From: Alphaproteobacteria bacterium
GTDB taxonomy: Bacteria; Pseudomonadota; Alphaproteobacteria; Micavibrionales; UBA2020
Length of the DNA stretch: 64,000 nucleotides
NCBI GenBank assembly: GCA_027483355.1
Contig: JAIXUW010000292.1
Span: forward strand, 222,226 to 286,225
Direction: 5' to 3'
This document shows, one piece after another, positions 1-64,000 of the stretch (within the stretch, counting starts at the first letter, position 1; every line of letters starts with the position of its first letter). Under the pieces are notes generated by a model, which worked only from the letters and a program-made list of their open reading frames with translations, was not told the DNA's origin and made no database searches. The translations under genes and the position numbers were made by a program.

Positions 1-135
1 TTTGGGCTGCAGAACTCTGCCGCGTTTGCTGCTTACCTCATCTCGATTCAAATCTTCTTGGATCACTGTGGCGTCGAAAGAACCAAACTAGAAGAGATAG
101 AAGTAGACACCAACGCTAGTTGCGAAGACAACTAG
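1..135 (+). CDS. 3' end of a gene truncated by the window edge (44 codons + stop)
   Basis: Frame 1 is open from base 1 to TAG at 133-135 (FGLQNSAAFAAYLISIQIFLDHCGVERTKLEEIEVDTNASCEDN*). It converges on the minus-strand gene ending at 132, and the two stop codons share the palindrome CTAG. No motif recognised. Confidence 0.3.
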   Translation, partial: FGLQNSAAFAAYLISIQIFLDHCGVERTKLEEIEVDTNASCEDN

Positions 136-623
136 TTTGCGCTCTGCTCCGACGACTGTTGTTCGTCGCCTGCGCCCGCGCTTGCACTTGTATCCGCATT
201 TGCATTTGTATCTGTAGTATCGAGTCTGCGAACCATTAAAGTGCCCGCGTAGTTAAAATTCTCCTCGGGAAGTTGACGATAGACCTCAATGTCGTCTATC
301 TTGCACTGAATTTGAAAATCATGCTCCTCCATCTTTGTGAGAATCATTTCTCTGGCTTTGTCCCAATCTTTGAACTGTCCTTCAACGGAGGTGCCGGTAG
401 TGGAGAAAATGTGCACATAAATGTACTCGCCGACGTAATCTTTGTCGTCCAAGTAGACACAACTGTAGCCATATTCTTCCATGGCGTCGTCGATAGCTTG
501 GTGCATATTAAACTCGTCCACGCCCTTGAAGATTTTCACCGACCCGAACCCGCCTCCGCAGTCGAGTGGATAACGCGAGTCCTTACACAGACGTTCTGTG
601 ACGTATTTGGGGTTGGAGGACAT
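132..623 (-). CDS. hypothetical protein (163 aa from first ATG)
   Basis: ORF 132..653. The codon at 651-653 is TTG and the first ATG is at 623 (MSSNPKYVTERL...). Thr/Asp/Ser/Ala-rich C-terminal tail. No recognisable motif. Confidence 0.55.
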   Translation of the reverse strand: MSSNPKYVTERLCKDSRYPLDCGGGFGSVKIFKGVDEFNMHQAIDDAMEEYGYSCVYLDDKDYVGEYIYVHIFSTTGTSVEGQFKDWDKAREMILTKMEEHDFQIQCKIDDIEVYRQLPEENFNYAGTLMVRRLDTTDTNANADTSASAGAGDEQQSSEQSAN

Positions 624-683
624 GATTCGCGAGATAAATTGTGAACGCTGCAAGCCTGCGCGAATTCTGACACCGTTGGTTTT

Positions 684-1190
684 TTAAGTGGGGGATTTAC
701 AGGTCCATTTAACACACGTTACTTTATGCACAAAATCCATTTCGTTGAATGTTTCAATAACAATTTTCATTTCTTCACGGGTCCATTTGTTGTCCGGGCT
801 ATGGCTCTCGAAACTCAACACCAGTGGGCGTTTTGGTCCCTTGAAGCGAGGTCTTCCTCGTAAAGCTTCCCATCCTTCTTCGAGTACCGTGTCTGGATCA
901 TTGCGAAATCCGCTCAACGGGTCATTCTTGTCAACGATTTGCGGCCAGTCCTTGGGGAAATCAAATCTAAGCAGTTTTTCCCGCCCATCAGACTTTTCAA
1001 AATCAGGCGCTTTTTCTCCATCCTTGAAAACAGAAATTCCGCCTTCGCATCGCGCAAGAGGTTCAAATCTAATTCCTTTTGGCGCCTTCTCGTTTAGACG
1101 GGCAAAAAACTTTATCATGTCACCCTTACGCGGTGGGTTTAGATGAGAAAAATACACTTTTCCATTTTTCGCGTATGAATAGCCACTCAT
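684..1190 (-). CDS. hypothetical protein (168 aa from first ATG)
   Basis: ORF 684..1241 starts on TTG; the first ATG is at 1190 (MSGYSYAKNGKVYF...). Co-oriented and tightly packed with its neighbours. No motif recognised. Confidence 0.55.
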   Translation of the reverse strand: MSGYSYAKNGKVYFSHLNPPRKGDMIKFFARLNEKAPKGIRFEPLARCEGGISVFKDGEKAPDFEKSDGREKLLRFDFPKDWPQIVDKNDPLSGFRNDPDTVLEEGWEALRGRPRFKGPKRPLVLSFESHSPDNKWTREEMKIVIETFNEMDFVHKVTCVKWTCKSPT

Positions 1191-1272
1191 TGTTAGCTGC
1201 GGAGGCTTGGAGCTTGCACTGACCTTATTTATATACAACAAAGTGACGTCTGTAAGGAAATTTTATATTTAT

Positions 1273-2523
1273 TCACTCCATCAACCTTTTCTTAATTGCC
1301 TCGATCTTCTGCCTGCACTCTTGCAATTCGCGATTCGACGGCTCGGGCGTTCTATCGCCGTACTTGTGCTTGTTCTTCTTGAGCCACCTCCCCTTCCCCA
1401 TCGGATGCTTGTCAAGCCCCGTTCTGGCATACACTGAGATATTGATCAATCGTTGAATATGATCCTTGCTCCAGGCGACCGCGGGCAATTGCGGATAATC
1501 GCACTCTCGCTTTACTTTGGGGGTTTTCAAGTCCCAATTCCACCATCCGTAGTCGTCCGGGTCTAGACCGTAAATCGTAGGCTTGTCCGAGCGTACAGGC
1601 AGACCAGGGTACAGCATTCGGAGTTCTTTGTTCAATTCTGAAGACGCATGCGAACTCAGCGTGATCGCGCAAACAGCGCATCGATGAGGCTTGACAGGAT
1701 TGACCGGGCCGAGTTCCTGCTCTTCGGCGTACCACACGCTTTTGATGAGAGATCCAAACCGGTTTCCCTTAATGTCATAATGAACAATGTCCTCGAATGC
1801 CAGTGCGTGCGAGTCGTCAGCGCCCACGTCGAGAGCGACATGACGAAGTGCCAATTCGTTCTCGGGCTCGTGGTGGCGTGTACTAACCAGATTCCACAAA
1901 GAGTATATATCCTCGTCAATGTCAGAGAGCCTGTACTGGAACCATTTGGCAAACTTGGGTCGCTGGTCCATGTAGAAATGGTGCTCGTTTTCGAGGCGGC
2001 TTCCGGCGGGCAGGAAATACGAATGATTGCACGTAGGAAAATGAACCATGATATTGGACAAGTTGGTTTTGCCCAAAAGCTGGTGTAGAGAAGCATCCCA
2101 GGCCGGAGCCCAGTCAAAGGGCGTGATAAAGCTCTCGTCAGGCGACAAATCGCGATTTAGGATTTTGGACACCACATATGACTTTTTGAAATACTCAGTG
2201 TAGTCTGCGTCAATACGCAAAGATATTTCGCGGTCCTGTACACGCCAGACATGGTATTTTTCAATGTACTCGGACTCGAGTGTTTCTTCTTTAGCTTCAA
2301 GTGCTTTCAATTCTTCTTGAAGCTCGTTGCGAGCTTTTTGCTTGATTGTAGGCGCAGTCGGCGTGACTGTAACCCGACCATGTGCAGGGCTATCGGCTGC
2401 CGCACTCGAAGACTCTTGCTGTGGATAAAGAAGAGCGCGAATACTCGACTCTTGTACAATCGGGAATTTGCATTCCAAAGGTATCCAGCGACGCTTCTTG
2501 CGCGGCTTTTGAACGGGCTCCAT
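1273..2523 (-). CDS. hypothetical protein with N-terminal basic NLS-like patch
   Basis: 416-aa ATG-initiated ORF (MEPVQKPRKKRRW...). Contains a coiled-coil-like KARNELQEELKALEAKEETLESEY segment. The internal ORFs on both strands are shorter and compositionally odd. Confidence 0.7.
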   Translation of the reverse strand: MEPVQKPRKKRRWIPLECKFPIVQESSIRALLYPQQESSSAAADSPAHGRVTVTPTAPTIKQKARNELQEELKALEAKEETLESEYIEKYHVWRVQDREISLRIDADYTEYFKKSYVVSKILNRDLSPDESFITPFDWAPAWDASLHQLLGKTNLSNIMVHFPTCNHSYFLPAGSRLENEHHFYMDQRPKFAKWFQYRLSDIDEDIYSLWNLVSTRHHEPENELALRHVALDVGADDSHALAFEDIVHYDIKGNRFGSLIKSVWYAEEQELGPVNPVKPHRCAVCAITLSSHASSELNKELRMLYPGLPVRSDKPTIYGLDPDDYGWWNWDLKTPKVKRECDYPQLPAVAWSKDHIQRLINISVYARTGLDKHPMGKGRWLKKNKHKYGDRTPEPSNRELQECRQKIEAIKKRLME

Positions 2524-2577
2524 TCTAGTCTTCCGTACGTGGCCGGGATATAAGGACTAACTAGAGTAAAAAAGTGT

Positions 2578-3426
2578 TTAATTCAACTTGACACGTTTGT
2601 TCGGACTGAAGTCCGGGGTAGTGTACAAAGCGGGCTGTTGGCCAACGAAAACAGGGGAGGACTCTTCTAGGAATTCTTTTATCTTCTGATCTGGTATAAA
2701 TGTTAACAATTCCACAGGCTCTTGCGTGCTAATCAAAGGAGACTGTTTTTCATTATGTATGATAAACCGCGATCCGCAGTGCCAGAGGAGAGATTTTTCC
2801 AACTCGGCCCAGCCACAGTCGGGATTCTTATACACAAATTCCTCTACTATACACGAGTAGTTGTATATATACGCCTGTGTCTTGCAACATGCATTAACTA
2901 CCAGCCGTGTGATTTTGACCATGTCATCGACGTCGACGTAGTAAAATTCGCGGGTGTACACACCCGCTCTCAAAAATGAATATAAAATTACTGGAGTGAT
3001 TTTTGCTGGCGCTTCAGAGTCCAATCCAAAATATAAAGTATGAAGACGCGAGCGGATTTTTGGAGCCAATTCGATGATTTTGGCAGCAGCCAGACAAAAC
3101 AGAGACTTTTCTGTTCTGGGTTCTAATATATCCAAAAATCTCTTTGCGTTCATTATACCGGCTGTAAAAGCTAGAACATGCCTGTAAAATCCAATTGTGT
3201 TTGTAGGATACGACGCGCCTATAGGCGCGGCTACGATTCCTCTTGACCCTTTTAAAGTCAAAGTTTTTGTTTCTCCGTTTTTTTCTTTCTTGACAATGTC
3301 AATGCTTGTAAAACGTGCAGTAGTTACATCCGAATACTTGGTGCGAGGAAACGCTTTTAGTAAGCCGTCCTGCAACGGTTCTGACAACGAGTCCCACTCC
3401 AAGTTCTCTAATTCAGAAATCGACAT
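2578..3426 (-). CDS. hypothetical protein, tandem paralog A (F-box-like N-terminus)
   Basis: 282-aa ATG ORF. The N-terminus LEWDSLSEPLQDGLLKAFPRTKYSDV aligns with LTWDTLPLVVQEVVFDVISRTEYSDI of the next gene (shared W-D-x-L ... R-T-x-Y-S-D). Confidence 0.65.
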   Translation of the reverse strand: MSISELENLEWDSLSEPLQDGLLKAFPRTKYSDVTTARFTSIDIVKKEKNGETKTLTLKGSRGIVAAPIGASYPTNTIGFYRHVLAFTAGIMNAKRFLDILEPRTEKSLFCLAAAKIIELAPKIRSRLHTLYFGLDSEAPAKITPVILYSFLRAGVYTREFYYVDVDDMVKITRLVVNACCKTQAYIYNYSCIVEEFVYKNPDCGWAELEKSLLWHCGSRFIIHNEKQSPLISTQEPVELLTFIPDQKIKEFLEESSPVFVGQQPALYTTPDFSPNKRVKLN

Positions 3427-3448
3427 TTGAGTTTATGCACACGCAAAT

Positions 3449-4348
3449 CTATGACAGCTTGCACCGTTTGGACCCTTGGACGACTGTTCTGGCGAGCAAC
3501 GCGTCGGCCTCTTCAATTTCGGCGGTTGTGGGGTACTGTAAATACGGCGCCATATTACTGCACCGCGAGCTGCACGTCTGCGTATATGTGCTGTGATTAT
3601 ACGTCATCTTGGAAATATGAACTTTGCGGCATCTGCGGAAGAGATCTTGAACGTCAGGCGGGTCAAAGGCGGCGACCGGGTCCACTGGGTCCCAACCCTT
3701 GATATAAACATCTTCGAAATGGGGCTCGGGGTCGTTCCACGACGTCATAACGAAACGGGCCTCGTAGTCATTCGGTCCTATGTCTTTATAGAGCATCTGA
3801 GCAAATCGAAAAAGGTCGTCTATTGCGCTGTAGTAGAACCCCACTTTTGCGTTGAAGTAGCCCGCAAAAGTGCATTCGCCGAGGTAAAGATCATTTTTCA
3901 ATCCTCGGACTTCAAAAAAGGATGAGATGGCGCTTTGGCGAAACCGGGAATTGTTCTTGAGCACGTGCAACGCGGCCAGGTCGCACAAAGACGGAACGTT
4001 GGCAGTTGCCTTGGACGCGTCAAATCGAGCTGGGTGATAAAAATAACTATACCCAGCCGAGTTTTGTTGAGAGAAACTGGGCAGAGCTTGAAACAAGGTA
4101 TTGTTTTCCTTAATGACAAAAGTGTCATTCTTTTTGCAATGGCTGATGATTAGATGCACAGGAAAAAGTATATATGACGTCAAGGAAGGGCATGGCGGGC
4201 TTGTGTCGTTTACACCTAGCCAATCGCCATACCATTTCAACCTCTGCACCGCAATGTCGCTGTACTCGGTGCGCGAAATGACGTCAAACACGACTTCTTG
4301 TACAACAAGAGGGAGAGTATCCCATGTCAACTTGGGTGTATTATCCAT
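3449..4348 (-). CDS. hypothetical protein, tandem paralog B (F-box-like N-terminus)
   Basis: 299-aa ATG ORF. LPLVVQEVVFDVISRTEYSDIAVQRLKW resembles an F-box (LP..i...If..l......l..v.k.W). Paralog of 2578..3426. Confidence 0.65.
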   Translation of the reverse strand: MDNTPKLTWDTLPLVVQEVVFDVISRTEYSDIAVQRLKWYGDWLGVNDTSPPCPSLTSYILFPVHLIISHCKKNDTFVIKENNTLFQALPSFSQQNSAGYSYFYHPARFDASKATANVPSLCDLAALHVLKNNSRFRQSAISSFFEVRGLKNDLYLGECTFAGYFNAKVGFYYSAIDDLFRFAQMLYKDIGPNDYEARFVMTSWNDPEPHFEDVYIKGWDPVDPVAAFDPPDVQDLFRRCRKVHISKMTYNHSTYTQTCSSRCSNMAPYLQYPTTAEIEEADALLARTVVQGSKRCKLS

Positions 4349-4504
4349 GGCATTGTTCAGTGAAAGTAGTGCATATCAAATTAAAACAACCAACGAGACG
4401 CGACCCCCCGCCTCTCCTTTTTGGCAACTTTTGCTTCCAAGCCCGTAATCGGTTCAGTGAAAAAATCAAGCCGCTGCGTAAAATCATTCAACGCTGTTTC
4501 AGTC

Positions 4505-5755
4505 ATGTCAATCATTGCTACCGCTATAGACCCAAGGCTTGTAGTCAATTTTTTCATCCTTTGTGGCCAGGTTTTAGAATATTGGATCCTCATGATCTTC
4601 TTCATCTCTTTTCCTTGTGCAATCGTGTTTGGAGCTATCCAATACATCATCGTCCCGTATTTCAAGGCCCTATTCTATATGATGTACAAGCAACACGGGA
4701 TGTTTCTTGTTTACATCCACAAGGCGACCCAATGGCGGCTGCTGCTCCCTGTAATCAACTTTTTGGACAAGAAAGCTTGTGCCATGGAATCCGACGCGGT
4801 GTTCAACAATTTTATCTTCAGATGCTTCACCAAGGCAGCGACGTACAGTTGCTACGCGTTTTGCGACACGGCGTACCGCGTTGTCAAGTTTTTCTCCCTC
4901 AAATCCACATCCGAGCCCGCTATGTCCGCCGAACGGATTGCCGAGTTAACAAATGTTGACTATTGGCTCTGCATACATAAGGACGAAAGAGTGGCTCAAT
5001 CCGAAGCGCTCAAGAACGCAAGAAAAAGAGAAAAAGTCGCCCGCATGGAACACGCGGCCCATTTTGTGGACTCGCATATGGAAAACGTGGAACTTCAGCA
5101 AGTCAACGAGGATTTTCAAAGAATGTTGCGCGCGAATGCATCGGCGTTACCCGCCGGCATCAATCCCTCGGATTTAAGCCTGCGGCCCATTTCCGATTTG
5201 GACGGAAAGTCGGTTCTCATGAATCCAAAAATGAGACAAAAGATTCTCGGCGAAGGACTGCCTGACTTTGTACCAACGCACACCAGTTCCAGTTCCAGTT
5301 CCGGCGGACACACTGCGAACATCCCAGTACTGCAGGCTACTTCAGGTTCAAGCGCAGGCTTTGTTCAAGAATCCGCCTCAAAGGCGCCCGTGGAACCCGT
5401 GCAAGTTGAACGGTCTTCCGCTGACAATGCTTCCGAAAAGCCAGGTTTAGCTCCTACTGCGTCAAGAATCACGCGCATTGGAAACACTCGCTATTATTCG
5501 TTCACTAGTCCCGATGGAGAATATTCTTATTATCTCAGTGAACCCAAGCCATTGTCTAAAACTGCGTCCGAGTCGTCGTCAACTGCACCACAGAAAGACG
5601 CATCATCGGTTTACATTGATACTTTGACAGCCAAAAAGATTGAGGCCGAGCGAGATCCTGTCCGCGACGAGGAGTATATCCAGACTCTCAAGGAAGCAAT
5701 TCTGCAAATGGAGAAGCTTCGTGAAATGAACGCCTCCGTTTCGACTGTGGATTGA
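4505..5755 (+). CDS. membrane-associated Ser-rich protein
   Basis: ORF 4421..5755 (444 aa) begins on TTG; the first ATG is at 4505. Hydrophobic N-terminal segments (ILMIFFISFPCAIVFGAIQYIIVPYF), then a Ser/Pro-rich low-complexity region and a C-terminal coiled-coil-like tail. The start is uncertain, but the long open frame argues the whole ORF is coding. Confidence 0.6.
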   Translation: MSIIATAIDPRLVVNFFILCGQVLEYWILMIFFISFPCAIVFGAIQYIIVPYFKALFYMMYKQHGMFLVYIHKATQWRLLLPVINFLDKKACAMESDAVFNNFIFRCFTKAATYSCYAFCDTAYRVVKFFSLKSTSEPAMSAERIAELTNVDYWLCIHKDERVAQSEALKNARKREKVARMEHAAHFVDSHMENVELQQVNEDFQRMLRANASALPAGINPSDLSLRPISDLDGKSVLMNPKMRQKILGEGLPDFVPTHTSSSSSSGGHTANIPVLQATSGSSAGFVQESASKAPVEPVQVERSSADNASEKPGLAPTASRITRIGNTRYYSFTSPDGEYSYYLSEPKPLSKTASESSSTAPQKDASSVYIDTLTAKKIEAERDPVRDEEYIQTLKEAILQMEKLREMNASVSTVD

Positions 5756-5815
5756 AATCAAACACTTGATTGTACACTGTTCTTCCTTTATACATATACA
5801 AATACAAATACAGTC

Positions 5816-6445
5816 TCATTGCGTAATCCGCTCAGATTTACTACGCTTAATCTTGTCGCACAAAAGCAAATACTCTTGTTCTCCGGCTCGAGACTCAAAT
5901 AATTGAGCTAGACCATATTTCACAAGAAGTTCGCCAACGCGAGGGCATGTTGAAAACAGGCACAGTGCGTGCATGACTTCCTTGTCGCTATTCTTCATAA
6001 AAAGATCGAAAAAGAAGTATTCGATGCAATTCCTCAATGTCAATTCAGATGCGTGAACAGTTTTCTGTTTCAGAAGGTAGGAGGCAAACTTTTTGCCCGT
6101 TCGTCTAACCTTCTGTGCGTCGTAGTCCACTTCCGTAAATAGAACGACCTCGCCTCTCAAACTTAGTGTGAGCAATTTCATATGCAATAGCAAATTCAGC
6201 GCCTTGTTTACAGACACCCTGACGCTGAGCATCGAATCGTCGCTGGGCTCGAAAAGCGCGCACAACTCGTCGTCTGTAAACGTAGTTTTGTTGTTATTCT
6301 CAGATTGAAGAGTGTCGCGAACGTGGCTGTAAATCGTGGCTGCGTCCATAATATAATACGGCATGCGCCAAAAGACCTGCGTCGAGCTAGGGCAAAGCTT
6401 TGAAGCTTCTTCGGCAGTTGTCAGGTCGCGCTTCACGGTGCGCAT
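5816..6445 (-). CDS. hypothetical protein (209 aa)
   Basis: ATG-initiated ORF (MRTVKRDLTTAEEASK...). Diverges from the plus-strand gene starting at 6616. No motif recognised. Confidence 0.55.
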   Translation of the reverse strand: MRTVKRDLTTAEEASKLCPSSTQVFWRMPYYIMDAATIYSHVRDTLQSENNNKTTFTDDELCALFEPSDDSMLSVRVSVNKALNLLLHMKLLTLSLRGEVVLFTEVDYDAQKVRRTGKKFASYLLKQKTVHASELTLRNCIEYFFFDLFMKNSDKEVMHALCLFSTCPRVGELLVKYGLAQLFESRAGEQEYLLLCDKIKRSKSERITQ

Positions 6446-6615
6446 TTTTTCGGCGACACTTGATTTCGAAGAATCTGAAAAAAGGTAAAAGGGTTTTTGG
6501 AAATTCGAGGAATTTGTGGTCGTTTTACGCCCCGCCCCCTTCCCACAACATTCGACAAATCTTCGCGCCGAACGCCGCGTATTTCATTTCTTTGGGAGCT
6601 CTCTATATAAGCACA

Positions 6616-7689
6616 ATGGAACCACATAGATGTACAATAGAGCTACCAGACGACATTATATGCTTATGCATCTCGTATTCGACAATACCGTGGCTACGGC
6701 ACCTGCTTTCCAATCACACGAAGCGCATAATCGCCGCGAGCCCTAGGGAAAATGCAGATATGCATCTTTTTCCAAAATTGACACCGCTACGAGACGGAAT
6801 GGAGATTTTACAATCGGGCTCGGGATGGGAAAATGTTTATCTCAACTTTTTGGAGCCACCCGAGCGAATGGTTTTTATGGACATGGAAAATGAGATCTGG
6901 GCAAACATTATTTGGAACGCGGTTGAAAAAATGGCCATTGATTATTCTTCAACTCGAAACGAAAAAATGTTCAGACGGACAGCGCGGTTACATCTTCCCA
7001 CTTTCATGTCGTGTATGGCGCCAAAGCATGTCCAGGCTATAAGCAATGTATTTACAAACATCAGATATCTGACGATAAATGCGAAAGCAACCGCTTCGAG
7101 CATGGACAAACTGTGCCTGAACCATCTAAAACAGATTTGCATTTACGGCAAATGTCGTCAAGCGCCGCTGACAGGCTTTGATCCTCAGCTGCTTCCTTTA
7201 CTGGATTCGGTCAGACTGGACACATCTAACAGTTTGCAGAGCCTTCTCACGTTGTTCGCACACACAGGAGCGCGTATCTTTCATCTCGAACTGCATACGT
7301 ATACGGCCACGTCATGCATCAAAGAAACATTTCCAAATCTGCACACTCTGAGTTTGCATGAAATTTCTTCCAAAACTGACGAACTCGGCCTAAGATGCCA
7401 GATTATACTTCCAGTCATCGCCGTTTTTATACATTGTCCAAAACGCGAACTTGGGTTTAAAGTCCCGCTAAAACTTTTGCCCGGCGAAACAAAGGTCCAA
7501 AAACTACGAATTGTGGACAACGGGCATGAACATTCATGGGACGTTCACGAAGACAAGTTTGCGTCTTTCTTTCTTGGATGCGAACTGTTCTTCATAGCTT
7601 CAGCCGATATACGACCGGAAGAATACAAGAATATCGAAGAAGCCGCAAAGAGAACCGGCCGGACTGTGCATTTCATCTCGACCCCCTAA
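6616..7689 (+). CDS. F-box-like protein with leucine-rich C-terminal region
   Basis: ORF 6400..7689 overlaps the upstream divergent gene. An internal ATG at 6616 gives MEPHRCTIELPDDIICLCISYSTIPWLRHL (F-box-like). TATATAAG lies directly upstream (ctctatataagcacaATG). The remainder is leucine-rich (LxxLxL-like). Confidence 0.65.
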   Translation: MEPHRCTIELPDDIICLCISYSTIPWLRHLLSNHTKRIIAASPRENADMHLFPKLTPLRDGMEILQSGSGWENVYLNFLEPPERMVFMDMENEIWANIIWNAVEKMAIDYSSTRNEKMFRRTARLHLPTFMSCMAPKHVQAISNVFTNIRYLTINAKATASSMDKLCLNHLKQICIYGKCRQAPLTGFDPQLLPLLDSVRLDTSNSLQSLLTLFAHTGARIFHLELHTYTATSCIKETFPNLHTLSLHEISSKTDELGLRCQIILPVIAVFIHCPKRELGFKVPLKLLPGETKVQKLRIVDNGHEHSWDVHEDKFASFFLGCELFFIASADIRPEEYKNIEEAAKRTGRTVHFISTP

Positions 7690-7765
7690 AACTTTTTTTT
7701 CTGTAGAACCCCAATTTGCACTTGTAAACTTTTCATTCCACATTGTATCAATATACATACGCAAC

Positions 7766-8316
7766 ATGGAAATTGTAGACTCTAACCCTGAATGCGCCGC
7801 CGAGCCCGATCTCGCCATTACAACGGGCAATCCCTTCACGTTGCTTCCCGAGATTCGAGACAATTTGCTCAGTATTCTAATAGAGCAAGGATACTGCGAC
7901 ATTGCCAAACGCTTGTCGTTTATACTACGCCAGACCGAAAAGGAGTGGAATGTTTTGCAGAAAAAGCTCAATCGGCCACTTGTAAAACATTCAACCAGCC
8001 TCTAGAAAAATGGACGCCGAGTCCATCGTCGGCAAAAAGATGTATGTTCTCCGAAACCGAGTCTTTCAACCAAGATTTAAGTACATGGAACTGCGCTGAC
8101 ACAACGGGACAAGATATGGTTTACAACGCTTCGTCTTTTTCTTGCGAACATCTGCCCAGGCTCATTGGAATAGGTTGCCAATGCAAATTTGAAAATGACA
8201 TTCGCGTTTTTGTATGCGAGTACTGCAAATTGCATTTTGGGTGCGTCGGTACACCCCCTGAAACCGAGATTCCGCGTAGAACTGGACGTGTTTGGCGGCG
8301 AGCCCAACCACAATAG
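7766..8316 (+). pseudogene. F-box-like + DUF285-like (FNQxLxxW repeat) gene disrupted by a -1 frame change
   Basis: Frame A (7766..8005) encodes a good F-box (LLPEIRDNLLSILIEQGYCDIAKRLSFILRQTEKEWNVL). Frame B (open to 8316) continues with FAEKAQSATCKTFNQPLEKW...MFSETESFNQDLSTW, the repeat typical of DUF285/BspA-like proteins. The frames switch at or near the A5 run 7961-7965. I found no GT-AG interval of compatible phase. Confidence 0.5.
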
Positions 8317-8347
8317 AAAAAAATAGTCAAAGGTTGGACATTGAGCT

Positions 8348-8921
8348 ATGGAGCCCTCTTCGAATATAAGGCCTCACAGCGATTTGAGCGTTAAAATTAC
8401 TCCAGTTGCAGGCCCTCGCTTTATCTACGTTACAGGCCCCAGACGATGCGGCAAATCGAGTCTAGTGTCATTTTACTTGGACGCTCAAAAACGCAAAGCG
8501 TATCATTACCAAGCTCTCTGGCGTTCTTACGCAAAAGAGACAGACGTCATCGTCGACGGCACCAGAAGAAACATTATTAAGCTTTGGTATGACTCTGACT
8601 CCGATACAAGTTTATTGTCAGAATTCCGAGCGAAGTAGAGCGCGTGTGGATTGTAGGACGCGAACCCCGTTCTTTGCACGAGCGGCTAGAGCGGAAATTC
8701 CCAAACGAGATTGGGCGACCGCGGGCATGTCCATAGAAAGATTTGATCTTTCGCTCAATCTCTGGGATCCTGAAACAAAAGGATACAACGTCGATAAACT
8801 GCCGTGGGACCTTAAAGCGTCACCCGAGACCCTGTGGCCTGTTCTTCAGCGCCATGTGGACTTGGAAACCATGGTTCGCGATCTAGACAAAGAAGATACA
8901 TGTAAAGTGGCATCTGAATAA
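8348..8921 (+). pseudogene. decayed tandem copy of the P-loop NTPase gene at 9045..9635
   Basis: Three frames in succession align to the intact paralog. They are MEPS...GPRFIYVTGPRRCGKSSLV (frame of 8348), RIPSEVERVWIVG (second frame, about 8620-8666) and IPKRDWATAG...YNVDKLPWDLKASPETLWPVLQRHVDLETM (frame of 8589). This implies two -1 shifts, near 8618-8620 and at the C4 run 8665-8668. Confidence 0.6.
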
Positions 8922-9044
8922 ATACAAGCCGTCAATTCATCGTGTAAATCTGTGCAATTAAGACCCCCTCATTCTTACCGCAGCCATTGCTTTACTTTCA
9001 CGTGCAAATCCTTGCAATCAGTCAAAAATCACGCGCCAAGTCAC

Positions 9045-9635
9045 ATGGAGCCATCTCTCGATAATTCTACTCCTTCCTCAAATGCAAAGCCTCCGGCCAA
9101 AGTGGCGTCTGCGCCCGGCCCTCGGTTCATCTTCCTCTACGGTCCCACGGGCTCTGGAAAGACCCGCCTCGTCGAATCGTATTTGAAATACCACAAAAGG
9201 AGCTTTATAAAGCTGGACACAAATTGGTTCAGGTACGACAAAGAGACCGACGTCATTTGCGAACGCACTGCAAAGGCCCCGATTACTTTGTCGTACGATC
9301 CAAAGGGAAACATGATCCACTATCGAGCAAGCATAAAAATACCGGAAACGGTTCAGCGTGTGTGGGTTATTGCGTCCGTCTTCAATTTTCGGTCGTTCAA
9401 GGCCTCTGATTTTGCACCACGCGATTGGTCTACTCCCGGCTCATCTGTAGAGCTCTTCCAAGTCGATTTTGACATTTGGAATCATGGAAAGCAGCGCTAC
9501 AATTTCGACAAACTGCCCTGGGACGTCAAGAAGTCGCCCGACACTCTGTGGCCCGTTATCGTCACGCATGTCGATTTGGAAACCATGTTCAAGGCGTGCG
9601 AGGACGAACAAGAAAAATTTGTTGATACTATGTAA
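9045..9635 (+). CDS. P-loop NTPase (Walker A GPTGSGKT), family undetermined
   Basis: ORF 8952..9635; the ATG at 9045 gives MEPSLD..., matching the MEPS start of the upstream copy. Walker A in FIFLYGPTGSGKTRLV. The later VWVIAS...PRDW layout is faintly reminiscent of SF3-type viral helicase domains, but no clear Walker B DD/DE is present. Confidence 0.7.
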   Translation: MEPSLDNSTPSSNAKPPAKVASAPGPRFIFLYGPTGSGKTRLVESYLKYHKRSFIKLDTNWFRYDKETDVICERTAKAPITLSYDPKGNMIHYRASIKIPETVQRVWVIASVFNFRSFKASDFAPRDWSTPGSSVELFQVDFDIWNHGKQRYNFDKLPWDVKKSPDTLWPVIVTHVDLETMFKACEDEQEKFVDTM

Positions 9636-9903
9636 ATACACCTTGTTTATTTCAAGGATGCGTGGCCCAGGACATTGGCAAACACACTTTTTTGTACATA
9701 AAACGATCCAACCGACCTCCGTATGTAAGAATTGCAATATACCACACTGAGATAATAAGCCTCTCTATGGCGATGTAAATCCAAATACGCGCGCGAAAAA
9801 ACTTTTACTGTTGGCTGAGCCCCCTTTATTTCTTCATTTCGCTCGCTTATCTGCTCGCTTCGAACTAATTTGTATTGGTTTTTACGGTACACCGCCTCAA
9901 AAA

Positions 9904-10851
9904 ATGGAACCGGATACTAAATCGCATGACCCGACCGCTTCTTCCGAGAACGCAAACACGCCGAACGCTGGCGCCGTTGAATCGCGTGAATCGTGTGAAC
10001 CATGTGATTCTGTCATCTCGGAGAACAGTGCGCCACAAGAAACCGTAAAAGACAAATTGGAGCAAAGCCTTACATGCCCTGTGTGCATGACAATATGCGC
10101 GCCTCCTACCCAGAGCTGCGTCAACGGGCATTTGATATGCGCTACATGCAAATTGAAAATACCACAATGCCCTATATGTTCAGCCGTTTATGGTGCCCAA
10201 AACAAGCTTACGCGACAATTGGGATTGGAAAGTTTGGCCGAGTTCTCCGGAATCACGTGCAACTGCCCCAACGCTGCTCTAGGGTGCACTCTAACGTTCA
10301 AGTACGACGCCAAAGTTGTCAGAGAGCACCTTAAAACATGCGTCTATCGCGAAGTTTTCTGTCCATGTTGCGACAGGATTACAATGGTAAAAGATCTAGA
10401 TGACCATTACAAGAAAATGTTCGAAACGGAAAAGGTTGGTGTCCAGAACTTATACCACTACCACTCGCCCAACAACACTTTTACGTTTTCGGATAATGAT
10501 GGCGCGAATGCACGCCTCGGCAAAGATTCCATTTTCTTGAAACCTGGTACTATCATCAATTCAGTCGGCACGAAAAACCACACGTATTTCTACGCATATC
10601 ATTTGTCTACACCAGAGCAAAGCGGAAAATGGTGGTCATATTCCGTCACGCTGACCTCGGACAATTTTCCACCGCAGACGTTAAAAACGTTTACAGTGCA
10701 CCTGAAAACGGCCCAAAGCATATATAAACCTTTATGCTTGAAGTTGGATGAAAAGATGCTCAGAGAAGCAAGTAACAAAAAATTTCGATTTGAAACCAGC
10801 GCAGAAGACGTTGATCCCGAATACCTGCCAAGTCTTCAGAAATACGTTTAA
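9904..10851 (+). CDS. SIAH/SINA-type RING E3 ubiquitin ligase-like protein
   Basis: ORF 9811..10851; ATG at 9904 (MEPDTKSH...). RING: CPVCMTICAPPTQSCVNGHLICATCKLKIPQCPIC (compare the SIAH C3HC4 with C-x-GH-x-x-C). It is followed by a SIAH-type zinc finger, CNCPNAALGCTLTFKYDAKVVREHLKTCVYREVFCPCC...HYKKMF, and a C-terminal substrate-binding-like region. Confidence 0.8.
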   Translation: MEPDTKSHDPTASSENANTPNAGAVESRESCEPCDSVISENSAPQETVKDKLEQSLTCPVCMTICAPPTQSCVNGHLICATCKLKIPQCPICSAVYGAQNKLTRQLGLESLAEFSGITCNCPNAALGCTLTFKYDAKVVREHLKTCVYREVFCPCCDRITMVKDLDDHYKKMFETEKVGVQNLYHYHSPNNTFTFSDNDGANARLGKDSIFLKPGTIINSVGTKNHTYFYAYHLSTPEQSGKWWSYSVTLTSDNFPPQTLKTFTVHLKTAQSIYKPLCLKLDEKMLREASNKKFRFETSAEDVDPEYLPSLQKYV

Positions 10852-10997
10852 GTGCACAGATTGGTGACAATGTAAATCCCTTTTCCAATGTAAAAAAGTT
10901 CGCGCTTTACTCGCGGGGGTATCAAAACTTCGCGTCTAGTTTTTTTTTGTCGAGTCACCGTCTCATTCACTAATTTTCACCTCTTATCTTGTCCATC

Positions 10998-11600
10998 ATG
11001 CCTCCTAAGAGAAGAAAGATTGTTTACGACGATATGCCGACCGAGGGAAGGGATGTTGTTCCTAGGCCCGGCCCAGTGAATCAATCGGTTCCCGAGCCAA
11101 TTCCCGAAAAAGCAAAACGAGAGCCTACTACATCTGATCTCTTTTGGGTGGTAGGAATCCCCGTGTTTCGGATCGAGGAAGCCAAGCATGATATTATGAA
11201 TGCCCTCCAAGAAGCCGACGCCGACGAAGATTCGTGGAGTTTCATGCAGTACCACGGCGTCGACAACACGCAAATTCAAGATCATTCCATTAACTTTGTC
11301 AAGGAGCCGTCGCCTTACATGGCGATAATCAAGGTCAACCTCCGCTCCATATTGCATCAAGAGCCTCAGCCGACGCTAGATCAACTCCGCGAGGATATAC
11401 AAGTGATTCATGAGTATATCGGACACGTAGTATTGGACTACTACCCGCTGGTGGGAAAAGTGTTCGACCTCAACAACGTGCAGCTGGAAACGCATATATT
11501 CGGACACGGAGACGAAATGGAAAACTGGAGGAAGACTTGTACTGTGCAAATTGAACAACATCCCAGTTTGAGCAGCGTCACGGCGAACGTGTCCATTTGA
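10998..11600 (+). CDS. hypothetical protein with N-terminal NLS-like MPPKRRK
   Basis: ORF 10989..11600 starts on TTG; ATG at 10998. No other motif recognised. Confidence 0.6.
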   Translation: MPPKRRKIVYDDMPTEGRDVVPRPGPVNQSVPEPIPEKAKREPTTSDLFWVVGIPVFRIEEAKHDIMNALQEADADEDSWSFMQYHGVDNTQIQDHSINFVKEPSPYMAIIKVNLRSILHQEPQPTLDQLREDIQVIHEYIGHVVLDYYPLVGKVFDLNNVQLETHIFGHGDEMENWRKTCTVQIEQHPSLSSVTANVSI

Positions 11601-11671
11601 AGAAAAAACCAGAAACATGTGAAAGATATCGACTATTTTAGTGTGTATACATAAAAAAGACACATATTCGC

Positions 11672-12286
11672 CTAAGCCTGTCTGAGAAAGTGATCCTTGT
11701 AGACCATTTGCATTTCACCGCCAACGTATCCGTTGCATAGATGCGTGTGACTGTAATACTCAATTCGGTCCATAACAATCTTTGTTGGACGAGTCACGCC
11801 TTCGGGCCGCAAACACACGCCTTCTCCATTTTCGAGAACAAAGTATTTGTTCATTCGAACGCAGAAGAAATCATTGTACTTGACTATATCGTCGAACAAG
11901 ACATCTAAAAAATGCAAGGTGTACACGAACGCGTCCTTGCCGTCCACCTTGCAACGCGAGAGATACCTCTTCTCGTACTCCTCGTCGAGAATAGGCTCGC
12001 CTAATCCTTTAGACGTAACCATATTCTCGCCCTTGCTACGAAAGTAGGCGTAATTGATGCTGTCGTGCGCAAATCGTAGCTCGCGGCGCACCCAAAACTT
12101 GTCCCATACAAGAACCAAGCGCAGTTGCTTGGAATCCAAATTAGGGCCCTTCGAGACGGAACTTGAAGTTGATTTACGCAAAAGATTACCCATGATTGCC
12201 GCGTATGCACTGACGTAAGAAACCAACCCAAAAAAGGCGCGATTCCGTTTAGAAAACCACATGGGCGGATGGGGTGCGGCGAACAT
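11672..12286 (-). CDS. hypothetical protein, tandem paralog (family with 12290..12844)
   Basis: 204-aa ATG ORF. Shares YL....VDGK.A.VY.LH.L..L.DDIV.....F.VR with the upstream gene. Its start lies 3 nt after that gene's stop. Confidence 0.6.
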   Translation of the reverse strand: MFAAPHPPMWFSKRNRAFFGLVSYVSAYAAIMGNLLRKSTSSSVSKGPNLDSKQLRLVLVWDKFWVRRELRFAHDSINYAYFRSKGENMVTSKGLGEPILDEEYEKRYLSRCKVDGKDAFVYTLHFLDVLFDDIVKYNDFFCVRMNKYFVLENGEGVCLRPEGVTRPTKIVMDRIEYYSHTHLCNGYVGGEMQMVYKDHFLRQA

Positions 12287-12289
12287 AAA

Positions 12290-12844
12290 TCAGTTTATAA
12301 CAAAATGATTACGGTAAATCTTTACAGGTTTGTCACGTATCCATCCTTCTTCGAGATACTTGACCTCGTATTCTTGTGCGGTGTCCTCTTCCTCGCAAAA
12401 CTCTTCGGTTACCGAAATCGTGCCGTCGCACAGAACGACGGCCTCGTTGCCATCCGGTAACGAAAACGGAATGTGTGATCTCACATAAAAGTTGTTTTCG
12501 TGCTCCACAATGTCGTCGTACAGCCATTGCAAGTAATGGAGCCTGTACACCATAGCAGGTTTTCCGTCCATTGTGATTGGGAAAAGATACTTTCGAATAT
12601 AGTCCGCCTCGGCAAGATGGGGTTGTGTTTCACTGGGTCCGGGCACTCCATTTCGCACAGTAAATCCGTCGGTCCCGTAGCGCGCAATTGTAGAGTCTGC
12701 GAGCTTAAAATCTGCATTGTAACGGACGTAGAACTTATCTTGGTGATTGACGTAGGACGTATTGCTCCGTGTTCTGAAATCGGCGCAGAACTCGGAAACA
12801 ACAGCAGACTCGGATTCACAGTCGCATATTTCAGTTCGGAGCAT
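12290..12844 (-). CDS. hypothetical protein, tandem paralog (family with 11672..12286)
   Basis: ORF 12290..12898 starts on TTG; first ATG at 12844 (MLRTEICDCE...). KYLFPITMDGKPAMVYRLHYLQWLYDDIVEHENNFYVR aligns to RYLSRCKVDGKDAFVYTLHFLDVLFDDIVKYNDFFCVR. Confidence 0.6.
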   Translation of the reverse strand: MLRTEICDCESESAVVSEFCADFRTRSNTSYVNHQDKFYVRYNADFKLADSTIARYGTDGFTVRNGVPGPSETQPHLAEADYIRKYLFPITMDGKPAMVYRLHYLQWLYDDIVEHENNFYVRSHIPFSLPDGNEAVVLCDGTISVTEEFCEEEDTAQEYEVKYLEEGWIRDKPVKIYRNHFVIN

Positions 12845-12947
12845 TGCGTGCAAAAAAACTTTAGAACAGGTCGGACGCAAATTGAAAGAACTGTACAAAA
12901 AACCTTAAACCTAGTCAAGAGAATTTTTTTTTTTACGTGGGGTAGTT

Positions 12948-14363
12948 TTACTCAACAAACACTAAATCTATCCCGGTCTCCCGCGACACAATTTTGCGCC
13001 CAGAAGCGCATTGTATAATAACATGGCATGTCACAGACGGTGCTGGCCCGATGGGCGGCACGGAGCCGTCCCATTTTGCGACAAATTCCACGCTGTTCAA
13101 CTTTGAGTCGTACTCTATTCCCAAATACGCCTGGCATGTTTCCCAGAATTCGTCTTTTGCATCCCAGGTTGCTTCAAAATACGCGTCTCTGTTTACGGTG
13201 GGATACATGCACGGGTCGTACACAATCAAGTCCGGGAAGAACGCGAATCTCGAGTTGGCCGTGTCTTTTGTCACAGGTATGCTCGTAACAATATAAGGTA
13301 TGTAATCCCCGAGCACAGCTTCATTTCCTAACCGGGGACATGCTCCTGCGTCCACATCCAATTTGCCGTCGATCACGTCTTCAGCGGCTGCCACAGCAAC
13401 TGTAGTCACGCACGTGCGTTCGTCTGTGTAACACTGCGCACTATATGTCCAGTATTCAGAACCAGAAAAGTCGTCCATGTTGTACCTGCCTTGAGTGGCA
13501 AATGCCTGAGCGTTTGTCTTAATAAACGCAATGTCATTTGTCAAAGCTAAAAGGTTGCTCTCGATATAACAATCGTTCCTTGTTCGACATGGTCGAGGCA
13601 AATATTCGCTATTGCGGTAATTCCATCGAACGCCCGAAGTCAGGCACTCCTGCGTTGAGTAATACATGAGTTGCACCCATCTCAGATTCGGGCGCTCGAG
13701 ATCTATATCGCAGCCAAAAGACCAGATATACTCAGCGCTTTCGGTTTCGTCCAAATTGTACATGAGCAAACGCGGTGGCGCTTCATTGGATCGATACTTT
13801 GCAATTTGTTCGGGAACGCGCTCGCTTGTCATTGTCGGAATAGCATAGTTCTCTTGTTCGACAAGTTCAGCGAAAAAGTCAAACGGAAACGTGCTTTGGA
13901 TCGCGACGGTATCGGACATGAACGGTTCAAACGTGCGATACGGTGTTCCACTCGAGTCGAACACTAGAGTGGCTCCGCATACAAGGCCGTTGAAACAGGA
14001 CAAGACAGTATAATCTTGAAATTCTTTGTATTCCGGATAGACATTTCGCCAGAAAACATCGGGATCGCATGGACACGGGCTCGCTTCTCTGCCGGGTAAT
14101 AGTTCAAATGTGTAGCCGACCTTGCCTTCGTCGGCTGTAATAACAGCTAGCGCAGGGAGAAAAGGAGCACGGTCGATAGTGCAACCGGAACAAAATTCTT
14201 TGTTTGACATGAATTCAGTGATAGTGTGCCGCGCAGTGAACCCTGTAGGATTCTCGACGAGACCTCTTGCAAAGCACGTGACTGGATTGTACTCGCCAGA
14301 TCCAGCAGCCGAGTTTAGTGCCGCGGCTACGGCTACGAAAAGTACAATCCACTTTAGTCTCAT
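12948..14363 (-). CDS. secreted Cys-rich protein (signal peptide)
   Basis: 471-aa ATG ORF. The N-terminus MRLKWIVLFVAVAAALNSAAGS is signal-peptide-like. There are many Cys and aromatic residues and no further hydrophobic segment. Confidence 0.7.
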   Translation of the reverse strand: MRLKWIVLFVAVAAALNSAAGSGEYNPVTCFARGLVENPTGFTARHTITEFMSNKEFCSGCTIDRAPFLPALAVITADEGKVGYTFELLPGREASPCPCDPDVFWRNVYPEYKEFQDYTVLSCFNGLVCGATLVFDSSGTPYRTFEPFMSDTVAIQSTFPFDFFAELVEQENYAIPTMTSERVPEQIAKYRSNEAPPRLLMYNLDETESAEYIWSFGCDIDLERPNLRWVQLMYYSTQECLTSGVRWNYRNSEYLPRPCRTRNDCYIESNLLALTNDIAFIKTNAQAFATQGRYNMDDFSGSEYWTYSAQCYTDERTCVTTVAVAAAEDVIDGKLDVDAGACPRLGNEAVLGDYIPYIVTSIPVTKDTANSRFAFFPDLIVYDPCMYPTVNRDAYFEATWDAKDEFWETCQAYLGIEYDSKLNSVEFVAKWDGSVPPIGPAPSVTCHVIIQCASGRKIVSRETGIDLVFVE

Positions 14364-14465
14364 TTTCTGGCACGACTTATAATACCAAACATAGAGCGAA
14401 TTTCCAAAGTTTTTGAGCTTTGAGTTTATTTATTGCTGTCGTGGATAACACACATTATTTTCTAT

Positions 14466-17400
14466 TTACATTTTACGCATGCGAGTAGTCGCTGTCTTAG
14501 AATTGTAATTACGAGCTCTGGGTGCAGTGGGAGGAGACGGCGGAGGCGTTATTTTGCTTCTCTTTGCGGGCACAGGAGTTCTGCAGCATAACGAATGGAA
14601 TGCGACAGCCACGATTCCGAAACCTGTAATAGCAACAATCACGTATAGAGGAATCAACGCCGTGGGCTGAGCGGGCGGCGTGACGGGCGGCGTCGGAGGT
14701 CCAGTCTGCAATACAATCGTGTGGAATTCTCCCAGTCCGGACAGAAGAATGGAATTTCCGATTTCAGTCGACAATTCTCTGACTGTGACAGGGAATCGAA
14801 CCGATCCACTTGTGTCCGTGTAATCAATGCCATTCACGGCAATGCCGACTTGACCTGAACTATTACGACCCCATGTTTGGATTTCGAACACGGCCTGTGT
14901 CTGACCGGGCTTGTACAATAAAACATGTTCGACTCCGCACCACACGCCGCGAGTGGCAGTCGTATTCGCGACAATTTGAGGCACTGAACTGTATGCCAAT
15001 TCCGCAACTGTTTTGTTCTGACCCAATTGACCGTATTGGTTGGAGCCCCAGGCGTACACGGAAGACGTGTCCTGAGAAATATACAGTCCGTGCGCGCCTC
15101 CTGCGCAAATGTATTGGGTCTGAAGTTGAACGTTGACAGAATCTGGCGGGATACCGAATGCAATCATGGGCGCGTTTCTATTAGGCGACATTTCAGTCGG
15201 ATCGGCCAATTGGCCCCTGTCGTTATTTCCCCACGAGTAGACGACGACAGGGGATCTTTCAGTGACCGCGAACATGAAATCGGAACCGCATGAGATGAGT
15301 CGAATTGACTCGGCTAACATGACTAGTCTGGGCGTTTCCGTGTTGTTATACGACCCGATTCCCAACTGGCCCTTGTCATTCGATCCCCAAGTCCATACCG
15401 CGCCGTCAGTCGACAAAATAGCCGAATAGTTGGCTCCAGCGCACGCTTGTTTGATTTCGAATAATACAGACACGCGCACACGCGAATTGGGAAGAGCCAC
15501 GGCGGCGCGTTCGGTTCTCGGAGCCAGATCCGCGACTCCAAGCTGCCCGAAATCGTTATTACCGTATGTGATTACAAAATCTTCAATCACATTAGGCGGA
15601 TTCTTGGTGACCGTTCTCACGACGGCTACACTGTGCTCCTGACCTCCTGCCAGAAAGTTGATCGCCACATTACGCGTGTTGGAAAACCAAAACTCGATTC
15701 TCTGGCGAATATAATCGAGTTGCGGTGAAATGCGAGGAAGAGGCACGGACACGGTCGTGTTCGACGCCGGGTCAAGCTGAGCGTTTAGGTTTGAACCCCA
15801 TTCGTAGTATCTTTCGCCGGACAGTTTCATAAGATTGTGTTTGTAGCCAACTGCCAGTACTTGCAGGCTTTGAACGGAATTCACGTCGACAAGTTGAATG
15901 AGAGGGTCGATCGAGGACGAGTTGGAGATGACTCTACCCAGTTGACCTAAATCGTTACCACCCCATGAACCGAGATAGTTGCCGTTGACGTTGGGTGGTT
16001 CGATCGGCGGTGGAACAGGCGGCGACACTGGTGCATTTTGAGGAGGCGCGACTGGCGGGGTTTGAGGCGGTGCGACTGGTGGATTCTGGGGAGGCGCGAC
16101 TGGTTGACTTTGAGGCGGAGCGACCGGAGGTGAAACAGGCGGAGCCACTGGCGGCTCTACGGGTGGGGAAACTGGCGGTGCCTGAGGCGGGGCTACTGGT
16201 GGTGACACAGGCGGAGCCACGGGTGGTGCCTGAGGAGGTAAAACCGGAGGCGCGACTGGCGGTTCCACAGGTGGCGAACCTGGAGGAGCTTGTGGTGGTA
16301 ACACAGGAGGGGCGACAGGCGGGGAAACTGGAGGTGCAACAGGCGGGGAAATTGGAGGTGCCTGAGGTGGTAAAACCGGAGGAGCAACTGGCGGCTCTAC
16401 TGGCGGTGCGACAGGGGGAGCCACAGGAGGGGCGACTGGAGGTGACACAGGTGGAGCCACGGGAGGTGCCTGAGGCGGTTCTACAGGCGGAGCCACAGGA
16501 GGCGCTTGAGGAGGCAAAACTGGAGGGGCAACAGGAGGTGTTTGTGGAGGCGAAACTGGTGGAGCGACAGGCGGTGATTGTGGAGGCGAAACCGGAGGCG
16601 CGACAGGCTGCGCTTGAGGCGGTAAAACTGGCGGCGCAACCGGTGGTTCTACAGGCGGTGCCACAGGAGGTGACTGAGGTGGTGAAACCGGGGGCGCGAC
16701 TGGTGGAGCCACTGGAGGTGCTTGAGGTGGTGAAACTGGCGGGGCCACTGGTGGTGCTTGTGGCGGTGAAATCGGTGGAGCTTGAGGAGGCGAAACCGGG
16801 GGCGCAACTGGCGGGGATTGCGGCGGATTCTGGGGAGGCGCGACTGGTGGGGCTAAAGGCGGTGCTACAGGCGGCGAAACCGGAGGCGCAACAGGCGAGG
16901 CGACCGGTGGGGCCACAGGAGGGGCTTGAGGCGGATTTTGCGGAGGAGCCACAGGAGGGGCCTGAGGCGGTGAAACTGGAGGCGCGACTGGCGGTGCAAC
17001 CGGGGGTGCAACTGGAGGTGCCTTGGGCGGAGCGACCGGAGGCGCGACAGGTGCCGCTTGAGGAGCCAAAACCGGAGGTCCAACCGGAGGCGCGACCGGA
17101 GCGGGAGGTAGCACGACCGTTCTAAACCTCCAAACGTCATTATAGTATGTTGTCGGAGTTGTAAACGCGTTCTGCCCGCCTATTAAACCCGTGTTAATAT
17201 TCGAAGGTGAGAAAGGAGATCCTCCGGGCTGTACAAACACTTCGCCGGAAAGTCGCCCGAACGGGAAGTTTAACGCCGAGAACACATTCGGCGCCGGGTA
17301 TGTCCCAAGTGCGTTGCTTGCATTTCCTGCCATCCAAAAAAACTGATCCGAATCATAATCATACGCCCACAGATGCCCGCGGGCGGTTGTTTGGGATTGA

Positions 17401-18449
17401 ACCACCATGTACAACAGGCGCGAATTTGCATTGACCGTGAACATGGCACCGTTTGAATATATTAGCGCAGGATTTCCAAGTGCGTATTGAAGCGTGAAAA
17501 ATTCGGCTGGGCACGGCGCAGCAGCTCCAGCGCCTCCTCCTCCGACCCACGTCCAAATGTTTGTTGCTAAAGTATACAAAAACATGAAACACGAATTTGT
17601 CGTACTTGACGTAGTATACATGGCCAAGTGCGTCGTGTTGTAGGGCGTGTAGGTGCATTGTTTTCGATTACAAGGCAATGCGATTGTTCCTGCGTTCGAA
17701 ACGCGTTTTGTTCCAGCATTTGGAGTCGAAACACCGTCATCTCTCATACATGCGAACAATAAAGTAGAACTGTTGAATCTGTACATGTCCGATCTCAGTG
17801 CACCTCCGGAAGTGGAAGAGCGCCCACCGCTCAGATAAACAATATTATCCAGCGCCGCGGAAACATATCTCATATGGAATACAGCGTATTCGGCTCGTCT
17901 GCCGAATCGAGGAACTCCACAGGAAGGTCCCTGTGTAGTTTGAGTTATAAAAATCCACGTAGGCGACAATAAAGACGTGTCGAGTCTCCACAAATCGCCT
18001 TGGACAGATCCTGCTGAATTATATCCACCATATAAGAATAAAAATCTGTTTTGAAACGTCCAAGCGCCCATGGAGTAACGCGAGCCGATGGAGCTAGGAA
18101 TAGATATCGCGACATTTGTAGCATTACTGCCCGTGACCCAATTCCACGAAGAAGTTGTTGTTTGATATCGAAAAGTGTTAGCGTAAACATTTACACCGTT
18201 CCTGCCGCCCATAATATACACGATAGAATTATTGGGATTTGTGTTGTCCGTAAGCGTCCACAGCGCAAACTCAGACCGCGTAAATGGCGTATTTGGAATC
18301 GCATTCGATGCTCCGCCGCTCAAGTACGCCCATTGTGGTTGAAGCAATGATATTGGCTGCGATACACCAAAGCCGAGAAGCACGGCAACTGAAAAAATCA
18401 CAACCGTTACACATTGGTACACATACCACGCTTTTTTGTGTGTATACAT
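14466..18449 (-). CDS. type-I membrane protein: Kelch-like propeller + (PPV/APP)n stalk + 7-blade RCC1-like propeller + TM anchor
   Basis: ORF 14466..18602 overlaps the stop of the upstream gene; the ATG at 18449 gives a signal-anchor (VTVVIFSVAVLLGFGVS).
- Kelch-like units: VYIMGGRNG...W, LFLYGGYNSAGSVQGDLWRLD, VYLSGGRSS...MYRF.
- About 375 aa of PPVAPPVSPPQAPPVAPP repeats.
- Seven RCC1 signatures: WGGNDLGQLG, WGSNLNAQLD, YGNNDFGQLG, WGSNDKGQLG, WGNNDRGQLA, WGSNQYGQLG, WGRNSSGQVG.
- C-terminal TM segment LIPLYVIVAITGFGIVAVAF plus a basic tail. Confidence 0.8.
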   Translation of the reverse strand: MYTHKKAWYVYQCVTVVIFSVAVLLGFGVSQPISLLQPQWAYLSGGASNAIPNTPFTRSEFALWTLTDNTNPNNSIVYIMGGRNGVNVYANTFRYQTTTSSWNWVTGSNATNVAISIPSSIGSRYSMGAWTFQNRFLFLYGGYNSAGSVQGDLWRLDTSLLSPTWIFITQTTQGPSCGVPRFGRRAEYAVFHMRYVSAALDNIVYLSGGRSSTSGGALRSDMYRFNSSTLLFACMRDDGVSTPNAGTKRVSNAGTIALPCNRKQCTYTPYNTTHLAMYTTSSTTNSCFMFLYTLATNIWTWVGGGGAGAAAPCPAEFFTLQYALGNPALIYSNGAMFTVNANSRLLYMVVQSQTTARGHLWAYDYDSDQFFWMAGNASNALGTYPAPNVFSALNFPFGRLSGEVFVQPGGSPFSPSNINTGLIGGQNAFTTPTTYYNDVWRFRTVVLPPAPVAPPVGPPVLAPQAAPVAPPVAPPKAPPVAPPVAPPVAPPVSPPQAPPVAPPQNPPQAPPVAPPVASPVAPPVSPPVAPPLAPPVAPPQNPPQSPPVAPPVSPPQAPPISPPQAPPVAPPVSPPQAPPVAPPVAPPVSPPQSPPVAPPVEPPVAPPVLPPQAQPVAPPVSPPQSPPVAPPVSPPQTPPVAPPVLPPQAPPVAPPVEPPQAPPVAPPVSPPVAPPVAPPVAPPVEPPVAPPVLPPQAPPISPPVAPPVSPPVAPPVLPPQAPPGSPPVEPPVAPPVLPPQAPPVAPPVSPPVAPPQAPPVSPPVEPPVAPPVSPPVAPPQSQPVAPPQNPPVAPPQTPPVAPPQNAPVSPPVPPPIEPPNVNGNYLGSWGGNDLGQLGRVISNSSSIDPLIQLVDVNSVQSLQVLAVGYKHNLMKLSGERYYEWGSNLNAQLDPASNTTVSVPLPRISPQLDYIRQRIEFWFSNTRNVAINFLAGGQEHSVAVVRTVTKNPPNVIEDFVITYGNNDFGQLGVADLAPRTERAAVALPNSRVRVSVLFEIKQACAGANYSAILSTDGAVWTWGSNDKGQLGIGSYNNTETPRLVMLAESIRLISCGSDFMFAVTERSPVVVYSWGNNDRGQLADPTEMSPNRNAPMIAFGIPPDSVNVQLQTQYICAGGAHGLYISQDTSSVYAWGSNQYGQLGQNKTVAELAYSSVPQIVANTTATRGVWCGVEHVLLYKPGQTQAVFEIQTWGRNSSGQVGIAVNGIDYTDTSGSVRFPVTVRELSTEIGNSILLSGLGEFHTIVLQTGPPTPPVTPPAQPTALIPLYVIVAITGFGIVAVAFHSLCCRTPVPAKRSKITPPPSPPTAPRARNYNSKTATTRMRKM
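15990..17125 (-). repeat. coding 9-bp-periodic proline-rich repeat (PPV/APP/PPQ units)
   Basis: The DNA is a long degenerate GGNGGNNNN-type periodic tract. It keeps the antisense frame open too (spurious 376-aa ORF 15995..17125). Confidence 0.85.
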
Positions 18450-18598
18450 GAATAGTATGTGTTTACTAGTATTATGAAAATATTTTACATGGGTAAAAAC
18501 TAGGCGAAAAATAAGTGTGAACTCGCGCGAGGGGTTGTTCCAAAAATGGAAGGTGTACACACACATACACCCCCCGGGGTGGGCGGGCGCGCACGCTT

Positions 18599-21500
18599 TC
18601 ACTCAACTCGGCGTTTTTTGGATTTGTCGTCTTCATCAGTGCTTGCATCAATTCTCTTCCGCTTGACAATGCGTTGTTCTGGAACAGCGCACATTTGATT
18701 CCAGAATTTAACGCGGTCGGGACCCACTTCGCTACTTTCGTCGAGACACAGCGCCAGTATTCGCAGACAACTATGTACGTCATTTTGAAGTTTTTGCACG
18801 ACCGCGAGCTTGTCGCCAGTGAAGTATTCGGTAAGCCGACTTGATAAAGGTATATCTCCTTTGAGAGGAGTTTCGACCGATTCTTCAACCAACCATTGCA
18901 ACATGTCGACATATTGCTTATTACGGTAGAGTTTGTCTACACAAGCCCTGCAAAATGATTTTACAGGCGCTTTGTCTGTCAATTTATCCAACAGCCTCAT
19001 GTAAACCGGGTTTTGTTGCGACAGCGCGTTGGTCGCCCATTCTCTGACTTGTAGGCATGTCATGTTCAAAACAACATTGAAAAGCGGTTTTGCTTTTGCC
19101 AGTAAGATGATCTTAAGTATAACGTCGTTTCTTGTCCTTCGTATAGTAAAACATTTGTCCATTCCGGAATTGATCCAAAGCCGATGCAACAAGTTATTCG
19201 AGTCATATTCAAATCCAGGCACTATTCGCATCGTTTTTGAGCCAATAGCAACCATGGGATAGGCATCCGCAAAGGCATCGCGCTCCAAATCGTCACTCTG
19301 CCATTGATTCACAGCGGAGCCTATATCCATTGCATATGAGGACAGAGGAAAATGCACAAGAAATCCAAACGCCGCGTCGCAGTATACTGACGGTAGACCC
19401 GATTTCAGCGTGGAATAATCCGAGCCGCGAACATAATTGATTTTCTGTCCTTTGTAGTCTCTTCCTTGTATCTTTGCATAATCAGACAACCCGACGCAAT
19501 ACACACCACAAAGGTATAAGTATTGTTGCAAGGTGTTGAAAAACACCTTTGCGGTCTGGCCGTGCGATGTCATCTCCCATCGATTTTGAAAATAGTCAAT
19601 CTCGGCCGTGATAAGATAACATCGGCGATCGTTTGGGTTGATCAGATTTTTCACCCATCCTTCTTCACTAGACATCTCGTCTTCGTAGTCCGGATAAAAT
19701 TTGTTCCATTCTGAAGAATAAAGTTCAAGTACGCGACAGAAAAAGCCGTTGATGCTACTAAACGAAAGATCAGGGTTTTGGTCTCTATCTTGGGTCCATT
19801 TTCCAAAGTTCAAATTCATCGGGCTAATAAAGGTCTCGACGTAGTTACTTGTTTTGTCTCCCCGAAGCTCTAACAGTAGCAACTGATCACCTGAAGTCTT
19901 GACCCATTGAATCTTTGAAGAATAGCTGCCCAATTCATGCGTGTCGAACAGTGGTATCCCTATAGCGCGTTCAGTTTGATTGAAAAAACGACTCGGCCCT
20001 TGAATGGTTTCCTTGTCCGAATTTTTCAAATCGTTTACGTATTCTCGAGTGTTCACAGGCCCGGCTATGGGGAAGGGCGTTCGGTCAAAAAAGACTCCAT
20101 ACACGCACTGCATAAACGCAGTGGCTTTGAACTCGTCAAATTTGCCGCCGGCGGAGCTCATATCAAGCCTGTAAATTTTTGCGCATATCGAAACGACGGC
20201 GTATCCCATGGCCGCATCGAGAATAATTCGTCCAGTCTCATAACGCGATCGGATCTGCGTTTCGCGTATTTTTGCGTTTCTATAAGTTCTTGAAAAAAAC
20301 GGGTAGGCGCGACGAGCATAGTCGGCAAACTGTGCATTTTCGTCAACGGTAAATTTACGTTCTTCCGGTAGGTTAAACTGTGGGAGTAGTGGAATGTTTG
20401 CCTCGAACATCTGGGGCAAGTCCAGAAACCCGTTGTTGCACGGCTTTCTGTCGTATGTCAGAGCACCCGTCTTAAACAACCGCAGCTGCTTATCGTCCAA
20501 ATGGTAGACTGGAATAAACGTTTTGGCACATTCTACAATTCCGACTTCGTCGGCAAGTTTTGCAAGTACAGGAAGCACGGCATACACGCATATGTTGTTT
20601 GGCCGTACCACAACTGTTTGAAATTCAGACAAACTTTCGATGAGTTCTTCTACCGTATGGCATTTTCTTTCCACTCGGGCGCCGACGGGCACGTAGCTGT
20701 TGCCGGAAAACTGCAACCAGTTAACCAGCACTACCGTTTTTCCATTTTGGTCTTTCTGATAATGGACGCTGAGTATACAAACGACTTTTGGTTCGCGCGC
20801 AACATAAGGCGAAATAATGCTAGCTGTGGGGATGGATCGCCGGCTTTCAAAGGCCAGTTCAAAGCCGAGGAATTGCTGGTTCTTTTCGGGGGCCGCGTGG
20901 TTATAATCCACAAACTTTCCCAGATTGAACAATCGAGTAAACGGTGCATTTCCATTAGCAGAGGCGATTGTCCATTCCAACAAATTTTCGAATGATGGAA
21001 CGCATCCCTGGACCGCCATTTGACGCCACTCAGGCGTGTTAAACGCGTTTGTATCGTCAATCAACATGCTTTGAAAGAGTTTTTGCCCCTTCTCGGACAT
21101 CATATATTCTCCAATGGTCCACGTTCGCGCGTAATCGGGTGAAAACCGCGTAAGCGGCGCCGATCGATCTGAAGGAGCTACGCGTGACATCAAGATCCAA
21201 TGATATTTTCGCAATTCCACGTACTCGTTGTTCTTCAAGTCATCTTTTTGCTTCAAGTCCAAGTATCGAACTGAAAAATCGTTCGATATACAATGCAGTC
21301 TCAAGAGCGTATTGTCCGTGTAAGTCGAAGTTCGAACATAATGCTTGTTGATGAGTTGCAAAGGGATCGCCTTAGAGTGACCAATTCGAACGTTGTCGTC
21401 CAAAACATCGATTTCGCCAAACTCATTTTTTTCCCACGGTCGTTTATCAAAAATTCCATTTGTGGGTTCGAATACAGCAGTGGCTTGTCGTGGCATACCA

Positions 21501-22054
21501 AAGCCTTCATGTGGTCTTGTGACCGAATTATACTTATTTTTTTGCGCAAATTCCGTCAAGATGCGCGTTGCGATCTGACAGATTTTTTGAACTGGAGTGG
21601 TAGCCGCGCCAAGTTGTTCCCCGGGTGCCGTCCACAACGTCTCCAGTCCCAATCGAATTACCTTTTTGCGATCAGGATAGTCTATCATGACAGAGTCAAA
21701 GTTTTTGTATCCGAGACCGTTGTTGTTCGTGTCGTCAGTTGGCAACGGGAATACAAATATAAAGGGACTCTTGTATGCCAAAAGTTTGGGCTCTAAACTG
21801 TCGATAACACGTGCTCGAATCTCTTTGGAGCGTTCAAATTCGTCTACGGGAGCGACAGCTGTCTGCTCCAAAAGCACAATGCGCGCAAAAGATTTTGCTT
21901 CCGGGATCGTGTCGCCGGGCACAAAATGATATTTACTAGTCGGATCGTGACACTTTTCCAGCTCGTCTGATAACATTTCTACGAAGCTGTCGAGAACGCG
22001 CGTCCTGACACTCTCGATGGGATGCAAATAGTCTGCGCAGATCGAAAACGACAT
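18599..22054 (-). CDS. large orphan protein, tandem paralog 1 (1151 aa), C-terminal NLS-like KRKR...KKRR
   Basis: ORF 18599..22108 starts on TTG; first ATG at 22054 (MSFSICADYLHP...). Collinear similarity to the upstream 1311-aa protein: FIFVFPLP/FIFPFPLG, IRLGLETLW/MRIGQETLW, ARTWTIGE/TRTWAVGE, VPSFENLLEW/APSFEMLFTW. No known domain recognised. Confidence 0.75.
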   Translation of the reverse strand: MSFSICADYLHPIESVRTRVLDSFVEMLSDELEKCHDPTSKYHFVPGDTIPEAKSFARIVLLEQTAVAPVDEFERSKEIRARVIDSLEPKLLAYKSPFIFVFPLPTDDTNNNGLGYKNFDSVMIDYPDRKKVIRLGLETLWTAPGEQLGAATTPVQKICQIATRILTEFAQKNKYNSVTRPHEGFGMPRQATAVFEPTNGIFDKRPWEKNEFGEIDVLDDNVRIGHSKAIPLQLINKHYVRTSTYTDNTLLRLHCISNDFSVRYLDLKQKDDLKNNEYVELRKYHWILMSRVAPSDRSAPLTRFSPDYARTWTIGEYMMSEKGQKLFQSMLIDDTNAFNTPEWRQMAVQGCVPSFENLLEWTIASANGNAPFTRLFNLGKFVDYNHAAPEKNQQFLGFELAFESRRSIPTASIISPYVAREPKVVCILSVHYQKDQNGKTVVLVNWLQFSGNSYVPVGARVERKCHTVEELIESLSEFQTVVVRPNNICVYAVLPVLAKLADEVGIVECAKTFIPVYHLDDKQLRLFKTGALTYDRKPCNNGFLDLPQMFEANIPLLPQFNLPEERKFTVDENAQFADYARRAYPFFSRTYRNAKIRETQIRSRYETGRIILDAAMGYAVVSICAKIYRLDMSSAGGKFDEFKATAFMQCVYGVFFDRTPFPIAGPVNTREYVNDLKNSDKETIQGPSRFFNQTERAIGIPLFDTHELGSYSSKIQWVKTSGDQLLLLELRGDKTSNYVETFISPMNLNFGKWTQDRDQNPDLSFSSINGFFCRVLELYSSEWNKFYPDYEDEMSSEEGWVKNLINPNDRRCYLITAEIDYFQNRWEMTSHGQTAKVFFNTLQQYLYLCGVYCVGLSDYAKIQGRDYKGQKINYVRGSDYSTLKSGLPSVYCDAAFGFLVHFPLSSYAMDIGSAVNQWQSDDLERDAFADAYPMVAIGSKTMRIVPGFEYDSNNLLHRLWINSGMDKCFTIRRTRNDVILKIILLAKAKPLFNVVLNMTCLQVREWATNALSQQNPVYMRLLDKLTDKAPVKSFCRACVDKLYRNKQYVDMLQWLVEESVETPLKGDIPLSSRLTEYFTGDKLAVVQKLQNDVHSCLRILALCLDESSEVGPDRVKFWNQMCAVPEQRIVKRKRIDASTDEDDKSKKRRVE

Positions 22055-22104
22055 TTTAGAGCGTTTGAGAAAACCTTTATATACATGAAGAAAACATATT
22101 TTTT

Positions 22105-25100
22105 TCAAAGCGGGCGGGTCTGGCGCAAAGGTTTTATTTGCGAAGATGAAGAAGAAGTCTTATTCTTGTTCTGTAGCATTTGTGCGTAAGATGTGAAGAG
22201 AGGGTTTTGGCTTGCTACCTGCTGTACACTGATGTTTGCAATGTTTGGACGTCTTGGCGCCGGGCGCGAGGAAACGTTTGTGTCGGACTGCCTGCTGACG
22301 CGATTTTGCACCGCGCTCCTCTCACTGGCCCTCGTGTACGGCACACGGTTTGGAATAGCAGCGTCAACATCCATTGCGTCGTCGGTATCGACACGGTTTG
22401 GAATAACAGCGTCGACGTCCATTGCGTCGTTGGTGCCAGTCTCCGCGAGGCGAGGGGAACTCGACGACAGGGCACGAAGAGAAGGACGATTGGTAATTGG
22501 TGGCTTTGGTAAGACCGCATTACTATCGTCTGAAGTGTTTCGTCTTGGCCTCTTTGCTTCCGGTGTCGCGTTTTCCTCGACGTTTTTCAGCAAAAGTATT
22601 CTTTCTTTTCTGGCCGGCGCAAGCTGTGGTAAAAATTTGGCCTTGCGGCTCCATTTCCTCGACGATCTAGTGTGTGTCTGGTTTTGCGCGGCCCATATGC
22701 TCAATTGCACACCACGTAGTTTAAACCAGGTTTGCGTCAATGCGTCCGACAGTTCAGATGAAAACCCCGATTCCGGGTCGGGTCTCTCTAAAAACGCCAT
22801 CCGAATAAACTCCTGTTCAAAATCAGTTATCCCACCAAGCGAGAATGCTGTTCTATCTTTCTTGGTCAAGAGATGCGAAAGCACCCATTCGACGCTTTCG
22901 TAGACTTCGCTGTCTTCATAGAGAGTTTCCAATGCGTATCGAAACGCATTAGTGTTGTTTTGATCGTCGGGGATGTCATACAACACGTCGATTAATTCGT
23001 TTGCATTCGACCCCTTTGGATATCTATAATCTGAATTCTTGTTAGATCGAAGAACCTCTTCGGAATTCCTGACGTATTCTTTCAGCTCTCCAATCGATAC
23101 GTTGAAACAAGCATTGATTGCCTTTCTAAAATTCAACATGAGTCGCATCCATACTTGAAATCTCGCGTTGACAACGTCCAAACTGAAAATGGCATTTTCA
23201 ATCGAAGAAACGCGGTCTTTGTTGTTGTCGTTGCCGGATTGTTTGATTTTTTCATCGCGATACCACTGTAGAACAGCCGGAAAGGTATCTTTTAGCTGCC
23301 CAGGTTCAAACGTCGTGTTCGCAATTTGCGACATTTCCTGGCCAGGACGAGGCCCGAATAGAGCCAAAAACCCAAACTTTGGCATGCTGTACAACGACGG
23401 CACAATTTCTTTAAACATTGCGTATGTGGCGCCATCAATGTAAAAGTGCCGGAAATATTTGTCTGTCCCGGAAATTCCCGAAGCGTCTTCAAGCATGAAG
23501 ACAAAGGCTCTGCTCACGTAACTTAATTGAGTGAGCAGTATGACCAAATATTCGGCTCTTAATCCGACGGCGTTCAATTCCCAACGACCCTGGAGTAATT
23601 GTAGTTCCGATGTCATCAAGGCGACATCTGTAGGTTTCATTGGATCATTGTTTTCCAAAACTGTTGTTCTGTTTCGTGTCAAGACAAACTCAAATCCGTT
23701 GACAAAAGGGTACACGAGGTCGGGGTCTTGATTGTAATTCTCGCTGGGTTCATCTTCGTCAGAAGACGTAGATATCGATCGCAGTAGACTTTTGCCATAA
23801 TTTGCGCAAGCAAGACGAACGGAAACTTTTGCATTAAACTTGGATCGCACTTCCCTCAATTTCACCAGCGCTAATTTTTTTCCAGCAAATGCCATCCAAG
23901 CAAATTTCTTTGTCTCATACTTTGCTTTCATTCGTTTGACATCGAAGTGATTGTCAAATCGATACTGCGCCTTGATTCCTAAACTAAGCTCGCGCTCGTA
24001 GACATATCTGGCCACAGAGTCCACCGCCACATTCGGATCCCAGTTAGAAAATGGTGTTTTGTCTTCTTGTCCGCCGCTGGCAAACTTTACTCCATTACCT
24101 CCCCTGTCTACGCCCATAGAGGGACCAAACATGGATGCCAGGACGGCGTATCTTCGACGCTCAATGTCACCCAGGTCTCTGCCGACCGTTTCAAATAGGT
24201 AGAAGGCACTACGTCTGGGATCTGTTCGAAACCCGGGAAGTTTGTCGTATACAAGACTCTTTGTAGGATCTTTTTTCGTGCGCTCAAGCAACGCTTTCCC
24301 AATGTAGGCTTGATAGTTTTCAAAGTCCGCCAGCGTGCCATTCTCGGCTTCTTCTTTTGACAATGTCTCGCGCTTGGAGAAAAGAGATTTTCCGAGGGCG
24401 TGAAGTGAGGCAACGTTCATAAATGCCTGGTCCTGGTACTCTGTCTGTGTTTCAAAGCTTTTACGCTGCATTGTAGACAGATGCGATACCGGGACGAAAA
24501 CTTTATAGATGGCTTGCTGCAATCCTACTCTGGCGTCCAATAACAATTGCACTCCCGAGACGCACATGTCAGCATCTTTCCACGCCTCGTCCTCAGTAAC
24601 AATCCATTCTAAAAACGATTCCATATTAGGCCAATCGTGTGGCACACGAGGTTTTCCCAGCTCGTCCACGTAACATTGTAAAGAAATCGCGTCTCTGGGC
24701 TTGGAATAGGTAACCACAATCGCTTTTCTCACATGGCTACGGCACTCCGTGTAATACTTGTCATCGACGCCTTCTGACTCAATAAGCTCTTGCGCGAGCG
24801 TAATGTCCGATCTACGTTGCAGATAAATGACAAACCCTGCTAACGAACGCGAATTGCGTATTTCAGCAAATCTTTGCGCTATAGGATCCTTCAAATCCAC
24901 ATGTATAGGAATCCCGCTAGCGCTGCACATGAGCCAAGTGAATAGCATTTCAAACGATGGTGCCACCCCTTGAGATGCTTGAATTCGATACTCTTCTGAA
25001 TTCAAACAAGATGGTCGGGTGCCCGCCAGCATGCGCTGAAATTCCGAGCGTATATTTGCATTTTCCAAAAGACCTTCACCCACTGCCCACGTACGAGTAA

Positions 25101-26040
25101 AGTCGATGCAATTCATCTTTCTGTACTCGTAAGATATTCGCTTCCTTGGCATGTTTTTCTTTTTTGGCTTGAACAACGTCTGGCGATTCATTAGAACCCA
25201 TGAAAGTTCCGCGCGTTCGTAGTAGGCTTCGTTGTCAAACTCTTCACGCGTGTCATTGTGATACTCCAACGTCGTCGTCCTAAAGTCCGATCCGATGAGA
25301 TAAAACACGACTCCGCTTCGGCCTCTGGATTCTTTGACAATTGATTGCGCGATTTCATGTCGTCTGACTAGATCCATCGGAACTGTACGCTCTTGTTCTA
25401 TTCGTTTCTCATCCCATCGAACGTTTACTTGATCATTTCGCAGCCTTTCAGCGTAACGTTTTCTGAGCGGCTTTTCTGTATAAGAACCGGACACGGCCTG
25501 AAAGGTCTTGTCGCCTAGAGGTCGAGTCAAGCCCGGGTTTTGTTCAACATACGGAGTTAACATTGTATGCAGCACCCTTGCCACTTGCTCAGCGGGAGTG
25601 GTGTCTTTCCAACTCGCCTCGGAACCAGATCGCCACAGCGTCTCCTGCCCGATTCTCATCACTCTGTCCTCGTCTTCGAAATTCACGATGATAGCTGGCA
25701 AGTTTTGGTACGAGTCGACGCGTTCTCCGAGAGGAAAAGGGAATATGAACACGTATTTCCCTTTATGCCGCTGAACCTGATTCTTGTGCAGATTTACAAA
25801 TAGAGCGCTTAGCTCGACTTCGTCTTGAGGCATTTTGGCAGGATAGAACAAGTCTAGGTCTACGAGAACGACCGTGGCTGCAGGAGCGTCCGAGCGGATG
25901 ACAAATTCGAACATCCGAGGCTCGTCGGGGTCCAGAATATTGACCAGTTGTTCATTTGCGTATTTAGTGAACAGTTTTAACGTAGGAGGTCTGCGAGCAG
26001 GGTCCACGCAGACATAGTCGACGACAACGTCGGCGTACAT
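22105..26040 (-). CDS. large orphan protein, tandem paralog 2 (1311 aa) with repeat/Ser-rich C-terminal extension
   Basis: ORF 22105..26058 starts on TTG; first ATG at 26040 (MYADVVVDYVCVD...). Paralogous to 18599..22054. The C-terminal ~200 aa are low-complexity and include the duplicated DAMDVDA(V/A)IPNRV. Confidence 0.75.
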   Translation of the reverse strand: MYADVVVDYVCVDPARRPPTLKLFTKYANEQLVNILDPDEPRMFEFVIRSDAPAATVVLVDLDLFYPAKMPQDEVELSALFVNLHKNQVQRHKGKYVFIFPFPLGERVDSYQNLPAIIVNFEDEDRVMRIGQETLWRSGSEASWKDTTPAEQVARVLHTMLTPYVEQNPGLTRPLGDKTFQAVSGSYTEKPLRKRYAERLRNDQVNVRWDEKRIEQERTVPMDLVRRHEIAQSIVKESRGRSGVVFYLIGSDFRTTTLEYHNDTREEFDNEAYYERAELSWVLMNRQTLFKPKKKNMPRKRISYEYRKMNCIDFTRTWAVGEGLLENANIRSEFQRMLAGTRPSCLNSEEYRIQASQGVAPSFEMLFTWLMCSASGIPIHVDLKDPIAQRFAEIRNSRSLAGFVIYLQRRSDITLAQELIESEGVDDKYYTECRSHVRKAIVVTYSKPRDAISLQCYVDELGKPRVPHDWPNMESFLEWIVTEDEAWKDADMCVSGVQLLLDARVGLQQAIYKVFVPVSHLSTMQRKSFETQTEYQDQAFMNVASLHALGKSLFSKRETLSKEEAENGTLADFENYQAYIGKALLERTKKDPTKSLVYDKLPGFRTDPRRSAFYLFETVGRDLGDIERRRYAVLASMFGPSMGVDRGGNGVKFASGGQEDKTPFSNWDPNVAVDSVARYVYERELSLGIKAQYRFDNHFDVKRMKAKYETKKFAWMAFAGKKLALVKLREVRSKFNAKVSVRLACANYGKSLLRSISTSSDEDEPSENYNQDPDLVYPFVNGFEFVLTRNRTTVLENNDPMKPTDVALMTSELQLLQGRWELNAVGLRAEYLVILLTQLSYVSRAFVFMLEDASGISGTDKYFRHFYIDGATYAMFKEIVPSLYSMPKFGFLALFGPRPGQEMSQIANTTFEPGQLKDTFPAVLQWYRDEKIKQSGNDNNKDRVSSIENAIFSLDVVNARFQVWMRLMLNFRKAINACFNVSIGELKEYVRNSEEVLRSNKNSDYRYPKGSNANELIDVLYDIPDDQNNTNAFRYALETLYEDSEVYESVEWVLSHLLTKKDRTAFSLGGITDFEQEFIRMAFLERPDPESGFSSELSDALTQTWFKLRGVQLSIWAAQNQTHTRSSRKWSRKAKFLPQLAPARKERILLLKNVEENATPEAKRPRRNTSDDSNAVLPKPPITNRPSLRALSSSSPRLAETGTNDAMDVDAVIPNRVDTDDAMDVDAAIPNRVPYTRASERSAVQNRVSRQSDTNVSSRPAPRRPNIANISVQQVASQNPLFTSYAQMLQNKNKTSSSSSQIKPLRQTRPL
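22343..22438 (-). repeat. 2 x 48-bp tandem repeat inside CDS
   Basis: acacggtttggaatagcagcgtcaacatccattgcgtcgtcggtatcg is followed by acacggtttggaataacagcgtcgacgtccattgcgtcgttggtgcc. It encodes the duplicated ...DAMDVDA(V/A)IPNRV motif. Confidence 0.8.
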
Positions 26041-26138
26041 TTCTGGGTATTTTTTCAAACCAAAAAGCCCTTAGTTGTCTCTACGCTAGTGCTTTTCCTT
26101 TCTGAGCCGCGAGAATGCACATTTTTATTATTTACAAG

Positions 26139-27776
26139 TCACGACCGCGCGTATTTTGCCCATTTCTCGATAGGCGTTCTTAGATGAGTGTCAAACAGTT
26201 TTTCATCCAATCTAACCTCGCTTTGCGTGTCGTTTTCGTGCGCCAGATCAGCGCAGCATCGCTTTTGCGCTTGAACTGCAATCTTGTGCAAGTCTTCGAT
26301 ATCCGTAGTCATGCTATGATCCTTTGTGTATGGACATGTGGGAATAAACTGATCTACCACGGTCTCATCCAAAGATTGTTTGATCAGAAAAGAACACGAA
26401 GGCATGGTAGACCTTTCCGGTTTTCTATAGTGCTTGAAATGCGCATCGAATTCAACCCATCTCTGATTAGGCAACGCATTGTACTCGGAGACATTCAAAA
26501 CTCCATTTTGCGCCAAATACGCCATGCCGGGCTCTAAGGCGGGCGCGATTCTGTCCGGCAATGCTCGAGCCAAGAAATGAGCCAAAAATTGACGTCTCGG
26601 ATGCTTGAAATCCTTAAAATCCTGCAAATACTGCGTGACGCATTTCGGGTAGACTGGAGGACGAGCGCCCAGCGATGCCAATTTGGCGCGAACGGCCAGC
26701 TGTCTCTCCTTAGCAGCATTCAGATTGTCGGAAGAATATGCCAGCAACTGGGGCGCGTTTGGGGCAAGTGCTCCCAGCCCAAGAAAGGTGCGCCAGCCTG
26801 CGTTCAGAACGTCAAGGCTTACCAAAGTCGCCGTGACTCTCGGACTCGTACCCTTTAACGTGTATACAGGGTCTAAAATAGTATGATGAAATCGGGGCAC
26901 GTTAATGAACGCTCGAGGATGCTGTTGAACGAGCGCCATTCCGCCTGGCATTTTACCGCTCCAAAACAATCGCAGAATCTTCCACGTGTTCAAGGCTACG
27001 AGTCCCGTGTTGAAAGACAGACTGAACGTTCGTTCTGTGTCCGTTTGAAGTTCTGGCTCGCTTACAATTTTTAACCGCGACTCTTGGCTGCTTGAAAGAC
27101 GCATAAAACTGCCTTCCTTGTCCATACTTCCAAAGAATCGGTGGCTGTCATTCGAGTAACTGGATTTCGACTGCGATTTTGCTGTTTCCTCCACCACTTT
27201 GCTAAATTCTTGTTGTTTTTGAGCTCCGAGCATAGATTTCCACGTTTCTATAATAGTAGACGATGTTTTGGACGAAGGCAAGCTGGCTCGGCGCAGCAAA
27301 TGCTCTTGGAGACTTTGAAGCGGCCCGCGTTCCGTTATCTCGTCGTAAACGCAAGAAACGAATAGGGGCAAGAATTCGAACAAGACTCGACTTATAAATC
27401 TCATGATATTATACATTTGAGTTGACGCCTTGAGGGCAAAAGCCAAATCAATGTCCATTTTCGGCGCCAGCGCCCTTCCATGATCCGGCAGAGAGAATTC
27501 TAACAAAGGCAACTCATTTGTGGAATCACGCGTGATCAAATTCCAAAGATCCGTGCCTTCGTAGCGCCGCGGACATGTTTTGACTTCGGCCAGAAGGTAC
27601 GCCGCGAAATCGTAAATGAAAGAGGCGTTGTTAATGTCGTGTAGAGGAACAGCGCATATGATAAACCACGTAACGCGGTCCAGATTCCACGCTCCCTCTT
27701 TCAGAACGCCCGCGAGGCCGGAATAGAAACTTTCAAACTCTGTTACTAAGCAGTTGTAGAAATACACTGCCGACAT
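26139..27776 (-). CDS. hypothetical protein (545 aa)
   Basis: Long ATG-initiated ORF (MSAVYFYNCLVTEFESFY...), co-oriented with the two giant paralogs. No motif recognised. Confidence 0.7.
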   Translation of the reverse strand: MSAVYFYNCLVTEFESFYSGLAGVLKEGAWNLDRVTWFIICAVPLHDINNASFIYDFAAYLLAEVKTCPRRYEGTDLWNLITRDSTNELPLLEFSLPDHGRALAPKMDIDLAFALKASTQMYNIMRFISRVLFEFLPLFVSCVYDEITERGPLQSLQEHLLRRASLPSSKTSSTIIETWKSMLGAQKQQEFSKVVEETAKSQSKSSYSNDSHRFFGSMDKEGSFMRLSSSQESRLKIVSEPELQTDTERTFSLSFNTGLVALNTWKILRLFWSGKMPGGMALVQQHPRAFINVPRFHHTILDPVYTLKGTSPRVTATLVSLDVLNAGWRTFLGLGALAPNAPQLLAYSSDNLNAAKERQLAVRAKLASLGARPPVYPKCVTQYLQDFKDFKHPRRQFLAHFLARALPDRIAPALEPGMAYLAQNGVLNVSEYNALPNQRWVEFDAHFKHYRKPERSTMPSCSFLIKQSLDETVVDQFIPTCPYTKDHSMTTDIEDLHKIAVQAQKRCCADLAHENDTQSEVRLDEKLFDTHLRTPIEKWAKYARS

Positions 27777-27840
27777 GGTTTGGTCTTTTCCCTACTTATG
27801 GCATTTATGAGACGCATTTTAGGCTGAGATTGAGACAAAA

Positions 27841-28431
27841 ATGTTTAATAAACCCCCTACCGGGCGGCGCTTGTGTGCGGTTCGAGCCGCCACGCTCTTC
27901 ATCGCATCTTCTCGAATTTTCTTTTCGGACAAATTCAAAATGAGTGAAATAGTCGATTTTGATGTCAAAACCATGGATTGGGATGAATTTTATCATCACA
28001 GTAGAGGTTTCAGGGTCATTTTTCCCTCGCTGAAGGTGTACTGCGGCTTCCAATACGCTTTCAGTTTGCGTCCGCCGGGCTTTGCCGAAGGCGAGGTGCG
28101 TTCTTTCTGACATAATATAATTATATACACATTGTTCCATTTATTCACAGTGCTTCTATCATTTTATCCGGACCGGTTACCATTGCAGCTTTTGCGCGAC
28201 GTTGTTATCGCGTGCCCTACCGAGAATCGTCTCTGCGTTGCTTTCAGAAATTGTACTAGCATACGAGTCAAAGTCGGAGATGAGCGGAGTTCGTTTAAGG
28301 ACGCGCCGAAGGAAGGTAGAGGACTCTACACTTTCGACGCTCCGAACGGACTTGTAAAATTCAACGTGGATGGCGCGCAGTTCTATCTCGAAGCCGGCAC
28401 GTACTACTACAAAAATAAGATTGCTTTGTAA
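27841..28431 (+). CDS. hypothetical protein, probably two exons (27841 or 27940..28095 + 28189..28431)
   Basis: ORF 27841..28110 has ATGs at 27841 and 27940. The downstream same-strand ORF 28132..28431 begins on TTG and contains no ATG at all, so it cannot be an independent ATG-initiated gene. An in-phase GTGCGT...CAG interval (28096..28188) joins the two frames. Confidence 0.4.
28096..28188 (+). other. candidate spliceosomal-type intron (93 nt, tentative)
   Basis: Donor GTGCGT (same hexamer as the intron at 43348) and acceptor CAG, phase 0 on both sides. It contains the in-frame TGA at 28108. The branch-like motif is weak (GTTAC). Confidence 0.35.
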
Positions 28432-28545
28432 ATGTCATAAATCTGACACGAATTTTGTATTTTTTCTTTCATAGGGTTTCAAACCACGCCGAACAAGTCA
28501 CTACGTACTTACGTGAAAGGCGAGACGTTTGAGCATCTATTTAAG

Positions 28546-30585
28546 ATGCCGAATAGACAAAAGAAGCCGCATTACAATTGGCCTGTACCTAGCAAGGGCT
28601 CTTTGGAAGAGTTTCAAAACGGGTTTTCAAAGCAAGTTTATGATACCAGGTTCTTCCTTTTAAAGAGACCCGTGGCGTGTATCACGGCGGCTGCTGTCAA
28701 ATTGATTACGAGGCTCAATGTCCGAATTGTCAACGCGGACTCTGTTGATCTTCCGGTGCCAGAACAAGGAGCATCACAGCCCGTTATTTTCAACGAGGAC
28801 ACTCAGCCTATTCCTTCCTCACCCGTCGAATCTGCGGTTCAAAGCTTGAATTTTGAGGATTTTACTCAGAATGCCGAATCACAGCCGCCTTTTGAACCGA
28901 TGCCAGAGCTCGAGCCCGAGCCCGAGCAGGAGCCGGAGCCCGAACCTGAGTACACTCCCACGCACTCTTCAAGTGTCGCGAAGACCAAGCGCCGAGCTTC
29001 AGCGCTGCCAGTTCGCGATTTTCAACGAGAAGAGAAATCGGTTGCTAAATTGTGTGAGAAATACGACACTGTGGCGGAGCTACTTGGCGCTGGCCACAGT
29101 CGCCAAGAGTTCTTACTCTCTTCTCTTCAAACGGCGCCGTATTTACTGATCTTTGTTGTCACAAACGATTTGACCAACATTATCTTCTTTGGCGAGTACG
29201 AAATCGATTCTGGATTCTACTTGTCGGCTGACGTTTTCGGTCGCTGCTGGCTCCGCGTGACGGATCTACGCAAGTACAACGCAATCGTATTGAATGAGTT
29301 ATCTTGGCCTGTGAAAACTGGCTACTATTATCTGGGTACACGCCTGAATGGTAAGGGCCTGTTTATCGGACCTCGAGCTGTTCGATTTCAATCTCTCGGC
29401 ATGTCTGGCGGTGGATTTTCTGGCCGTCGTCCTTATTCCATGCAGTATTCCGAGATCGCGCCCGAATGCTTCAGGCCTGCATTAGGCGAGGTCGTATTCC
29501 AATTCGATCAGATGAAAGACGTCATCGTCTCGTCTGCCAGATGCGGGATATTGAATTTGGCACAACGCGGCGATGTATTCAGCGACGTGATGACTGGTCG
29601 CAAAGTGGACGAATTCCTGACGTCGACTCATGCTGAAGTTGACATGATGACATCAAATCGCTCATTGGCACACGCCGCAGGTCAATTGGACATTTCTGCA
29701 TTTATGCTATGGCAGTGTATTCCTCTTCACGCTTACGACAAGCCGTTTGCTTCTCTTGACAAGCTAGACGCAGCGTCTCTTTGGTTTTTCAAGAAGACAA
29801 TGGCTCGAACTGCCGACTTTCTGAAAAGGGGAAAGTTCTCCGAATCTTTCTTCATGCCATCATGTGTCAGGCAGAGCATCAGAGAAATGTCATTGTTCCG
29901 CGCTCCAATCGCATCGCCGGTGCGGGAGACTTCTATGGTCAACGAGATTTGGGCTAACTTGAAAATCATGGCATATGGGGACATTGAGCTCGCACCCTTG
30001 CTCTGGATTTTGAAAGACAAGCCCTTGAATTTGTCCAAGATGTGGTATGTCAAGTGGCCGTCTGCCATCGCAAGGGCGTGCCTCTTTCCTGCCGATATGA
30101 TTGCCTTGGAGGCTCGATTGAAGCAATATGCCTTGTCAGACTCTCGACTGGCACCTATTTTGTTCTACTGCGCTTTCTTAGTCTACAAATGGGCGGTTTC
30201 TGTCAACGTATTTAGTCCACTTTCCAGATTGTGCTTGCTCAATTGCATCGCGCAACTTGGCGAGATTGCTGGACTAGGGTGCATTTTCGAGGAAGCGCCT
30301 GCCGATGTCGCTCAATTACGCGACCAATGCGCCAAGAATTTGCTCAAAGTCGACGAGTGGAAACTGGTCTCTGTCGTCGCTACTTACTATTTGCATATTT
30401 TGCTTCGCAAGGTCGATCGGTCTGTCATTGAGGAAAATGGATTTTTCAGCGTCGACGAAAAGATGCACATTTCGTTAATGACGATTGACGAGACTCTCTT
30501 CTATCTGGCCAATTTGTCACCCGAATTTATAGCTGTCGAGGACAGTACATTGGAGTCGCCGGCGAAAAGAAGAAAGATTCATTGA
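28546..30585 (+). CDS. hypothetical protein (679 aa) with acidic PE-repeat and C-terminal KRRK
   Basis: ORF 28513..30585 starts on GTG; ATG at 28546 (MPNRQKKPHYNW...). Contains PELEPEPEQEPEPEPE and ends SPAKRRKIH. No catalytic motif recognised. Confidence 0.7.
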   Translation: MPNRQKKPHYNWPVPSKGSLEEFQNGFSKQVYDTRFFLLKRPVACITAAAVKLITRLNVRIVNADSVDLPVPEQGASQPVIFNEDTQPIPSSPVESAVQSLNFEDFTQNAESQPPFEPMPELEPEPEQEPEPEPEYTPTHSSSVAKTKRRASALPVRDFQREEKSVAKLCEKYDTVAELLGAGHSRQEFLLSSLQTAPYLLIFVVTNDLTNIIFFGEYEIDSGFYLSADVFGRCWLRVTDLRKYNAIVLNELSWPVKTGYYYLGTRLNGKGLFIGPRAVRFQSLGMSGGGFSGRRPYSMQYSEIAPECFRPALGEVVFQFDQMKDVIVSSARCGILNLAQRGDVFSDVMTGRKVDEFLTSTHAEVDMMTSNRSLAHAAGQLDISAFMLWQCIPLHAYDKPFASLDKLDAASLWFFKKTMARTADFLKRGKFSESFFMPSCVRQSIREMSLFRAPIASPVRETSMVNEIWANLKIMAYGDIELAPLLWILKDKPLNLSKMWYVKWPSAIARACLFPADMIALEARLKQYALSDSRLAPILFYCAFLVYKWAVSVNVFSPLSRLCLLNCIAQLGEIAGLGCIFEEAPADVAQLRDQCAKNLLKVDEWKLVSVVATYYLHILLRKVDRSVIEENGFFSVDEKMHISLMTIDETLFYLANLSPEFIAVEDSTLESPAKRRKIH

Positions 30586-30618
30586 GGCTTTTTTATACAC
30601 ACATATATATGTAATAAT

Positions 30619-30654
30619 ACACACACACACACACACACGCACACACACACACAC
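30619..30654. repeat. (AC)n microsatellite
   Basis: acacacacacacacacacgcacacacacacacacac lies between two convergent genes. It generates the spurious ORF 30517..30699. Confidence 0.9.
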
Positions 30655-30676
30655 ATACAAAAACCGGGAAACGCGC

Positions 30677-32665
30677 TCAACTTGTCTCGCTGGCTCCACC
30701 TAGAACGCCCTCTGCTCCGCTCGACTCTTTAGGTTTGAATTCTATCTTGACATATGTATTCCCGTAAATACTGAGCGCGAGAATAAAGAGCCACTGCGCC
30801 GTTTTCGCGTAGGCACTAAAACTCAAATTCATTCTCTTGCTCATCATTTCCCGCAGCTCGTCTTTTCTCATATAGATAGATTGCTTTTTCATATCTTCTT
30901 CGGGATACTGAGAAGCCGGTGGCAGCGGACTGTACTCAATCTCGTCAAGTTCGTCATCTTCGTCGAGTTCGTTTGGGTCAAGTTGCATTACTATCCTTTC
31001 ATACTCTTCTACAAGTTCCACTAGACTGTCGTGCGACTTTTGAGCCGCTTTAGTCTCTCGTGTGAACAGATCTTTCAACGCAACGGCGTCAAATTCGGAA
31101 ATGGCGGTAATGTAGAGCCACTGCATGAATTCCGTCATTTCAGACTGCCATGCGTGAATCCGTTCCATATACAAACGTTCTTCGAGACCGACGGCGACTT
31201 CCTGAGTGTTCTTACCCTTGAACGACGAGGCACCTCCGACTGTGGTCGTCGAGCGGCCTCCAGCAGTACCGAATAAAAGTCGAGACATGCTAAATCGAGC
31301 CAGAACAGCGTCTTGGTATTCGTTTACGAGCCCGTCGATGGAGCGACCCACGTATTCCGCCTTTTGCAATTGGACGACGGCCACTCCAGGCGGGCGTTCG
31401 ACGCTCTCGCGATTGAGATAGTCTTTCCCGCGTTGGTATGCCAACATAGATTGCCATTCGGTCTTTTTCAAAAAGTCATAAGTGATTCCAGACAAGGTTT
31501 TGGTTTCTGAGTGAACTGGCTGATGAGGAACTCCGGCGACTTGTTCGGCCGTGGTCGGAGGTGCCAAATCGTCGTCACAGTTTTCCATATTGGTCACCGG
31601 CTTTGCGCTTCCACGTTCCCATAAACTTCTTTCCATGACATGTAGAATGTACTTGTGCGCGTCGTATGAGATCTTTTTCCCGTTCACGACTAGATTTTCC
31701 GTCGCATAAGAACCCTTTTGAGCAATTTCATCGACAGTGTCTTTGATTGTCTTATCGACGTCATCTCCAAGAGTAGCAGTGACTTGTTCAACAAACACCG
31801 ACCTGGCTCTGTCCATAACAACGCTATTATGTGCCGCCTCCATGACGACTAACTTTGCGTATGTCGGGTACAATTGCGAAATAGCCGAAGTGAACGACGG
31901 CTGCTTTTGCAAACTTGAGCCAATGTAGTCACACCCAAACATTCCCTGGCTCGGCCTGTACACTTCGAATCGATATCCGGCCGATTGAAGTGTCTGAGCG
32001 TATTGCGACTGAGCCACAAAGCGATATTCGCGCATGCACGTATGCGAGCAGATATAGACGTTGATATCGCCTTCGTGAGGATCCAGAACAATGCAGGGAA
32101 GCAGATTCTGCCGCTCAAACGTCCGTTCGAGATGCAATTCGGAATTGGCGGCCGCGCTCGTGCCCGACAGAGCCATGTCGCCTAACAAGGAAGCAGGCAG
32201 ATCCTTTGGGATCGCGATAACGGCGAACCCGGCCACGAATATCGACGTGAGTACTTTGAGAAACATGGTTTTTGTCGCGTTCATGAACACGGGTGCGTTC
32301 AGTACAGATGGGACAGGAATCATTTGAGCCGGAGCGTCGTTCATCTGCGTTTCCACTTTCATGATAATATCGTAGGGCATGACAGTGTCATTGGTGACTT
32401 TTTCAATGACGCGACTCAAAAACAATTCTTCGTTTGCGTATTTCCACAAATGCTCGGCGGATGAAGCCGGGACTGTACACACAAAAACGTCATTCTTGTG
32501 TTGCTTGATATACGGCTTGGGTTGATTCAGAAGCCCCGCGGCCGCAAGTTTAGCAGCTTTCATGGACTGAGTCGTCACCGTTTTATAGTTATGCGTAGTT
32601 TGCAAGGCATTGCGTGCCTTTTTGATCTGAGACCGCAAAGACGGCGCTCTTGTCCTTGTCTGCAT
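30677..32665 (-). CDS. hypothetical protein (662 aa)
   Basis: Long ATG ORF (MQTRTRAPSLRSQIKKARN...). Acidic DELDEDDELDEIEY segment near the C-terminus and a hydrophobic stretch WLFILALSIYG. No motif recognised. Confidence 0.7.
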   Translation of the reverse strand: MQTRTRAPSLRSQIKKARNALQTTHNYKTVTTQSMKAAKLAAAGLLNQPKPYIKQHKNDVFVCTVPASSAEHLWKYANEELFLSRVIEKVTNDTVMPYDIIMKVETQMNDAPAQMIPVPSVLNAPVFMNATKTMFLKVLTSIFVAGFAVIAIPKDLPASLLGDMALSGTSAAANSELHLERTFERQNLLPCIVLDPHEGDINVYICSHTCMREYRFVAQSQYAQTLQSAGYRFEVYRPSQGMFGCDYIGSSLQKQPSFTSAISQLYPTYAKLVVMEAAHNSVVMDRARSVFVEQVTATLGDDVDKTIKDTVDEIAQKGSYATENLVVNGKKISYDAHKYILHVMERSLWERGSAKPVTNMENCDDDLAPPTTAEQVAGVPHQPVHSETKTLSGITYDFLKKTEWQSMLAYQRGKDYLNRESVERPPGVAVVQLQKAEYVGRSIDGLVNEYQDAVLARFSMSRLLFGTAGGRSTTTVGGASSFKGKNTQEVAVGLEERLYMERIHAWQSEMTEFMQWLYITAISEFDAVALKDLFTRETKAAQKSHDSLVELVEEYERIVMQLDPNELDEDDELDEIEYSPLPPASQYPEEDMKKQSIYMRKDELREMMSKRMNLSFSAYAKTAQWLFILALSIYGNTYVKIEFKPKESSGAEGVLGGASETS

Positions 32666-32768
32666 TTATGGAGTGCACTCTCGATAAATCAATAGAAAAA
32701 CGTATGCGCGCGCAAACGACAGAAAAATAGTCAATTGTTTTTATTATTATCGCGCATAGCAAAGTGTG

Positions 32769-34493
32769 CTAGAACAACACGAACTGCACGACCAATATGC
32801 TCAGCAAGGGGAACACGAGCGCCATGTAGCCAAGCGCTTTGTAGGACTCTGACTCTGCGCTATTTGTCAAATACAACGCAGGTGGATCCGGCGTATCGAT
32901 AATATTGTTCAAATTGCCGTTGGAAGGTGGAACAGTAATGTACTGAGAACCGGTTCCCAATGCCACCGCGTGATCAATAAACGAGAATCGATTCACTGTA
33001 TTCGGAGGCACGTTTCTGACGATTCCGTCTTTGGCGTCGTCAAACATGCGCAGGCGAATCGCGTCTGTGTAAAGCACTGCTTCTTGCAATCTAATATCCG
33101 TGCCTCTCTTCTTATGTCGTCTCAAAGTAGCAGCGTAGAACCCAGAAGGCATTTCCCCGGCGTGAAGTGACGCGATTCCAGTAGCGATCGGAGTGGCAGG
33201 GCTAGTTCCGGAAACGGCAGTGTAGGCCGAGAATCCAGACGCCGAAGCGCAATACACGTTGACCCCTGGCGCGATTATAGTGACACTAGGTCCAAAATTG
33301 CTAAAGGACGCCCAGTTTCCGGAAGTTGAGCAGGCGGCGACGGACATGACTTTGCCTTGACTTGGCTGGACTAAAGCAGCGGGCACGAAATTAGATGCGT
33401 CTCTGGCTTCGTTTCCAGCAGCGGCGAATATCATAGCACCGCAGCGACGGCGCACATTGTTAAACGCGTCGGCCATCGCGTCCACGTCAGAGACGGCCGT
33501 CGTTTCGCCGCCCAAACTGTAATTGATAACCACAGTCTTTTGCAAATTGTACTGAGCGCAGTGATCACCGATAGCGTAGGTTGCGGCGACTACGTCAGAG
33601 AGCCAGCCTCCTCCGTCACAGTCAAGAACTCGAGCTCCGAAGACTAGACTGTTCGGATTCACACCGACCGTGCGGCCTGCCGCGATCGAAGCAATGCATG
33701 TTTCGTGATCTTCGCAATAGGCGGGCAACAGGGGAAACGCGTTGTAGATTGTGGTAGCTCGGGAGCTCGAGTCAGGGCGAGTGAACTCGTAGTGGCTTGT
33801 ACGAATGCCAGTGCCCACAATATAGACAAGTGCAGGTTCGTGAGTCTGATAGGCCGTAGGAATAGCAAAAATCCCGTCGTTTGAAGCCGTGCTGATCACG
33901 TCCAAATGAGACGGCACGCTCGTCGGGATAACATTTCCAAAACGCTCTGTGTCGTTCATACTGTTGACGAGATCAGCAGATCCAAACCCAGAGCCCGCTT
34001 TTAAACGCTGCGTCTCAATACGAGCATTGTGATTCAGCATTACAATCGTGGGTGTGATTCCTAATGCCGAAAGTGTGGAATTCGTAGTTCTATTCTTATG
34101 AGGCACGTTCGAAAGTGAATCCATTTTCATTTGAGTCACGGCATTGGCGTTGCGTTGCAAAATTCGACGGGCCTGCACCAAATGCCCCTGCATGCTTTCT
34201 TGTACGCTTTTCACGTCGCGTTTTGCATTAGGTGCAACAACAATCTTTCCGCGAACCAGGGCCAAGCAATCAAAAACATCGACACGAAGTTTCTGAGACA
34301 CGGCGACGGTCGAGCCTTTGGTGATGGACGTCGAGATTGACTCAATGATTTGAGCAGACGTCTTATGTTTAACAAGATCGCAGTCATTCACAGTGAGAAG
34401 AATAGGTATATGTTCGTAGGCGAGGCACGAGTTTGCAAGAGTGAGAAAGAAAACCCCCGCCAGGAAAAGAGGCAGAGCAAACTGGGATCGCAT
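32769..34493 (-). CDS. proteinase-K-like subtilase (S8) homolog, signal peptide + C-terminal TM anchor, catalytic Asp replaced by Gly
   Basis: ORF 32769..34523 starts on TTG; ATG at 34493 gives MRSQFALPLFLAGVFFLTLANSCLA.
- VYIVGTGIRTSHYEF corresponds to V-I-D-T-G-I...H-x-E-F, with G where the catalytic D sits.
- DHETCIASIAAG corresponds to GHGTHCAG (His kept).
- NYSLGG keeps the oxyanion Asn.
- SGTSPATPIATG corresponds to GTSMATPHVAG (Ser kept).
- C-terminal LGYMALVFPLLSILVVQFVLF. Confidence 0.8.
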   Translation of the reverse strand: MRSQFALPLFLAGVFFLTLANSCLAYEHIPILLTVNDCDLVKHKTSAQIIESISTSITKGSTVAVSQKLRVDVFDCLALVRGKIVVAPNAKRDVKSVQESMQGHLVQARRILQRNANAVTQMKMDSLSNVPHKNRTTNSTLSALGITPTIVMLNHNARIETQRLKAGSGFGSADLVNSMNDTERFGNVIPTSVPSHLDVISTASNDGIFAIPTAYQTHEPALVYIVGTGIRTSHYEFTRPDSSSRATTIYNAFPLLPAYCEDHETCIASIAAGRTVGVNPNSLVFGARVLDCDGGGWLSDVVAATYAIGDHCAQYNLQKTVVINYSLGGETTAVSDVDAMADAFNNVRRRCGAMIFAAAGNEARDASNFVPAALVQPSQGKVMSVAACSTSGNWASFSNFGPSVTIIAPGVNVYCASASGFSAYTAVSGTSPATPIATGIASLHAGEMPSGFYAATLRRHKKRGTDIRLQEAVLYTDAIRLRMFDDAKDGIVRNVPPNTVNRFSFIDHAVALGTGSQYITVPPSNGNLNNIIDTPDPPALYLTNSAESESYKALGYMALVFPLLSILVVQFVLF

Positions 34494-34608
34494 GCTCAAA
34501 CTTGTGGGTTCGCACCAGTGCAAACCAAATATGTATTACTTGCGTTTAATTGAAGGATTGCACCTACTTTTACAAGGCCCAGTTTAAAAAATTGGTCGCG
34601 TCGCTCAA

Positions 34609-35832
34609 ATGCTCGACATAAGCCAGCCTATTCCAACAACACTTCCTGGAGACATAGTATTTGAAATAATCAAGTTCTTATCATGCTACATGCGTCTAGT
34701 GGACAGGGACCAACGAGAGAGAACGAGAAAGGACTCTCTGTGCTTTGAGCCTACGAGCAAGATACCAATCAACGTATTGTCAGAAAAAGATGGACACTCG
34801 GTCTTCCTCGATAATTTGGGATGGCTGGACTTCTATTTTCACGGCATATTTACTTCACTAGATCGCATCTTGCCCGACTTGGAGTACTGGCTCTCTAAAT
34901 CGTCATTGTATAAGATTTCGATAATAATCCGTCCTGGGTGGGAACCGTCTTTCTTGGAGTCATGCGCTGTAAGAAACCAACGATTTGTGCATCAAATACT
35001 TGGACGCGCACGGCATATTGTTTTTGGTTTCAGGGGATACACCGGAAAATATATGAGCGCTCTTGTGGATCTCATTTTAAGCGGAGTCTACCCGAATGTG
35101 ACCACGATTGCACTGAATGCTTCGATGACGAGTTATATTCCTAGCGAAAGGCTTTCTGCTGCACTTCCTAATCTCACAAAGATTGTACAACATGAAACTT
35201 CTGGCCAATATATGATGACAGACAAGAATGACCCCGTTCATTGGCGGAAAATCCCACAGGGGTATCTAACATTTTTTCCGAAATTGGAAGCGTTAGACAT
35301 ATCGGAGACTATTGAAGACGTGTTGCCATCAATCAAAACAGTGCGATTTGACGGCTGTAATTCGAAAATCGAACTGCATGCGTTTCCATCTGCTACAACC
35401 TACATTGCAAGTTGTCATGATTTGACGTCCAGCGTTTTTGAGAACCTTTCGAGACTAGGTCTTGGAGATAAGGACGCAAAAATCGTCGTTTGCACCGATT
35501 TCAGAGTGGACTCGGCGTTGTTCAGCGCCGAAGAGAAATCCCCAATCTTCAACGGTAAAATAGAAGTGCATATACAGATGAATTTTGTATTCGTGAAAAT
35601 GTCAATGCTCGAGCTCGAACGGACAACGGAGGACAAGAATGCATTTTTACAAAACATGGAGAGATTCATGAAGAACAACGGGATACAACATCTTGTATTA
35701 CGTTGCGGGCTGGAAGAGGTCATGGACACGGATTATGTAAAAACCCGCGCAAAATGGTGCATGGAACATAAGCATCCAGAATTGACAATCTCAATCGTCT
35801 GCGGATGTTGCAATGGCCTGTTCACGTCATAA
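34609..35832 (+). CDS. F-box-like protein with leucine-rich region
   Basis: 407-aa ATG ORF. N-terminal TLPGDIVFEIIKFLSCYMRLV. Same overall layout as 6616..7689 and 60867..62240. Confidence 0.65.
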   Translation: MLDISQPIPTTLPGDIVFEIIKFLSCYMRLVDRDQRERTRKDSLCFEPTSKIPINVLSEKDGHSVFLDNLGWLDFYFHGIFTSLDRILPDLEYWLSKSSLYKISIIIRPGWEPSFLESCAVRNQRFVHQILGRARHIVFGFRGYTGKYMSALVDLILSGVYPNVTTIALNASMTSYIPSERLSAALPNLTKIVQHETSGQYMMTDKNDPVHWRKIPQGYLTFFPKLEALDISETIEDVLPSIKTVRFDGCNSKIELHAFPSATTYIASCHDLTSSVFENLSRLGLGDKDAKIVVCTDFRVDSALFSAEEKSPIFNGKIEVHIQMNFVFVKMSMLELERTTEDKNAFLQNMERFMKNNGIQHLVLRCGLEEVMDTDYVKTRAKWCMEHKHPELTISIVCGCCNGLFTS

Positions 35833-35860
35833 TACCTTCCCCCTTTTTCTCACGCATGTC

Positions 35861-36763
35861 TCATTCTTCATCCGAAGAGCTCGACTGTTGAGGGATAGAG
35901 GATTTCAAAAAGAAATGCTCGAGATTGAGCCTCGAGAGTCCATCAGCGTGCTTTTGTTCTTCCAAACTCATCGTCTCGGAGTTGAATAAACCCAGTACTT
36001 TCAATGTAGCAAATCCGGTTCGTCTTTTGCCACCATGCGCCGGGTTTAACACTGTAGGATGAACGAGTGACGCAGTACGTAAATTGACTCGAAACGAATC
36101 GGCGTCCTTGTACATGGGCATGTCTTCTACTAAGACAAGAACAGCACCGCTCATATTTGACAATACTTGTTCGACATTTGCGCATTTGGGCAGCCCGCGG
36201 AGGCCCTGTTTCCACATGACGACAAAATAAGCGTCTACCGAGTTTACGCCGTTCCTGCAGTGAATTTGATACGACGGATTGTCCTTGTACTGAGCAACAC
36301 GTGTCACAGTTTTGCAATTGACATTTAAGGACATGCCTGTGGCCGCGCATATGATTTTAACGTCGTCATGAGAAAAATCCGTGGCTCCGCCTTGGTGCAG
36401 CTTTGTGCAAACTGTAGTGTTAATCCCCATGTCTTCGAGCTTGAGTTTATCCGCAAAGTAGCACCAGAGCGCTTTTCCGATGCTGTCGGCGGTTTCCCAA
36501 GTCGCGGGCGAGCAAAATGTTTTTATGATTGCGGGCAATGGCACGATCGCTTTTGTAGAGTCCGCTTTTGTAGTTTTGGCATTTGTTTCAGCTAAATGTT
36601 TCTGAAGACGCAATTTCAAATGATTGCACACGTCCGTGACGAGTTCCTTGATATCTACGTTGGCCGAGTTTGAACGTGATTTTAGACTACGCCAGATTGT
36701 CAATGTAGTTTCCGAAATAAAGTCATTCGAGTCTTGTTTTGGTTTTAGTGATGAAAGTTCCAT
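35861..36763 (-). CDS. hypothetical protein (300 aa)
   Basis: ATG ORF (MELSSLKPKQDSN...), ending in the acidic SSSSDEE. No motif recognised. Confidence 0.6.
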   Translation of the reverse strand: MELSSLKPKQDSNDFISETTLTIWRSLKSRSNSANVDIKELVTDVCNHLKLRLQKHLAETNAKTTKADSTKAIVPLPAIIKTFCSPATWETADSIGKALWCYFADKLKLEDMGINTTVCTKLHQGGATDFSHDDVKIICAATGMSLNVNCKTVTRVAQYKDNPSYQIHCRNGVNSVDAYFVVMWKQGLRGLPKCANVEQVLSNMSGAVLVLVEDMPMYKDADSFRVNLRTASLVHPTVLNPAHGGKRRTGFATLKVLGLFNSETMSLEEQKHADGLSRLNLEHFFLKSSIPQQSSSSDEE

Positions 36764-36937
36764 TTTTTCTTTTCAGTTAAAACGCGTAACACAACAAAGT
36801 CCATGCCTCGTCACGCTTTTTTTTCTACCCGAGGGGTTCTTTGCTGTCTGGCAGCAATCCCATCCCAACCCAACCACGATTAACAGTTCCGTACTATTGT
36901 AAATACATTCAAAATATATATTCACACGCATATGTTC

Positions 36938-37534
36938 TCAATTACTAACCCGGACAGAACACAGAGTAACCTGCACGGATTCCACTTTTTCCCACGCATG
37001 TTCTTTGAGATGCGCGTCCGGACACGTGCAAGCAATCGCGTGAACGTCCAACACTAGTTCATTCTTGTCCGGGTACGAATTGTCCAATAAATTCCCATAC
37101 TCGCGTTCCAATTGCATGGCGACGGTTACGAGACTTGCCAAATCGTCCACGGTCGTCGGAGCGGTTTCCACAAATTTTCGACTCTCCAAATACGCTCTCA
37201 TATCTTTGCTCGTTTGCATCAGCGGTGTTTCCACGACGTAATGAAAATGCGCCGCGCGGTGCTTTACGTAGAGTATTGTGGCCTCCTCCAAACGATCCTT
37301 TAAAACTTTGCACGCTATCTGCTGGCACGTTGAGTCAAAATTATACGTGGCTACTTGGATTTTGCAATGCCCGGGCTGAGGGAGCCACGACGAAACGCCG
37401 GCAAACCATACAAGCGGTTCGCCCATAACACGTCGAGTGTCCGCTATTGTATTCTTTTCCGTCGGTGCATAATTTGCTACGAAACTGGGGTATTCTTGCC
37501 ACCAATTACCAGGCTCGGGTTCGGATTTTTCCAT
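36938..37534 (-). CDS. hypothetical protein (198 aa)
   Basis: ATG ORF (MEKSEPEPGNWWQEYP...). No motif recognised. Confidence 0.6.
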   Translation of the reverse strand: MEKSEPEPGNWWQEYPSFVANYAPTEKNTIADTRRVMGEPLVWFAGVSSWLPQPGHCKIQVATYNFDSTCQQIACKVLKDRLEEATILYVKHRAAHFHYVVETPLMQTSKDMRAYLESRKFVETAPTTVDDLASLVTVAMQLEREYGNLLDNSYPDKNELVLDVHAIACTCPDAHLKEHAWEKVESVQVTLCSVRVSN

Positions 37535-37664
37535 GGCCGATTACTGAATGAGCGCGTTCAGTATTTTTTGCGGCGAAATGTTCCCCGTTCCCCTCAGTTT
37601 CGATTCTATGACAAAACATGATAATCTAGAAAACGGTTTTAATGATACTACTTTGACCTTGAAA

Positions 37665-38651
37665 TCACAACCGGGTTAGATATGTATACAAACGCTCTAC
37701 TAATCCGTCTGCAATAGTAAAATCAAACAGGTTTTTCTCCTCGGCTCCATTTCTCACCTTCTCCATGGCCCGATTGAAATCATACTCATTCATTATGGCC
37801 CACAAAAGTGCCCACATGCATTCGTAGCTTTGCGCTAGAGCGTCCGCGCCAGCCGTATGATCTCTCTGAACGGGAATCAGTTTTTCGTCCAAATAGTTGA
37901 ACTGATGGAGTTTTCCGTTGAGATAAGTATCGTTGACCAATTGGTCATAGTTCAACTCACGAACGCCGTTCCATTTTCCGTCCGTGTTGTAGGGAGGCGA
38001 GTAATACCCGCCCGCGGACATGAAAGAATGCAGTCGCTTGCTGTCCGCCGTAGCCGTGTCGGTCGCCACGATGAATTTGAACTCGGACGAGTTAGGCATA
38101 AAATGTTTTTTCACCTGGTCCATCCATTGGACAAATTGGTCGGCGCTGTTGCGCATGTGGGCGTCAAACTTTTCCTTGTCCACTTTGACGTGACCTTTGG
38201 CTTTCAAACTCTCAAACGCGGCTGGGTTTTTCGCCCAAAACTCAGAAGCCGAAACGGGGAGATCTTCCCATTCCTGGTCGTCCTTTGTGGTGGGAAAAAC
38301 GTCCTCAAACACCAACGGGACATTGTCAGATGCGCTAGGTCTCGCTATGCGTGCATGCAAGAGATCTCCGTCTTCGTCAAAGACAAAAGAGATTTCAAAC
38401 CACGCGGCCCCGAAAGAGGCAAGCGTTTCAGCACCGAACAAGACGGCGGAATCCTTGTCGGCGATTTCACCACGAGCCTCAAAGTCGTACGCGATAACTA
38501 CAAAGGTCTCTGTATAAGTCTTCAAAGGTTCGTCCAACTTGACGCGTTTGGAGGCAGGCTCTTCGAACGGGACGATTTGCGACTGCTCTTCGTAGATAAC
38601 GGGCATCGGCTCGTCCACAATGGCTTGCGAGAATACTTCGGGGTCGGTCAT
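37665..38651 (-). CDS. DEDDh (DnaQ/RNase T-like) 3'-5' exonuclease-like protein
   Basis: ORF 37665..38699 starts on GTG; ATG at 38651 (MTDPEVF...).
- Exo I-like: VVIAYDFEARG (D-x-E).
- Exo II-like: FIVATDTATAD.
- Exo III-like: RDHTAGADALAQSY (H-x4-D-A).
This is motif reading only. The 288-aa antisense ORF 37857..38723 is R/V/G-rich and judged spurious. Confidence 0.5.
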   Translation of the reverse strand: MTDPEVFSQAIVDEPMPVIYEEQSQIVPFEEPASKRVKLDEPLKTYTETFVVIAYDFEARGEIADKDSAVLFGAETLASFGAAWFEISFVFDEDGDLLHARIARPSASDNVPLVFEDVFPTTKDDQEWEDLPVSASEFWAKNPAAFESLKAKGHVKVDKEKFDAHMRNSADQFVQWMDQVKKHFMPNSSEFKFIVATDTATADSKRLHSFMSAGGYYSPPYNTDGKWNGVRELNYDQLVNDTYLNGKLHQFNYLDEKLIPVQRDHTAGADALAQSYECMWALLWAIMNEYDFNRAMEKVRNGAEEKNLFDFTIADGLVERLYTYLTRL

Positions 38652-38812
38652 GTTTTTCTTTTGAACGGGGTGAACAATGGAGTAGCGACTGTAAAACACA
38701 CTGCGGGCGGCTTGAACATATGATCGAAACTGGGAGGGGGCGTCTTACTTTACCAATCAACACAAGGGCCACGAGAGCTGTTCTGCGATCTTTATATGTG
38801 TAAAATACAATC

Positions 38813-40276
38813 TCACTTGTTCATAATCCTTTTAATAGCCGCCATTGCCGCCTTGCACTTGCGAGAATGCTCAATATAGTTTTCCAGATGCCTGCGCAAA
38901 TCCTCGACTTCTCGTGTGGAATCTTTCACATTATCAACAATACTCCTAAGTGCGTCAATCTTCTCCAGCGTAGGCAGAATGTTCAAGCTCTCAGACGCGA
39001 TCACAGCGCCCGCGGTGACAGAAATTTTGGCATTCCTCTTAAAGTAAGTCTCGGTCGACTCGTCGACCTTGATCCTCTTAGGTTGAAACATCTTCTCGAT
39101 CACGTTCTGTTCGGGCGCAGTCTTTCTCTTGCCCGGTTTTCTTCCACGCTTGCCCGTCTCAAACTCGGGCTCCTTGAAATCGATGAAATAGACCGGATTC
39201 GCATTCACCAGGCCGGTCTTGCAGTTAAAGAGAGACAAATGCTCCAAGGAATACACGTTGCATAGAGTGAGTCGACTGCATGCATAATCTTCGAGGTAAA
39301 GCGCGCGTCGGTTCTCGTTGGCAAACGAAGTCTTGCGCTGAATGACATGACTGATAAAATCATGAATCCGCCCTCTCAAAATCGACTCGATCAGTTTGTA
39401 CCGGTACATGAATAGCCCGGCCAACTGGCGATGCAGAGACGTTTTAACGCCGCGCGTTTTCAAATGCGTCACGTAGCCACGCGCTTCAAAATGAGCAAAA
39501 TCGGGAATGCCACGCTCGTCGCGCATGCCCTCGGTGAAATACGTTTCAAGATCGAGACAGAACGGAGCAGCGTGCTCAATGTCGAAATTCTCAGGAATTC
39601 CAAAGACAAAATCGCATGGACTGTATCTTAGCATGAATGCTTGGCGATTGATGGGGTATTTTGCAATATAAGATGTAAAAGAAAGAATGGGCTTGCCCTT
39701 CAAGCCCTCAGGCAAGGCAAATGGTGCCTTTGAAATAGCTTGATTCAGCTTGATAACAAGATCCTTCTCGGCTGCAAGCTCGGAATTGAGATTGGGATCA
39801 AGGGACTCGGATAAATTTTCAAGGGAAGCGAGATCGACACGCGTCAAGGGAGCGGGCGCAGGCGCGGACACAGAACTATCCTCGTCCGACTCGTCGCTCT
39901 CTTCATCATCCGAATCGAATTCATCGGGCTGTTCTTGTCGCCTGGACACAATAGTCTCAAAAGTGGAAAGGTCCGCAAGAACGGATTCCGCGGCACCGGC
40001 GGCGGTGGAGCTTCCAAAGGAGGCATCGGCTAAACTTTCCTCCGACTCCAAACCGTTGGCCTCGGGCGCGTCCTCGAGATCGACTTCAGAACTCTCAGAA
40101 TCACTTTGAAGTTCTTCCATTTGAGTCAGCAAAATGATTTGAGATTCTATAAAGGGCTGCCAGGCGAGCGGGACGGAAGGCTCCGGATCTTGCTCACGCG
40201 GCTCCAAAAGTTCCATATCAAATTTGGAATCAGATGAAGGCAAATTATCGTGAATTTCAAAATCGACAACTTCCAT
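38813..40276 (-). CDS. acidic nuclear-type protein with basic GRKPGKRK patch
   Basis: ORF 38813..40354; ATG at 40276 (MEVVDFEIHDN...). Long Asp/Glu/Ser-rich N-terminal half (DEFDSDDEESDESDEDSS). TGKRGRKPGKRK (AT-hook/NLS-like). C-terminal coiled-coil-like segment. Confidence 0.65.
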   Translation of the reverse strand: MEVVDFEIHDNLPSSDSKFDMELLEPREQDPEPSVPLAWQPFIESQIILLTQMEELQSDSESSEVDLEDAPEANGLESEESLADASFGSSTAAGAAESVLADLSTFETIVSRRQEQPDEFDSDDEESDESDEDSSVSAPAPAPLTRVDLASLENLSESLDPNLNSELAAEKDLVIKLNQAISKAPFALPEGLKGKPILSFTSYIAKYPINRQAFMLRYSPCDFVFGIPENFDIEHAAPFCLDLETYFTEGMRDERGIPDFAHFEARGYVTHLKTRGVKTSLHRQLAGLFMYRYKLIESILRGRIHDFISHVIQRKTSFANENRRALYLEDYACSRLTLCNVYSLEHLSLFNCKTGLVNANPVYFIDFKEPEFETGKRGRKPGKRKTAPEQNVIEKMFQPKRIKVDESTETYFKRNAKISVTAGAVIASESLNILPTLEKIDALRSIVDNVKDSTREVEDLRRHLENYIEHSRKCKAAMAAIKRIMNK

Positions 40277-40653
40277 TTTCCGGGCACGGGAGCGGTACGG
40301 GAACCGGAAACAAAAAAAAACTGGGCCGAACACAAAACACTGTGTGTTAGACACCGCAAAACCGACCAGCGCGTTCGAATGTTATCAAAAAGACGTACAA
40401 TACAATGTTCTAAAGAATAGACAGCTCAAAATCGAGGAGACGCGATGAATTGAAATTAACCAAGCGCCATTTTTCTGCTGTTGTCCAAACTTGCGCGCAA
40501 TTTCCCCCCTTTTGTCGACCCCCTATCGCCAACCCACATGTTTTTACAAATCATTTATATCCAAATATGTACACAAATCGATAGAACATCGAGAACTCGA
40601 TATAATACACTGAGTGGGATGAGAGGAGGAATTACAAAATGTAAACCAAGAGC

Positions 40654-42030
40654 TCAGGTCGCTATCTTTTTCGAACTCGGTTCTAGCATGTCATCATCGC
40701 CCTTAATAGAAGGTCTAATCTTACGCTTTGGAGGTCTAAACTTGAAAGGTATCCACTCGCCTCTGTGATTGGGTTGCTCCAAGTGCCGCCGCAAGTGCAT
40801 TTTGTCAAATTCAGAGCAGTACATCACTTGGCACACGGCCTCGGTCAACGAGAAGGGTCTAATGAGTCCAATATCAAACATGTACTCGCAGCTCAGCGTG
40901 ACAATGTTGGACAAATACTCGGCCTTTTTCTTGTGACCCTCGGTCATCGCTTGATGTTTTGGGTCGTAGCATACCACAAATCCGCTAAAGGGAACAATGA
41001 AGCGGTTCAAATACGCCGTTGCCAAATCCGAAAAGAATTCGTCCAAGTTATAGTCCACGCACTCTGCGTTTTGAGAGTACATAATCGCTTTGACGCTTCT
41101 AGCTATGGTCAGTAAATCACGCATGGGACAATGGACTTGACGTGCCGAATCGGCTGTGTAGACAATGTAGGAGCTCCCGATTCCGCCAGTCCAGTTCCGG
41201 AACTCGGCGCACCCAAAATCCACAATTTTCCACTCGTAAATGCCAAAACTGTTCAGTTTCAAAAGTACGTTACCCGTATGAAGATCGTTGTGTAGAATTC
41301 CAATCTTGTTCATCTTGTCAATGCATCGTATGAGTGAATTGGCGGCCGCGGGGCTCCGCAAAAAGCAACCCATGGATATCGACTGTTCGCAAGTAGGTAA
41401 ATCGGCGATCATTTTCATGCAGTGATAGAGAGACGTGCCAGCGTGGTCCATGACTATGCAAAAGGCCCGACCGCGAATAATAGTGTTCTCGTTGGTTGAA
41501 CTAAGCCCAAAGGAGTCGACAGTGAACATGGCGTAGATCTTTGGCCCTATTCCGTGATCGCCCGCGATCTTTCCGATTTTATGCTCTGCCTCCAGTTCTT
41601 CTAAAAACAGTTTAAATCGTTCGCAATAGGGAATCTCCGCATGGGTCTTAAAATGAGACGATGAAAAATTGACAATCTTCATGGCGTACGAGGCCGTTTC
41701 CGTTTTATCCGACCTGGCATATACGCTATAAATCGCACTGGCGGGGCCGGAACCCAATTTCTCGCACCAATTCGGATTCTGTGGATGCTTTGCGAATTCG
41801 TAGCCGGCCTCGCGGACTTGTGACCGGGAAACGCAAATGCGCGGGCGCTGACTGCCGCTTGATATTTCGCACCACTCATTTTTGTTGTATTTGTAACGAT
41901 GGTAGATGTCAGTTTCTTTAGGAGCCGACGGAGACGAAGACGACAATGAAGAAGAAGATGAACGAGAAGCGTCGTTTGTGGGTGGCAGCACAGGAGTACG
42001 AGCGCACTCGGCACTTGTTTCCTCGGCCAT
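40654..42030 (-). CDS. Ser/Thr protein kinase
   Basis: ORF 40654..42045 starts on TTG; ATG at 42030 (MAEETSAE...). Subdomain II YAMKIV, catalytic loop HNDLHTGNVLL (HxD...N), and DFGCAEF (DFG). Ser-rich N-terminus. Confidence 0.85.
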   Translation of the reverse strand: MAEETSAECARTPVLPPTNDASRSSSSSLSSSSPSAPKETDIYHRYKYNKNEWCEISSGSQRPRICVSRSQVREAGYEFAKHPQNPNWCEKLGSGPASAIYSVYARSDKTETASYAMKIVNFSSSHFKTHAEIPYCERFKLFLEELEAEHKIGKIAGDHGIGPKIYAMFTVDSFGLSSTNENTIIRGRAFCIVMDHAGTSLYHCMKMIADLPTCEQSISMGCFLRSPAAANSLIRCIDKMNKIGILHNDLHTGNVLLKLNSFGIYEWKIVDFGCAEFRNWTGGIGSSYIVYTADSARQVHCPMRDLLTIARSVKAIMYSQNAECVDYNLDEFFSDLATAYLNRFIVPFSGFVVCYDPKHQAMTEGHKKKAEYLSNIVTLSCEYMFDIGLIRPFSLTEAVCQVMYCSEFDKMHLRRHLEQPNHRGEWIPFKFRPPKRKIRPSIKGDDDMLEPSSKKIAT

Positions 42031-42059
42031 TCTAACAGATCCCAAAAATAGTGTAGGTG

Positions 42060-42296
42060 TTAGAGAACAATGTAGAAAATTTGATATCGAAGAAAGAGCA
42101 CAGGCCTAGATGGGTAAAGGCAAAAAACGATGCCGACAAGAGCCAGTGAATGCAAATAATATGACACTGTGAAGAATGTGATTATTGAACAAGAATAAAT
42201 GCTCCAATGCCAAGTAGCAAATCGCTGTGGAATGAGGCTGCCCGGAACAGCAGGCAAAGTGACGACGGAATGAGAGGGAGAAAGGGGTTTGGTCAT
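42060..42296 (-). CDS. possible small hydrophobic protein (78 aa)
   Basis: ATG ORF whose stop lies 30 nt upstream of the kinase start, which is typical spacing here. It contains IYSCSIITFFTVSYYLHSLALVGIVFCLY. There is no other support. Confidence 0.25.
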   Translation of the reverse strand: MTKPLSPSHSVVTLPAVPGSLIPQRFATWHWSIYSCSIITFFTVSYYLHSLALVGIVFCLYPSRPVLFLRYQIFYIVL

Positions 42297-42910
42297 GCGA
42301 AAATCCGAGATATATCAAAAGCGTGGATTGGAAGAAAAAAGAGGCACATGTGCCACATCAAACCAATATGATATTCGATGAATTGAATAACGTAAAGCAA
42401 CGTAGCATTCCAATGAAAAGAGGTTGGGCGGCTCACCGCGAATTTCCGACAATCTGCATATCTTACATTATTATCACATGAGTAGTATGTATATACATTT
42501 GGATAAAATGGATTCAGTAAACGCCTACGTTCCTTATAAACGCCAAATCAGTATTTTTTTCGCGAACTAGAATTCAACGTTTACGCAGTTGATAACGGCC
42601 ATGTAAAATGGCTTGAATGACTTAATATTGCCAAAAATTTGTGGGCGTCAAATCAAGTGACAAAGAGCAGCACAAACTTTACACTGAATTGACTGTGGCG
42701 GCAACCTTGGCTCAGTTCAAGGTAAAGCAGGTGCGCTCAATGTGCTTGCGACGATCTCAAAACCTTGTATACTAAAGTATAGTCTTTTGTAGCCGTTTAA
42801 AACGCCGCCGTCGTACCCCCGCCCCACCTTTCTTTTCCGCGTTACCTACAATTGCGCCGGCACTGAAAAAGGGCTTTTACCGTTTATATACACATGACTA
42901 CTCTCAGACG

Positions 42911-43099
42911 TCATTTGCCAGTCGGAACTGGACGCATAGAACCGTTCATCCATTGCCGCGTTATTCCGTATAGTTCGGCTTCTTTTTTCGTAATAGTTCC
43001 AACGGCAGCCAGGTCATTCATCCAATCAGATGAAGAAGGGGCCTGTTTTTGGGGCGGTTTCGCGTCATCGCGGGCCGGTTCAGCGGGTTTGCCAGACAT
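42911..43099 (-). CDS. possible small hydrophilic protein (62 aa)
   Basis: ATG ORF (MSGKPAEPARDDAKPPQKQAPSSSDWMNDLAAVGTITKKEAELYGITRQWMNG...). Its composition is more protein-like than the overlapping plus-strand ORF 42894..43103. No other support. Confidence 0.3.
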   Translation of the reverse strand: MSGKPAEPARDDAKPPQKQAPSSSDWMNDLAAVGTITKKEAELYGITRQWMNGSMRPVPTGK

Positions 43100-43275
43100 T
43101 TGAATAAAGATGGTATTTGCACAAGAAATTGGGATATGCTAGACTTTTTGTATCGCTAGAGACGTCCGAAAACAACTCCCCCTTCTTGTAAGCCACTTTC
43201 TTAAAACCGTTTCTTGGATTTTTCTCGCCAAATCATTTTTGGTAATTTGTGTACATTTTACTAATACACAAAAGC

Positions 43276-45356
43276 ATGGGGGCTCAAACCCCATTTTCGG
43301 CCGTCGCTGTTTTTTTTGAATCTCTGCCGGAAGAACTCAAATTGACTGTGCGTTAAAACCCATTGCTTCTAAAACGTGTTCTGGCACTGACTCTTTGTTT
43401 TACGTATCTAGATCTTCTTCCTTTTGCCGTTTCGCAGTTTGAAAGCAGCGAGATTGGTCTGTAAAAAGTACGGTTCTATGCGCAAAAGTGCCAAACAAAG
43501 CCGTTGTTTTTTTTGTGACCTTGCACCTCGTATAGATGGTATCGAATTTCAATCGATCAAAGAATTTGGAAAAACTTGCATGAAAGATTCTTCGGGATAC
43601 CTCATTTCCCGCTGTACTCGACACACGACTTGGCGGAACAGCCCAAAAGCGTACCCAAAGCTGGCGCGAATACGTCGACGTTTCCTTCCAGCCCTCCCAT
43701 CATCTCATCTTCTGTGGAACCAAAACATGTTTTTTCATACGAGCCCGGCACGGACCGCGAGACGATTTTTCGTCGGTTGCATCGTGAATACAAACGCGTG
43801 AACAATCTCCAAGAGCGGTTGCTTTGGGCTATCGAAGGCCATTATTTTGAGCTTACAAAGCGGCTTGTGGAGAAAAAGGGCGCCGTGATCGAACGCGACA
43901 AGCCCAAAATGAGCTACGGTGCTCTGTACGCCGCTGCGAAAATTGGATGCGGACAGATCACAGCTTATTTGATTAATAAGGGCGCTAATATAAATGCATT
44001 GGCGGATGACAAATCGACACCGTTGTACATCGCGGCACAGAACGGGTGTATTGACTCTTTGAAATTGCTCATCAACGCCGGCGCTTCACTGGAGTGTGTT
44101 TTCAAGTACGTTTTCAAATTTTCATGTAAATATGCGATCTAACACGACTTTTGCACCGATAGTGATGGCTACACACCCCTCTACATTGCGTCCCAAACAA
44201 ATCGGGTGGAAGCCGTTCGACTTTTAGTCGACGCCAAAGCAAAAATCAATGCTTGTTGCTCTCAAGGTTCCACGCCTTTGTATATCGCCGCTCAACAGGG
44301 CCATTTGGAAGTCGCAAAGGTTTTAGTGTCCGCCGGCGCTAACATTGAATCCAAATTCAAAACGGGGTTTACTCCAATCTATGTCGCATCAAGAAACAGC
44401 CATTCGGCGATTGTAGAGTATTTGATTGAAAAAGGAGCGTCGGTCAACGCCAGTGACGGTGACGGATCGACGCCTCTTTACGTGGCATCCCAAAAGTGCG
44501 GTTTTGCGATTTTTATTCCAAACTACAATTGCATTATTCTAACAAACGTGTAAGCGCAGTGGCAGCATAGAATGTGTGCGGGTACTGCTTCAACACGGAG
44601 CTGATCACAGAATCGCCTTCATGAATGGATTCGCTCCGCTTTATATTGCTAGCCAAAATGGACACGCGGAAATTGTAGATCTTTTGTGCAAATCAGGCTC
44701 AGAGGTGAACCGCGTTGCGGACAACGACTTGACAGCGTTATACGTGGCCTGTCAAAACGGGCATGTCGGGGCTGTCGCGCGGCTGCTCAGCCACGGAGCC
44801 AATGCAGATGTTGTGTTCGACGCGGGTTATAGGCCACTTTACATTGCTTCCCAGAAGAACCATGTCGAAATCGTGGAATTGCTTGTCTCGCATGGCGCGC
44901 CTATCAACGCAGTCACGGGCAAGAAGGCAACCGCGTTATATGTTGCATGTCAAAAGGGCAATTTTCAAATTGTCAAATATCTTTTGGAACATGGAGCGGA
45001 TCCAGCGTTGCGGTTTCAAGTACGTTTTCGACGCCGCACTCCGGTTCTTTTTTACTTTCCATAATATCCAACACCTTATTTTCCCCTAGAACGGATTTAC
45101 ATGTCTGCATATTGCCGCGCAAGAAGGCAACGAAAGAGTAGTCGAGTATTTGCTAGAAAACACGAAAATCAACCCTTCAACAAAGTCGAATGATCAGAGA
45201 ATGGCAGCAGAAGTGGCAAAAAAGGCGACTATAACAAAAATAATCAGGGAGAAAATTGAGCAAATGTATACAAAGCCGGCACCCCATCCTGTGCAAACGC
45301 AGGCACTACAAAAACCTCGGTGCATGTGCCGAGAGTGTGTAGTCAGACGGTCTTAG
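43276..45356 (+). CDS. F-box + ankyrin-repeat protein, multi-exon (about 594 aa)
   Basis: Proposed exons are 43276..43347, 43412..43650, 43692..44105, 44163..44495, 44560..45019 and 45090..45356, totalling 1785 nt in frame.
- Exons 1+2 give MGAQTPFSAVAVFFESLPEELKLT|IFFLLPFRSLKAARLVCKKY, a canonical F-box.
- Later exons give about 11 ANK repeats (TPLYIAAQNGH..VV..LL..GA).
- Splicing restores the repeat register at every junction.
- The ORF-track pieces 43576, 44206, 44576 and 45150 all start on TTG/GTG, not ATG.
- The exon 2/3 junction is tentative. Confidence 0.75.
43348..43411 (+). other. spliceosomal-type intron (64 nt)
   Basis: GTGCGT...cactgactc (CTGAC about 20 nt from the 3' end)...TCTAG. 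It removes an in-frame TAA and joins the two halves of the F-box in phase 0. Confidence 0.7.
43651..43691 (+). other. candidate very short intron (41 nt, tentative)
   Basis: A frame change from the 43424 frame to the 43576 frame is required between about 43600 and 43700. GTACCC...tttccttccag gives the right phase. The alternative 43614..43660 (47 nt) also fits, so this is not resolved. Confidence 0.3.
44106..44162 (+). other. spliceosomal-type intron (57 nt)
   Basis: GTACGT...tctaacac...gatAG. It joins ...LECVF + N + DGYTPLYIASQ across a split AA|T codon. Confidence 0.8.
44496..44559 (+). other. spliceosomal-type intron (64 nt)
   Basis: GTGCGG...ttctaacaaac...gcgCAG. It joins ...TPLYVASQ + N + GSIECVRVLLQHGAD. 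Confidence 0.8.
45020..45089 (+). other. spliceosomal-type intron (70 nt)
   Basis: GTACGT...atccaacacc...ttttcccctAG (good polypyrimidine tract). It joins ...GADPALRFQ|NGFTCLHIAAQEGN in phase 0. Confidence 0.8.
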
Positions 45357-45372
45357 ACACATTGTAAACAAA

Positions 45373-46353
45373 ATGGATGCTGTTGTTCTTATTACATTGC
45401 TAGAAACAATTGATTTTGCTGCTAAAAAGCACTCCAAGCAACGCAGAAAGAACGCCGATGCCTCGCCCTACATCGGCACGCCCTCTTTGCATTTTTTTCG
45501 CGCGCGTGTATGACACAGCAACGCCTAACACTTTTATGTTCAAACACAGAGCATCCGATTGGCGTTGCCAAATTGCTGGCAGCGGTTGGTGGTGTCACCG
45601 ACATTTCTACGCTCCAAGCCGGCGTATTACACGATACGCTTGAAGACACGGACACTACATTTCAAGAATTGCAGTCCAAGTTTGGCGAGAAAGTGGCCAA
45701 AATTGTGCGGGAAGTACGTACTTTGAGTTTGGCGTTGCCAAGAACGCTAAGAACGGCTCGTTTTCAGGCCCTTGTTTCTTACAAATCCCACACAGGTTAC
45801 CGACGACAAGAGTCTGCCCAAAGACGAACGCAAGAGACTTCAGATCTCACATGCTCCTCATATGTCGACCGAGGCCAAGCTCGTAAAGCTCGCCGACAAG
45901 CTGCACAATCTTCAATCCCTTCAGATCGAGTCTCCTGCTTTATGGTCTAAATCTCGTATTCAAGGATACTTTGCGTGGGCGCACGCTGTCGTCGCTGGTC
46001 TTCGAGGCACAAATCTTTGGCTCGAATCCGCGTTGAAGCAAGTTTTCTCTGGATCGTTCAAGTGCAAAGAGGGCATGTTTCCTACTTTGCCCGAAAACAC
46101 AGAGGCTGCTCTCGAAAATTATCTCAAGGAAATGAAAGAAGTGGATCAGACGGAGAAAGCGCCAAAAATTGTGGGCATCGTCGTTGGTAACATGTGCTTA
46201 AAAACAAAGCCGTGCCAGCATGTTGTTGAAATGGTTTTTGCCGACGGTCGCAGAGAGAAAAAGCGCATGGACGCCGCTGATGTCGCTTTGGCCTTCAAGA
46301 ACGCAAACCTGACGATTCCCGATCATTTTGTAAACGATGTAGCTCACTTTTGA
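45373..46353 (+). CDS. MESH1/HDDC3-like HD-domain hydrolase ((p)ppGpp-hydrolase/small-alarmone-hydrolase fold) with extra C-terminal ~60-aa domain, 3 exons
   Basis: Exon 1 is MDAVVLITLLETIDFAAKKHSKQRRKNADASPYI.... Exon 2 is HPIGVAKLLAAVGGVTDISTLQAGVLHDTLEDTDTTFQELQSKFGEKVAKIVRE. Exon 3 is VTDDKSLPKDERKRLQISHAPHMSTEAKLVKLADKLHNL.... The order matches metazoan MESH1 as I recall it: (DFAA.KH..QRRK....PYI.HP.GVA, LLHDT.EDT, EVTDDK.LPK.ERKR.Q, KLVKLADKL.NL). The C-terminal 46165..46329 is an added domain. Confidence 0.8.
45506..45549 (+). other. first intron of the HD-hydrolase gene (boundaries ambiguous: 45506..45549 GT-AG, or 45476..45549 GC-AG)
   Basis: The acceptor aaacaCAG|AG is preceded by gcctaacac. 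The only in-phase GT donor (GTGTAT at 45506) leaves a 10-aa insertion (GTPSLHFFRA) inside the conserved PYI.HP motif. A GC donor at 45476 would give PYIEHPIGVA, matching the family motif. Confidence 0.5.
45714..45795 (+). other. spliceosomal-type intron (82 nt)
   Basis: GTACGT...cttac...cacaCAG. It joins KIVRE|VTDDKSLPKDERKRLQ in phase 0 and restores the conserved EVTDDK motif. Confidence 0.85.
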
Positions 46354-46457
46354 TAAAATGCGGAAGATGCAACCGCTGTCCCCCTAAACTGGCAAGTGAA
46401 AAAAAAGTGGTCAGTTTCGCGCCTCTCAATAGAGTCAGTTCTCAAGTTTTGTCTAAA

Positions 46458-47027
46458 ATGCTACGCCAATTGTCCATATTCTTTATCAATCTATCATACG
46501 TGTGCTCGTATGCGCCCATTTTCATCATACCAGTCTTGCAACTGGGTCTGCCGTACGCTGCGCCGCTTCTGGCGCACTTTTTGCTTCGCTTGGACTTGTG
46601 GACTATATTCATGGCTCATTTCGCAGTGAATATCATGCTCGGCGTTATCTTTGGCGTGTGGGTGTTCTACCTTATGAACGGTTGTTGGGAGAAGCACGAG
46701 AGGGAGCTCCAGCGAGAGAGCTGGTGTCCCAAATCCTGCGTTCATCCGCGCAGAGTGGACCATTTTGCAGTCACCCGATTCTTTTTCATGTGGACGTGGG
46801 TGTTATTCACAATCTCACTCTCTTCGCTTGCAAACTTTGCCACCACAGTCGTGTTGGACAACATGTACAGTAACGCGACAGAAAACAGAGTCGGCGGCTA
46901 TGCTGCCCTCGCTTTTCTCGCGCCGTTTGCCATGTTAGTATCAAGAGGTGTGCTGGAAATGGGTCTGTGTATTTACGAGATGGATTTTGCACGCGAAGTG
47001 TGTGACGAAGACAAAGTTGTGAAATAA
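46458..47027 (+). CDS. multi-pass membrane protein (189 aa)
   Basis: ORF 46350..47027 starts on TTG overlapping the preceding stop; ATG at 46458 (MLRQLSIFFINLSYVCSYAPIFIIPVL...). At least four hydrophobic segments. No motif recognised. Confidence 0.6.
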   Translation: MLRQLSIFFINLSYVCSYAPIFIIPVLQLGLPYAAPLLAHFLLRLDLWTIFMAHFAVNIMLGVIFGVWVFYLMNGCWEKHERELQRESWCPKSCVHPRRVDHFAVTRFFFMWTWVLFTISLSSLANFATTVVLDNMYSNATENRVGGYAALAFLAPFAMLVSRGVLEMGLCIYEMDFAREVCDEDKVVK

Positions 47028-47119
47028 ACGATTTACAGACACCCCACAGTTTTTCGAGTGGATGACGCGGCACTAGAGTTCTTGTTCGACCCAGTCGCTT
47101 ATTTTTCGCCGCGTGAAAC

Positions 47120-47350
47120 ATGGAACCGAGAAAAGTAGCCCAAATCATACCCAGTGAACTGTGCCGTTCAACTTTTCCGTGCCTACATTCGGTTAAAATT
47201 GTCTTCCAAGACGGAACTGTGGAAACCAAAACAATGGATGGCAACGACATTGCTCAACTCTACCTTAATGCAAACATACAAGTCCCCGCGCACTTTGCCA
47301 TGTATATATCGTCTCCAACGTTTAGTGCAAGCGGTCTCTCTAAACACTAA
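47120..47350 (+). CDS. small protein (76 aa) homologous to the C-terminal domain of the HD hydrolase
   Basis: MEPRKVAQIIPSELCRSTFPCLHSVKIVFQDGTVETKTMDGNDIAQLYLNANIQVPAHF aligns with KIVGIVVGNMCLKTKPCQHVVEMVFADGRREKKRMDAADVALAFKNANLTIPDHF. About 24 of 55 positions are identical by my manual alignment. Confidence 0.55.
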   Translation: MEPRKVAQIIPSELCRSTFPCLHSVKIVFQDGTVETKTMDGNDIAQLYLNANIQVPAHFAMYISSPTFSASGLSKH

Positions 47351-47376
47351 CAATAAACTCTTATGTGCTCGAAAAT

Positions 47377-47448
47377 GCCGGCGTGGTTCAATTGGTAGAA
47401 TACCTGGTTGTGGCTCAGGCGACGATGGTTCGATTCCACCCGCTGGCA
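47377..47448 (+). tRNA. tRNA-His (anticodon GTG)
   Basis: Manual cloverleaf:
- acceptor gccggcg/cgctggc (one G-U)
- D arm gttc-aattggta-gaat
- anticodon arm cctgg-ttGTGgc-tcagg
- 4-nt variable region
- T arm gatgg-ttcgatt-ccacc (one A-C mismatch, B-box GGTTCGATTCC)
- discriminator A
There is no encoded G-1 or CCA, which is the eukaryote style. Confidence 0.7.
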
Positions 47449-47453
47449 TTGCG

Positions 47454-47530
47454 GACGGCTTAGCTCAGGTGGGATAGTGCTTCATCACGCGCGTATGGGG
47501 AGGTCGCTGGTTCGACCCCAGCAGCTGTCG
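47454..47530 (+). tRNA. tRNA-like gene with abnormal 11-nt anticodon loop (isotype undetermined)
   Basis: Manual fold:
- acceptor gacggct/agctgtc (one G-U)
- U8-A9
- D arm gctc-aggtggga-tagt (3 bp)
- anticodon stem cttca/tgggg (5 bp, two G-U)
- loop tcacgcgcgta (11 nt, contains the palindrome ACGCGCGT)
- variable region aggtc
- perfect T arm gctgg-ttcgacc-ccagc
It starts 5 nt after tRNA-His and is followed by a T5 run. Confidence 0.5.
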
Positions 47531-47535
47531 TGGTC

Positions 47536-47540
47536 TTTTT
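47536..47540 (+). terminator. T5 run, candidate RNA polymerase III terminator for the tRNA pair
   Basis: TTTTT lies 6 nt after the tRNA-like gene, and there is no T-run between the two tRNAs. Confidence 0.4.
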
Positions 47541-47571
47541 ATCCTTTTCCCCCTTTGTTTGTTTATTACAG

Positions 47572-48324
47572 TCAATGTACAATCTCTTGTGTACGTGTGT
47601 CACGCACGCGCGCGCATTTTTTAAGAGCCGCGATAAACAGAATAGGATCGTCCGAATGTTGCATTTGAGTTTTCACAAAATCAACGTTTGAAACTACTTT
47701 TACAAAGCACGAATCTGTGAACTTGCCGCTCGCTTTGAAGGTTTTTCTCAGCAGCTCGGTGTGCTCCGGACGCCATGTATCGACCGAAAAGGCGGGTATG
47801 CCCATCGACAGACGACCTTCGATAGTGACAGGCCAAAACCGCCATGTAGATCGCGGATCGCATCTCATCACAATCCATTCGACGGAACTCTCGCATCGAC
47901 ACCGCGGGCGATTCTTTTTTGGGTCAATGTCATTACACGTGTGAAACGGAATCTTGATTTTTCTATCGGCGTTAGGTTGAACAGAAGCGCTAGTTCTACG
48001 AGGAGTAGTTTTACCTCGCTTTGATTCATAACCGCCTCGGCGTATAGCGCACATTGTGCAATATCCTCCGTTTGATTCCAAGTGAATAACAGGGAAGTAA
48101 ACATAGTTTTGACAGAGTTTGCACATTGCCACGGGCTCAGCAGGCATTTCAGTAACTGGGTCCTTTTGTACCATTGCGTGGCACGAATGTCGTGGATTGG
48201 TTTGATCGTAAGGCGGATCTACTCTTGACATTTGGTTTACTTTGCTGTTTTGTGTTTTAAACGACTGACATACCGCATGGACCACAGATGTCAAAAAAAC
48301 ACGATTTGTGTACGGGGAGGTCAT
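47572..48324 (-). CDS. hypothetical Cys-rich (zinc-ribbon-like) protein
   Basis: 250-aa ATG ORF, with an alternative ATG at 48231 (MSRVDPPYDQ). CKLCQNYVYFPVIHLESNGGYCTMC (CxxC...CxxC) and RCRCESSVEWIVMRC. Its first codons overlap the tRNA 3'-half copy at 48314..48346. Confidence 0.55.
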   Translation of the reverse strand: MTSPYTNRVFLTSVVHAVCQSFKTQNSKVNQMSRVDPPYDQTNPRHSCHAMVQKDPVTEMPAEPVAMCKLCQNYVYFPVIHLESNGGYCTMCAIRRGGYESKRGKTTPRRTSASVQPNADRKIKIPFHTCNDIDPKKNRPRCRCESSVEWIVMRCDPRSTWRFWPVTIEGRLSMGIPAFSVDTWRPEHTELLRKTFKASGKFTDSCFVKVVSNVDFVKTQMQHSDDPILFIAALKKCARVRDTRTQEIVH

Positions 48325-48346
48325 TGGTTCGAGTCCGCAAGCTGTC
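48314..48346 (+). other. orphan copy of a tRNA 3' half (variable region + T arm + 3' acceptor strand)
   Basis: ggggaggtcattggttcgagtccgcaagctgtc versus ggggaggtcgctggttcgaccccagcagctgtc (47497..47529): 26 of 33 identical by manual alignment. The B-box GGTTCGAGTCC is kept but T-stem pairing is lost, and no matching 5' half lies upstream. Confidence 0.55.
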
Positions 48347-48435
48347 TTTGCATTTCCGAACGTTGTTTATTTGTCGTTCATCACTCGCAACACGCATTTA
48401 CATTTTTTTCTATTGTTTTGAAAACAAGCGTTAGA

Positions 48436-48795
48436 ATGGACACTCTACTATGGAACTACGTCTGCCGATGGCAGAACGAGAGTTTGTCCGGAAACACAAC
48501 AGAAACGCTCAAGTTCAAGCACAAGAACCGCAAGGGCACTGTTCAACTGAAATGGTGGAAACAGAGAAGTATGCTCATTATCAAAGCCGTGGAAATGGAC
48601 ACGGGAGTGTCCCACACCAAGGGCGAGTTCACACAGGCTTGCCGCGATGTTTTACTCTCTCATAGCGACGTGATTAAATGCGTCAGAATGGAGTCTGTCT
48701 CATCGGGCGGATACGCTGAATATTTGAAGGCACAAGGATGGACCGTGGCCGGGCCTTTTTACACAGGAATGAACGCCGATTTATGTGTACAATAA
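48436..48795 (+). CDS. hypothetical protein (119 aa)
   Basis: ORF 48232..48795; first plausible ATG at 48436 (MDTLLWNYVCRWQNESL...), downstream of the divergent gene start. No motif recognised. Confidence 0.5.
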   Translation: MDTLLWNYVCRWQNESLSGNTTETLKFKHKNRKGTVQLKWWKQRSMLIIKAVEMDTGVSHTKGEFTQACRDVLLSHSDVIKCVRMESVSSGGYAEYLKAQGWTVAGPFYTGMNADLCVQ

Positions 48796-48806
48796 TACAG
48801 AAAAGA

Positions 48807-48983
48807 TCAATGAGTGACCTCCAATACGGCCATGCGATCATACAAATTGCGGATTCGATAATCGATTAGCTTGCGTTCGGCGTCGCTCGACGTTCTGGAC
48901 TTTTTTTGTTCAAGCGCTCTCACTTCTCTCTGCAGTTGTTCAATCATTCTTCCTTGCCAATTGTCGCTACTGGGAGAAGACAT
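48807..48983 (-). CDS. possible small coiled-coil protein (58 aa, below the ORF-track cutoff)
   Basis: My translation is MSSPSSDNWQGRMIEQLQREVRALEQKKSRTSSDAERKLIDYRIRNLYDRMAVLEVTH*. It fills an otherwise empty spacer and converges on 48436..48795. Confidence 0.35.
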   Translation of the reverse strand: MSSPSSDNWQGRMIEQLQREVRALEQKKSRTSSDAERKLIDYRIRNLYDRMAVLEVTH

Positions 48984-49163
48984 TTTTGTTCTATAAAGTC
49001 AATCTTGCGATTTTTTGCACTGGCAAACCACGAAGAGCACAGTTCAAGTGAAAAAAACTTTCCTTTTGGGGGTGCTTTGTGAACGCGCGAGCTCTGCGGC
49101 CGAAAATCGGAGTTTCCATGTGCTGGCCGATTATTTTTAGAATTGATTCACATAAATACGCGA

Positions 49164-49294
49164 AATAACGCAACGTAACGCAGCGCGACGCAACGCGGCG
49201 CACCAGCGCGCAAAGGACCGCAGCGCAGCGCAACGCAACGCGACGCACCGCAACCCACCGCAGCGCAGCGCGACGCACCGCAGCGCAACGCAGC
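49164..49294. repeat. degenerate pentanucleotide array (CGCAR/CGCGA/CGCAC)n, about 26 units
   Basis: cgcaa cgtaa cgcag cgcga cgcaa cgcgg cgcac ... cgcag cgcaa cgcag, with strict 5-nt phasing visible across thirteen 10-nt blocks. It lies in the divergent spacer between 48983(-) and 49394(+). It creates three spurious overlapping minus-strand ORFs (AALRC-type). Confidence 0.85.
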
Positions 49295-49393
49295 TCTTGA
49301 AATTCCCTTGCCGTTTATATTTAACAAACAATAAATCCATAATAATACGACAAATACATTCTCAATATTAAGTCTAAAACGTTTCTGCAAAAT

Positions 49394-50062
49394 ATGGATT
49401 TAGAAGAGAGCAAACCACGAAAGAAAAGACCGCTGCCGTATATTGCATCGGGTACTTTTGACCTTTTGGACAATATATTCGAACCAAATCCAAATCTCAA
49501 AAATACATCTAAGCGCGCAAAACATAACCCTGCAACGGCTGTGACGCTCAGTGTCCCAACTCGCTCGACCGTGATACATCGATTCGGAAAGGCAAAAGCG
49601 GTCGCATTCGTCAAATCTGATATTTTGGGGTTCTCCGAACAAGACATTCAACTATCTTTGCATTGGGCGGAGTCGGACACGACGGAGCTCGGAAAATGGT
49701 ACACAGGTTTATCTGCTGCCAACTTTGCGCCCAAAAGTTTGGAAATGACTTCCAACACCAACGAAATGGAGATATATTACACTATCCCCAAATCGTATGA
49801 ACCCAGAGTGGCACAGGAAGTCCGGCAAAATCTATTAGTGCCCGGAACCAAGGTAACCGCGTTTTTAAAAGCGAATCAACAAGAATTTTCATTTGTGATA
49901 TCTCGTTTGCAACAATCGACCGCGCAACGGCAGCACAGCGGAGTTATGTTTATACTCGCCGCGGAATCTTCCGGAAACGTGTCCGCCCAGCCCGCCAACT
50001 TCTTTAAAAAGCCGGCACCCAGACGTGAAATACGTAAAAATGCGTTTGGAATCCATTTATAA
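49394..50062 (+). CDS. hypothetical protein with N-terminal NLS-like SKPRKKRP
   Basis: 222-aa ATG ORF (MDLEESKPRKKRPLPY...). No other motif recognised. Confidence 0.6.
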   Translation: MDLEESKPRKKRPLPYIASGTFDLLDNIFEPNPNLKNTSKRAKHNPATAVTLSVPTRSTVIHRFGKAKAVAFVKSDILGFSEQDIQLSLHWAESDTTELGKWYTGLSAANFAPKSLEMTSNTNEMEIYYTIPKSYEPRVAQEVRQNLLVPGTKVTAFLKANQQEFSFVISRLQQSTAQRQHSGVMFILAAESSGNVSAQPANFFKKPAPRREIRKNAFGIHL

Positions 50063-50178
50063 ATGTACAATTGAAATGTAAAATTTTGCTTTTTATGTGT
50101 GACTCTTTCCCAAAAAGGAAGGTGCGACGTCGGCGTTACTTTTATATGTCGTCTTTGACTCCTACTATACATTATATA

Positions 50179-50919
50179 CTACAAATTCACCGTTTCAAGT
50201 CCGTTCCGTGTAGTCGAACCGTTGTCGGGAACAAACCACGTTAGCGGAGCTGAAGAATTTCTGCGAGGGCTGCGTGGTGGCGATCGCGGCCGTCTTCCTT
50301 CAATTTCCATTTTATTCCAAGCCATGTTATCGAGATAAATTCGAAAATGCAAGCCGATCTTTTCCGCTGAAACTCCGGACGAGTTTAAAAGTCGCAGCGC
50401 CTGCGACAGACTGTGATTTCTGTACTTGACCAAAAAATATACAATGTTGGACACTGATCGCGACATTCCTTCTCTGCAGTGTATCAAAACAGTGTATTTT
50501 TCCCGCAAAAGCCGGTCGATTGTACTGGCCGACGTTTTGAACTTTTCTTTGTTGAATTCAAAGTCGTCCTCTATGTTGTAATCATGTAGCGCTAATTCTC
50601 TGCCAGTCTCTTTTACTGGGTCGGCCAATGAAATAATATGGGTAATTCCAAGCTCGCTAAATGTTTTAAGAGCTTCTTCAGAAGCAATAGTTGCATTGGA
50701 CAAATACAAACGACCTTGGTTTGGTTCGTCAAGCAAGATCTCAGTAGGCTTTTCAAATCCAGTAAACGGAAGTGGTTCAAACGCAATGTATTGAACTTGC
50801 GGCGTTACTTTGCGCTTTTTTGTAGGCGATTCGTAGCCAGAGTTCGATTCGTAATCGTCCTCCATTGCGATTAGCCTCGCTTCTTTTGTGTGGTTTCCTG
50901 TAAATGCAATCATTCGCAT
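50179..50919 (-). CDS. dual-specificity (Cys-based) protein phosphatase
   Basis: ORF 50179..50922 starts on GTG; ATG at 50919, with an alternative MEDDYES at 50865. Active-site loop VLIHCREGMSRSVSNIVYFLV (HCxxGxxRS). An upstream D in IEDDFEF is a possible general acid. PTKKRKV NLS-like motif. Confidence 0.8.
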   Translation of the reverse strand: MRMIAFTGNHTKEARLIAMEDDYESNSGYESPTKKRKVTPQVQYIAFEPLPFTGFEKPTEILLDEPNQGRLYLSNATIASEEALKTFSELGITHIISLADPVKETGRELALHDYNIEDDFEFNKEKFKTSASTIDRLLREKYTVLIHCREGMSRSVSNIVYFLVKYRNHSLSQALRLLNSSGVSAEKIGLHFRIYLDNMAWNKMEIEGRRPRSPPRSPRRNSSAPLTWFVPDNGSTTRNGLETVNL

Positions 50920-51012
50920 CACATGTGATTATTTATTTGTATACTCCGAAAGCTAAAAAAAAAGAAGGCGAGAGTCAAGTCCGACCCGGGACCGCGTTCT
51001 ATTTTTAGCTCG

Positions 51013-51032
51013 CCACCTACTCAGGTAGGTGG
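51013..51032. repeat. perfect 8-bp stem / 4-nt loop hairpin (ccacctac tcag gtaggtgg)
   Basis: Read directly from the sequence. It abuts the iteron array. The half-site CCACCTACT recurs at 52312..52320. Confidence 0.7.
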
Positions 51033-51080
51033 ACTCGGCCTCGACTCTGGCTCGACTCGGGTTCGACTCTGGGGCGACTC
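51031..51080. promoter_or_regulatory. five iterons containing (C/G)GACTC at exact 11-bp spacing
   Basis: GACTC occurs at 51032, 51043, 51054, 51065 and 51076 (ggactcggcct cgactctggct cgactcgggtt cgactctgggg cgactc). One copy per helical turn, in an ORF-poor region. Confidence 0.55.
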
Positions 51081-51115
51081 GCTCTCGCGCGTATTTTTTG
51101 TTCTATCATGTAAAA

Positions 51116-51418
51116 ATGTGTTTGATAAACCATATACATAGCAAATATATACACGTCCGGGCGCGTAAAATTTGCTGTGGGGAGAAAAGTCGGGAGCGTC
51201 GCAACGACCTCGTTGCGATCGTAAAAACTTTTTGCCCGCAGGCGATTCGCAGTTTTATAGAGACATGTCTTAAATCATGCGCGCAAATTAGGTGCACAGA
51301 TATAATAACAAATACCGCGGGTTGGATGCAAAGGACCGTAAGCACAATGCGTTTTGTGCGGCAGACTTTGAATTACTCAGCTTCTTCACGCCGCGTGATT
51401 TTACCACATGTTTATTAG
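51116..51418 (+). CDS. possible small Cys-rich protein (100 aa), best-preserved member of a locally triplicated decayed family
   Basis: MCLINHIHSKY...RRNDLVAIVKTFCPQA. Related truncated copies start at 51704 (MNLIGGINDRGKCNDP...) and 52058 (MCLGKIDCDWAKTNPNEVVAIGKTFRA*). Confidence 0.25.
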   Translation: MCLINHIHSKYIHVRARKICCGEKSRERRNDLVAIVKTFCPQAIRSFIETCLKSCAQIRCTDIITNTAGWMQRTVSTMRFVRQTLNYSASSRRVILPHVY

Positions 51419-52417
51419 CACAATATATAAGAATACACGTTTGAAATACAAACTCGCTGGTTTTATTCAAATCCGCGCTATACAATCTTGGTGCTAGCAT
51501 GCAAAAGCGTCGTTCGGCGCTATACCATTTTTTTGATCCGCGCAAAAATTCATATACACTTTCACATATCTAGTTAGGAATTTACAAATCAATCAGAGGT
51601 CTTAAATACGGCGAGATGCACGGATAATTCTACACGCGACCAAATGCATCGGCAAATGATATTATACTCAATTCCGTCCATAACTTTCATGTTGAAAATC
51701 AAAATGAATTTGATTGGCGGGATAAACGATAGAGGCAAGTGCAACGACCCAACAAGCGGTCTCACGATGACTGGAAACTTTTTTGCGGTGGGACCCGTCC
51801 GGGTGTACCCTCCCGGGCGAAAAAGTACGAACGTCGTTAGGACGTTGCGGGTTCCTCTATCGTTTTTCTTTCAGGACAAATTCTCAGAACATCTGATTTT
51901 GTATACTGTTGACTAATCTGAATATAATTGCATCCGCCAACGCATTGTATCGGTGCCAGGTCGATTTCATGCGACTTTGGGGTCGAATCTACGCCGGGCG
52001 ATTTAAGAACCGAAACCATTTTTTTAGTCATATTCATATTGTATAGATCAATAAAAAATGTGTTTGGGGAAAATCGATTGCGATTGGGCCAAAACTAACC
52101 CAAACGAGGTCGTTGCGATTGGGAAAACTTTTCGGGCCTAGGCAACGTCACACATTTCCGGGGATAATTTCTTTTACTACATAAAAATACATGTAACAGT
52201 ATACAATTGGTTGGAGCAAAAATGTCGGGGCGGAGAGCGCGAACCGAGCGTTTTTGTCCGCGGTCGCCCAGAAAAAAAAACCCAAAAGGCGCGTTAAGGC
52301 GCCGCTCGCCCCCACCTACTAATGTTGCGCGCCTGCGCCGTTCTTCAAGTATCTTAAGTGCAATTTTCACATTTGTATGCGTCCATATATCTTGTGAACC
52401 TCATTTTCATTTGAAGA

Positions 52418-52792
52418 ATGGAGAATCCAATGTCCGCGAGCGAGAAAACGCAACGTTTGCTGGCTGCGCTAGTGCAACAGAACGCGGTTATCCTAAAAGA
52501 GTTTGGAAAAATCGCAGTGACCATGTCACGCATGTGCAAGAAAGTGGATGCTTATATTGCGACAACAGCGACAAAGGAGATGGAGAGGCGTTTTTCCGAC
52601 GCTGCCACCGACGACTGTGCGGTAACTAAGACTCGTGCCAGTGAGCTTGCGCCGCCGCCCATTTCATCCAACATGACACGACAATTGAGTCGGTTGACGG
52701 AACTTGCTAATTATGAAGAAAATTTGGATATTGCGCGCGCGTATGATGCGCAGCCACTCAGTGATCTTGTCTCAAACCTGGGTACGCTCTGA
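52418..52792 (+). CDS. hypothetical protein (124 aa)
   Basis: ATG ORF (MENPMSASEKTQRLLAALVQQNAVILKEF...), predicted helical. No motif recognised. Confidence 0.5.
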   Translation: MENPMSASEKTQRLLAALVQQNAVILKEFGKIAVTMSRMCKKVDAYIATTATKEMERRFSDAATDDCAVTKTRASELAPPPISSNMTRQLSRLTELANYEENLDIARAYDAQPLSDLVSNLGTL

Positions 52793-52835
52793 TATTTTTT
52801 CTGTTTTTACATATAACAATAACTGACTATGTCAA

Positions 52836-54350
52836 ATGACAAATTCAGACGCGTTGTTGAATTCCGTGCCGGGTTTGGGCGCTGCTTCAACTTCTGACAC
52901 TTTTCCGGTAAGTTTGGCGAGTCCCGCGGCAGCTGCTATCGCTGCTGCTGTCGCTGCAATTGAACCTGTCTCGGCTCCTAGTGAATCTGTCGGTCCCGTT
53001 GCACCGAAAAGGCCTATATCCAATCCCAAGAATGTAACATTTGAGATCCCGGCCTCTATATCCTCGGTTTCAAGCGAGAGCGGCCAAGTTCTCACCGCCA
53101 AACCGCCTAAGAAGTCGAACGGCGGACGTCCCAGAAAACGCAAGGAGATGACTCCGTCGTCTCCGTCTTCAGGCTCTTCCACTTCATTTATCGTTGCCGC
53201 CGAATCGGCCAAACGCCGTAAAATGACGCCCTCTTCGACGCGTACTCCAACAATACCCATGTGGGGTTCTGGAATCAGCAAACGAAAGAGGGTCTACTTT
53301 TTCGGAAGTTCGCCCACTGACACTTGCCAAATTTCTGATGTCAGATCCGACCCCGATAGTTTTTTCATTGGCGACGAATCCTGCCGCATATACGCTGCCA
53401 GCATGCAGACGATTTATCAGTCAGTGCTGTGTCTTGACGCCATTCAACAGCGCAAGGAGATTAGCGTTTGCAAGTCTGTCGGCGACGCGAATAAGAAAGC
53501 GTGGACGTCGTCTGGATCTGGAAGCATCAAAGAGTTTTTGGCTGATTTCAAAATCGGCGAACCTACTGGCAAGGTGACAAAGTTCAACTTTCACAACTGT
53601 GCCGACTGCACCGCTGCGCCTGGAAACGGATCGGCGTTCACGCGGCAAAGCACTGCGTTTTTGGATATCTTTCTGAGCAAATACGCTCCAGAAGCCACCG
53701 CGGATCCAGTTGCAGGAGATAAGCGTCGCAAGATTTACTTGGTAGGCCATGCTTGCTTTCAGCAGGAAAAGAATAAGACGAGAGATCCAGATGGAATCTA
53801 CGTACATTTTAGAATCCTGTACCGCATTCTTCAGTATGGCTACAATTCTTTGAGTATTGATACGCTGATGCGCGGCATTTCCAAAATGGGAGACTACCCT
53901 CCCGTCTGTTACACGTATTGCTCGTGCAAATCGAAACCTGAGGGGTGCAACGCCACGGAATGCGTACCAGGCTTTAGTGAATTGCCAAACATGCAACAAA
54001 TCAACGAATTCAACGACAAATATGCTCAGCATCCTGAAATCGCGCTCGTGCATCCTCAAGAGCATGATTTAGAGCCGCAAGAAAACGTCGACGCGGCAGA
54101 AAACATTTTGATTGAAGAGACAAATTCGGATGCCATGGATACGGCACCGTCCGCCGGCATGGCTGAAAGCTGGCCATCGCCACACGAAGAATTCGAAACC
54201 GCTGGGCAAGTAGAATCGCCAATCAGCGACTTGTATGCGCGCTACGGTATTGACACACATCATATGGCGATGGAAGTCGACCCGATCACTGTATCGGGCT
54301 CGGTTTTGGACAACCGATTCATCTACGATGAGCCAGTACAAGGGTTCTAG
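52836..54350 (+). CDS. hypothetical protein with AT-hook-like GGRPRKRK and Cys-rich C-terminal half
   Basis: 504-aa ATG ORF. Ala/Ser/Pro-rich N-terminus, then KKSNGGRPRKRKEM (GRP core), then a Cys/His-containing region. The antisense ORFs 52832..53281 and 53421..54065 are judged spurious. Confidence 0.65.
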   Translation: MTNSDALLNSVPGLGAASTSDTFPVSLASPAAAAIAAAVAAIEPVSAPSESVGPVAPKRPISNPKNVTFEIPASISSVSSESGQVLTAKPPKKSNGGRPRKRKEMTPSSPSSGSSTSFIVAAESAKRRKMTPSSTRTPTIPMWGSGISKRKRVYFFGSSPTDTCQISDVRSDPDSFFIGDESCRIYAASMQTIYQSVLCLDAIQQRKEISVCKSVGDANKKAWTSSGSGSIKEFLADFKIGEPTGKVTKFNFHNCADCTAAPGNGSAFTRQSTAFLDIFLSKYAPEATADPVAGDKRRKIYLVGHACFQQEKNKTRDPDGIYVHFRILYRILQYGYNSLSIDTLMRGISKMGDYPPVCYTYCSCKSKPEGCNATECVPGFSELPNMQQINEFNDKYAQHPEIALVHPQEHDLEPQENVDAAENILIEETNSDAMDTAPSAGMAESWPSPHEEFETAGQVESPISDLYARYGIDTHHMAMEVDPITVSGSVLDNRFIYDEPVQGF

Positions 54351-54467
54351 GCGGTTTTTTTTGGCGGCGTGTATCATTAGATATAGATATAGATAGAGAA
54401 TATTAAAATTACTTGTGAAAAAGCTTCGAATTTCTCCTCCGTCTCCCGTCTGGCATAGTCGAAAAAA

Positions 54468-55118
54468 ATGTCAGTCTTTTGCGTCTGTTCAAACAGTCAG
54501 TACCTGACGCCCATTCAAGAATTGTACATTGGTCTCGGATCTCAGGCCGGCATTTTCTTGCAAATATTCTACTTGGGCTCGTCGGTGCTTCGCACGGTTC
54601 AAAGCATAGTGAATCAGTCAAGTACTCGCACCACTGTGAACACTGCCGTGACTTGGATATTCTGGGCGGTCGTCTTCCTGCTTCAATGGGTGATAAATTC
54701 CAAACGTCCATTCGGCGAAGAACACGCATTGTCCTGTAGAACGTGTCAAAAGGACAACACGATTATCTGGGAGAGTATCAATGTTTACGGGTTTCCCGAT
54801 GTCTACATGATCACGGGATTCTCTTACGGAGCCTTGGATTTGTACTATACGTGGAAAGAAACAAGATCGCTTCAGTACAAGCACGCAACAGGGCTTGTGA
54901 TTCTTCTGTTCTGGTATTGCTATTCTGAATTCGTAAACGGACGAACTTACATTTATCAATTGCTAGGCAATCTGGGTGTCACTCTATTCCTAGTCCTCGT
55001 ATGCGAGCGTACGATCCAGATCATGCAGTCCATGGCGCCCGAATTGTTCGAGGCCTGGATCTACGTGGCAAGGCACTTTCCCAAATCCAAACGATTTGCT
55101 AATCTCAAAACAGAGTAG
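54468..55118 (+). CDS. multi-pass membrane protein (216 aa)
   Basis: ATG ORF with several hydrophobic segments (AVTWIFWAVVFLLQWVI, GLVILLFWYCYSEF, LGNLGVTLFLVLVC). No catalytic motif recognised. Confidence 0.6.
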   Translation: MSVFCVCSNSQYLTPIQELYIGLGSQAGIFLQIFYLGSSVLRTVQSIVNQSSTRTTVNTAVTWIFWAVVFLLQWVINSKRPFGEEHALSCRTCQKDNTIIWESINVYGFPDVYMITGFSYGALDLYYTWKETRSLQYKHATGLVILLFWYCYSEFVNGRTYIYQLLGNLGVTLFLVLVCERTIQIMQSMAPELFEAWIYVARHFPKSKRFANLKTE

Positions 55119-55294
55119 GTGTGGCGCAAAATTTTTTTTTCAAGAGTGCCGTGTGTAAAATTAAAAATGAAGTTAAAACGAGCACGTTTCGTTGGTCGTG
55201 AAAAAGGGGAGCATCAATTGGATTATACTCTTTCTGTGCGCGCGCGGTTTTTTTTTGTATTAGACCTGCCAAAGTGAGCCAAAAGATATAACGA

Positions 55295-58200
55295 ATGGCC
55301 ACGGGAGGTAGATACAAGCCGTATCTTACCGCTCCGGAGCCAGAGACCCCGCTTGAATCGACTCCTCTTACAGAATACCCGCCGACAGCTCCATTACAAT
55401 TACTTTCGACTGTCGGACAAAATGCCGCATCAGCGGGCGAAAAGGCCGCGTTTTCCGCAGGTTGGAGGGGCCTCAGTTTAGTGGGCGCGACTGTTGCCGC
55501 AACAGCGTTTGCCGTATCGGTCATCTCAATCGTCTACGTTGTTGCTTATAACGGGGCGTTTGATAATGTCCCCTCGGGCGCTCTTTTATTCCGGTCGGCG
55601 TCAAACTCTTCAGTGCTCGGAGGCACACTCAGGGCCACGCTCACTGAGAACGGAACACTTGCTTCCAACACTGGGTATTTCCAAAAACTCTACATTAACA
55701 ATAGATTGGTTACTATTGGAAACGGATCAATAGACTTGGGAGGCTCTGTTATCGGCCCCATTTCGTCGACTCCAGGCAAGGGAGTTCGATGGTCCTCTTC
55801 GGACGGTGTCTACATTGACGAAGCCCCTTATTTCGTGGACGATAACGGCGTTTTTACAAACGTGACTAGTATTTATTCGAGTCAAGGGTTTTATGAGGGC
55901 GGAGTGAAGCGAGGAGACGTGTTTTCTCTCGCCACAAGCGGGCCGTCGCTCTCAGGAAAGTTTGCAGTCTTCCCGTCGACGGATTCAAAACAAATTTCGA
56001 CGGCTTTGGGCATTTCAAGTCAGCCAGGCGGAGTAATCTTGATCGACTCTCTCGCAGTTGCGAATGCGATTAATGCAAACGGGACAGCGAATTTCCAAAC
56101 TGTCAACGCTCAAAATGTGACGACATTGGGCTTAAATGCTCGAGGACAATCACAATTTGAGACTATTGACGCGATGAACATATTTGTAAACGGCACGAGG
56201 CTCGGGACAGGTTTCGGAAATCTTTCCACAATCACGGGCGCTACTCCGTTCAAGCTGCCCGTGTATTTATCAAATTCAACGGTTGGCCCTTCAAATATCA
56301 CGCTCGTAGGCGCGAATTCTCTTGAAAACATTGGCGTTGTGTCCGCTCAAACCGTACAAGCAACAGAAATATTTGTGAACGGGTCCAGAGTAGGAACGGG
56401 AAATGCCACTGTTAGCGCCGGAATCTCGCCTCTCAAACTGATTACGATTGTGAATGGGAATGAGATAATCAGCACTAACATATCCGTTGTTGGCGCTGGT
56501 TCGTTGAGCGGTGTGAATGTCGTTGAAGTGCAAACCGTGAACGCTCAGACTATAACGGCCAATTCGGTCACCGTAAACGGGACAGCAGTCGGATTTGGAA
56601 ACGCTAGCTTTGTTGGACCCGAGCTCTCGAACGCTGTGGTCGTATCAGACGGCTCGAACGGAAAAGTGAAGGCCTCCCAAGTGCTGATCAACGCGTCGAA
56701 TTCTATTTCCGGAATTCAATCTCTACAAGCTCAATCTGTGTTTGTAAACGGTGAAAACGTGTCTCAGATCTTTATGAGACGGCCTACGGGCGAACTGATA
56801 CCGTCCGCGAGCGTACTCGCCGCGCTTAACAATGCCTCTGGTCAGTACGAGCTTTATCCGACTATGGCATTGGTGTTCCCCAATGGAACTATTCGCGTTT
56901 TTAGATTGGACATTGAATCCGGAGGAACGGTTGCAGGAGAACCTATCGGGACGCTGAAAGCGCCTGTCGGACCCATCGACGACAATACGGTTCTTGTGAA
57001 TTCTAACGGCGATCGCTATTCGTCAAAGGGCTCTTCTATGAAAATCTTCCCCAACGGAACTGTCACGGGCGTGTCTAGCTTGTACGCCGAGGACATTTTT
57101 CTATTCGTAAACGGCCAATGGGTGAGCTTTTTCACATTGATCCAGAACATTTCCAATCCGAATTCTACTATATTCGGTAACATGTTTGGACCCAGTGTCG
57201 CAGTGGACACTTTTTCCATCGCCACCTATGCAACAAGTCGAAATTTAGCCGGGACTACAGTCCGCGCGTTCCCCAACGGTACCATGGATCGGATTTTGGA
57301 TTTATTCGCTCAATCTATTATCACAAGTGCCATATCCACGCCTGGAGGTGTTCTTCAGGTCACGGCAGCGAATACTACGTTTTCAGGCGCACTAAGAGCC
57401 CAAAGTGTGGCAACGGCGACGATTGAATCGACAGCGCCCACACTTGTCATTTTGGCGGCAAACACTTCTTTTACTGGCCCTGTGACCGCGCCGATTGCTT
57501 CGACCTCAAGAATTGAAAGTTTGTCAAGTACATTGACCGTGCTGGCTGCGAAAACTGAGTTCAGCGGTGCCGTGGACGCTACATCCGGAAATTTCAGCGG
57601 AGCCGTGGATGCTACATCCGGAAGTTTCAGCGGAGCTGTGAACGCCGCTTCAGGAAACTTTAGCGGAGCCGTAAGCGCCGCCTCTGGTACTTTCAACGGG
57701 CCTGTGACGGCCACAACGGGAACGTTTGATTCCGTGGTCACTGACACGATTAACGGCACTCTAAACGTGTTCCCGGATTCCGGAGTGATGACTATACAGG
57801 GCGTAGGAGAAAACAAACTGATTTTACGAGGAGAATCGACGGACAACGTCATCACAATGTCTGCAGACGATAGTAGCGCACCTGGATATTCCTACATTGA
57901 TTTTAACGGAAGACGGCCTGGTGGCGGCCCGCCGCTCAACCCTTCAAAGGCAACATTCACCTTGTACAGCGATCAATCTGGATCTATTAGCGACGTGGGA
58001 CTGTTGTACCAAGTGGGAGTAAGCGCGCTTCCTCTGCTGAGATATGCTCCGGCAGACAGCACATTTCTGCAATTGCGACAGAGTTCTATGCCTCAAATAA
58101 GAGTGCCAATCATTGACTCCCTTGGAAACATCTCGATCAATCCTCTGGTAGCAGTCACGTTGAACAACAAAAATCTGGAAAATGTCAACGCGTTGACCGC

Positions 58201-60724
58201 AGCCTCGGGAACATTCAGCGGGACTGTCTCCGCAACAGTCGGCGCATTTGGGTCTATTACAGCAAACGCGATCGCGCCTCCAAGCGGAACATTGACTGTG
58301 GCTGGAATTTTGCAGCTGAACACTCCTGGAGTATCCGAAGTGTTTTTGACTTCAACGTCCGCCAGTCGGTTCAGATGGACAAACGGAATCCGAAACGGCA
58401 CAGGCTCAGGAAACATTGATTTGCAAATCTTCAATTCGCTGGGCCCCCGTCAGGGATGGTCCGTATTGGCATGGAACGGATACTGGAACGCGGGTATTCA
58501 GCGATACGACACTACCAAATACAGTTACCAAATGATCGTGGATCAAAGTCCTACGGATGACAATTGGAGTCTCCGTTCGTTTTCACCCACTGAATCAACA
58601 CACATTTTAGTACAGCCTGCTGCGTACCCTGGAGTGATTGCGCCCAACGGGATATCGGCATCAGAAGTACTTACGCCTACCGTACGATCCACTGGAAATC
58701 TGTCACTTAATCCAGGAGGTACCGCCGTCACATTGAATAACAAAGCGATAATCGACTTGGCAACGTTGAACACGTCGACTTCCACGGATTTTCAGCTGAA
58801 TTTAGGGACTGACCAGACCATAATCAGAGGCACTGGCGCAAATAGGTTGCTATTCCAGGGCGCTAGCGGCAACGGAAACAGTCGCATTGTAATCCAGGCC
58901 AGCAACTCGCAGCCGGGAAACACTGCAATCATTTTCAACGGCCCAGCCGCGGATGGCAGTGTCGTAGACAATTCAAAGTTTCGGTACTTTATCGAAGCCG
59001 ACCAGACAATTGGGTTCGACCAGTTTCAAATCAGAGCTAGGCAAGGCGTGGCCGAGTACTTGCTGTTGTCGTTTGACCCACTGAGCAGTTTGACTATGGC
59101 CTCGTCTGTACCCTTCTCTTCTCCTACGCTATTCGCCGCGAATTCGGTAACCACTCCACTTGTAAACACGCTTTCAGGAGATCTATCGCTGAACCCCGCA
59201 GGCTCAAACGTGAATTTCAACTCTAAAAACGTGACCAATATTAACACGCTCAGTCTGTCTAGAATCGTCAGCGCACTCGGTGACATTTCCATCCTCCCTG
59301 CTGGTTCTAATATCAGAGTGACGGGTAAGAATATCATAGGCGCGACCAATATTGGCACTCAAGGTATAACAGGAGCGCCCAGTGTTGGTGTTCTTCTCGG
59401 AGGCGGCGGCGCTTTCACGCTACAAAGTTTTGACGGAGTGACCACTGTGGACTATCTCTCTGCTACGGGCGGGACTTTATTCGTCAATGTAAATATGGAT
59501 TTGGGCGGAACGACGACATTGTCTCCCACTGGGATTGCGACTCCTACACTCACAGCGACTACAATTACATCGCCAGGAATCTTGTCAATCAACCCCGGAG
59601 GCGCAAGCGTGACGTTTAACACAAAATTACTGACGGATATTGCAAGTGTTTCCACGCCGATATTGACAAGTCCAAGCAGTCTGACATATAACGTGCCTAC
59701 AATTGGAGATTCGCATGCGTTTTCCGTAAATTCAGTTCCGCGACTTAGCGTTACGACTTCCACAGTGACTCTGGCATCGGGTGTCTCGCTTACAACTTCG
59801 GCCAACAATCTCGTTTTGAACCCGGCCGGTGCCAGTATCGACATGAGCACAAAATCGCTCATTCAAGTGGGAAGCATCGACGCGTCCTCGTCAACGGCGG
59901 ATTTCACTTTCCGAACAGTGGGAGCTCCAGATAACAGTTTGCGAGTTTGGAACAACGTTGTGGGAGCAGGAGCGTCAAATGTTCGAATACAGTCTCTCTT
60001 GCAAGCCCCGGGACTCATGTATCTTGCTTTTAATGGAGGGTTCAGCGGCACTGAATTTGCCGACAATACCGCAAAGAGAAGATGGAGATTCGGAGCCGAC
60101 CAGAGATCGACTACAGATCAAATATTTTTGGAGGGTTGGATTTCAAACACGCCGACAAATTACATGGTATTGGCACCGGGCACAACGCCTCGCGTGCAAT
60201 TTCCATTAGGCATTCGCCCTACGGTTGTCGATATTCCGTATGGATGTTTCAACGGGCAGCAAATCACGCGCAACACGCCGGGTAACACTGCAGTTGTATG
60301 TGGGTCGACAGCGGGCTCTAGTACAATGCCCGCTGGATTGATGAACCGTGCCGGGGCGTACTTTAGGCTGCAGTCGGCGTGGCAATTGACAAACATGGCC
60401 AATTCTGCTACGTCCAGTGTTGTCTTGGTCGCTCTTGTTGGATCGGGTGGCATAACTCTCGGCGTTTTTCCTGCATCCAGCACGTTCGGAGCTGGATTTG
60501 TACAAACCGAAACCTTCTGCTATTATGTTTCATCCACGACTGTAACTTGCACGTGGTTTATGACAGTGAATGCAGGAGGAACAACGACGTATTCTGGGAC
60601 AGGAAACGTTAGTACACTAAATCTAGCAATCGACCAAGCCTTGAGTCTGCAACTGAACCAAAATTTGACTCCGACCGGCAACACCGACATTAGATTGATA
60701 AATTACACCATGGAAAGAATGTAA
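55295..60724 (+). CDS. giant N-terminally anchored, sequon-rich fibre/adhesin-like protein (1809 aa)
   Basis: ATG ORF with an N-terminal TM segment (LSLVGATVAATAFAVSVISIVYVVAY).
- Dozens of N-x-S/T sequons.
- ~55-aa modules (..V.AQ.V.A..IFVNG...G.GN).
- Five 11-aa SGAVDATSGNF units.
- Six or more L(S/V)(L/I)NP(A/G)G..V.(L/F)N.K motifs.
- Beta-rich C-terminal ~150 aa.
All internal antisense ORFs are judged spurious. Confidence 0.8.
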   Translation: MATGGRYKPYLTAPEPETPLESTPLTEYPPTAPLQLLSTVGQNAASAGEKAAFSAGWRGLSLVGATVAATAFAVSVISIVYVVAYNGAFDNVPSGALLFRSASNSSVLGGTLRATLTENGTLASNTGYFQKLYINNRLVTIGNGSIDLGGSVIGPISSTPGKGVRWSSSDGVYIDEAPYFVDDNGVFTNVTSIYSSQGFYEGGVKRGDVFSLATSGPSLSGKFAVFPSTDSKQISTALGISSQPGGVILIDSLAVANAINANGTANFQTVNAQNVTTLGLNARGQSQFETIDAMNIFVNGTRLGTGFGNLSTITGATPFKLPVYLSNSTVGPSNITLVGANSLENIGVVSAQTVQATEIFVNGSRVGTGNATVSAGISPLKLITIVNGNEIISTNISVVGAGSLSGVNVVEVQTVNAQTITANSVTVNGTAVGFGNASFVGPELSNAVVVSDGSNGKVKASQVLINASNSISGIQSLQAQSVFVNGENVSQIFMRRPTGELIPSASVLAALNNASGQYELYPTMALVFPNGTIRVFRLDIESGGTVAGEPIGTLKAPVGPIDDNTVLVNSNGDRYSSKGSSMKIFPNGTVTGVSSLYAEDIFLFVNGQWVSFFTLIQNISNPNSTIFGNMFGPSVAVDTFSIATYATSRNLAGTTVRAFPNGTMDRILDLFAQSIITSAISTPGGVLQVTAANTTFSGALRAQSVATATIESTAPTLVILAANTSFTGPVTAPIASTSRIESLSSTLTVLAAKTEFSGAVDATSGNFSGAVDATSGSFSGAVNAASGNFSGAVSAASGTFNGPVTATTGTFDSVVTDTINGTLNVFPDSGVMTIQGVGENKLILRGESTDNVITMSADDSSAPGYSYIDFNGRRPGGGPPLNPSKATFTLYSDQSGSISDVGLLYQVGVSALPLLRYAPADSTFLQLRQSSMPQIRVPIIDSLGNISINPLVAVTLNNKNLENVNALTAASGTFSGTVSATVGAFGSITANAIAPPSGTLTVAGILQLNTPGVSEVFLTSTSASRFRWTNGIRNGTGSGNIDLQIFNSLGPRQGWSVLAWNGYWNAGIQRYDTTKYSYQMIVDQSPTDDNWSLRSFSPTESTHILVQPAAYPGVIAPNGISASEVLTPTVRSTGNLSLNPGGTAVTLNNKAIIDLATLNTSTSTDFQLNLGTDQTIIRGTGANRLLFQGASGNGNSRIVIQASNSQPGNTAIIFNGPAADGSVVDNSKFRYFIEADQTIGFDQFQIRARQGVAEYLLLSFDPLSSLTMASSVPFSSPTLFAANSVTTPLVNTLSGDLSLNPAGSNVNFNSKNVTNINTLSLSRIVSALGDISILPAGSNIRVTGKNIIGATNIGTQGITGAPSVGVLLGGGGAFTLQSFDGVTTVDYLSATGGTLFVNVNMDLGGTTTLSPTGIATPTLTATTITSPGILSINPGGASVTFNTKLLTDIASVSTPILTSPSSLTYNVPTIGDSHAFSVNSVPRLSVTTSTVTLASGVSLTTSANNLVLNPAGASIDMSTKSLIQVGSIDASSSTADFTFRTVGAPDNSLRVWNNVVGAGASNVRIQSLLQAPGLMYLAFNGGFSGTEFADNTAKRRWRFGADQRSTTDQIFLEGWISNTPTNYMVLAPGTTPRVQFPLGIRPTVVDIPYGCFNGQQITRNTPGNTAVVCGSTAGSSTMPAGLMNRAGAYFRLQSAWQLTNMANSATSSVVLVALVGSGGITLGVFPASSTFGAGFVQTETFCYYVSSTTVTCTWFMTVNAGGTTTYSGTGNVSTLNLAIDQALSLQLNQNLTPTGNTDIRLINYTMERM
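57563..57727 (+). repeat. 5 x 33-bp tandem coding repeat
   Basis: Encodes SGAVDATSGNF SGAVDATSGSF SGAVNAASGNF SGAVSAASGTF NGPVTATTGTF. Confidence 0.8.
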
Positions 60725-60866
60725 ATATGTTCAATAGAATTTTGTATAATTTGAGCGGCAAGAAATTTTTGCATACAGGACAAAAACAGGGGACTTTGGT
60801 GTTTTCTTCGCGTGGCTCCCTGCAAACGTTTTTCAGTCTCGCGCCCCGTAAATTCATCTACACACT

Positions 60867-62240
60867 ATGGACCCATCTCTCCCCGAGTCTATCCTGTCAC
60901 GCATGGGCGTTCCTAGCGAAATTGTGGCGATTATATTTGACTACATTCCTCTGGACCGTCTCGGAAAGGTCCTCTCTACATGCAAAAACGGTTTGGCACT
61001 GATACCCGTGGATTACATTAGAGTGCTTGATGTCACGCGATTTGAATCGTGGAATGACGTCATGCGAGCCCTTGTCGCGATTCCCATTTCTCGCGTCTCC
61101 GTTTTCAAGGTTTCGCACTCTACATACAAGATGACCTGGGACGATATTCCGACATATTGTACGAGCAAATTACTTCAAATTTTTGCACCTCTTATGGAGT
61201 CTGAGTTGAGTGTTGACTGGAAACTGTTTGAAAAGTGGGCCTTTCACTACAACGGCAACCTGAGTTTGCATCGACTTTTCGATAGATTCAATGCATTTTC
61301 AGTCTCGCGTGTTTACCAGCCGGCGATGCCTACAACGGAACCCACTGCTCCAATTTTTAACAAACCTGGAAGGTCAATACGGGTTATGTACCTACCTTTC
61401 AGCTGCCCGTTTGCTTCAAAGCCTTCCACATTACATGCATTGGTCAGGAAATGCAAGAAGATTGACACGGAATATAAATGCGTTCTTTCTCGTCGCCCGC
61501 TCAGTTTACACGCGCAACTCGAAAGGTGTTGGTGCCGTCAAATCACCGAGCCCGCCGTGAAGACGAAAAAGCGAAAAATCTTTTTGCAGCACACGGTTGT
61601 TTATTCTCACGGGCCCAAGTGCCTGCCTGGCATTATCGCCAATGTGCACAAGCTTGAGAAGGCGAAAATCAAACTTTGCGTGCACCCTGAAGATATGCAC
61701 AAGCAACCCGTGGAAGTCTGGGATGCTGTTTTGGACAATGGGCTGTACAACATTACCAAGGTGATATGTTTGCTACGCGAGATTGTCCGTGGAAATATGT
61801 CGGCAGAGCACGCGACGCATTTGGCCGGAAAGATTCTTTCTGTCATGTTATCCGCTCCAAGAAATGCGGAGATGCCAGCGTTTACCAATTACGACATCTG
61901 CCCCGTCGCAATGCGCTGTGTGTACTCAAAGTTTCAAGAATTGAAAGCCGAATACAGCAATGAATATTCGGCCGAAGTTTCAGAGAGACTTGACTACATT
62001 GAAAGCAGCATGGCTGCGTGGTGGAAAGATTCGTGCCGCGTTGTCAAAAACGACGTCGATTTTTTGCGCGCATGCATGAGAGAGGAGGACGGAGACATTT
62101 TGAAAAGGATGCTTTTCTCGGTCGATTCGGACAAGAAACTGATCGAGGTCGAAGACGGCAACGAGGATGCAGCCAGCAGTAGCAGCAGCTCTTCGTACTC
62201 GATTTATTCTATGGATTCTGACAACGAGTCTGACTATTAA
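60867..62240 (+). CDS. F-box-like protein with acidic/Ser-rich C-terminus
   Basis: 457-aa ATG ORF. MDPSLPESILSRMGVPSEIVAIIFDYIPLDRLGKVLSTCKNG (F-box-like). The tail is EDAASSSSSSSYSIYSMDSDNESDY. Confidence 0.65.
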   Translation: MDPSLPESILSRMGVPSEIVAIIFDYIPLDRLGKVLSTCKNGLALIPVDYIRVLDVTRFESWNDVMRALVAIPISRVSVFKVSHSTYKMTWDDIPTYCTSKLLQIFAPLMESELSVDWKLFEKWAFHYNGNLSLHRLFDRFNAFSVSRVYQPAMPTTEPTAPIFNKPGRSIRVMYLPFSCPFASKPSTLHALVRKCKKIDTEYKCVLSRRPLSLHAQLERCWCRQITEPAVKTKKRKIFLQHTVVYSHGPKCLPGIIANVHKLEKAKIKLCVHPEDMHKQPVEVWDAVLDNGLYNITKVICLLREIVRGNMSAEHATHLAGKILSVMLSAPRNAEMPAFTNYDICPVAMRCVYSKFQELKAEYSNEYSAEVSERLDYIESSMAAWWKDSCRVVKNDVDFLRACMREEDGDILKRMLFSVDSDKKLIEVEDGNEDAASSSSSSSYSIYSMDSDNESDY

Positions 62241-62444
62241 GGTCATTTTTTGTAAATTTTCTGTTTATGTAACATTTACAAGGGCTCAAAGAACTCAATG
62301 TCTTCACTCCCTATTAAAGGTCTGGGTCCGAGTTTTCCTCTTCTGTGAGAATCTGGAAGCGAGCGATAATATTAAACTCGTGCGTGTTTTTGCAGCCAGT
62401 TCATGGATAACGAGAATTGAACTCTTGACTGAAAAAAAGAATAA

Positions 62445-63785
62445 ATGTCGTATATCCATCCTATTCCGATTTACGCGCAGTCTATCACGCGCACGGTTCT
62501 ACCGATATTCGTTCCCGTGCGCAACCCGGCGCGAGGAGAGGCCGAATACTTGTTCCAAAGCGCGTCCAAACACGTGGACACTTCAGATGTGAAAAAGATG
62601 TTTGAATACGTGACGCAGGCCGCGCTATGCTTTGCTTGCAACCCCATGGAACCCAAAACAGGGGAGCTCATGTTGGACGCATTTGATCGACTAATCCTTC
62701 GTAATGCAATACAGGAATCGTCCGGAATCACGGCTTCTTTGTTTTTGGAGCATGCACGCTTCTGGTCTACACCTTCGACGAGAAAAGTCATTCAAATCGA
62801 TGACCGAATTGAACTAGAATTCGTGTGCTATCATAATGTATTGTGCGCATGCATGCACTTGATTCTAAAGTGTGGAACGGAAAAAGTCGCAAAGTGTAGC
62901 GACAAAATCAGGGAAATCAGTCTAAAATGTGCCACGCTTCTCATGAATGTCAAGAGCGTGTCGCTAAAAGAACTACTGCGAGGATCGCAAATGGATAAAA
63001 TCTACATGGAACTCTGTTCTCTATACGCAACTGCATGGAGCGCGTTCCGGACTAGTCCCAACCCATGGCTTCACTGCAAAAAGGAAATGACCGAGGCCAT
63101 GAAAAAGGCGACTATGTTGACCGTCCAATGGGATGAAATGGTGAAATCTCCCAAGAGCGCAGCCGATATGTACTCTTGTATTCTCAGCATGCCCCTCATG
63201 GCATTTTTGCACGATTTTCAAGCGTGTATCTACATGACAGGCATTTCGGAATTTGGAATGATTCAATTGAACGCATTTGCCGCTGCCCAAGCGTCAGACG
63301 ACGAAACGCAAAAGGGGAAACTGCTAGATTTTTTACTGGGCCTGCGCGAGTATATCGCGGCAAGAATGAAAACGCTTAGCGTGAACGGAGTCATAGAACG
63401 GTGCACGACGCCGGCCGGATTCCGCGAAAGGCAGACTAAATTTGCGGACGGGCTCCACCGAGTCTACTGCATGCCCCAAGTTCCCGATGAACTCATGGAA
63501 GTCAAATACGGCAGTTTTATGATTCCAAATCACATTATCGAGGGCGCTATGTCGGTCAGTGGGAAGCCGGACTTTCGGCTAGACTACATGATCACACATT
63601 TCCAGAATTTCGTCGATTGGATACGACTACCGAAAGATTATATGAGATTATGCGTTCAAAACTTTCAAGATATACTGGCGAGACTAGAGGGTTTGACAAG
63701 TGAAAACTTTGTCACCCCCGAAGCCGCTCAGTACGCTAAACACATGGGCAAGTATATATTTCCGGCGCCAGACGCTGCGCAATAG
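62445..63785 (+). CDS. hypothetical protein (446 aa)
   Basis: ATG ORF (MSYIHPIPIYAQSITRTVLPIF...), probably helical. No motif recognised. Confidence 0.65.
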   Translation: MSYIHPIPIYAQSITRTVLPIFVPVRNPARGEAEYLFQSASKHVDTSDVKKMFEYVTQAALCFACNPMEPKTGELMLDAFDRLILRNAIQESSGITASLFLEHARFWSTPSTRKVIQIDDRIELEFVCYHNVLCACMHLILKCGTEKVAKCSDKIREISLKCATLLMNVKSVSLKELLRGSQMDKIYMELCSLYATAWSAFRTSPNPWLHCKKEMTEAMKKATMLTVQWDEMVKSPKSAADMYSCILSMPLMAFLHDFQACIYMTGISEFGMIQLNAFAAAQASDDETQKGKLLDFLLGLREYIAARMKTLSVNGVIERCTTPAGFRERQTKFADGLHRVYCMPQVPDELMEVKYGSFMIPNHIIEGAMSVSGKPDFRLDYMITHFQNFVDWIRLPKDYMRLCVQNFQDILARLEGLTSENFVTPEAAQYAKHMGKYIFPAPDAAQ

Positions 63786-63827
63786 TTTCCATTATAATGT
63801 ACATTTACAGTATTGAAAAAAATAACG

Positions 63828-64000
63828 CTACTTGGACAAAGTCAATTTGGCTTGCTCCTTTTCCTCTTCGTTCAGTTTATACACAATAGTAATCAACATG
63901 TAAATAGTCGCTACTGTGAATGCCAATAGAATGATTTCGAATACAGCAGTCGTTAAATAGACAGTAGTGTCATATTTTGTAACAGTGGACGCTATTTCCG
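63828..64000 (-). CDS. 3' end of a gene entering from beyond the window (C-terminal TM anchor)
   Basis: The minus-strand frame is open from the window edge to the stop at 63828-63830: ...EIASTVTKYDTTVYLTTAVFEIILLAFTVATIYMLITIVYKLNEEEKEQAKLTLSK*. It is not in the ORF track because its start lies outside the window. Confidence 0.35.
   Translation of the reverse strand, partial: EIASTVTKYDTTVYLTTAVFEIILLAFTVATIYMLITIVYKLNEEEKEQAKLTLSK

Follow-up and report, generated by a model that had tools for sequence, protein, structure and literature searches.

The 64,000-nucleotide stretch of DNA analyzed here (the window) contains two adjacent genes interrupted by short introns that, judged by their sequence signals, are of the major (U2-type) spliceosomal class, and the same intron signature probably recurs among its orphan genes. 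The reading that we favor, with a probability of about 0.8, is that these introns are a property of the element as a whole and arose or persisted within a viral lineage, rather than being brought in with captured host DNA. About 4 of the 41 genes would then be transcribed in a nucleus, where the host spliceosome can process the transcripts, and the introns would be spliced in vivo.

Predicted Introns in Two Adjacent Genes

Gene A (43276..45356, + strand) encodes a protein of 585 aa with an N-terminal F-box and ~12 ankyrin repeats, in six exons on the same strand (43276-43347, 43412-43467, 43536-44105, 44163-44495, 44560-45019, and 45090-45356). Its first intron, A1 (43348..43411; 64 nt, phase 0, GTGCGT...CTGAC...TAG), lies inside the F-box (LKLT/IFFL), and removal of the second, A2 (43468..43535; 68 nt, phase 2, GTACGG...GTGAC...TATAG), brings the F-box and the ankyrin repeats into one frame, restoring VCKK-WYRISIDQRIWKNL. 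The other three are A3 (44106..44162; 57 nt, phase 2, GTACGT...CTAAC...TAG), which contains an in-frame stop, A4 (44496..44559; 64 nt, phase 2, GTGCGG...CTAAC...CAG), and A5 (45020..45089; 70 nt, phase 0, GTACGT...CCAAC...TAG).

Gene B follows on the + strand (45373..46353; 274 aa) and comprises a MESH1-type HD hydrolase (about residues 1-205) and an element-specific C-terminal domain of ~55 aa. Its three exons (45373-45475, 45550-45713, and 45796-46353) are separated by intron B1 (45476..45549; 74 nt, phase 1), which is of the GC-AG type (GCACGC...CTAAC...CAG), and intron B2 (45714..45795; 82 nt, phase 0, GTACGT...CTTAC...CAG), with the junction VRE/VTDDK. The B1 junction is the only one that gives SPYI-E-HPIGVA without an insertion, the motif PYI-E-HPIGVA being conserved in 11 of 11 sequences, whereas the GT donor alternatives leave 8-10 extra residues.

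Five of these intervals (A1, A3, A4, A5, and B2) had been proposed by the first-pass annotation as spliceosomal-type introns. All five are real, at exactly the coordinates proposed; they have the donors, YAG acceptors, and branch-like motifs given above, lengths of 57-82 nt, and a branch A placed 14-21 nt ahead of the 3' end, and their excision yields the junction peptides that it quoted: LECVF-N-DGYTPLYIAS, YVASQ-N-GSIECVRVLL, LRFQ-NGFTCLHIAAQ, and REVTDDK. They do not suffice for complete reading frames; A2 and B1, absent from that set, have to be removed as well, and excision of all seven gives stop-free ORFs of 585 and 274 aa. The remark that the ORF fragments in this stretch all start on TTG or GTG is true of some, but those at 45373 and 45510 start on ATG.

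The spliced product of gene A is a predicted F-box protein, with the domain above the curated Pfam cut-offs: F-box-like scores 45.5 bits (cut-off 24.3) over residues 14-59, spanning both F-box junctions, F-box 34.1 bits (cut-off 20.5), and Ank_2 383 bits. It is collinear from end to end with seven uninterrupted F-box/12-ankyrin homologues, at 34-40% identity. Spliced gene B reaches 72.1 bits for Pfam HD_4 (cut-off 27.2) and is 54-62% identical to the MESH1 proteins of animals (MESH1/HDDC3, metazoan SpoT homologue 1) and protists. Its alignment with 10 homologues has no gaps across either junction and retains all invariant residues; H36, H62-D63, and D123 fall in invariant columns. It is a predicted MESH1/HD_4 hydrolase with a conserved His/Asp core. 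It resembles these proteins down to a tail of the protist type (...VFxxxFxxxxxxYPxxP...LxxY), but unlike MESH1/HDDC3 it carries the additional C-terminal domain, and its introns lie at sites other than those in the animal genes. Splice signals, frame restoration, and collinearity with homologues thus agree with the first-pass view of these interruptions, and on this sequence evidence all seven are true spliceosomal introns of the major (U2) type.

A Common Splice Signature

Including three in orphan genes, ten introns were modeled, with GT-AG termini in eight and GC-AG in two. The donor reads G-Y-R-C-G in 10 of 10: G at +1, C at +4, and G at +5 are invariant, while T or C occupies +2 and A or G occupies +3. 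C at +4 is an unusual feature, the common donor being GTRAGT. The acceptor AG is invariant and of the YAG type, and in nine of the ten introns a branch motif (CTAAC, CTGAC, CTTAC, CCAAC, or GTGAC) places the branch A 14-28 nt ahead of the 3' end. Lengths range from 57 to 93 nt, and the bodies are T-rich and low in GC (GC 0.39 and T 0.35, against a coding GC of 0.485). Outside the splice signals the ten sequences are mutually dissimilar (mean column identity of 39% in their alignment); a family of near-identical, transposon-derived introns (introners) was rejected because the introns are alike only at these signals. The literature on the GTACGT donor provided nothing usable for inferring the host.

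The full splice motif is not rare by itself, with nine matches on both strands of the 64 kb vs. 9.3 ± 3.1 in dinucleotide shuffles. Six of the nine (GT-type) matches lie within 2.45 kb on one strand, for which we estimate a Poisson probability of ~4e-8 from the shuffle counts (9.3 expected over 128 kb, both strands counted), and each of the six coincides with a reading-frame break at which splicing restores collinearity with homologues. Matches at 24996-25094, 15008-15097, and 13388-13441 were rejected as introns, as they have a GC above 0.5, are not T-rich, and lie inside intact long-ORF frames. The intervals 8241-8316 and 667-717 are further candidate introns.

Interruptions of this kind could also be produced by decay, through pseudogene insertions or frameshifts, or by assembly errors, and a neighbor of the two genes is truly broken: 8349-8918 is a pseudogene paralogue disrupted by frameshifts. 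Its frame changes were themselves considered as introns and rejected on comparison with the paralogue; they occur within 6 nt and without an inserted block, whereas the breaks in genes A and B are discrete blocks of 57-82 nt, bounded by GY...YAG and containing a branch motif, and no homologous residue is lost when they are removed. Also counted against decay or assembly error is an independent Logan contig that, elsewhere in the window, is 100% identical to the genomic sequence. This explanation is effectively refuted.

Some giant-virus genes carry group I introns, which lends some initial plausibility to self-splicing. However, 57-93 nt is far too short for group I or group II introns, with their structured ribozyme core of several hundred nt, and a search of the whole 64 kb with Rfam at the gathering threshold returned only tRNA and no self-splicing intron. 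Nor do the GYRCG donors match [AG]TATCCTT of U12-type introns (branch-site consensus TCCTTAAC). The probability that the introns are self-splicing, U12-type, or tRNA-type instead of U2-type is negligible.

Probable Introns in Orphan Genes

The orphan gene at 27940..30585 (+ strand) has a probable three-exon model (27940-28095, 28189-28396, and 28475-30585; 824 aa). Its putative introns, both on the + strand, lie at 28096-28188 (93 nt, phase 0, GTGCGT...CAG), without a clear branch motif, and at 28397-28474 (78 nt, phase 1, GC-AG, GCACGT...CTGAC...TAG). In this model, which occupies an otherwise gene-free gap of 650 nt, an ATG-initiated exon runs in frame into a 702-codon orphan ORF ending at 30585. 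The GC of 28397-28474 is 0.28, a value reached by only 0.07% of coding 70-nt windows. In an exhaustive HMMER search with this gene, the only matches were the exon fragments predicted by the gene caller itself and three environmental homologues, which are distant, cover the C-terminal half only, and stop short of both junctions.

The second case is the orphan gene at 52418..54350 (+ strand, 621 aa), in which two orphan ORFs are joined in frame across 52782-52848, probably an intron (67 nt, phase 1, GTACGC...CTGAC...CAG; GC 0.28). The same sequence could be two separate ATG-initiated genes with a 43-nt spacer and no intron. No convincing hidden exon was found on inspection of 50929-52417.

Judged by signals, frame continuity, and composition, the basis on which all three of these introns were called, the signature is probably present in at least one orphan gene, and probably in two. 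The first-pass annotation had considered the introns confined to two host-like genes, a view that these candidates (28096-28188, 28397-28474, and 52782-52848) do not support. Since introns in orphan genes are undetectable by homology, the apparent confinement would be largely an ascertainment effect. Moreover, because the signature occurs at ORF junctions of orphan genes, the intron property appears to belong to the element and not to two imported genes.

Origin of the Introns

It had also been suggested that genes A and B entered the element as genomic DNA taken from a cell. Under this hypothesis, both would have been acquired recently as unspliced host DNA and would retain host introns, while native viral genes would be intronless. 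Both genes do have cellular homologues (MESH1 proteins at up to 65% identity; ankyrin proteins are found everywhere), and 7 of the ~10 introns sit in these two neighbors. However, the introns of gene B, at YI-E-HP (phase 1) and RE/VTDDK (phase 0), match none of those in the cellular MESH1 genes sampled, which were one vertebrate, one sponge, and one dictyostelid gene. In the fish gene there are three introns (the G of HPIG, VLQ/AAL, and the G of TPVGW), in the sponge gene one (FGDE/VCK), and in the dictyostelid gene none. The closest MESH1 relative, P0001, is encoded on a metagenome contig dense in ORFans; it has the PYIEHP variant in common with gene B and is likewise intronless.

Composition also argues against capture. 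The GC3 of the intron-bearing genes is 0.505-0.545 (0.505 and 0.516 for genes A and B) vs. 0.52 ± 0.054 for the rest, and the codon-usage divergence of the two genes with cellular homologues falls within the range of other window genes. The MESH1 moiety is fused to a local domain: a small ORF 770 nt away (47120..47350, + strand, 76 aa) encodes a paralogue of the gene B extension (44% identity over 55 aa, E = 1e-13). For gene A, no close cellular orthologue was found among the homologues, environmental contigs encode its exact F-box and 12-ankyrin architecture in single ORFs, and an upstream CCCCCT element is common to it and to orphan genes. The same type of intron probably also occurs in orphan genes. 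With resident-like GC3, unshared intron positions, an intronless P0001, and a local paralogue of the gene B domain all counted against it, recent capture is unlikely.

The Element and Its Probable Nuclear Phase

The surroundings of the two genes are dense, ORFan-rich, and, as first described, virus-like. About 86% of the window (~47% GC) lies within intact gene models, the genes without introns are single ORFs, and nearly all ORFs are unbroken, including some of 1150-1809 aa. The term virus-like refers here to the 86% gene density, the ORFans, the tandem paralogues, and the occurrence of ankyrin relatives on GVMAG contigs; among the giant-virus hallmark genes, Pfam searches with 39 ORFs of the window, which covers 64 kb of an unannotated 292-kb NCBI contig, found no MCP, PolB, A32 ATPase, VLTF3, or D5 primase-helicase. 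A homology search with the 1809-aa ORF returned only itself, and scans of IMG/VR for related loci gave nothing for this ORF or for the family profile of the 27940 gene. For most other ORFs, orphan status means the absence of Pfam matches. The window also has microsatellite-like repeats and gaps of 1.0-1.5 kb that lack genes.

Because the introns are of the spliceosomal type, expression of the genes that carry them would need access to the nuclear spliceosome, in agreement with the first-pass annotation. Three observations were counted in favor of a phase in the nucleus: the presence of K[KR]RK motifs resembling NLSs in 5 of 39 proteins, vs. 0.8 expected; a C-terminal KRRKI that is invariant among the homologues of the 27940 gene; and a tRNA-His (GTG) at 47377..47448 (+ strand; ARAGORN; 58 bits in Rfam) of the eukaryote type, with discriminator A73 and no encoded G-1.

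Two results from public data count against the favored reading: the exact spliced proteins of genes A and B are not in a collection of 15 billion proteins, and the only other public copies found are Logan contigs (L005 and L006) of collinear genomic DNA. Fragments 100% identical to the window occur in short Logan contigs of two separate runs, SRR16126875 and SRR16126878, the latter mentioned in no paper. Look-ups of the exact proteins of four window ORFs and of P0121 matched no indexed contig, a 39-mer had no exact match in GTDB genome contigs or IMG/VR, and the contig of P0191 was not recovered by a metagenome scan. As a possible source lineage, SmDNAV-like 'Ariadnavirales' were weighed and rejected, as no link to the window was found and their paper reports no introns.

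The element may be a free virus that passes through a nucleus, an episome, or an endogenous copy. It is possible, and we propose it only tentatively, that the window belongs to a giant-virus element that has become endogenous in a eukaryotic chromosome and whose introns were gained after integration by host intron-generating processes. This hypothesis agrees with our preferred one on the nature of the introns and differs on when and where they arose. It would account for the frameshifted paralogue at 8349-8918 and for the gene-free gaps and repeats; the presence of identical fragments in both sequencing runs is expected from host-level genome-project coverage, and introns are documented in decaying endogenous viral elements (PMC12768974). 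On the other hand, most of the window consists of intact gene models with long unbroken ORFs, no host-like flanking genes or transposons were found within the 64 kb, and active phaeovirus elements have introns without decay (PMC13236599).

A further hypothesis, also doubtful at present, is that the element is an active giant virus from a lineage nearly absent from public data, which would replicate by way of the host nucleus and whose own, non-host-derived genes would have been colonized independently by spliceosomal introns. A five-intron gene would be among them, and GC-AG introns would make up an unusually large part of the total (2 of 10). Against billions of proteins, the searched ORFs show very distant homologues at most, or none. 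In that case the invariant G-Y-R-C-G donor would serve as a fingerprint by which to find the host, a protist that is possibly marine.

Comparison with Known Viruses and Significance

By analogy, the window resembles the few giant viruses known to depend on host splicing. Like pandoraviruses, it is ORFan-rich, encodes F-box and ankyrin proteins, bears introns in a minority of its genes, and has an implied nuclear phase. Pandoravirus genomes have a GC content of about 60% or more, whereas that of the window is ~47%; also unlike them, the window has an 1809-aa ORF without homologue and a 27940 gene with three distant environmental ones. In pandoraviruses, spliceosomal introns occur in 7.5-13% of genes (vs. 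about 4 of 41 in the window), including orphan genes and UTRs, and were validated by RNA-seq (Legendre et al., 2018; PMC5995976), while those of the window are predicted from sequence. Intron-bearing pandoravirus genes contain ~1.2 introns each (PMC5995976), vs. five in gene A.

Sparse spliceosomal introns are already known from pandoraviruses, chloroviruses, phaeovirus elements, mirusviruses, and endogenous giant viruses (PMC5995976; PMC13236599; PMC12768974). The endogenous phaeovirus elements of Ectocarpus (~290-400 kb) are fully active and have host-type introns in 14 of 372 genes, so that introns are no sign of decay there (PMC13236599). They differ from the window in their GC content (51.5-52.5%), in splice sites matching those of Ectocarpus, and in their recognizable hallmark genes, none of which was found in the window. 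Mirusvirus introns, from which nuclear replication was inferred, peak at ~80 bp and have GT-AG termini and CTAAC/CTGAC-type branch sites (PMC12768974), and are thus similar to ours in length, termini, and branch-site type. However, they are concentrated in virion-module genes, reach up to 0.65 per kb, and often contain homing endonucleases (PMC12768974), whereas the window has ~0.16 introns per kb, no intron with an ORF, and no identified mirusvirus marker. Chloroviruses, as cited in two of these papers, have short spliceosomal introns in the DNA polymerase and pyrimidine-dimer glycosylase genes (PMC5995976; PMC13236599). As far as those citations go, the likeness lies in short introns limited to a few genes, an early nuclear phase of the virus, and the presence of tRNA genes; the chlorovirus introns occur one per gene in very few conserved genes with many database relatives, in contrast to the multi-intron genes of the window and its searched ORFs, which are almost without relatives.

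Spliceosomal introns are among the clearest signs, in sequence alone, that a large DNA virus is expressed via the host nucleus. Few groups of giant viruses show them, and the route by which viruses acquire introns is an open question. The element described here adds a case in which they interrupt genes with cellular homologues and, probably, orphan genes; in public protein collections, prokaryote-style gene calling has left these genes in fragments. Gene A, with five introns where its environmental homologues have none, offers a natural system for dating intron gain, and the fingerprint formed by the splice signals could lead to the host.

Seven predicted introns in two adjacent genes

Gene A encodes an F-box followed by about 12 ankyrin repeats, and gene B encodes a MESH1-type HD hydrolase with an element-specific C-terminal domain. 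The region between 42.8 and 46.8 kb was re-read, and the five intervals proposed as introns by the first-pass annotation were removed computationally. All five (43348-43411, 44106-44162, 44496-44559, 45020-45089, and 45714-45795) have exactly the coordinates and signals claimed: in order, their donors are GTGCGT, GTACGT, GTGCGG, GTACGT, and GTACGT, their acceptors TAG, TAG, CAG, TAG, and CAG, their lengths 64, 57, 64, 70, and 82 nt, and their branch-like motifs CTGAC, CTAAC, CTAAC, CCAAC, and CTTAC, with the branch A located 14-21 nt from the 3' end. The removal of these five does not by itself restore the two genes: the frame of gene A still shifts between the F-box and the ankyrin region, and a stop remains after SPYI in gene B. 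Both breaks are cured when two further introns are removed. In gene A, A2 (43468-43535, +) is a 68-nt phase 2 intron (GTACGG...GTGAC...TATAG), whose removal restores VCKK-WYRISIDQRIWKNL. In gene B, B1 (45476-45549, +) is a 74-nt phase 1 GC-AG intron (GCACGC...CTAAC...CACAG), whose removal restores SPYI-E-HPIGVA; if a GT donor were used in place of the GC at 45476, 8-10 residues would be added inside the PYI[NE]HP motif, which is kept in 11 of 11 sequences. With all introns spliced, gene A (43276-45356, +) has six exons and encodes 585 aa, and gene B (45373-46353, +) has three exons and encodes 274 aa.

The donors of introns A3 (44106-44162) and A5 (45020-45089) are spanned by one and the same 16-mer (TTTCAA/GTACGTTTTC; 44100-44115 and 45014-45029, +), and the positions of the two introns within the ankyrin repeat unit differ by one nucleotide (phase 2 vs phase 0). 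An intron could have been duplicated along with the repeat and then slid, or the likeness could mark a favoured insertion site.

Chance, homology, and intron class

The bare intron motif (GT[AG]CG[TG], a branch-like pentamer, and YAG within 50-90 nt) is not rare: over both strands of the 64 kb, nine matches were observed vs 9.3 ± 3.1 in dinucleotide shuffles. However, six of them cluster within 2.45 kb of a single strand; the Poisson probability of this, estimated from the shuffle numbers, is near 4e-8, and each of the six falls exactly at a frame break. Spliced gene A matches the Pfam families F-box-like (45.5 bits, residues 14-59, spanning both F-box junctions) and Ank_2 (383 bits), and is collinear from the F-box to the C-terminus with seven environmental proteins composed of an F-box and 12 ankyrin repeats (34-40% identity). 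Similarly, spliced gene B matches HD_4 (72 bits), and the alignment of its MESH1 domain with ten homologues is gapless over both junctions and retains every invariant residue. On sequence grounds, the predicted introns of genes A and B go beyond chance, and it is homology that settles the question. The exact spliced proteins were looked for in the protein collection and are absent from it.

As regards intron class, an Rfam search over the window found no structured intron family and reported tRNA only. A U12 type was rejected because the donor sequences do not fit, and the ten introns, including those of the orphan genes described below, are alike in their splice signals only and so are not introner copies.

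Probable introns in orphan genes

The introns had been described as confined to two host-like genes; this is not supported, since two orphan genes elsewhere in the window have predicted introns of the same type. The window was scanned for GY...AG intervals whose removal would connect two frames, both open and positively coding, at places that cannot be read through; outside genes A and B, this gave two good cases, the orphan genes ending at 30585 and 54350. In the first (27940-30585, +), exon 1 runs from the ATG at 27940 over 52 codons and ends GAG/GTGCGT. A 93-nt intron (28096-28188, +) is followed by an in-frame 69-codon exon ending G/GCACGT, and then by a 78-nt GC-AG intron (28397-28474, +) with a CTGAC branch, a T-rich tail, and a GC of 0.28, after which the frame continues directly into a 702-codon orphan ORF. 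This three-exon model occupies an otherwise empty 650-nt gap, and the gene probably has the predicted intron-bearing structure. When its 824-aa product was searched exhaustively, the sole matches were exon fragments from the gene-caller itself and three distant relatives that match the C-terminal half without reaching the junctions. In the second gene (52418-54350, +), a 67-nt interval (52782-52848, +; GTACGC...CTGAC...CAG, GC 0.28) connects two ORFs in frame, the one starting at 52418 and that of 52836-54350; it is somewhat favoured as an intron, with less assurance than the structure of the first gene. A GC as low as that of 28397-28474 and 52782-52848 occurs in 0.07% of coding 70-nt windows. 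Motif matches inside long ORFs are GC-rich and were hence rejected as chance matches.

On the minus strand, the interval 40321-40398 has a GTACGT donor, an internal CTAACACACAG, and a CCCAG end. It lies 45 nt upstream of the 40276 ATG, presumably within the 5'UTR, and is a possible 5'UTR intron in a place where the reading frame is no guide. More generally, introns of orphan genes are invisible to homology, so that the apparent restriction to two genes of known domains is largely a matter of ascertainment.

Spliceosomal introns have been documented in several virus groups, and the present case is therefore of an already known kind. They occur in 7.5-13% of pandoravirus genes, orphan genes and UTRs included (PMC5995976), in a few chlorovirus genes (cited in PMC5995976 and PMC13236599), in 14 of the 372 genes of an active Ectocarpus phaeovirus element (PMC13236599), and also in decaying endogenous elements (PMC12768974). 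Mirusviruses have them on a large scale, with a length peak of about 80 bp and CTAAC/CTGAC-type branch sites (PMC12768974). Particular to the element studied here are the five introns in a single gene (gene A), the GC-AG donors (2 of 10), the invariant C at donor position +4, and a lineage nearly without database relatives.

Origin of genes A and B

The first-pass annotation had suggested, as one of two options, that these genes were captured from a cellular genome as genomic DNA, the other being that the whole window is an integrated element. Intron positions, relatives, composition, remodelling, the relatives of gene A, and a shared upstream element all point away from capture. The introns of gene B, one splitting the E codon of YI-E-HP (phase 1) and the other at RE/VTDDK (phase 0), coincide with none in a small sample of MESH1 genes: that of Cynoglossus is interrupted three times, twice in phase 1 within G codons (those of HPIG and TPVGW) and once in phase 0 at VLQ/AALLHD, that of Sycon has a single one at FGDE/VCKIV, and that of Tieghemostelium is intronless. 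P0001, the closest MESH1 relative, shares with gene B MESH1 62% identity and the unusual PYIEHP; its ORF is unbroken and lies on a metagenome contig that is dense in ORFans and at least 163 kb long. The GC3 of genes A and B (0.505 and 0.516) is close to that of the other genes (0.52 ± 0.054), within whose distribution their codon usage also falls. The extra C-terminal segment of gene B (about 55 residues; 46150-46350) has as its sole relative a 76-aa ORF 770 nt downstream (47120-47350, +; 44% identity, E = 1e-13), and this small domain has no Pfam match. For gene A, no close cellular orthologue was found, only generic ankyrin matches; the relatives that match it in full length are each encoded by one ORF, on contigs of up to 92 kb, and ANK relatives are present on IMG/VR giant-virus MAG contigs.

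The contig that carries P0001 (ENA ERZ27250632 k141_246916, 163 kb) places it amid tightly packed orphan ORFs, adjoining an Eco57I-type methyltransferase, and the same protein is also found on an 847-kb contig. The former looks like another giant virus, and MESH1 may be a recurrent giant-virus gene.

The shared upstream element is CCCCCT, located 98 nt upstream of the gene A ATG. Its total count in the window is not above chance; however, 8 of the 41 start codons (0.42 expected) have it at a nearly constant distance, 78-110 nt upstream, namely those of gene A and seven orphan genes (ATGs at 6616, 7792, 9045, 9904, 27940, 38651 (-), 43276, and 46458), and could be a core-promoter or transcription-start element. 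Gene B is without it, and only 16 nt separate the gene A stop from the gene B ATG (45354-45375); the two genes may be co-transcribed, or the gene B promoter may lie inside gene A.

The surrounding array

The window has a GC of about 47%, and about 86% of it lies within gene models. Most of its approximately 41 genes, on both strands, start at an ATG a few codons past the preceding stop. Pfam recognises little among the ORFs (RCC1 and Kelch, a subtilase, a dual-specificity phosphatase, a kinase-like protein, a Sina RING domain, and DUF285) and no viral hallmark gene within the 64 kb, and a 1809-aa ORF has no homologue but itself among 5.8 billion clustered proteins. Given this density, the orphan ORFs, and the tandem paralogues, the earlier description of a virus-like, ORFan-rich array is fair, with no hallmark gene in the window. 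The tandem orphan paralogues are 18599-22054 (-) and 22105-26040 (-) (1151 and 1311 aa, 21% identity over 1100 residues, E = 7e-46), and 11672-12286 (-) and 12290-12844 (-) (about 200 aa each, 31% identity). Repeats include a 12-nt periodic one of about 60 units (15994-17100, -; local GC 58%) within a 1378-aa RCC1/Kelch ORF, and a 5-nt (CGCAR) microsatellite-like array (49159-49308) in the gap that precedes the 49394 gene. The 1.5 kb between 50929 and 52417 has no convincing coding frame on either strand and holds an imperfect 48-nt inverted repeat (51706-51753 / 51836-51883).

At 8349-8918 (+), a paralogue of the P-loop gene 9045-9635 (+) is preserved in three pieces (35-49% identity). It was rejected as a spliced gene, as its three frames change within about 6 nt, and is instead a frameshifted pseudogene. 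The DNA may be a free virus, an episome, or an endogenous copy. This pseudogene, the gaps of 1-1.5 kb, and the short Logan contigs from two runs (SRR16126875 and SRR16126878) with 100% identity would be compatible with a host-resident copy sequenced in a genome project; the other ORFs are intact, which argues against advanced decay.

A possible nuclear phase

Other features of the element bear on where its genes are transcribed. Of 39 products, five carry NLS-like K[KR]RK motifs, vs 0.8 expected from residue shuffles; classical NLS-like K[KR]RK[IV] forms are found in products of the genes starting at 10998, 22054 (-), 50919 (-), 60867, 27940, and 52418. The product of the 27940 gene ends in a C-terminal KRRKI that both of its distant marine homologues (P0125 and P0126) retain unchanged. 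In addition, a tRNA-His(GTG) (47377-47448, +) has A73 and no encoded G-1, which established tRNA-His biology assigns to the eukaryotic nuclear type. These are independent hints of a nuclear phase. Five nucleotides past this tRNA, ARAGORN reports a tRNA-like sequence with a 4-base anticodon (cgcg; 47454-47530, +), for which Rfam makes no call at the gathering threshold; this could be a tRNA that has degenerated or one that contains an intron.

The sequence would be explained most economically if some of the element's genes, a minority, were transcribed in the nucleus, where the host's major spliceosome acts, and if their introns had been gained or kept within the viral lineage.

Follow-up and report, generated by a model that had tools for sequence, protein, structure and literature searches.

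Genes at the locus and splicing of the hydrolase gene

The window, by which we mean the whole stretch of 64,000 nucleotides that was analysed, carries an orthologue of MESH1/HDDC3, and the immediate neighbours of this gene are an ankyrin-repeat gene and an ORF for a membrane protein. As shown in Table 1, the membrane ORF sits between two copies of a small domain, referred to here as the CCHH domain; one copy is fused to the C-terminus of the hydrolase and the other makes up a stand-alone 76-aa ORF, located 0.8 kb downstream of the MESH1 gene. A tRNA-His gene and a tRNA-like gene follow directly. This arrangement had been described in an earlier sequence-only reading of the same DNA, and we see it likewise.

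Table 1. Features of the locus, in window positions. Introns are as predicted from the sequence.
Feature	Positions	Strand	Characteristics and evidence
Ankyrin-repeat gene (context)	43576..45356	+	three GT-AG introns; frame-switching ankyrin ORFs
MESH1/HDDC3 orthologue, gene	45373..46353	+	
MESH1 exon 1	45373..45475	+	M1 to first base of codon E35; KKHSKQRRK and SPYI; ORF, homologue alignment
MESH1 intron 1	45476..45549	+	74 nt, GC-AG (GCACGC...ACAG), phase 1
MESH1 exon 2	45550..45713	+	HPIGVA ... LHDTLEDT ... KIVRE; sequence reading, homologue alignment
MESH1 intron 2	45714..45795	+	82 nt, canonical GTACGT...CAG, phase 0
MESH1 exon 3	45796..46353	+	in order: rest of HD core, tail (to ~46152), polar linker, fused CCHH domain, stop codon; continuous ORF, alignment
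Fused CCHH domain, predicted beta3-alpha	46156..46350	+	residues 210-274; BLASTP, family HMM, AlphaFold, conservation
Membrane ORF, 189 aa	46458..47027	+	4-5 hydrophobic helices; ORF list, Logan contig gene call, hydropathy
Stand-alone 76-aa CCHH paralogue	47120..47350	+	C15, C21, H23, H58; HMM, BLASTP; P0121 in the protein database
tRNA-His (GUG)	47377..47448	+	ARAGORN; Rfam RF00005, 58.1 bits
tRNA-like gene	47454..47530	+	ARAGORN 'tRNA-???'; Rfam RF00005, 31.1 bits (gathering score 29)

The spliced MESH1 product is 274 aa long. The motifs listed in the sequence-only reading (KKHSKQRRK, HPIGVA, LHDTLEDT, EVTDDK and KLVKLADKL) are all there; however, they are spread over three reading frames, and the introns had gone unmentioned. 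The end of exon 1 was fixed by gap-free alignment to MESH1 homologues, and the GC-AG splice of intron 1 is the sole one that gives PYI-E-HPIGVA without an insertion. The residue E35 that results from this splice is common only to the window protein and its closest homologue, a sister protein designated P0001 (2 of 121 sequences), and the occurrence of so rare a residue in both supports the GC-AG intron. In addition, the donor GCACGC is similar to the local 5′ splice consensus GTACGT. An alternative GT-AG intron at 45508-45551 was rejected, since it would add 11 aa to a stretch in which no homologue shows a gap. The EVTDDK motif straddles intron 2, and splicing joins VRE to VTDDK, as in all homologues. 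We infer from the sequence that both introns are removed, and this qualification applies above all to the GC-AG intron.

The upstream ankyrin-repeat gene is the sole other intron-bearing gene seen nearby, with splice sites read from the sequence as GTACGT...TAG, GTGCGG...CAG and GTACGT...TAG. Unlike cellular MESH1, the window gene lies in a giant-virus-like genome and has its two introns at positions that fish HDDC3 lacks; the dictyostelid and viral MESH1 homologues examined were intronless.

The hydrolase core

The spliced product matched Pfam HD_4 with 72.1 bits (cut-off 27.2, E = 5.7e-20) and Pfam HD with 35.1 bits (cut-off 22). It aligned without gaps to human MESH1, both in structure 3NR1 (residues 8-174, E = 4.7e-60) and in structure 5VXA (E ~1e-59), which, together with the HD_4 match, bears out the previous assignment to the MESH1-type HD hydrolases. 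In the ranking of PDB matches, MESH1 entries stood at ~1e-60, whereas bacterial Rel/SAH entries stood at ≤1e-17. The named best matches were all eukaryotic MESH1 proteins, not bacterial SpoT/Rel or phage hydrolases, and pairwise comparisons gave 58-65% identity to eukaryotic MESH1 over the core.

In the MESH1 alignment, H36, H62, D63 and D123 of the window protein align with the metal-binding H...HD...D tetrad (which we take to be H35, H61, D62 and D122 of human MESH1 in 3NR1 numbering), and all four are invariant columns. The catalytic ED pair (human E65/D66) is kept within LHDTLEDT, and the basic substrate-binding residues (human R24/K25) are kept within QRRK; E66, D67, R25, Y33 and N127 are also invariant, and K26 is nearly so. 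Inactivating substitutions in the HD domain, a concern raised in the sequence-only reading, were looked for and none was found: all metal and catalytic residues are in place. The protein thus resembles MESH1/HDDC3 (PDB 3NR1, 5VXA, 3NQW) in its metal tetrad, its ED pair and its lack of a synthetase domain. Judging from these sequence features, the MESH1 of this virus-like genome is probably catalytically competent and eukaryote-derived.

The overall layout, on the other hand, differs from the single-domain form of MESH1 (~180-210 aa), as a 65-aa domain is added and brings the protein to 274 aa with the catalytic core unaffected. Among the best 120 of 6967 significant MESH1 homologues, coverage of the query stays at or below 75% and thus never extends to this domain; in addition to the domain, the window protein has a tail of ~30 aa.

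The nearest MESH1 relative is P0001, encoded on the 847-kb contig IMGVR_UViG_3300031825_000001. It shows 62-63% identity to the window protein and is its sister in a neighbour-joining tree, and the two have in common E35, the C-terminal tail and ORFan-dense surroundings. However, P0001 is intronless and stops after the tail, and no CCHH domain is present in it or within ±6 kb of its gene.

The CCHH domain and its family

The sequence-only reading had regarded the C-terminal extension of the hydrolase as additional to the known MESH1 layout, with a core at 46165-46329. This stands for residues ~210-274, but residues ~175-205 are an ordinary tail that is also present in a dictyostelid MESH1, in one from a giant-virus contig and in unnamed metagenomic ones. 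Specifically, tail-bearing homologues stop 0-6 residues past the motif that reads YLKEMK in the window protein, and it is around there that the alignment of the fused copy (EKAPKIV) with the first residues of the 76-aa ORF (MEPRKVA) begins.

The two copies are clearly homologous. The previously noted count of 24 identical positions out of 55 is exact (60% positives, gapless, BLASTP E = 9e-18), and the pattern C-x4-P-C-x-H ... P-x-H-F given with it is correct in the sequence. A family HMM for which only sequences from other genomes were used recovered the fused copy with E = 3.8e-21 (71.1 bits) and the 76-aa ORF with E = 2e-25 (84.8 bits), and tblastn detected these two copies alone within the whole window. 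The signature residues C, P, C, H, H and F are kept in both; I43 is replaced by V in the fused copy.

An exhaustive profile search revealed that the domain belongs to a large family, with at least 175 protein clusters (counted at 50% identity) at E ≤ 1e-3 and 18 at E ≤ 1e-10. Note that word-indexed protein searches with the domain returned only the two proteins of the window and then 9, and the family surfaced in the profile search. Members occur as stand-alone proteins of 60-90 aa (many), as tandem arrays (many with 2-4 copies) and as fusions, where the partners are ankyrin, ZZ or DUF5661; fusion to an HD-family enzyme was seen only in the window genome. Over 194 domain instances, the conservation of the signature was 94% for the first C, 92% for P, 97% for the second C, 97% for the first H, 91% for the second H and 85% for F. 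Clusters of paralogues also occur at other loci, e.g., the locus pairs L029/L041 and L010/L020, and a few members (P0248, P0264) have signal peptides.

When IMG/VR was searched with a degenerate DNA pattern of the domain, 7 of 7 matches lay on giant-virus MAGs or UViGs; no related IMG/VR loci were found with the two-copy alignment or a 545-aa ORF of the window as queries. The designation of the domain as private, made before this search, is therefore refuted by the 175 clusters, by the occurrence of members on GVMAG and IMG/VR contigs and by the structural matches to proteins of named giant viruses described below. The accompanying statement that the domain belongs to no known family has held up, as neither a Pfam family nor a solved fold was matched. 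Specifically, the C-terminal extension gave no Pfam match at E ≤ 1, and hence none to TGS, ACT or RelA C-terminal families, and no PDB sequence match better than E 0.45. A lone weak Pfam match to the SWIM zinc finger, obtained for 1 of 68 family members (E = 0.096), was dismissed.

AlphaFold modelling of the fused copy predicted a beta-beta-beta-alpha topology with a pLDDT of 89.2, whereas a single-sequence model of the whole fusion (pLDDT 43.8) was unusable. In Foldseek searches, the top neighbours of the modelled domain were uncharacterised giant-virus proteins with TM scores of 0.66-0.76 and 23-34% identity, from Edafosvirus, Faunusvirus, Sylvanvirus, Clandestinovirus, Fadolivirus, Orpheovirus, Medusavirus and Pandoravirus. 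Stand-alone proteins of ~70 aa such as A0A3G4ZUU5 (Edafosvirus), A0A3G4ZY24 (Faunusvirus) and A0A8F8KLT7 (Clandestinovirus) share with the window copies the C-x5-C-x-H...P-x-H-F signature and the predicted beta3-alpha fold; the difference is that the window domain is joined to an HD enzyme. The sequence-only reading had allowed that the domain might turn out to have a common known fold, but a PDB structure search with the model returned nothing at E ≤ 1e-3. The top PDB structural match, a CCT-like domain of WNK1 (E = 0.016, TM 0.42), was not accepted.

The conserved C-x5-C-x-H...H, represented in the fused copy by the putative ligands C223, C229, H231 and H266, most likely forms a structural zinc site, as far as its pattern of conservation indicates. 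Alternatively, the cysteine pair may be disulfide-bonded; a few members, as noted, have signal peptides. Such Cys/His residues, in a domain lying behind a polar linker at the C-terminal side of an RSH-type hydrolase, are also in keeping with a regulatory function in which the domain senses a ligand or autoinhibits the enzyme, with competition from the free paralogue. By analogy, long RelA/SpoT proteins have a C-terminal region (TGS, zinc-finger/CC, ACT/RRM) that likewise places a small Cys-containing domain after the hydrolase. However, that region differs in order and size, no TGS, ACT or RelA C-terminal match was obtained in Pfam with either the extension or 68 members of the CCHH family, and this family overwhelmingly occurs without an RSH enzyme, as single domains or arrays, which fits a generic binding module better. 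We therefore regard a regulatory domain of this type as improbable. The CCHH domain is probably an interaction or targeting module, as its architectures suggest. It represents a sizeable family with neither a Pfam entry nor a solved structural relative, and, since it is compact, confidently predicted and marked by the CCHH signature, it would be an easy target for structural and partner-finding work.

Probable viral setting, linkage and origin of the fusion

The window is tightly packed with uninterrupted long ORFs, and 27 of 33 products scanned against Pfam had no match at E ≤ 0.001. With the distribution of the CCHH domain, these features agree with the virus-borne setting that had been proposed for the locus, one that is giant-virus-like. 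The ankyrin and MESH1 genes, which are neighbours and eukaryote-like, have five spliceosomal introns between them, and viral hallmark genes are absent from the window; both would also be expected if this segment were part of a eukaryotic chromosome, or an endogenised stretch of viral DNA, with cellular introns. Against this, outside the two genes the window keeps its dense coding and Pfam-orphan products, GTACGT, the splice motif, shows no enrichment in the remainder (8 per strand, 15 expected), the CCHH family resides on giant-virus contigs, P0001, the sister of the window MESH1, is encoded on a giant-virus contig from IMG/VR, and the source contig is 292 kb long. A non-viral origin is accordingly very unlikely in our judgement. 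MESH1-type hydrolases are present on several giant-virus contigs.

We examined the linkage of the two protein families in other genomes. The 43 independent loci with the CCHH domain that we searched, about 338 kb in total, all lacked MESH1, and the domain was likewise missing from all 80 HD-gene loci on viral contigs (846 kb). Of 36 loci, 1 had a tRNA gene beside the domain, and the membrane protein had no credible Pfam match and no homologue in 45 other loci. These results bear on the proposal of a single unit made up of the hydrolase, the domain copies, the membrane protein and the tRNA genes that would act in stress, translation or counter-defence, e.g., by reversing pyrophosphorylation of tRNA 3′ ends. 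Some small alarmone hydrolases of the MESH1 fold undo the tRNA modification made by toxSAS, and the parts are physically adjacent in this one genome; both points speak for the proposal. However, the co-occurrence of the domain with HD hydrolases elsewhere that it had called for was searched for in these loci and not found, and neither the tRNA nor the membrane protein shows conserved linkage. In addition, the domain is not private, the Pfam scan of 33 ORFs of the window detected no RelA/SpoT-type synthetase (toxSAS), and toxSAS is bacterial, whereas the window MESH1 has spliceosomal introns and eukaryotic relatives. The idea of a tRNA-linked counter-defence module does not survive this comparison, and we consider such a unit hardly credible. 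The membrane-protein and tRNA genes probably adjoin by chance, and a functional link between them and the domain copies is improbable.

The interpretation we favour, with a probability of roughly 0.55, is that a eukaryote-infecting virus of the giant type carries a competent, eukaryote-derived MESH1 to which a CCHH adaptor has been fused end-to-start, the neighbouring genes being there by chance. In this scenario, the viral gene would still need its two short introns to be spliced, and a neighbouring small gene would have been joined end-to-start onto the C-terminus of the eukaryote-type MESH1, with the 76-aa ORF as the unfused local paralogue of the fused domain. The MESH1 part probably removes the 3′-pyrophosphate from (p)ppGpp/(p)ppApp-type nucleotides, or else the 2′-phosphate from NADPH, like cellular MESH1. 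The CCHH module would leave this chemistry unchanged and would serve to tether or target MESH1 to some protein or nucleic acid that is generally recognised by the family; generic recognition of this kind would account for the other occurrences of the module, as a single domain, in tandem arrays and in fusions with ankyrin or ZZ.

Alternatively, the fusion may be accidental, that is, a stop codon was lost and MESH1 was joined to the next small gene as a neutral or recent event, with unrelated jobs for the two halves. The fusion is unique, with no association in the 43 domain loci and 80 viral HD-gene loci mentioned above, the junction consists of a natural MESH1 end and a natural small-ORF start, and P0001, the closest viral MESH1, is unfused. 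On the other hand, every conserved residue is kept in both halves, an unfused paralogue has been retained next door, and the fusions to ankyrin and ZZ mark the module as one that is regularly employed in fused proteins. We consider an accident unlikely, while granting it an appreciable chance. Note that the MESH1-CCHH fusion is known from one genome, as the NCBI contig is identical to one Logan contig, and for this reason it may be neutral with respect to selection.

A more far-reaching version of the adaptor interpretation, which we put forward as doubtful, is that giant viruses have a dedicated, hitherto undescribed family of zinc-module adaptors, which in this virus docks MESH1 on a viral or host complex, where the free 76-aa paralogue would share or compete for the site, allowing local control of NADPH/NADH balance or of signalling by alarmone-like nucleotides in the course of infection. 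If true, this would mean that viruses of eukaryotes manipulate host metabolism at a further, new level. Since NADPH and ppGpp-like nucleotides are under the control of MESH1 in eukaryotic cells, a viral version of this enzyme is in any case a candidate auxiliary metabolic gene; a full-text literature search found no paper on MESH1-type hydrolases in giant viruses.

As for the tRNA genes at the end of the locus, position -1 of tRNA-His is T, meaning that G-1 is not encoded, and the tRNA-like gene has an anticodon loop of 11 nt in place of the usual 7 nt.

Gene structure and enzyme part of the MESH1-like protein

Every HD-hydrolase motif listed in the sequence-only reading was found, albeit spread over three reading frames, and two short introns were read from the sequence as interrupting the gene (see table). 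For intron 1 we adopted the GC-AG model, because it leaves the product gap-free against human MESH1 and all homologues, because its 5′ site is similar to GTACGT, the local consensus of four neighbouring introns, and because its split codon gives a Glu common only to the closest homologue, P0001 (the other 119 sequences compared have Asn, with one exception). Intron 1 is thus probably a non-GT, GC-AG spliceosomal intron in a giant-virus-like genome, as suggested by the protein alignment and the rare common residue. An alternative GT-AG intron at 45508-45551 was set aside, since it would add 11 residues to the gap-free homologue alignment. The GTACGT motif was not enriched elsewhere in the window, where introns were seen only in MESH1 (two) and in an ankyrin-repeat gene, recognised from its sequence (three). 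Fish HDDC3 has its introns at other positions, and the dictyostelid and viral MESH1 homologues have no introns. Note that two of the ankyrin-gene introns, at 44105 and 45019, begin with identical TTCAAGTACGTTTTC, which would fit duplication of a repeat unit along with its intron.

Coordinates of the features in the window
Feature	Position	Strand	Remarks
Finding as a whole	45373-47350	+
MESH1 intron 1, adopted model	45476-45549 (74 nt)	+	GC-AG, GCACGC...ACAG; predicted product PYI-E-HPIGVA
MESH1 intron 2	45714-45795 (82 nt)	+	canonical GTACGT...CAG; joins ...KIVRE to VTDDK...
CCHH domain, fused copy	46156-46350 (residues ~210-274)	+	BLASTP
CCHH domain, stand-alone copy	47120-47350 (76-aa ORF)	+	BLASTP
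Ankyrin-repeat gene	43576-45356	+	directly upstream of MESH1; three short GT-AG introns
77-aa Cys-rich ORF	46396-46629	+	MKKKWSVSRLS...CLKCYANCPY...
tRNA-like gene	47454-47530	+	5 nt downstream of tRNA-His
RCC1/Kelch ORF (1378 aa)	14466-18602	-
GC-rich island (1 kb)	16027-17039		within the RCC1/Kelch ORF
AACGC repeat	49167-49292		apparently intergenic

The predicted spliced product of 274 aa matched Pfam HD_4 with 72.1 bits (cut-off 27.2) and had 6967 significant homologues, the named top ones being eukaryotic MESH1/HDDC3 with 58-65% identity in pairwise comparisons. Residues 8-174 aligned without a gap to human MESH1 in the PDB (3NR1, E 4.7e-60; 5VXA, E 4.6e-59), whereas bacterial Rel/SpoT and small alarmone hydrolases there reached only 1e-17 or worse. 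The metal tetrad H36, H62, D63 and D123 (window numbering), the ED pair E66 and D67, and R25, Y33 and N127 occupy invariant alignment columns, and K26 is nearly invariant; therefore the earlier worry about hidden inactivating substitutions is unsupported at the sequence level. MESH1 substrates are (p)ppGpp/(p)ppApp-type 3′-pyrophosphates and NADPH, and by analogy the MESH1 part may act on either. No RelA/SpoT-type synthetase was present among the 33 window ORFs scanned against Pfam. Residues ~175-205 (...FSGSFKCKEGMFPTLPENTEAALENYLKEMK) form a tail that is not novel, since a dictyostelid MESH1, P0001 from a giant-virus contig and several metagenomic MESH1 homologues without a name have it too.

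P0001 is encoded on the 847-kb IMG/VR contig IMGVR_UViG_3300031825_000001 (loci L047/L046), and in a neighbour-joining tree it is the sister of the window MESH1, followed by a group including the dictyostelid sequence. Full-length MESH1-like genes lie on L047/L046 and L048-L052 (48-62% identity; one contig labelled GVMAG), those on several IMG/VR contigs other than that of P0001 having 48-53% identity; MESH1 therefore seems to be a recurrent giant-virus acquisition. No paper on MESH1 in giant viruses came up in full-text literature searches that paired giant-virus terms with MESH1, HDDC3, ppGpp or alarmone. The window itself consists of uninterrupted, densely packed long ORFs, and 27 of the 33 scanned products had no Pfam match at E<=0.001, the matches being to eukaryote-like RCC1/Kelch, Sina-RING, subtilase, kinase and dual-specificity phosphatase besides the HD_4 of MESH1. 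Cellular or endogenised DNA instead of a free virus, to which the ankyrin-repeat and MESH1 genes with their introns might be referred, is quite improbable given the carriage of related genes on viral contigs.

The CCHH domain family

The two domain copies share 24 of 55 positions without gaps (BLASTP E 9e-18), exactly the homology proposed earlier, and the window holds no third copy. The product of the 76-aa ORF is P0121, an NCBI record on a 292,368-bp contig, and an identical 2.46-kb Logan contig came from run SRR16126879. Word-indexed protein searches with the domain returned only the window's own proteins, so that an exhaustive HMMER scan was needed; among 1.84 billion representative proteins, it gave 175 at E<=1e-3 and 18 at E<=1e-10. 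Two of the listed matches, P0199 and P0223, did not pass a refined profile and are repeat proteins with no relation to the domain. A profile from other genomes only recovered the small ORF (E 2e-25) and the fused copy (E 3.8e-21). Other members are mostly 60-90-aa stand-alone proteins or carry two to four tandem copies, and elsewhere the domain is fused to ankyrin repeats, to a ZZ finger or to DUF5661. In addition, screening DNA with a degenerate pattern that encodes C-[LMIVF]-E-[ST]-Y-P-C-Q-H gave 34 loci in metagenomes and 7 in IMG/VR, the latter without exception on GVMAG or UViG contigs; the surroundings of L002/L003 and L004, for example, are giant-virus-like and rich in ORFans. The domain, taken for a private one in the first reading, is thus shared by many proteins, giant-virus contigs and other fusions.

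The family signature is C-x4-P-C-x-H ... P-x-H-F, with C14 (94%), P19 (92%), C20 (97%), H22 (97%), I43 (91%), H57 (91%) and F58 (85%) conserved in 194 instances. No Pfam family matched either window copy, any of 20 full-length members or any of 68 domain segments, and a PDB sequence search with the domain gave no match. AlphaFold with a 68-sequence alignment produced a confident model (pLDDT 89.2, pTM 0.73) with predicted strands at 5-14, 21-28 and 33-39, a helix at 40-49 and a short helix at 56-59. Foldseek, the fold comparison suggested earlier, returned nothing convincing from the PDB (best E 0.016, TM 0.42). Against BFVD it returned uncharacterised proteins of Edafosvirus, Faunusvirus, Sylvanvirus, Clandestinovirus, Fadolivirus (TM 0.66-0.76, 23-34% identity for these five; the Fadolivirus one is an ankyrin protein), Orpheovirus, Medusavirus and Pandoravirus. 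We infer that the four conserved Cys/His form a structural zinc site, a disulfide being possible instead; two putative ligands would flank the beta1-beta2 hairpin, one would lie on beta2 and one in the C-terminal turn. A few members, such as P0248 (790 aa) and P0264 (95 aa), have an N-terminal signal-peptide-like sequence, P0248 also a C-terminal transmembrane segment; their CCHH domain would be extracytoplasmic, a location that might favour a disulfide over zinc.

Genomic linkage and the probable origin of the fusion

The linkage set comprised 45 loci (340 kb), of which L001 is the window's own sequence, L046 is a MESH1 locus and the other 43 are independent loci of the domain. No domain locus except L001 encoded a MESH1-like protein, and the domain occurred in 0 of 80 viral-contig loci with MESH1/SAH-like HD proteins (846 kb, ±6 kb flanks), so that the proposed co-occurrence failed both ways. 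Of 36 loci, one had a tRNA in its flanks, and the 189-aa membrane ORF between the two copies (4-5 helices) lacked both a credible Pfam match and a homologue at any of the loci. A counter-defence module of hydrolase, membrane protein and tRNAs, read from their adjacency in the window, is accordingly the least likely explanation, and a very improbable one. Local paralogue clusters of the domain are common elsewhere (e.g., L029/L041 and L010/L020), and therefore two copies 0.8 kb apart need no special explanation. Note that the 77-aa Cys-rich ORF, which runs in another frame across the beginning of the membrane-protein gene, is probably spurious.

Tail-bearing MESH1 homologues stop 0-6 residues past the motif YLKEMK (the window protein's version), and from that point the window protein (..EVDQT-EKAPKIVGIV..) aligns with the very start of the 76-aa ORF (MEPRKVAQII..); P0001 is unfused. 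The junction has the look expected of an end-to-start joining of two neighbouring genes, which probably occurred through loss of a stop codon and spacer. We favour, at a probability of about 0.55, the reading that the eukaryote-derived MESH1 is active and that the giant-virus zinc-module fused to it is a generic one, which would serve as its interaction or targeting domain, with the unfused paralogue adjoining. A neutral accident, compatible with so simple a junction and with the fusion being confined to L001, is a distinctly less probable reading beside the intact enzyme residues and the domain's other fusions. A regulatory or autoinhibitory CCHH module would act on the attached enzyme, and is unlikely for a domain that mostly occurs alone or in tandem copies. 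The favoured fusion is less exotic than first proposed; it presents a known enzyme in a new architecture, together with a sizeable domain family without a Pfam entry, and merits structural and biochemical work.

Other features of the window

The tRNA-like gene has good acceptor, D and T arms and an 11-nt anticodon loop (UCACGCGCGUA), with 31.1 bits against Rfam tRNA and a 4-base anticodon in ARAGORN; possible readings are a tRNA carrying a tiny intron, a pseudogene and a tRNA of frameshift-suppressor-like type. The base before position +1 of tRNA-His is T (47376-47377), so that G-1, typical of tRNA-His, is not encoded and would need post-transcriptional addition, as in eukaryotes. The GC-rich island (58.5% GC, GC skew +0.23) consists of degenerate tandem repeats with units of 12/24/36 nt, which presumably encode a linker of low-complexity repeats in the protein. 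The AACGC pentanucleotide is present in ~25 copies (also as a 20-nt unit) and yields spurious 'ALRCVALRC' ORFs on the - strand.

Follow-up and report, generated by a model that had tools for sequence, protein, structure and literature searches.

The enzymes that mature tRNAs, namely RNase P, tRNase Z, and the CCA-adding enzyme, act on recognition elements that are well established enzymologically. The vtRNAs of murid gammaherpesvirus 68 (MHV-68) are processed and CCA-tailed without being aminoacylated. Prokaryotic integrative elements and the archaeal SSV1 integrate into tRNA genes and duplicate roughly the 3′ half of the gene, starting in the anticodon loop and continuing to the 3′ end. Natural tRNAs with an expanded anticodon retain U33. 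Their loops have 8 nt (PMC4824035). [quoted passage not shown]

The locus analyzed here lies in a 64-kb stretch (the window, i.e., the whole of the DNA inspected) of a 292-kb genome, and it consists of a tRNA-His gene, a second tRNA-like gene termed X, and, farther downstream, a decayed partial copy of X termed X-prime. We consider it reasonably probable, judging from the sequence, that X is a non-decoding, rearranged or pseudogenized tRNA copy that is cotranscribed with tRNA-His and whose anticodon loop is the scar of a breakpoint or of slippage.

Results

Anatomy of the tRNA-His/X pair

The tRNA-His(GTG) gene occupies positions 47377 to 47448 of the forward strand and was detected by both Rfam (RF00005, 58.1 bits) and ARAGORN. 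It has A73 and a T at position −1; G−1 is therefore not encoded, and we take the combination of A73 with no encoded G−1 to mark a tRNA-His of the eukaryotic type. The B box of this gene (GGTTCGATTCC) is perfect, and its A box (TGGTTCAATTGG) is approximate by our own reading of the sequence. A spacer of 5 nt devoid of any T run (TTGCG; 47449 to 47453) leads on the same strand to X (77 nt; 47454 to 47530), which scores 31.1 bits with the Rfam tRNA model and is labeled "tRNA-?(Ala|Arg)(cgcg)" by ARAGORN. The 3′ trailer that follows (47531 to 47540) is made up of TGGTC and a T5 run at 47536 to 47540. No run of four or more T residues occurs inside the pair, and the single T5, which begins 5 nt past the discriminator of X, is best read as a Pol III-type terminator for tRNA-His and X together. 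Since the spacer lacks a T run, the two genes would form one transcription unit, and their layout points to a single precursor. A first-pass annotation of this DNA had described a dimeric, T5-terminated unit in which tRNA-His(GTG) is followed after 5 nt by a second cloverleaf; the genes, the spacer, and the T5 are all where it placed them, and the dimeric unit appears to be a sound reading of the spacer and T-run layout.

A short T-run-free spacer, a single downstream T run, and upstream A and B boxes are the hallmarks of dicistronic Pol III units, and all three were found here. The arrangement resembles the tandem tRNA genes of Schizosaccharomyces pombe and of hemiascomycetes, with their few-nucleotide spacing and one final T run (PMC2566860), and it is also comparable to the tRNA-led dicistrons tRNA-5S, tRNA-RUF70, and tRNA-snoRNA. 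Unlike in the yeast tandem genes, the second member would be unable to decode, the setting appears to be virus-like, and cotranscription is deduced from sequence.

X has the features of a standard cloverleaf. Its acceptor stem (GACGGCT/AGCTGTC) forms 7 of 7 pairs, including G4·U69, and its T arm (GCTGG-TTCGACC-CCAGC) combines 5 of 5 stem pairs and a TTCRA-type loop with a perfect B box. U8-A9, A14, G18 G19 of the D arm, the Levitt contact G15/C48, the G26/A44 contact, and U54 U55 C56 A58 are all present; the variable region is AGGTC, and the discriminator is G73. Altogether, 21 of the 22 stem pairs are intact, the sole mismatch being C13·U22. The sound acceptor stem, U8-A9, AGGTC, and perfect T arm/B box noticed in the first pass are thus genuine. 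A comparison with the Rfam tRNA model had been proposed at that stage, and X passes it, its 31.1 bits exceeding the RF00005 gathering threshold of 29. E was 8.9e-5 when 351 nt were searched and 6.8e-4 when 2.7 kb were searched; an Rfam run over the whole window missed X, presumably because of its filters. The alignment matches the full model, with the 7 loop positions replaced by 11 inserted bases. The X cloverleaf exceeds what is expected by chance. Because a Logan contig assembled independently (SRR16126875) has exactly the same sequence over 47151 to 49022, the extra 4 nt are not an error of one assembly. Minimum-energy folds of X, tRNA-His, and the dimer are non-cloverleaf structures with weak z-scores and are uninformative.

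The acceptor stems of tRNA-His and X have 5 of 7 pairs in common, including the rare G4·U69, and at the two pairs that differ (2:71 and 7:66) both sides changed, with pairing kept. Descent of X from tRNA-His by duplication and divergence was considered and rejected: the acceptor and T arms of the two genes are alike, and the D and anticodon arms are not. Comparison of the X body with 185 tRNAs from the fetched loci revealed no isotype signal. The G1-A2-C3 start and G73 discriminator of X resemble those of eukaryotic Arg tRNAs.

The anticodon loop of X

In agreement with the first-pass description, the anticodon stem of X (CTTCA/TGGGG) encloses an 11-nt loop (TCACGCGCGTA; 47485 to 47495) that contains the palindrome ACGCGCGT at 47487 to 47494. 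A canonical loop has 7 nt, carries U33, and places a purine at position 37; the loop of X has neither of these bases, and C occupies position 33. As long as the 5-bp stem is kept, C33 remains after every contiguous 4-nt excision, and position 37 is a pyrimidine each time. Among these products is TCACGTA, with C33 and U37, which corresponds to the ACG reading with C33 that had been obtained by ignoring 4 nt. A 6-bp stem with a 9-nt loop gives A33 or G33. Canonical loops appear solely when the A31-U39 pair is opened to leave a 4-bp stem, in which case excision of CGCGCG yields AUCAUAU and excision of CGCGUA at 37/38 yields AUCACGU. The earlier statement that no reading gives U33 therefore holds for the 5-bp stem but not for the 4-bp one. 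The latter register is unlikely, as it is at odds with the Rfam register and can be had only by giving up nucleotide 26 or a stem pair. ARAGORN proposes yet another cloverleaf, with an 8-nt loop (CG-CGCG-UA) and G33 instead of U33. This fold has to accommodate two mismatched pairs, A·G in the anticodon stem and U:U in the D stem, as well as two connector nucleotides. In intron mode, the same program returned no intron model for X. The long hairpin with paired palindrome, also anticipated in the first pass, can form weakly in the isolated anticodon arm, where it has a GCGC tetraloop (−2.9 kcal/mol, z = −0.55).

Because the 11-nt loop lacks U33 and makes no U-turn, X would be unable to present a triplet to the ribosome, and loss of decoding is what the loop predicts. 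Its size on an otherwise normal cloverleaf recalls yeast mitochondrial tRNA-Thr1, Vischeria tRNA-X, and +1 suppressors, which have loops of more than 7 nt (PMC4824035; PMC4267643). However, natural expanded-anticodon loops have 8 nt and a usable anticodon, whereas X has 11 nt and no U33. Tested as an expanded-anticodon tRNA, i.e., for an 8-nt loop with U33 and a 4-base anticodon, X was rejected, its preferred fold having an 11-nt loop. It was likewise rejected as an intron-containing tRNA, since no segment at 37/38 can be taken out so as to restore the canonical 7-nt loop while the stem keeps its 5 bp. The tRNA introns of the Guillardia theta nucleomorph are similar inserts without a defined bulge-helix-bulge (PMC3978253), but their removal restores canonical tRNAs, whereas none of the excisions from X has this effect while the standard stem is kept.

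The composition of the loop matches its genomic surroundings. CGCGCGC is ∼9-fold enriched in intergenic over coding DNA, CGCGCG as a whole is at chance level (26 matches versus 28.9 expected), and CGCGCGTAT occurs 5 times versus 0.64 expected, a count reached in none of 100 shuffles. The 8-nt palindrome ACGCGCGT itself is not enriched in the window (2 matches versus 1.64 expected). The window contains 30 tracts of 12 nt or more in which purines and pyrimidines alternate, many of them in gaps between genes. The loop belongs to one such tract of 12 nt (CACGCGCGTATG; 47486 to 47497), and another, TGTGTACGTGTGT-CACGCACGCGCGCGCAT (47588 to 47617), lies 58 nt downstream of X. The loop insert is thus of the sequence type that arises in the non-coding DNA of this genome. 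The first-pass annotation had proposed CG slippage as a possible origin of the loop. Slippage alone does not explain it, because no 7-nt ancestor derived in this way is canonical, but it may have added to a breakpoint event. At least three changes are packed within 7 to 11 loop nucleotides, with none elsewhere, a distribution that, as we read it, is not that of slow neutral decay. Changes so confined to the loop would require either one complex (recent) event or selection on the body of X.

The 3′ half-copy X-prime and the intervening gene

X-prime (GTACGGGGAGGTCATTGGTTCGAGTCCGCAAGCTGTC) is a degenerate, orphan 3′-half copy of X on the same strand (48310 to 48346), which the earlier annotation did not contain and which is new here. 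Its counterpart in X, GTATGGGGAGGTCGCTGGTTCGACCCCAGCAGCTGTC (47493 to 47529), begins with the final 3 nt of the anticodon loop and stops where the acceptor strand ends. Both copies point in the same direction, X-prime lying 817 bp downstream (direct repeat D3). Their Smith-Waterman score of 37 was not reached in any of 2,000 shuffles (mean, 12.4). Upstream of X-prime, no counterpart of the tRNA-His gene and the 5′ half of X was found (P = 0.79), and the flanks of the two copies are not similar either to the left of GTA (P = 0.63) or downstream (P = 0.15). About 7 events in 37 nt separate X-prime from X (∼76% identity). The B box is intact in X-prime, two T-stem pairs and the complement of the 31:39 pair are lost, and X is undamaged at these positions; Rfam did not recognize X-prime as a tRNA. 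A B-box scan of the window gave 5 matches versus 1.26 expected, three of which fall at tRNA-His, X, and X-prime (48326). X-prime ties the odd loop of X to a rearrangement breakpoint. This link is suggestive but not proven, because a breakpoint would fall within the loop by chance at ∼11 of 77 positions (∼14%).

The sole gene between X and X-prime is P0013, which encodes on the reverse strand (47572 to 48231) a Cys-rich ORFan product of 219 amino acids counted from a conserved start, M32; the mechanical ORF extends to 48324. Pfam and PHROGs gave nothing usable on its function, and the AF2 model is unusable (pLDDT, 39.5). A deep profile search of 1.84 billion representatives retrieved one distant relative beyond the cluster of P0013 itself, and this relative has no Pfam domain. 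The segment bounded by the two copies is ∼780 bp long and, with P0013 as its only gene, carries no recognizable integrase or recombinase.

In geometry, X (47493 to 47529) and X-prime (48310 to 48346) are arranged as an attL/attR pair, with boundaries at tRNA landmarks. As in att duplications, a full tRNA gene at one end is matched by an orphan 3′ half at the other, in direct orientation. Unlike at att sites, the segment amounts to ∼780 bp with one ORFan and no recognized integrase, the repeats are only ∼76% identical, and the genome is of the eukaryotic type. It is doubtful that X, P0013, and X-prime are the trace left by a small mobile cassette with the tRNA anticodon loop as its target in a eukaryotic-type viral genome, which would be the counterpart, in a eukaryotic virus, of prokaryotic integration into tRNA genes. 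In that event, X would be the imperfectly reconstituted attL-side gene, kept for production of tRNA-His or as a tRNA-like RNA.

Genome context and related loci

The window is densely packed with ORFs, has a GC content of 45 to 51%, and encodes mostly products without a Pfam match. The exceptions are eukaryote style: RCC1/kelch, subtilase, kinase, dual-specificity phosphatase, SINA RING, DUF285, and HD. By eye, ankyrin-like repeats are visible in two translated ORFs (43576 to 44142 and 44576 to 45064). For ten products tested, public matches were confined to one NCBI contig and one Logan run. The HD gene, 1.7 kb away, is homologous to MESH1/HDDC3. An 82-nt GT-AG intron (45714 to 45795; GTACGT...CAG) interrupts it, and the product predicted after splicing can be aligned with human HDDC3 (3NR1; E = 2.6e-48) without a gap, which sets the locus in a spliceosomal (nuclear) context. 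The verified intron makes a host-nuclear, Pol III dicistronic reading of the tRNA pair plausible, and the context as a whole, the eukaryotic type of the tRNA-His included, suggests that the genome is that of a large DNA virus, or of an element resembling one, whose expression takes place in the nucleus of a eukaryote.

Two relatives with ∼45 to 67% amino acid identity, ENA ERZ7462356 NODE_8 (208 kb; L003) and Logan SRR11430616 (L004), were found through the subtilase. Synteny with L003 starts at the subtilase, takes in the kinase, and extends to a homologue of the 49394 ORF. Within it lies the interval that in the window comprises the ankyrin-like ORFs, the MESH1-like gene, the tRNAs, and P0013; there, L003 has different genes, a PP2C phosphatase among them, and no tRNA. 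No relative closer than L003 was found for an empty-site comparison. Homologues of P0013 (52 to 59% identity; loci L005 to L009) occur in NCBI assemblies GCA_006365035.1 and GCA_006365135.1 and in Logan runs, with no tRNA or half-tRNA beside any of them, and the L004 locus likewise carries neither. The comparison of orthologous loci envisaged in the first pass could thus be made for the L003 interval and for the P0013 loci, and it returned no tRNA to set against X. Searches for relatives of the kinase returned the query alone, and an IMG/VR search with the P0013 alignment retrieved no related locus. DNA patterns gave no match in IMG/VR for the D arm, flexible loop, and T arm of X or for the anticodon arm of tRNA-His, and none in JGI metagenomes plus IMG/VR for an acceptor-anchored version of X. 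The T arm of X alone matched 8 phage tRNAs of five different isotypes in IMG/VR, which is uninformative, and the D arm of tRNA-His matched 27 metagenomic loci, mostly phage or bacterial-type tRNA arrays, none of them close to the window tRNA. Because neither the loci of relatives nor the pattern scans gave a close homologue, the tRNA-His/X pair appears to be lineage specific as far as public data show.

Discussion

The pathway that we favor starts with transcription by host Pol III, which would recognize the A and B boxes and produce a tRNA-His-TTGCG-X precursor ending at T5. RNase P and tRNase Z would release both units, since the acceptor-T minihelix and the elbow are intact in each. tRNA-His would then gain G−1 and CCA and serve translation, and X would be freed as a tRNA-shaped RNA unable to decode. 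With its recognition elements preserved, X is probably excised in this manner. Cotranscription by Pol III, processing, and loss of decoding are what we infer from the layout and the loop; the anatomy, the duplication with its boundaries, the tract enrichment, and the spliceosomal context are observed directly. The lesion itself probably arose when DNA was recombined or inserted at the anticodon loop, with CG-repeat slippage as a possible addition, because the 3′ half of X is duplicated, the homology ends in the loop, and the loop is a CG/CA tract. The locus would then be the rearranged remnant of a small tRNA array in which tRNA-His is intact, X is loop damaged, and X-prime is decaying. Against this account, the body of X is flawless while X-prime has decayed, a contrast that suggests either continued structural constraint on X or a recent lesion. 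Of the four identities listed for X in the first-pass annotation, a pseudo-tRNA and a tRNA-like structural RNA survive, whereas a tRNA with a tiny intron and an expanded-anticodon tRNA are disfavored.

That X is instead maintained as a non-decoding tRNA-like RNA or DNA element is a minority possibility that we take seriously. X might be a helper that supplies tRNA-His with a strong A/B-box promoter, an RNase P/Z handle, and a terminator, or it might be released as a tRNA-shaped RNA and work as a regulator or decoy, by analogy with the MHV-68 vtRNAs. Maintenance would account for an acceptor stem, T arm, and elbow that are perfect while the paralogous X-prime decayed, for the confinement of alterations to the loop, for the acceptor pairs shared with tRNA-His (5 of 7, including G4·U69, both differences being compensated), and for the B-box cluster (5 versus 1.26 expected, with 3 at tRNA-His, X, and X-prime). 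However, a recent lesion in a formerly functional tRNA yields the same pattern, long-term retention is unsupported given that X is missing from all related loci available, and the promoter of the upstream gene suffices in the tandem tRNA genes described (PMC2566860). The viral parallel is also partial. Like the vtRNAs/TMERs of MHV-68, X is a Pol III-type tRNA-like gene that is carried, as far as its context indicates, by a nuclear DNA virus. In TMERs, pre-miRNA hairpins follow the tRNA-like part, whereas X reaches T5 after 5 nt (TGGTC), with no pre-miRNA-like hairpin in between; this rules out a tRNA-miRNA unit of the MHV-68 type. X is furthermore preceded by a genuine tRNA, unlike TMERs, and no sequence relationship to them was found.

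The remaining explanations keep X closer to an ordinary tRNA. It is improbable that X is a conventional tRNA, e.g., Arg-ACG, recently inactivated by (CG)n slippage alone, with X-prime as an unrelated truncated paralogue. The loop does read TCA(CG)3TA, CG tracts expand in the non-coding DNA of this genome, the ARAGORN label is Ala|Arg, and G1-A2-C3 and G73 resemble eukaryotic Arg tRNAs. Nonetheless, removal of two CG units leaves TCACGTA, which with C33 and U37 is still non-canonical, so extra substitutions would be needed; moreover, the boundary of X-prime coincides with the loop, and the comparison of the X body with 185 tRNAs gave no isotype signal. Very improbable is a functional tRNA with a micro-intron of 4 nt or of 6 nt (CGCGUA at 37/38, with anticodon CAC if A31-U39 opens). 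The AUCACGU loop left on a 4-bp stem does have U33 and G37, and short atypical introns without a defined bulge-helix-bulge have a precedent in the Guillardia theta nucleomorph (PMC3978253). Against it, this solution sacrifices nucleotide 26 or one anticodon-stem pair and leaves a 4-nt variable loop, the Rfam alignment and the G26/A44 and G15/C48 contacts favor the 5-bp-stem register, 11 nt cannot form a bulge-helix-bulge or an anticodon-intron helix, and the intron mode of ARAGORN returned nothing. Scarcely credible is a quadruplet or frameshift-suppressor tRNA with an expanded anticodon, to which the 4-base anticodon cgcg in the 8-nt ARAGORN loop (CG-CGCG-UA) would speak. That fold requires the A·G and U:U mismatches and two connector nucleotides and has G33, natural expanded loops have 8 nt (PMC4824035), and there is no known recoding signal in this genome.

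If X is the rearranged, non-decoding copy that we favor, the event behind it would be an ordinary one, i.e., turnover of tRNA arrays in large viruses, with a copy caught after the loss of its anticodon loop and before the decay of its body. An intact tRNA, a loop-damaged tRNA, and an orphan 3′ half around one gene make up the pattern expected from recombination at the anticodon loop; we know of no description of such an architecture in eukaryotic viruses. The contrast between the intact body of X and the decayed X-prime still leaves room for a retained non-decoding role. X also resembles the tRNA pseudogenes of viral and phage arrays in its full cloverleaf, aberrant anticodon loop, and intact tRNA neighbor. 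For annotation, it follows that "tRNA-???" or "undetermined" genes should neither be tallied among decoders nor cited in support of recoding. ARAGORN made "tRNA-???" calls in two of the unrelated phage arrays fetched here as well (L038 and L020); the undetermined tRNA of L038 has an 8-nt loop that keeps U33, whereas X has 11 nt, no U33, and an orphan half-copy nearby.

tRNA-His, its tRNA-like neighbor, and B-box matches

Comparison of the tRNA-His(GTG) gene (47377-47448) with the adjacent 77-nt tRNA-like gene that carries an 11-nt anticodon loop (X; 47454-47530) revealed that five of the seven acceptor pairs are common to both, G4.U69 included. The differences are confined to pairs 2:71 and 7:66, each changed on both sides. 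Together, these shared pairs and two-sided changes hint at common ancestry of the two genes or at gene conversion between them. A degenerate orphan copy of the 3′ half of X (X-prime; 48310-48346, plus strand) lies 817 bp downstream of X, and the two bracket a single gene, the minus-strand ORFan P0013 (47572-48231). The B-box consensus GGTTCRANNCC has five matches in the window versus 1.26 expected. Three plus-strand matches (47427, 47509, and 48326) form a cluster at tRNA-His, X, and X-prime that flanks P0013; the remaining two (14792 and 17393, minus strand) fall within the ORF at 14466-18602, which encodes an RCC1/kelch-domain product, and are probably due to chance.

ARAGORN also called "tRNA-???" genes with 4-base anticodons in two metagenomic loci fetched with the tRNA-His D-arm DNA pattern, L038 (8029-8103) and L020 (1419-1491), both of which are tRNA arrays unrelated to the window and probably of phage origin. 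The L038 gene has an 8-nt loop, CT-GCGC-AC, and retains U33.

A spliced MESH1-like gene in a variable interval

The plus-strand MESH1/HDDC3-like (HD domain) gene at 45510-46353 is split by an 82-nt intron of the GT-AG type (GTACGT...CAG; 45714-45795), and joining its exons gives a protein that aligns gap-free with human HDDC3 (3NR1; E = 2.6e-48). The intron and this alignment indicate nuclear, spliceosome-dependent expression of the ORFan-rich genome. The gene lies in the region that varies between the window (38000-50000) and L003 (1-5200), a relative reached via its subtilase. This interval, from the kinase gene to the 49394 ORF, holds ankyrin-like ORFs, the MESH1-like gene, a membrane ORF, the tRNAs, and P0013 in the window, versus a PP2C phosphatase and small ORFs in L003. 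The ankyrin-like ORFs, a pair so classed by visual inspection of the repeats in their translations (43576-44142 and 44576-45064, plus strand), are 430 bp apart on the same strand and look like a disrupted gene or exons of one split gene.

Intergenic tracts and very large ORFs

Many intergenic gaps across the window hold alternating purine-pyrimidine tracts, often adjoining A/T runs (e.g., 9785-9795, 26146-26154, 32700-32714, 45499-45512, 47601-47617, 51086-51094, 52732-52745, and 55235-55246), which may act as promoter, terminator, or Z-DNA-type signals. CGCGCGTAT occurs five times in the window (0.64 expected), and CGCGCGC is enriched ∼9-fold in intergenic DNA. The gene at 45510 has "(CG)nGTATG" directly abutting its ATG. 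A degenerate tandem array of (A/G)CGCA-like units (49157-49314; period, ∼5 to 10 nt) sits within the 1-kb gap that precedes the 49394 ORF, and a long (CA)n tract occupies 30617-30659.

Three very large minus-strand ORFs were called head to tail with 4-nt overlaps at 14466-26058. The first (1,378 aa) contains kelch and RCC1 domains; Pfam gave no match for the next two (1,169 and 1,317 aa). Both L003 and L004, another subtilase-derived relative, have a conserved counterpart of the ORF at 26139-27776, and the large gene called beside this counterpart in each is probably equivalent to the 1,317-aa ORF.
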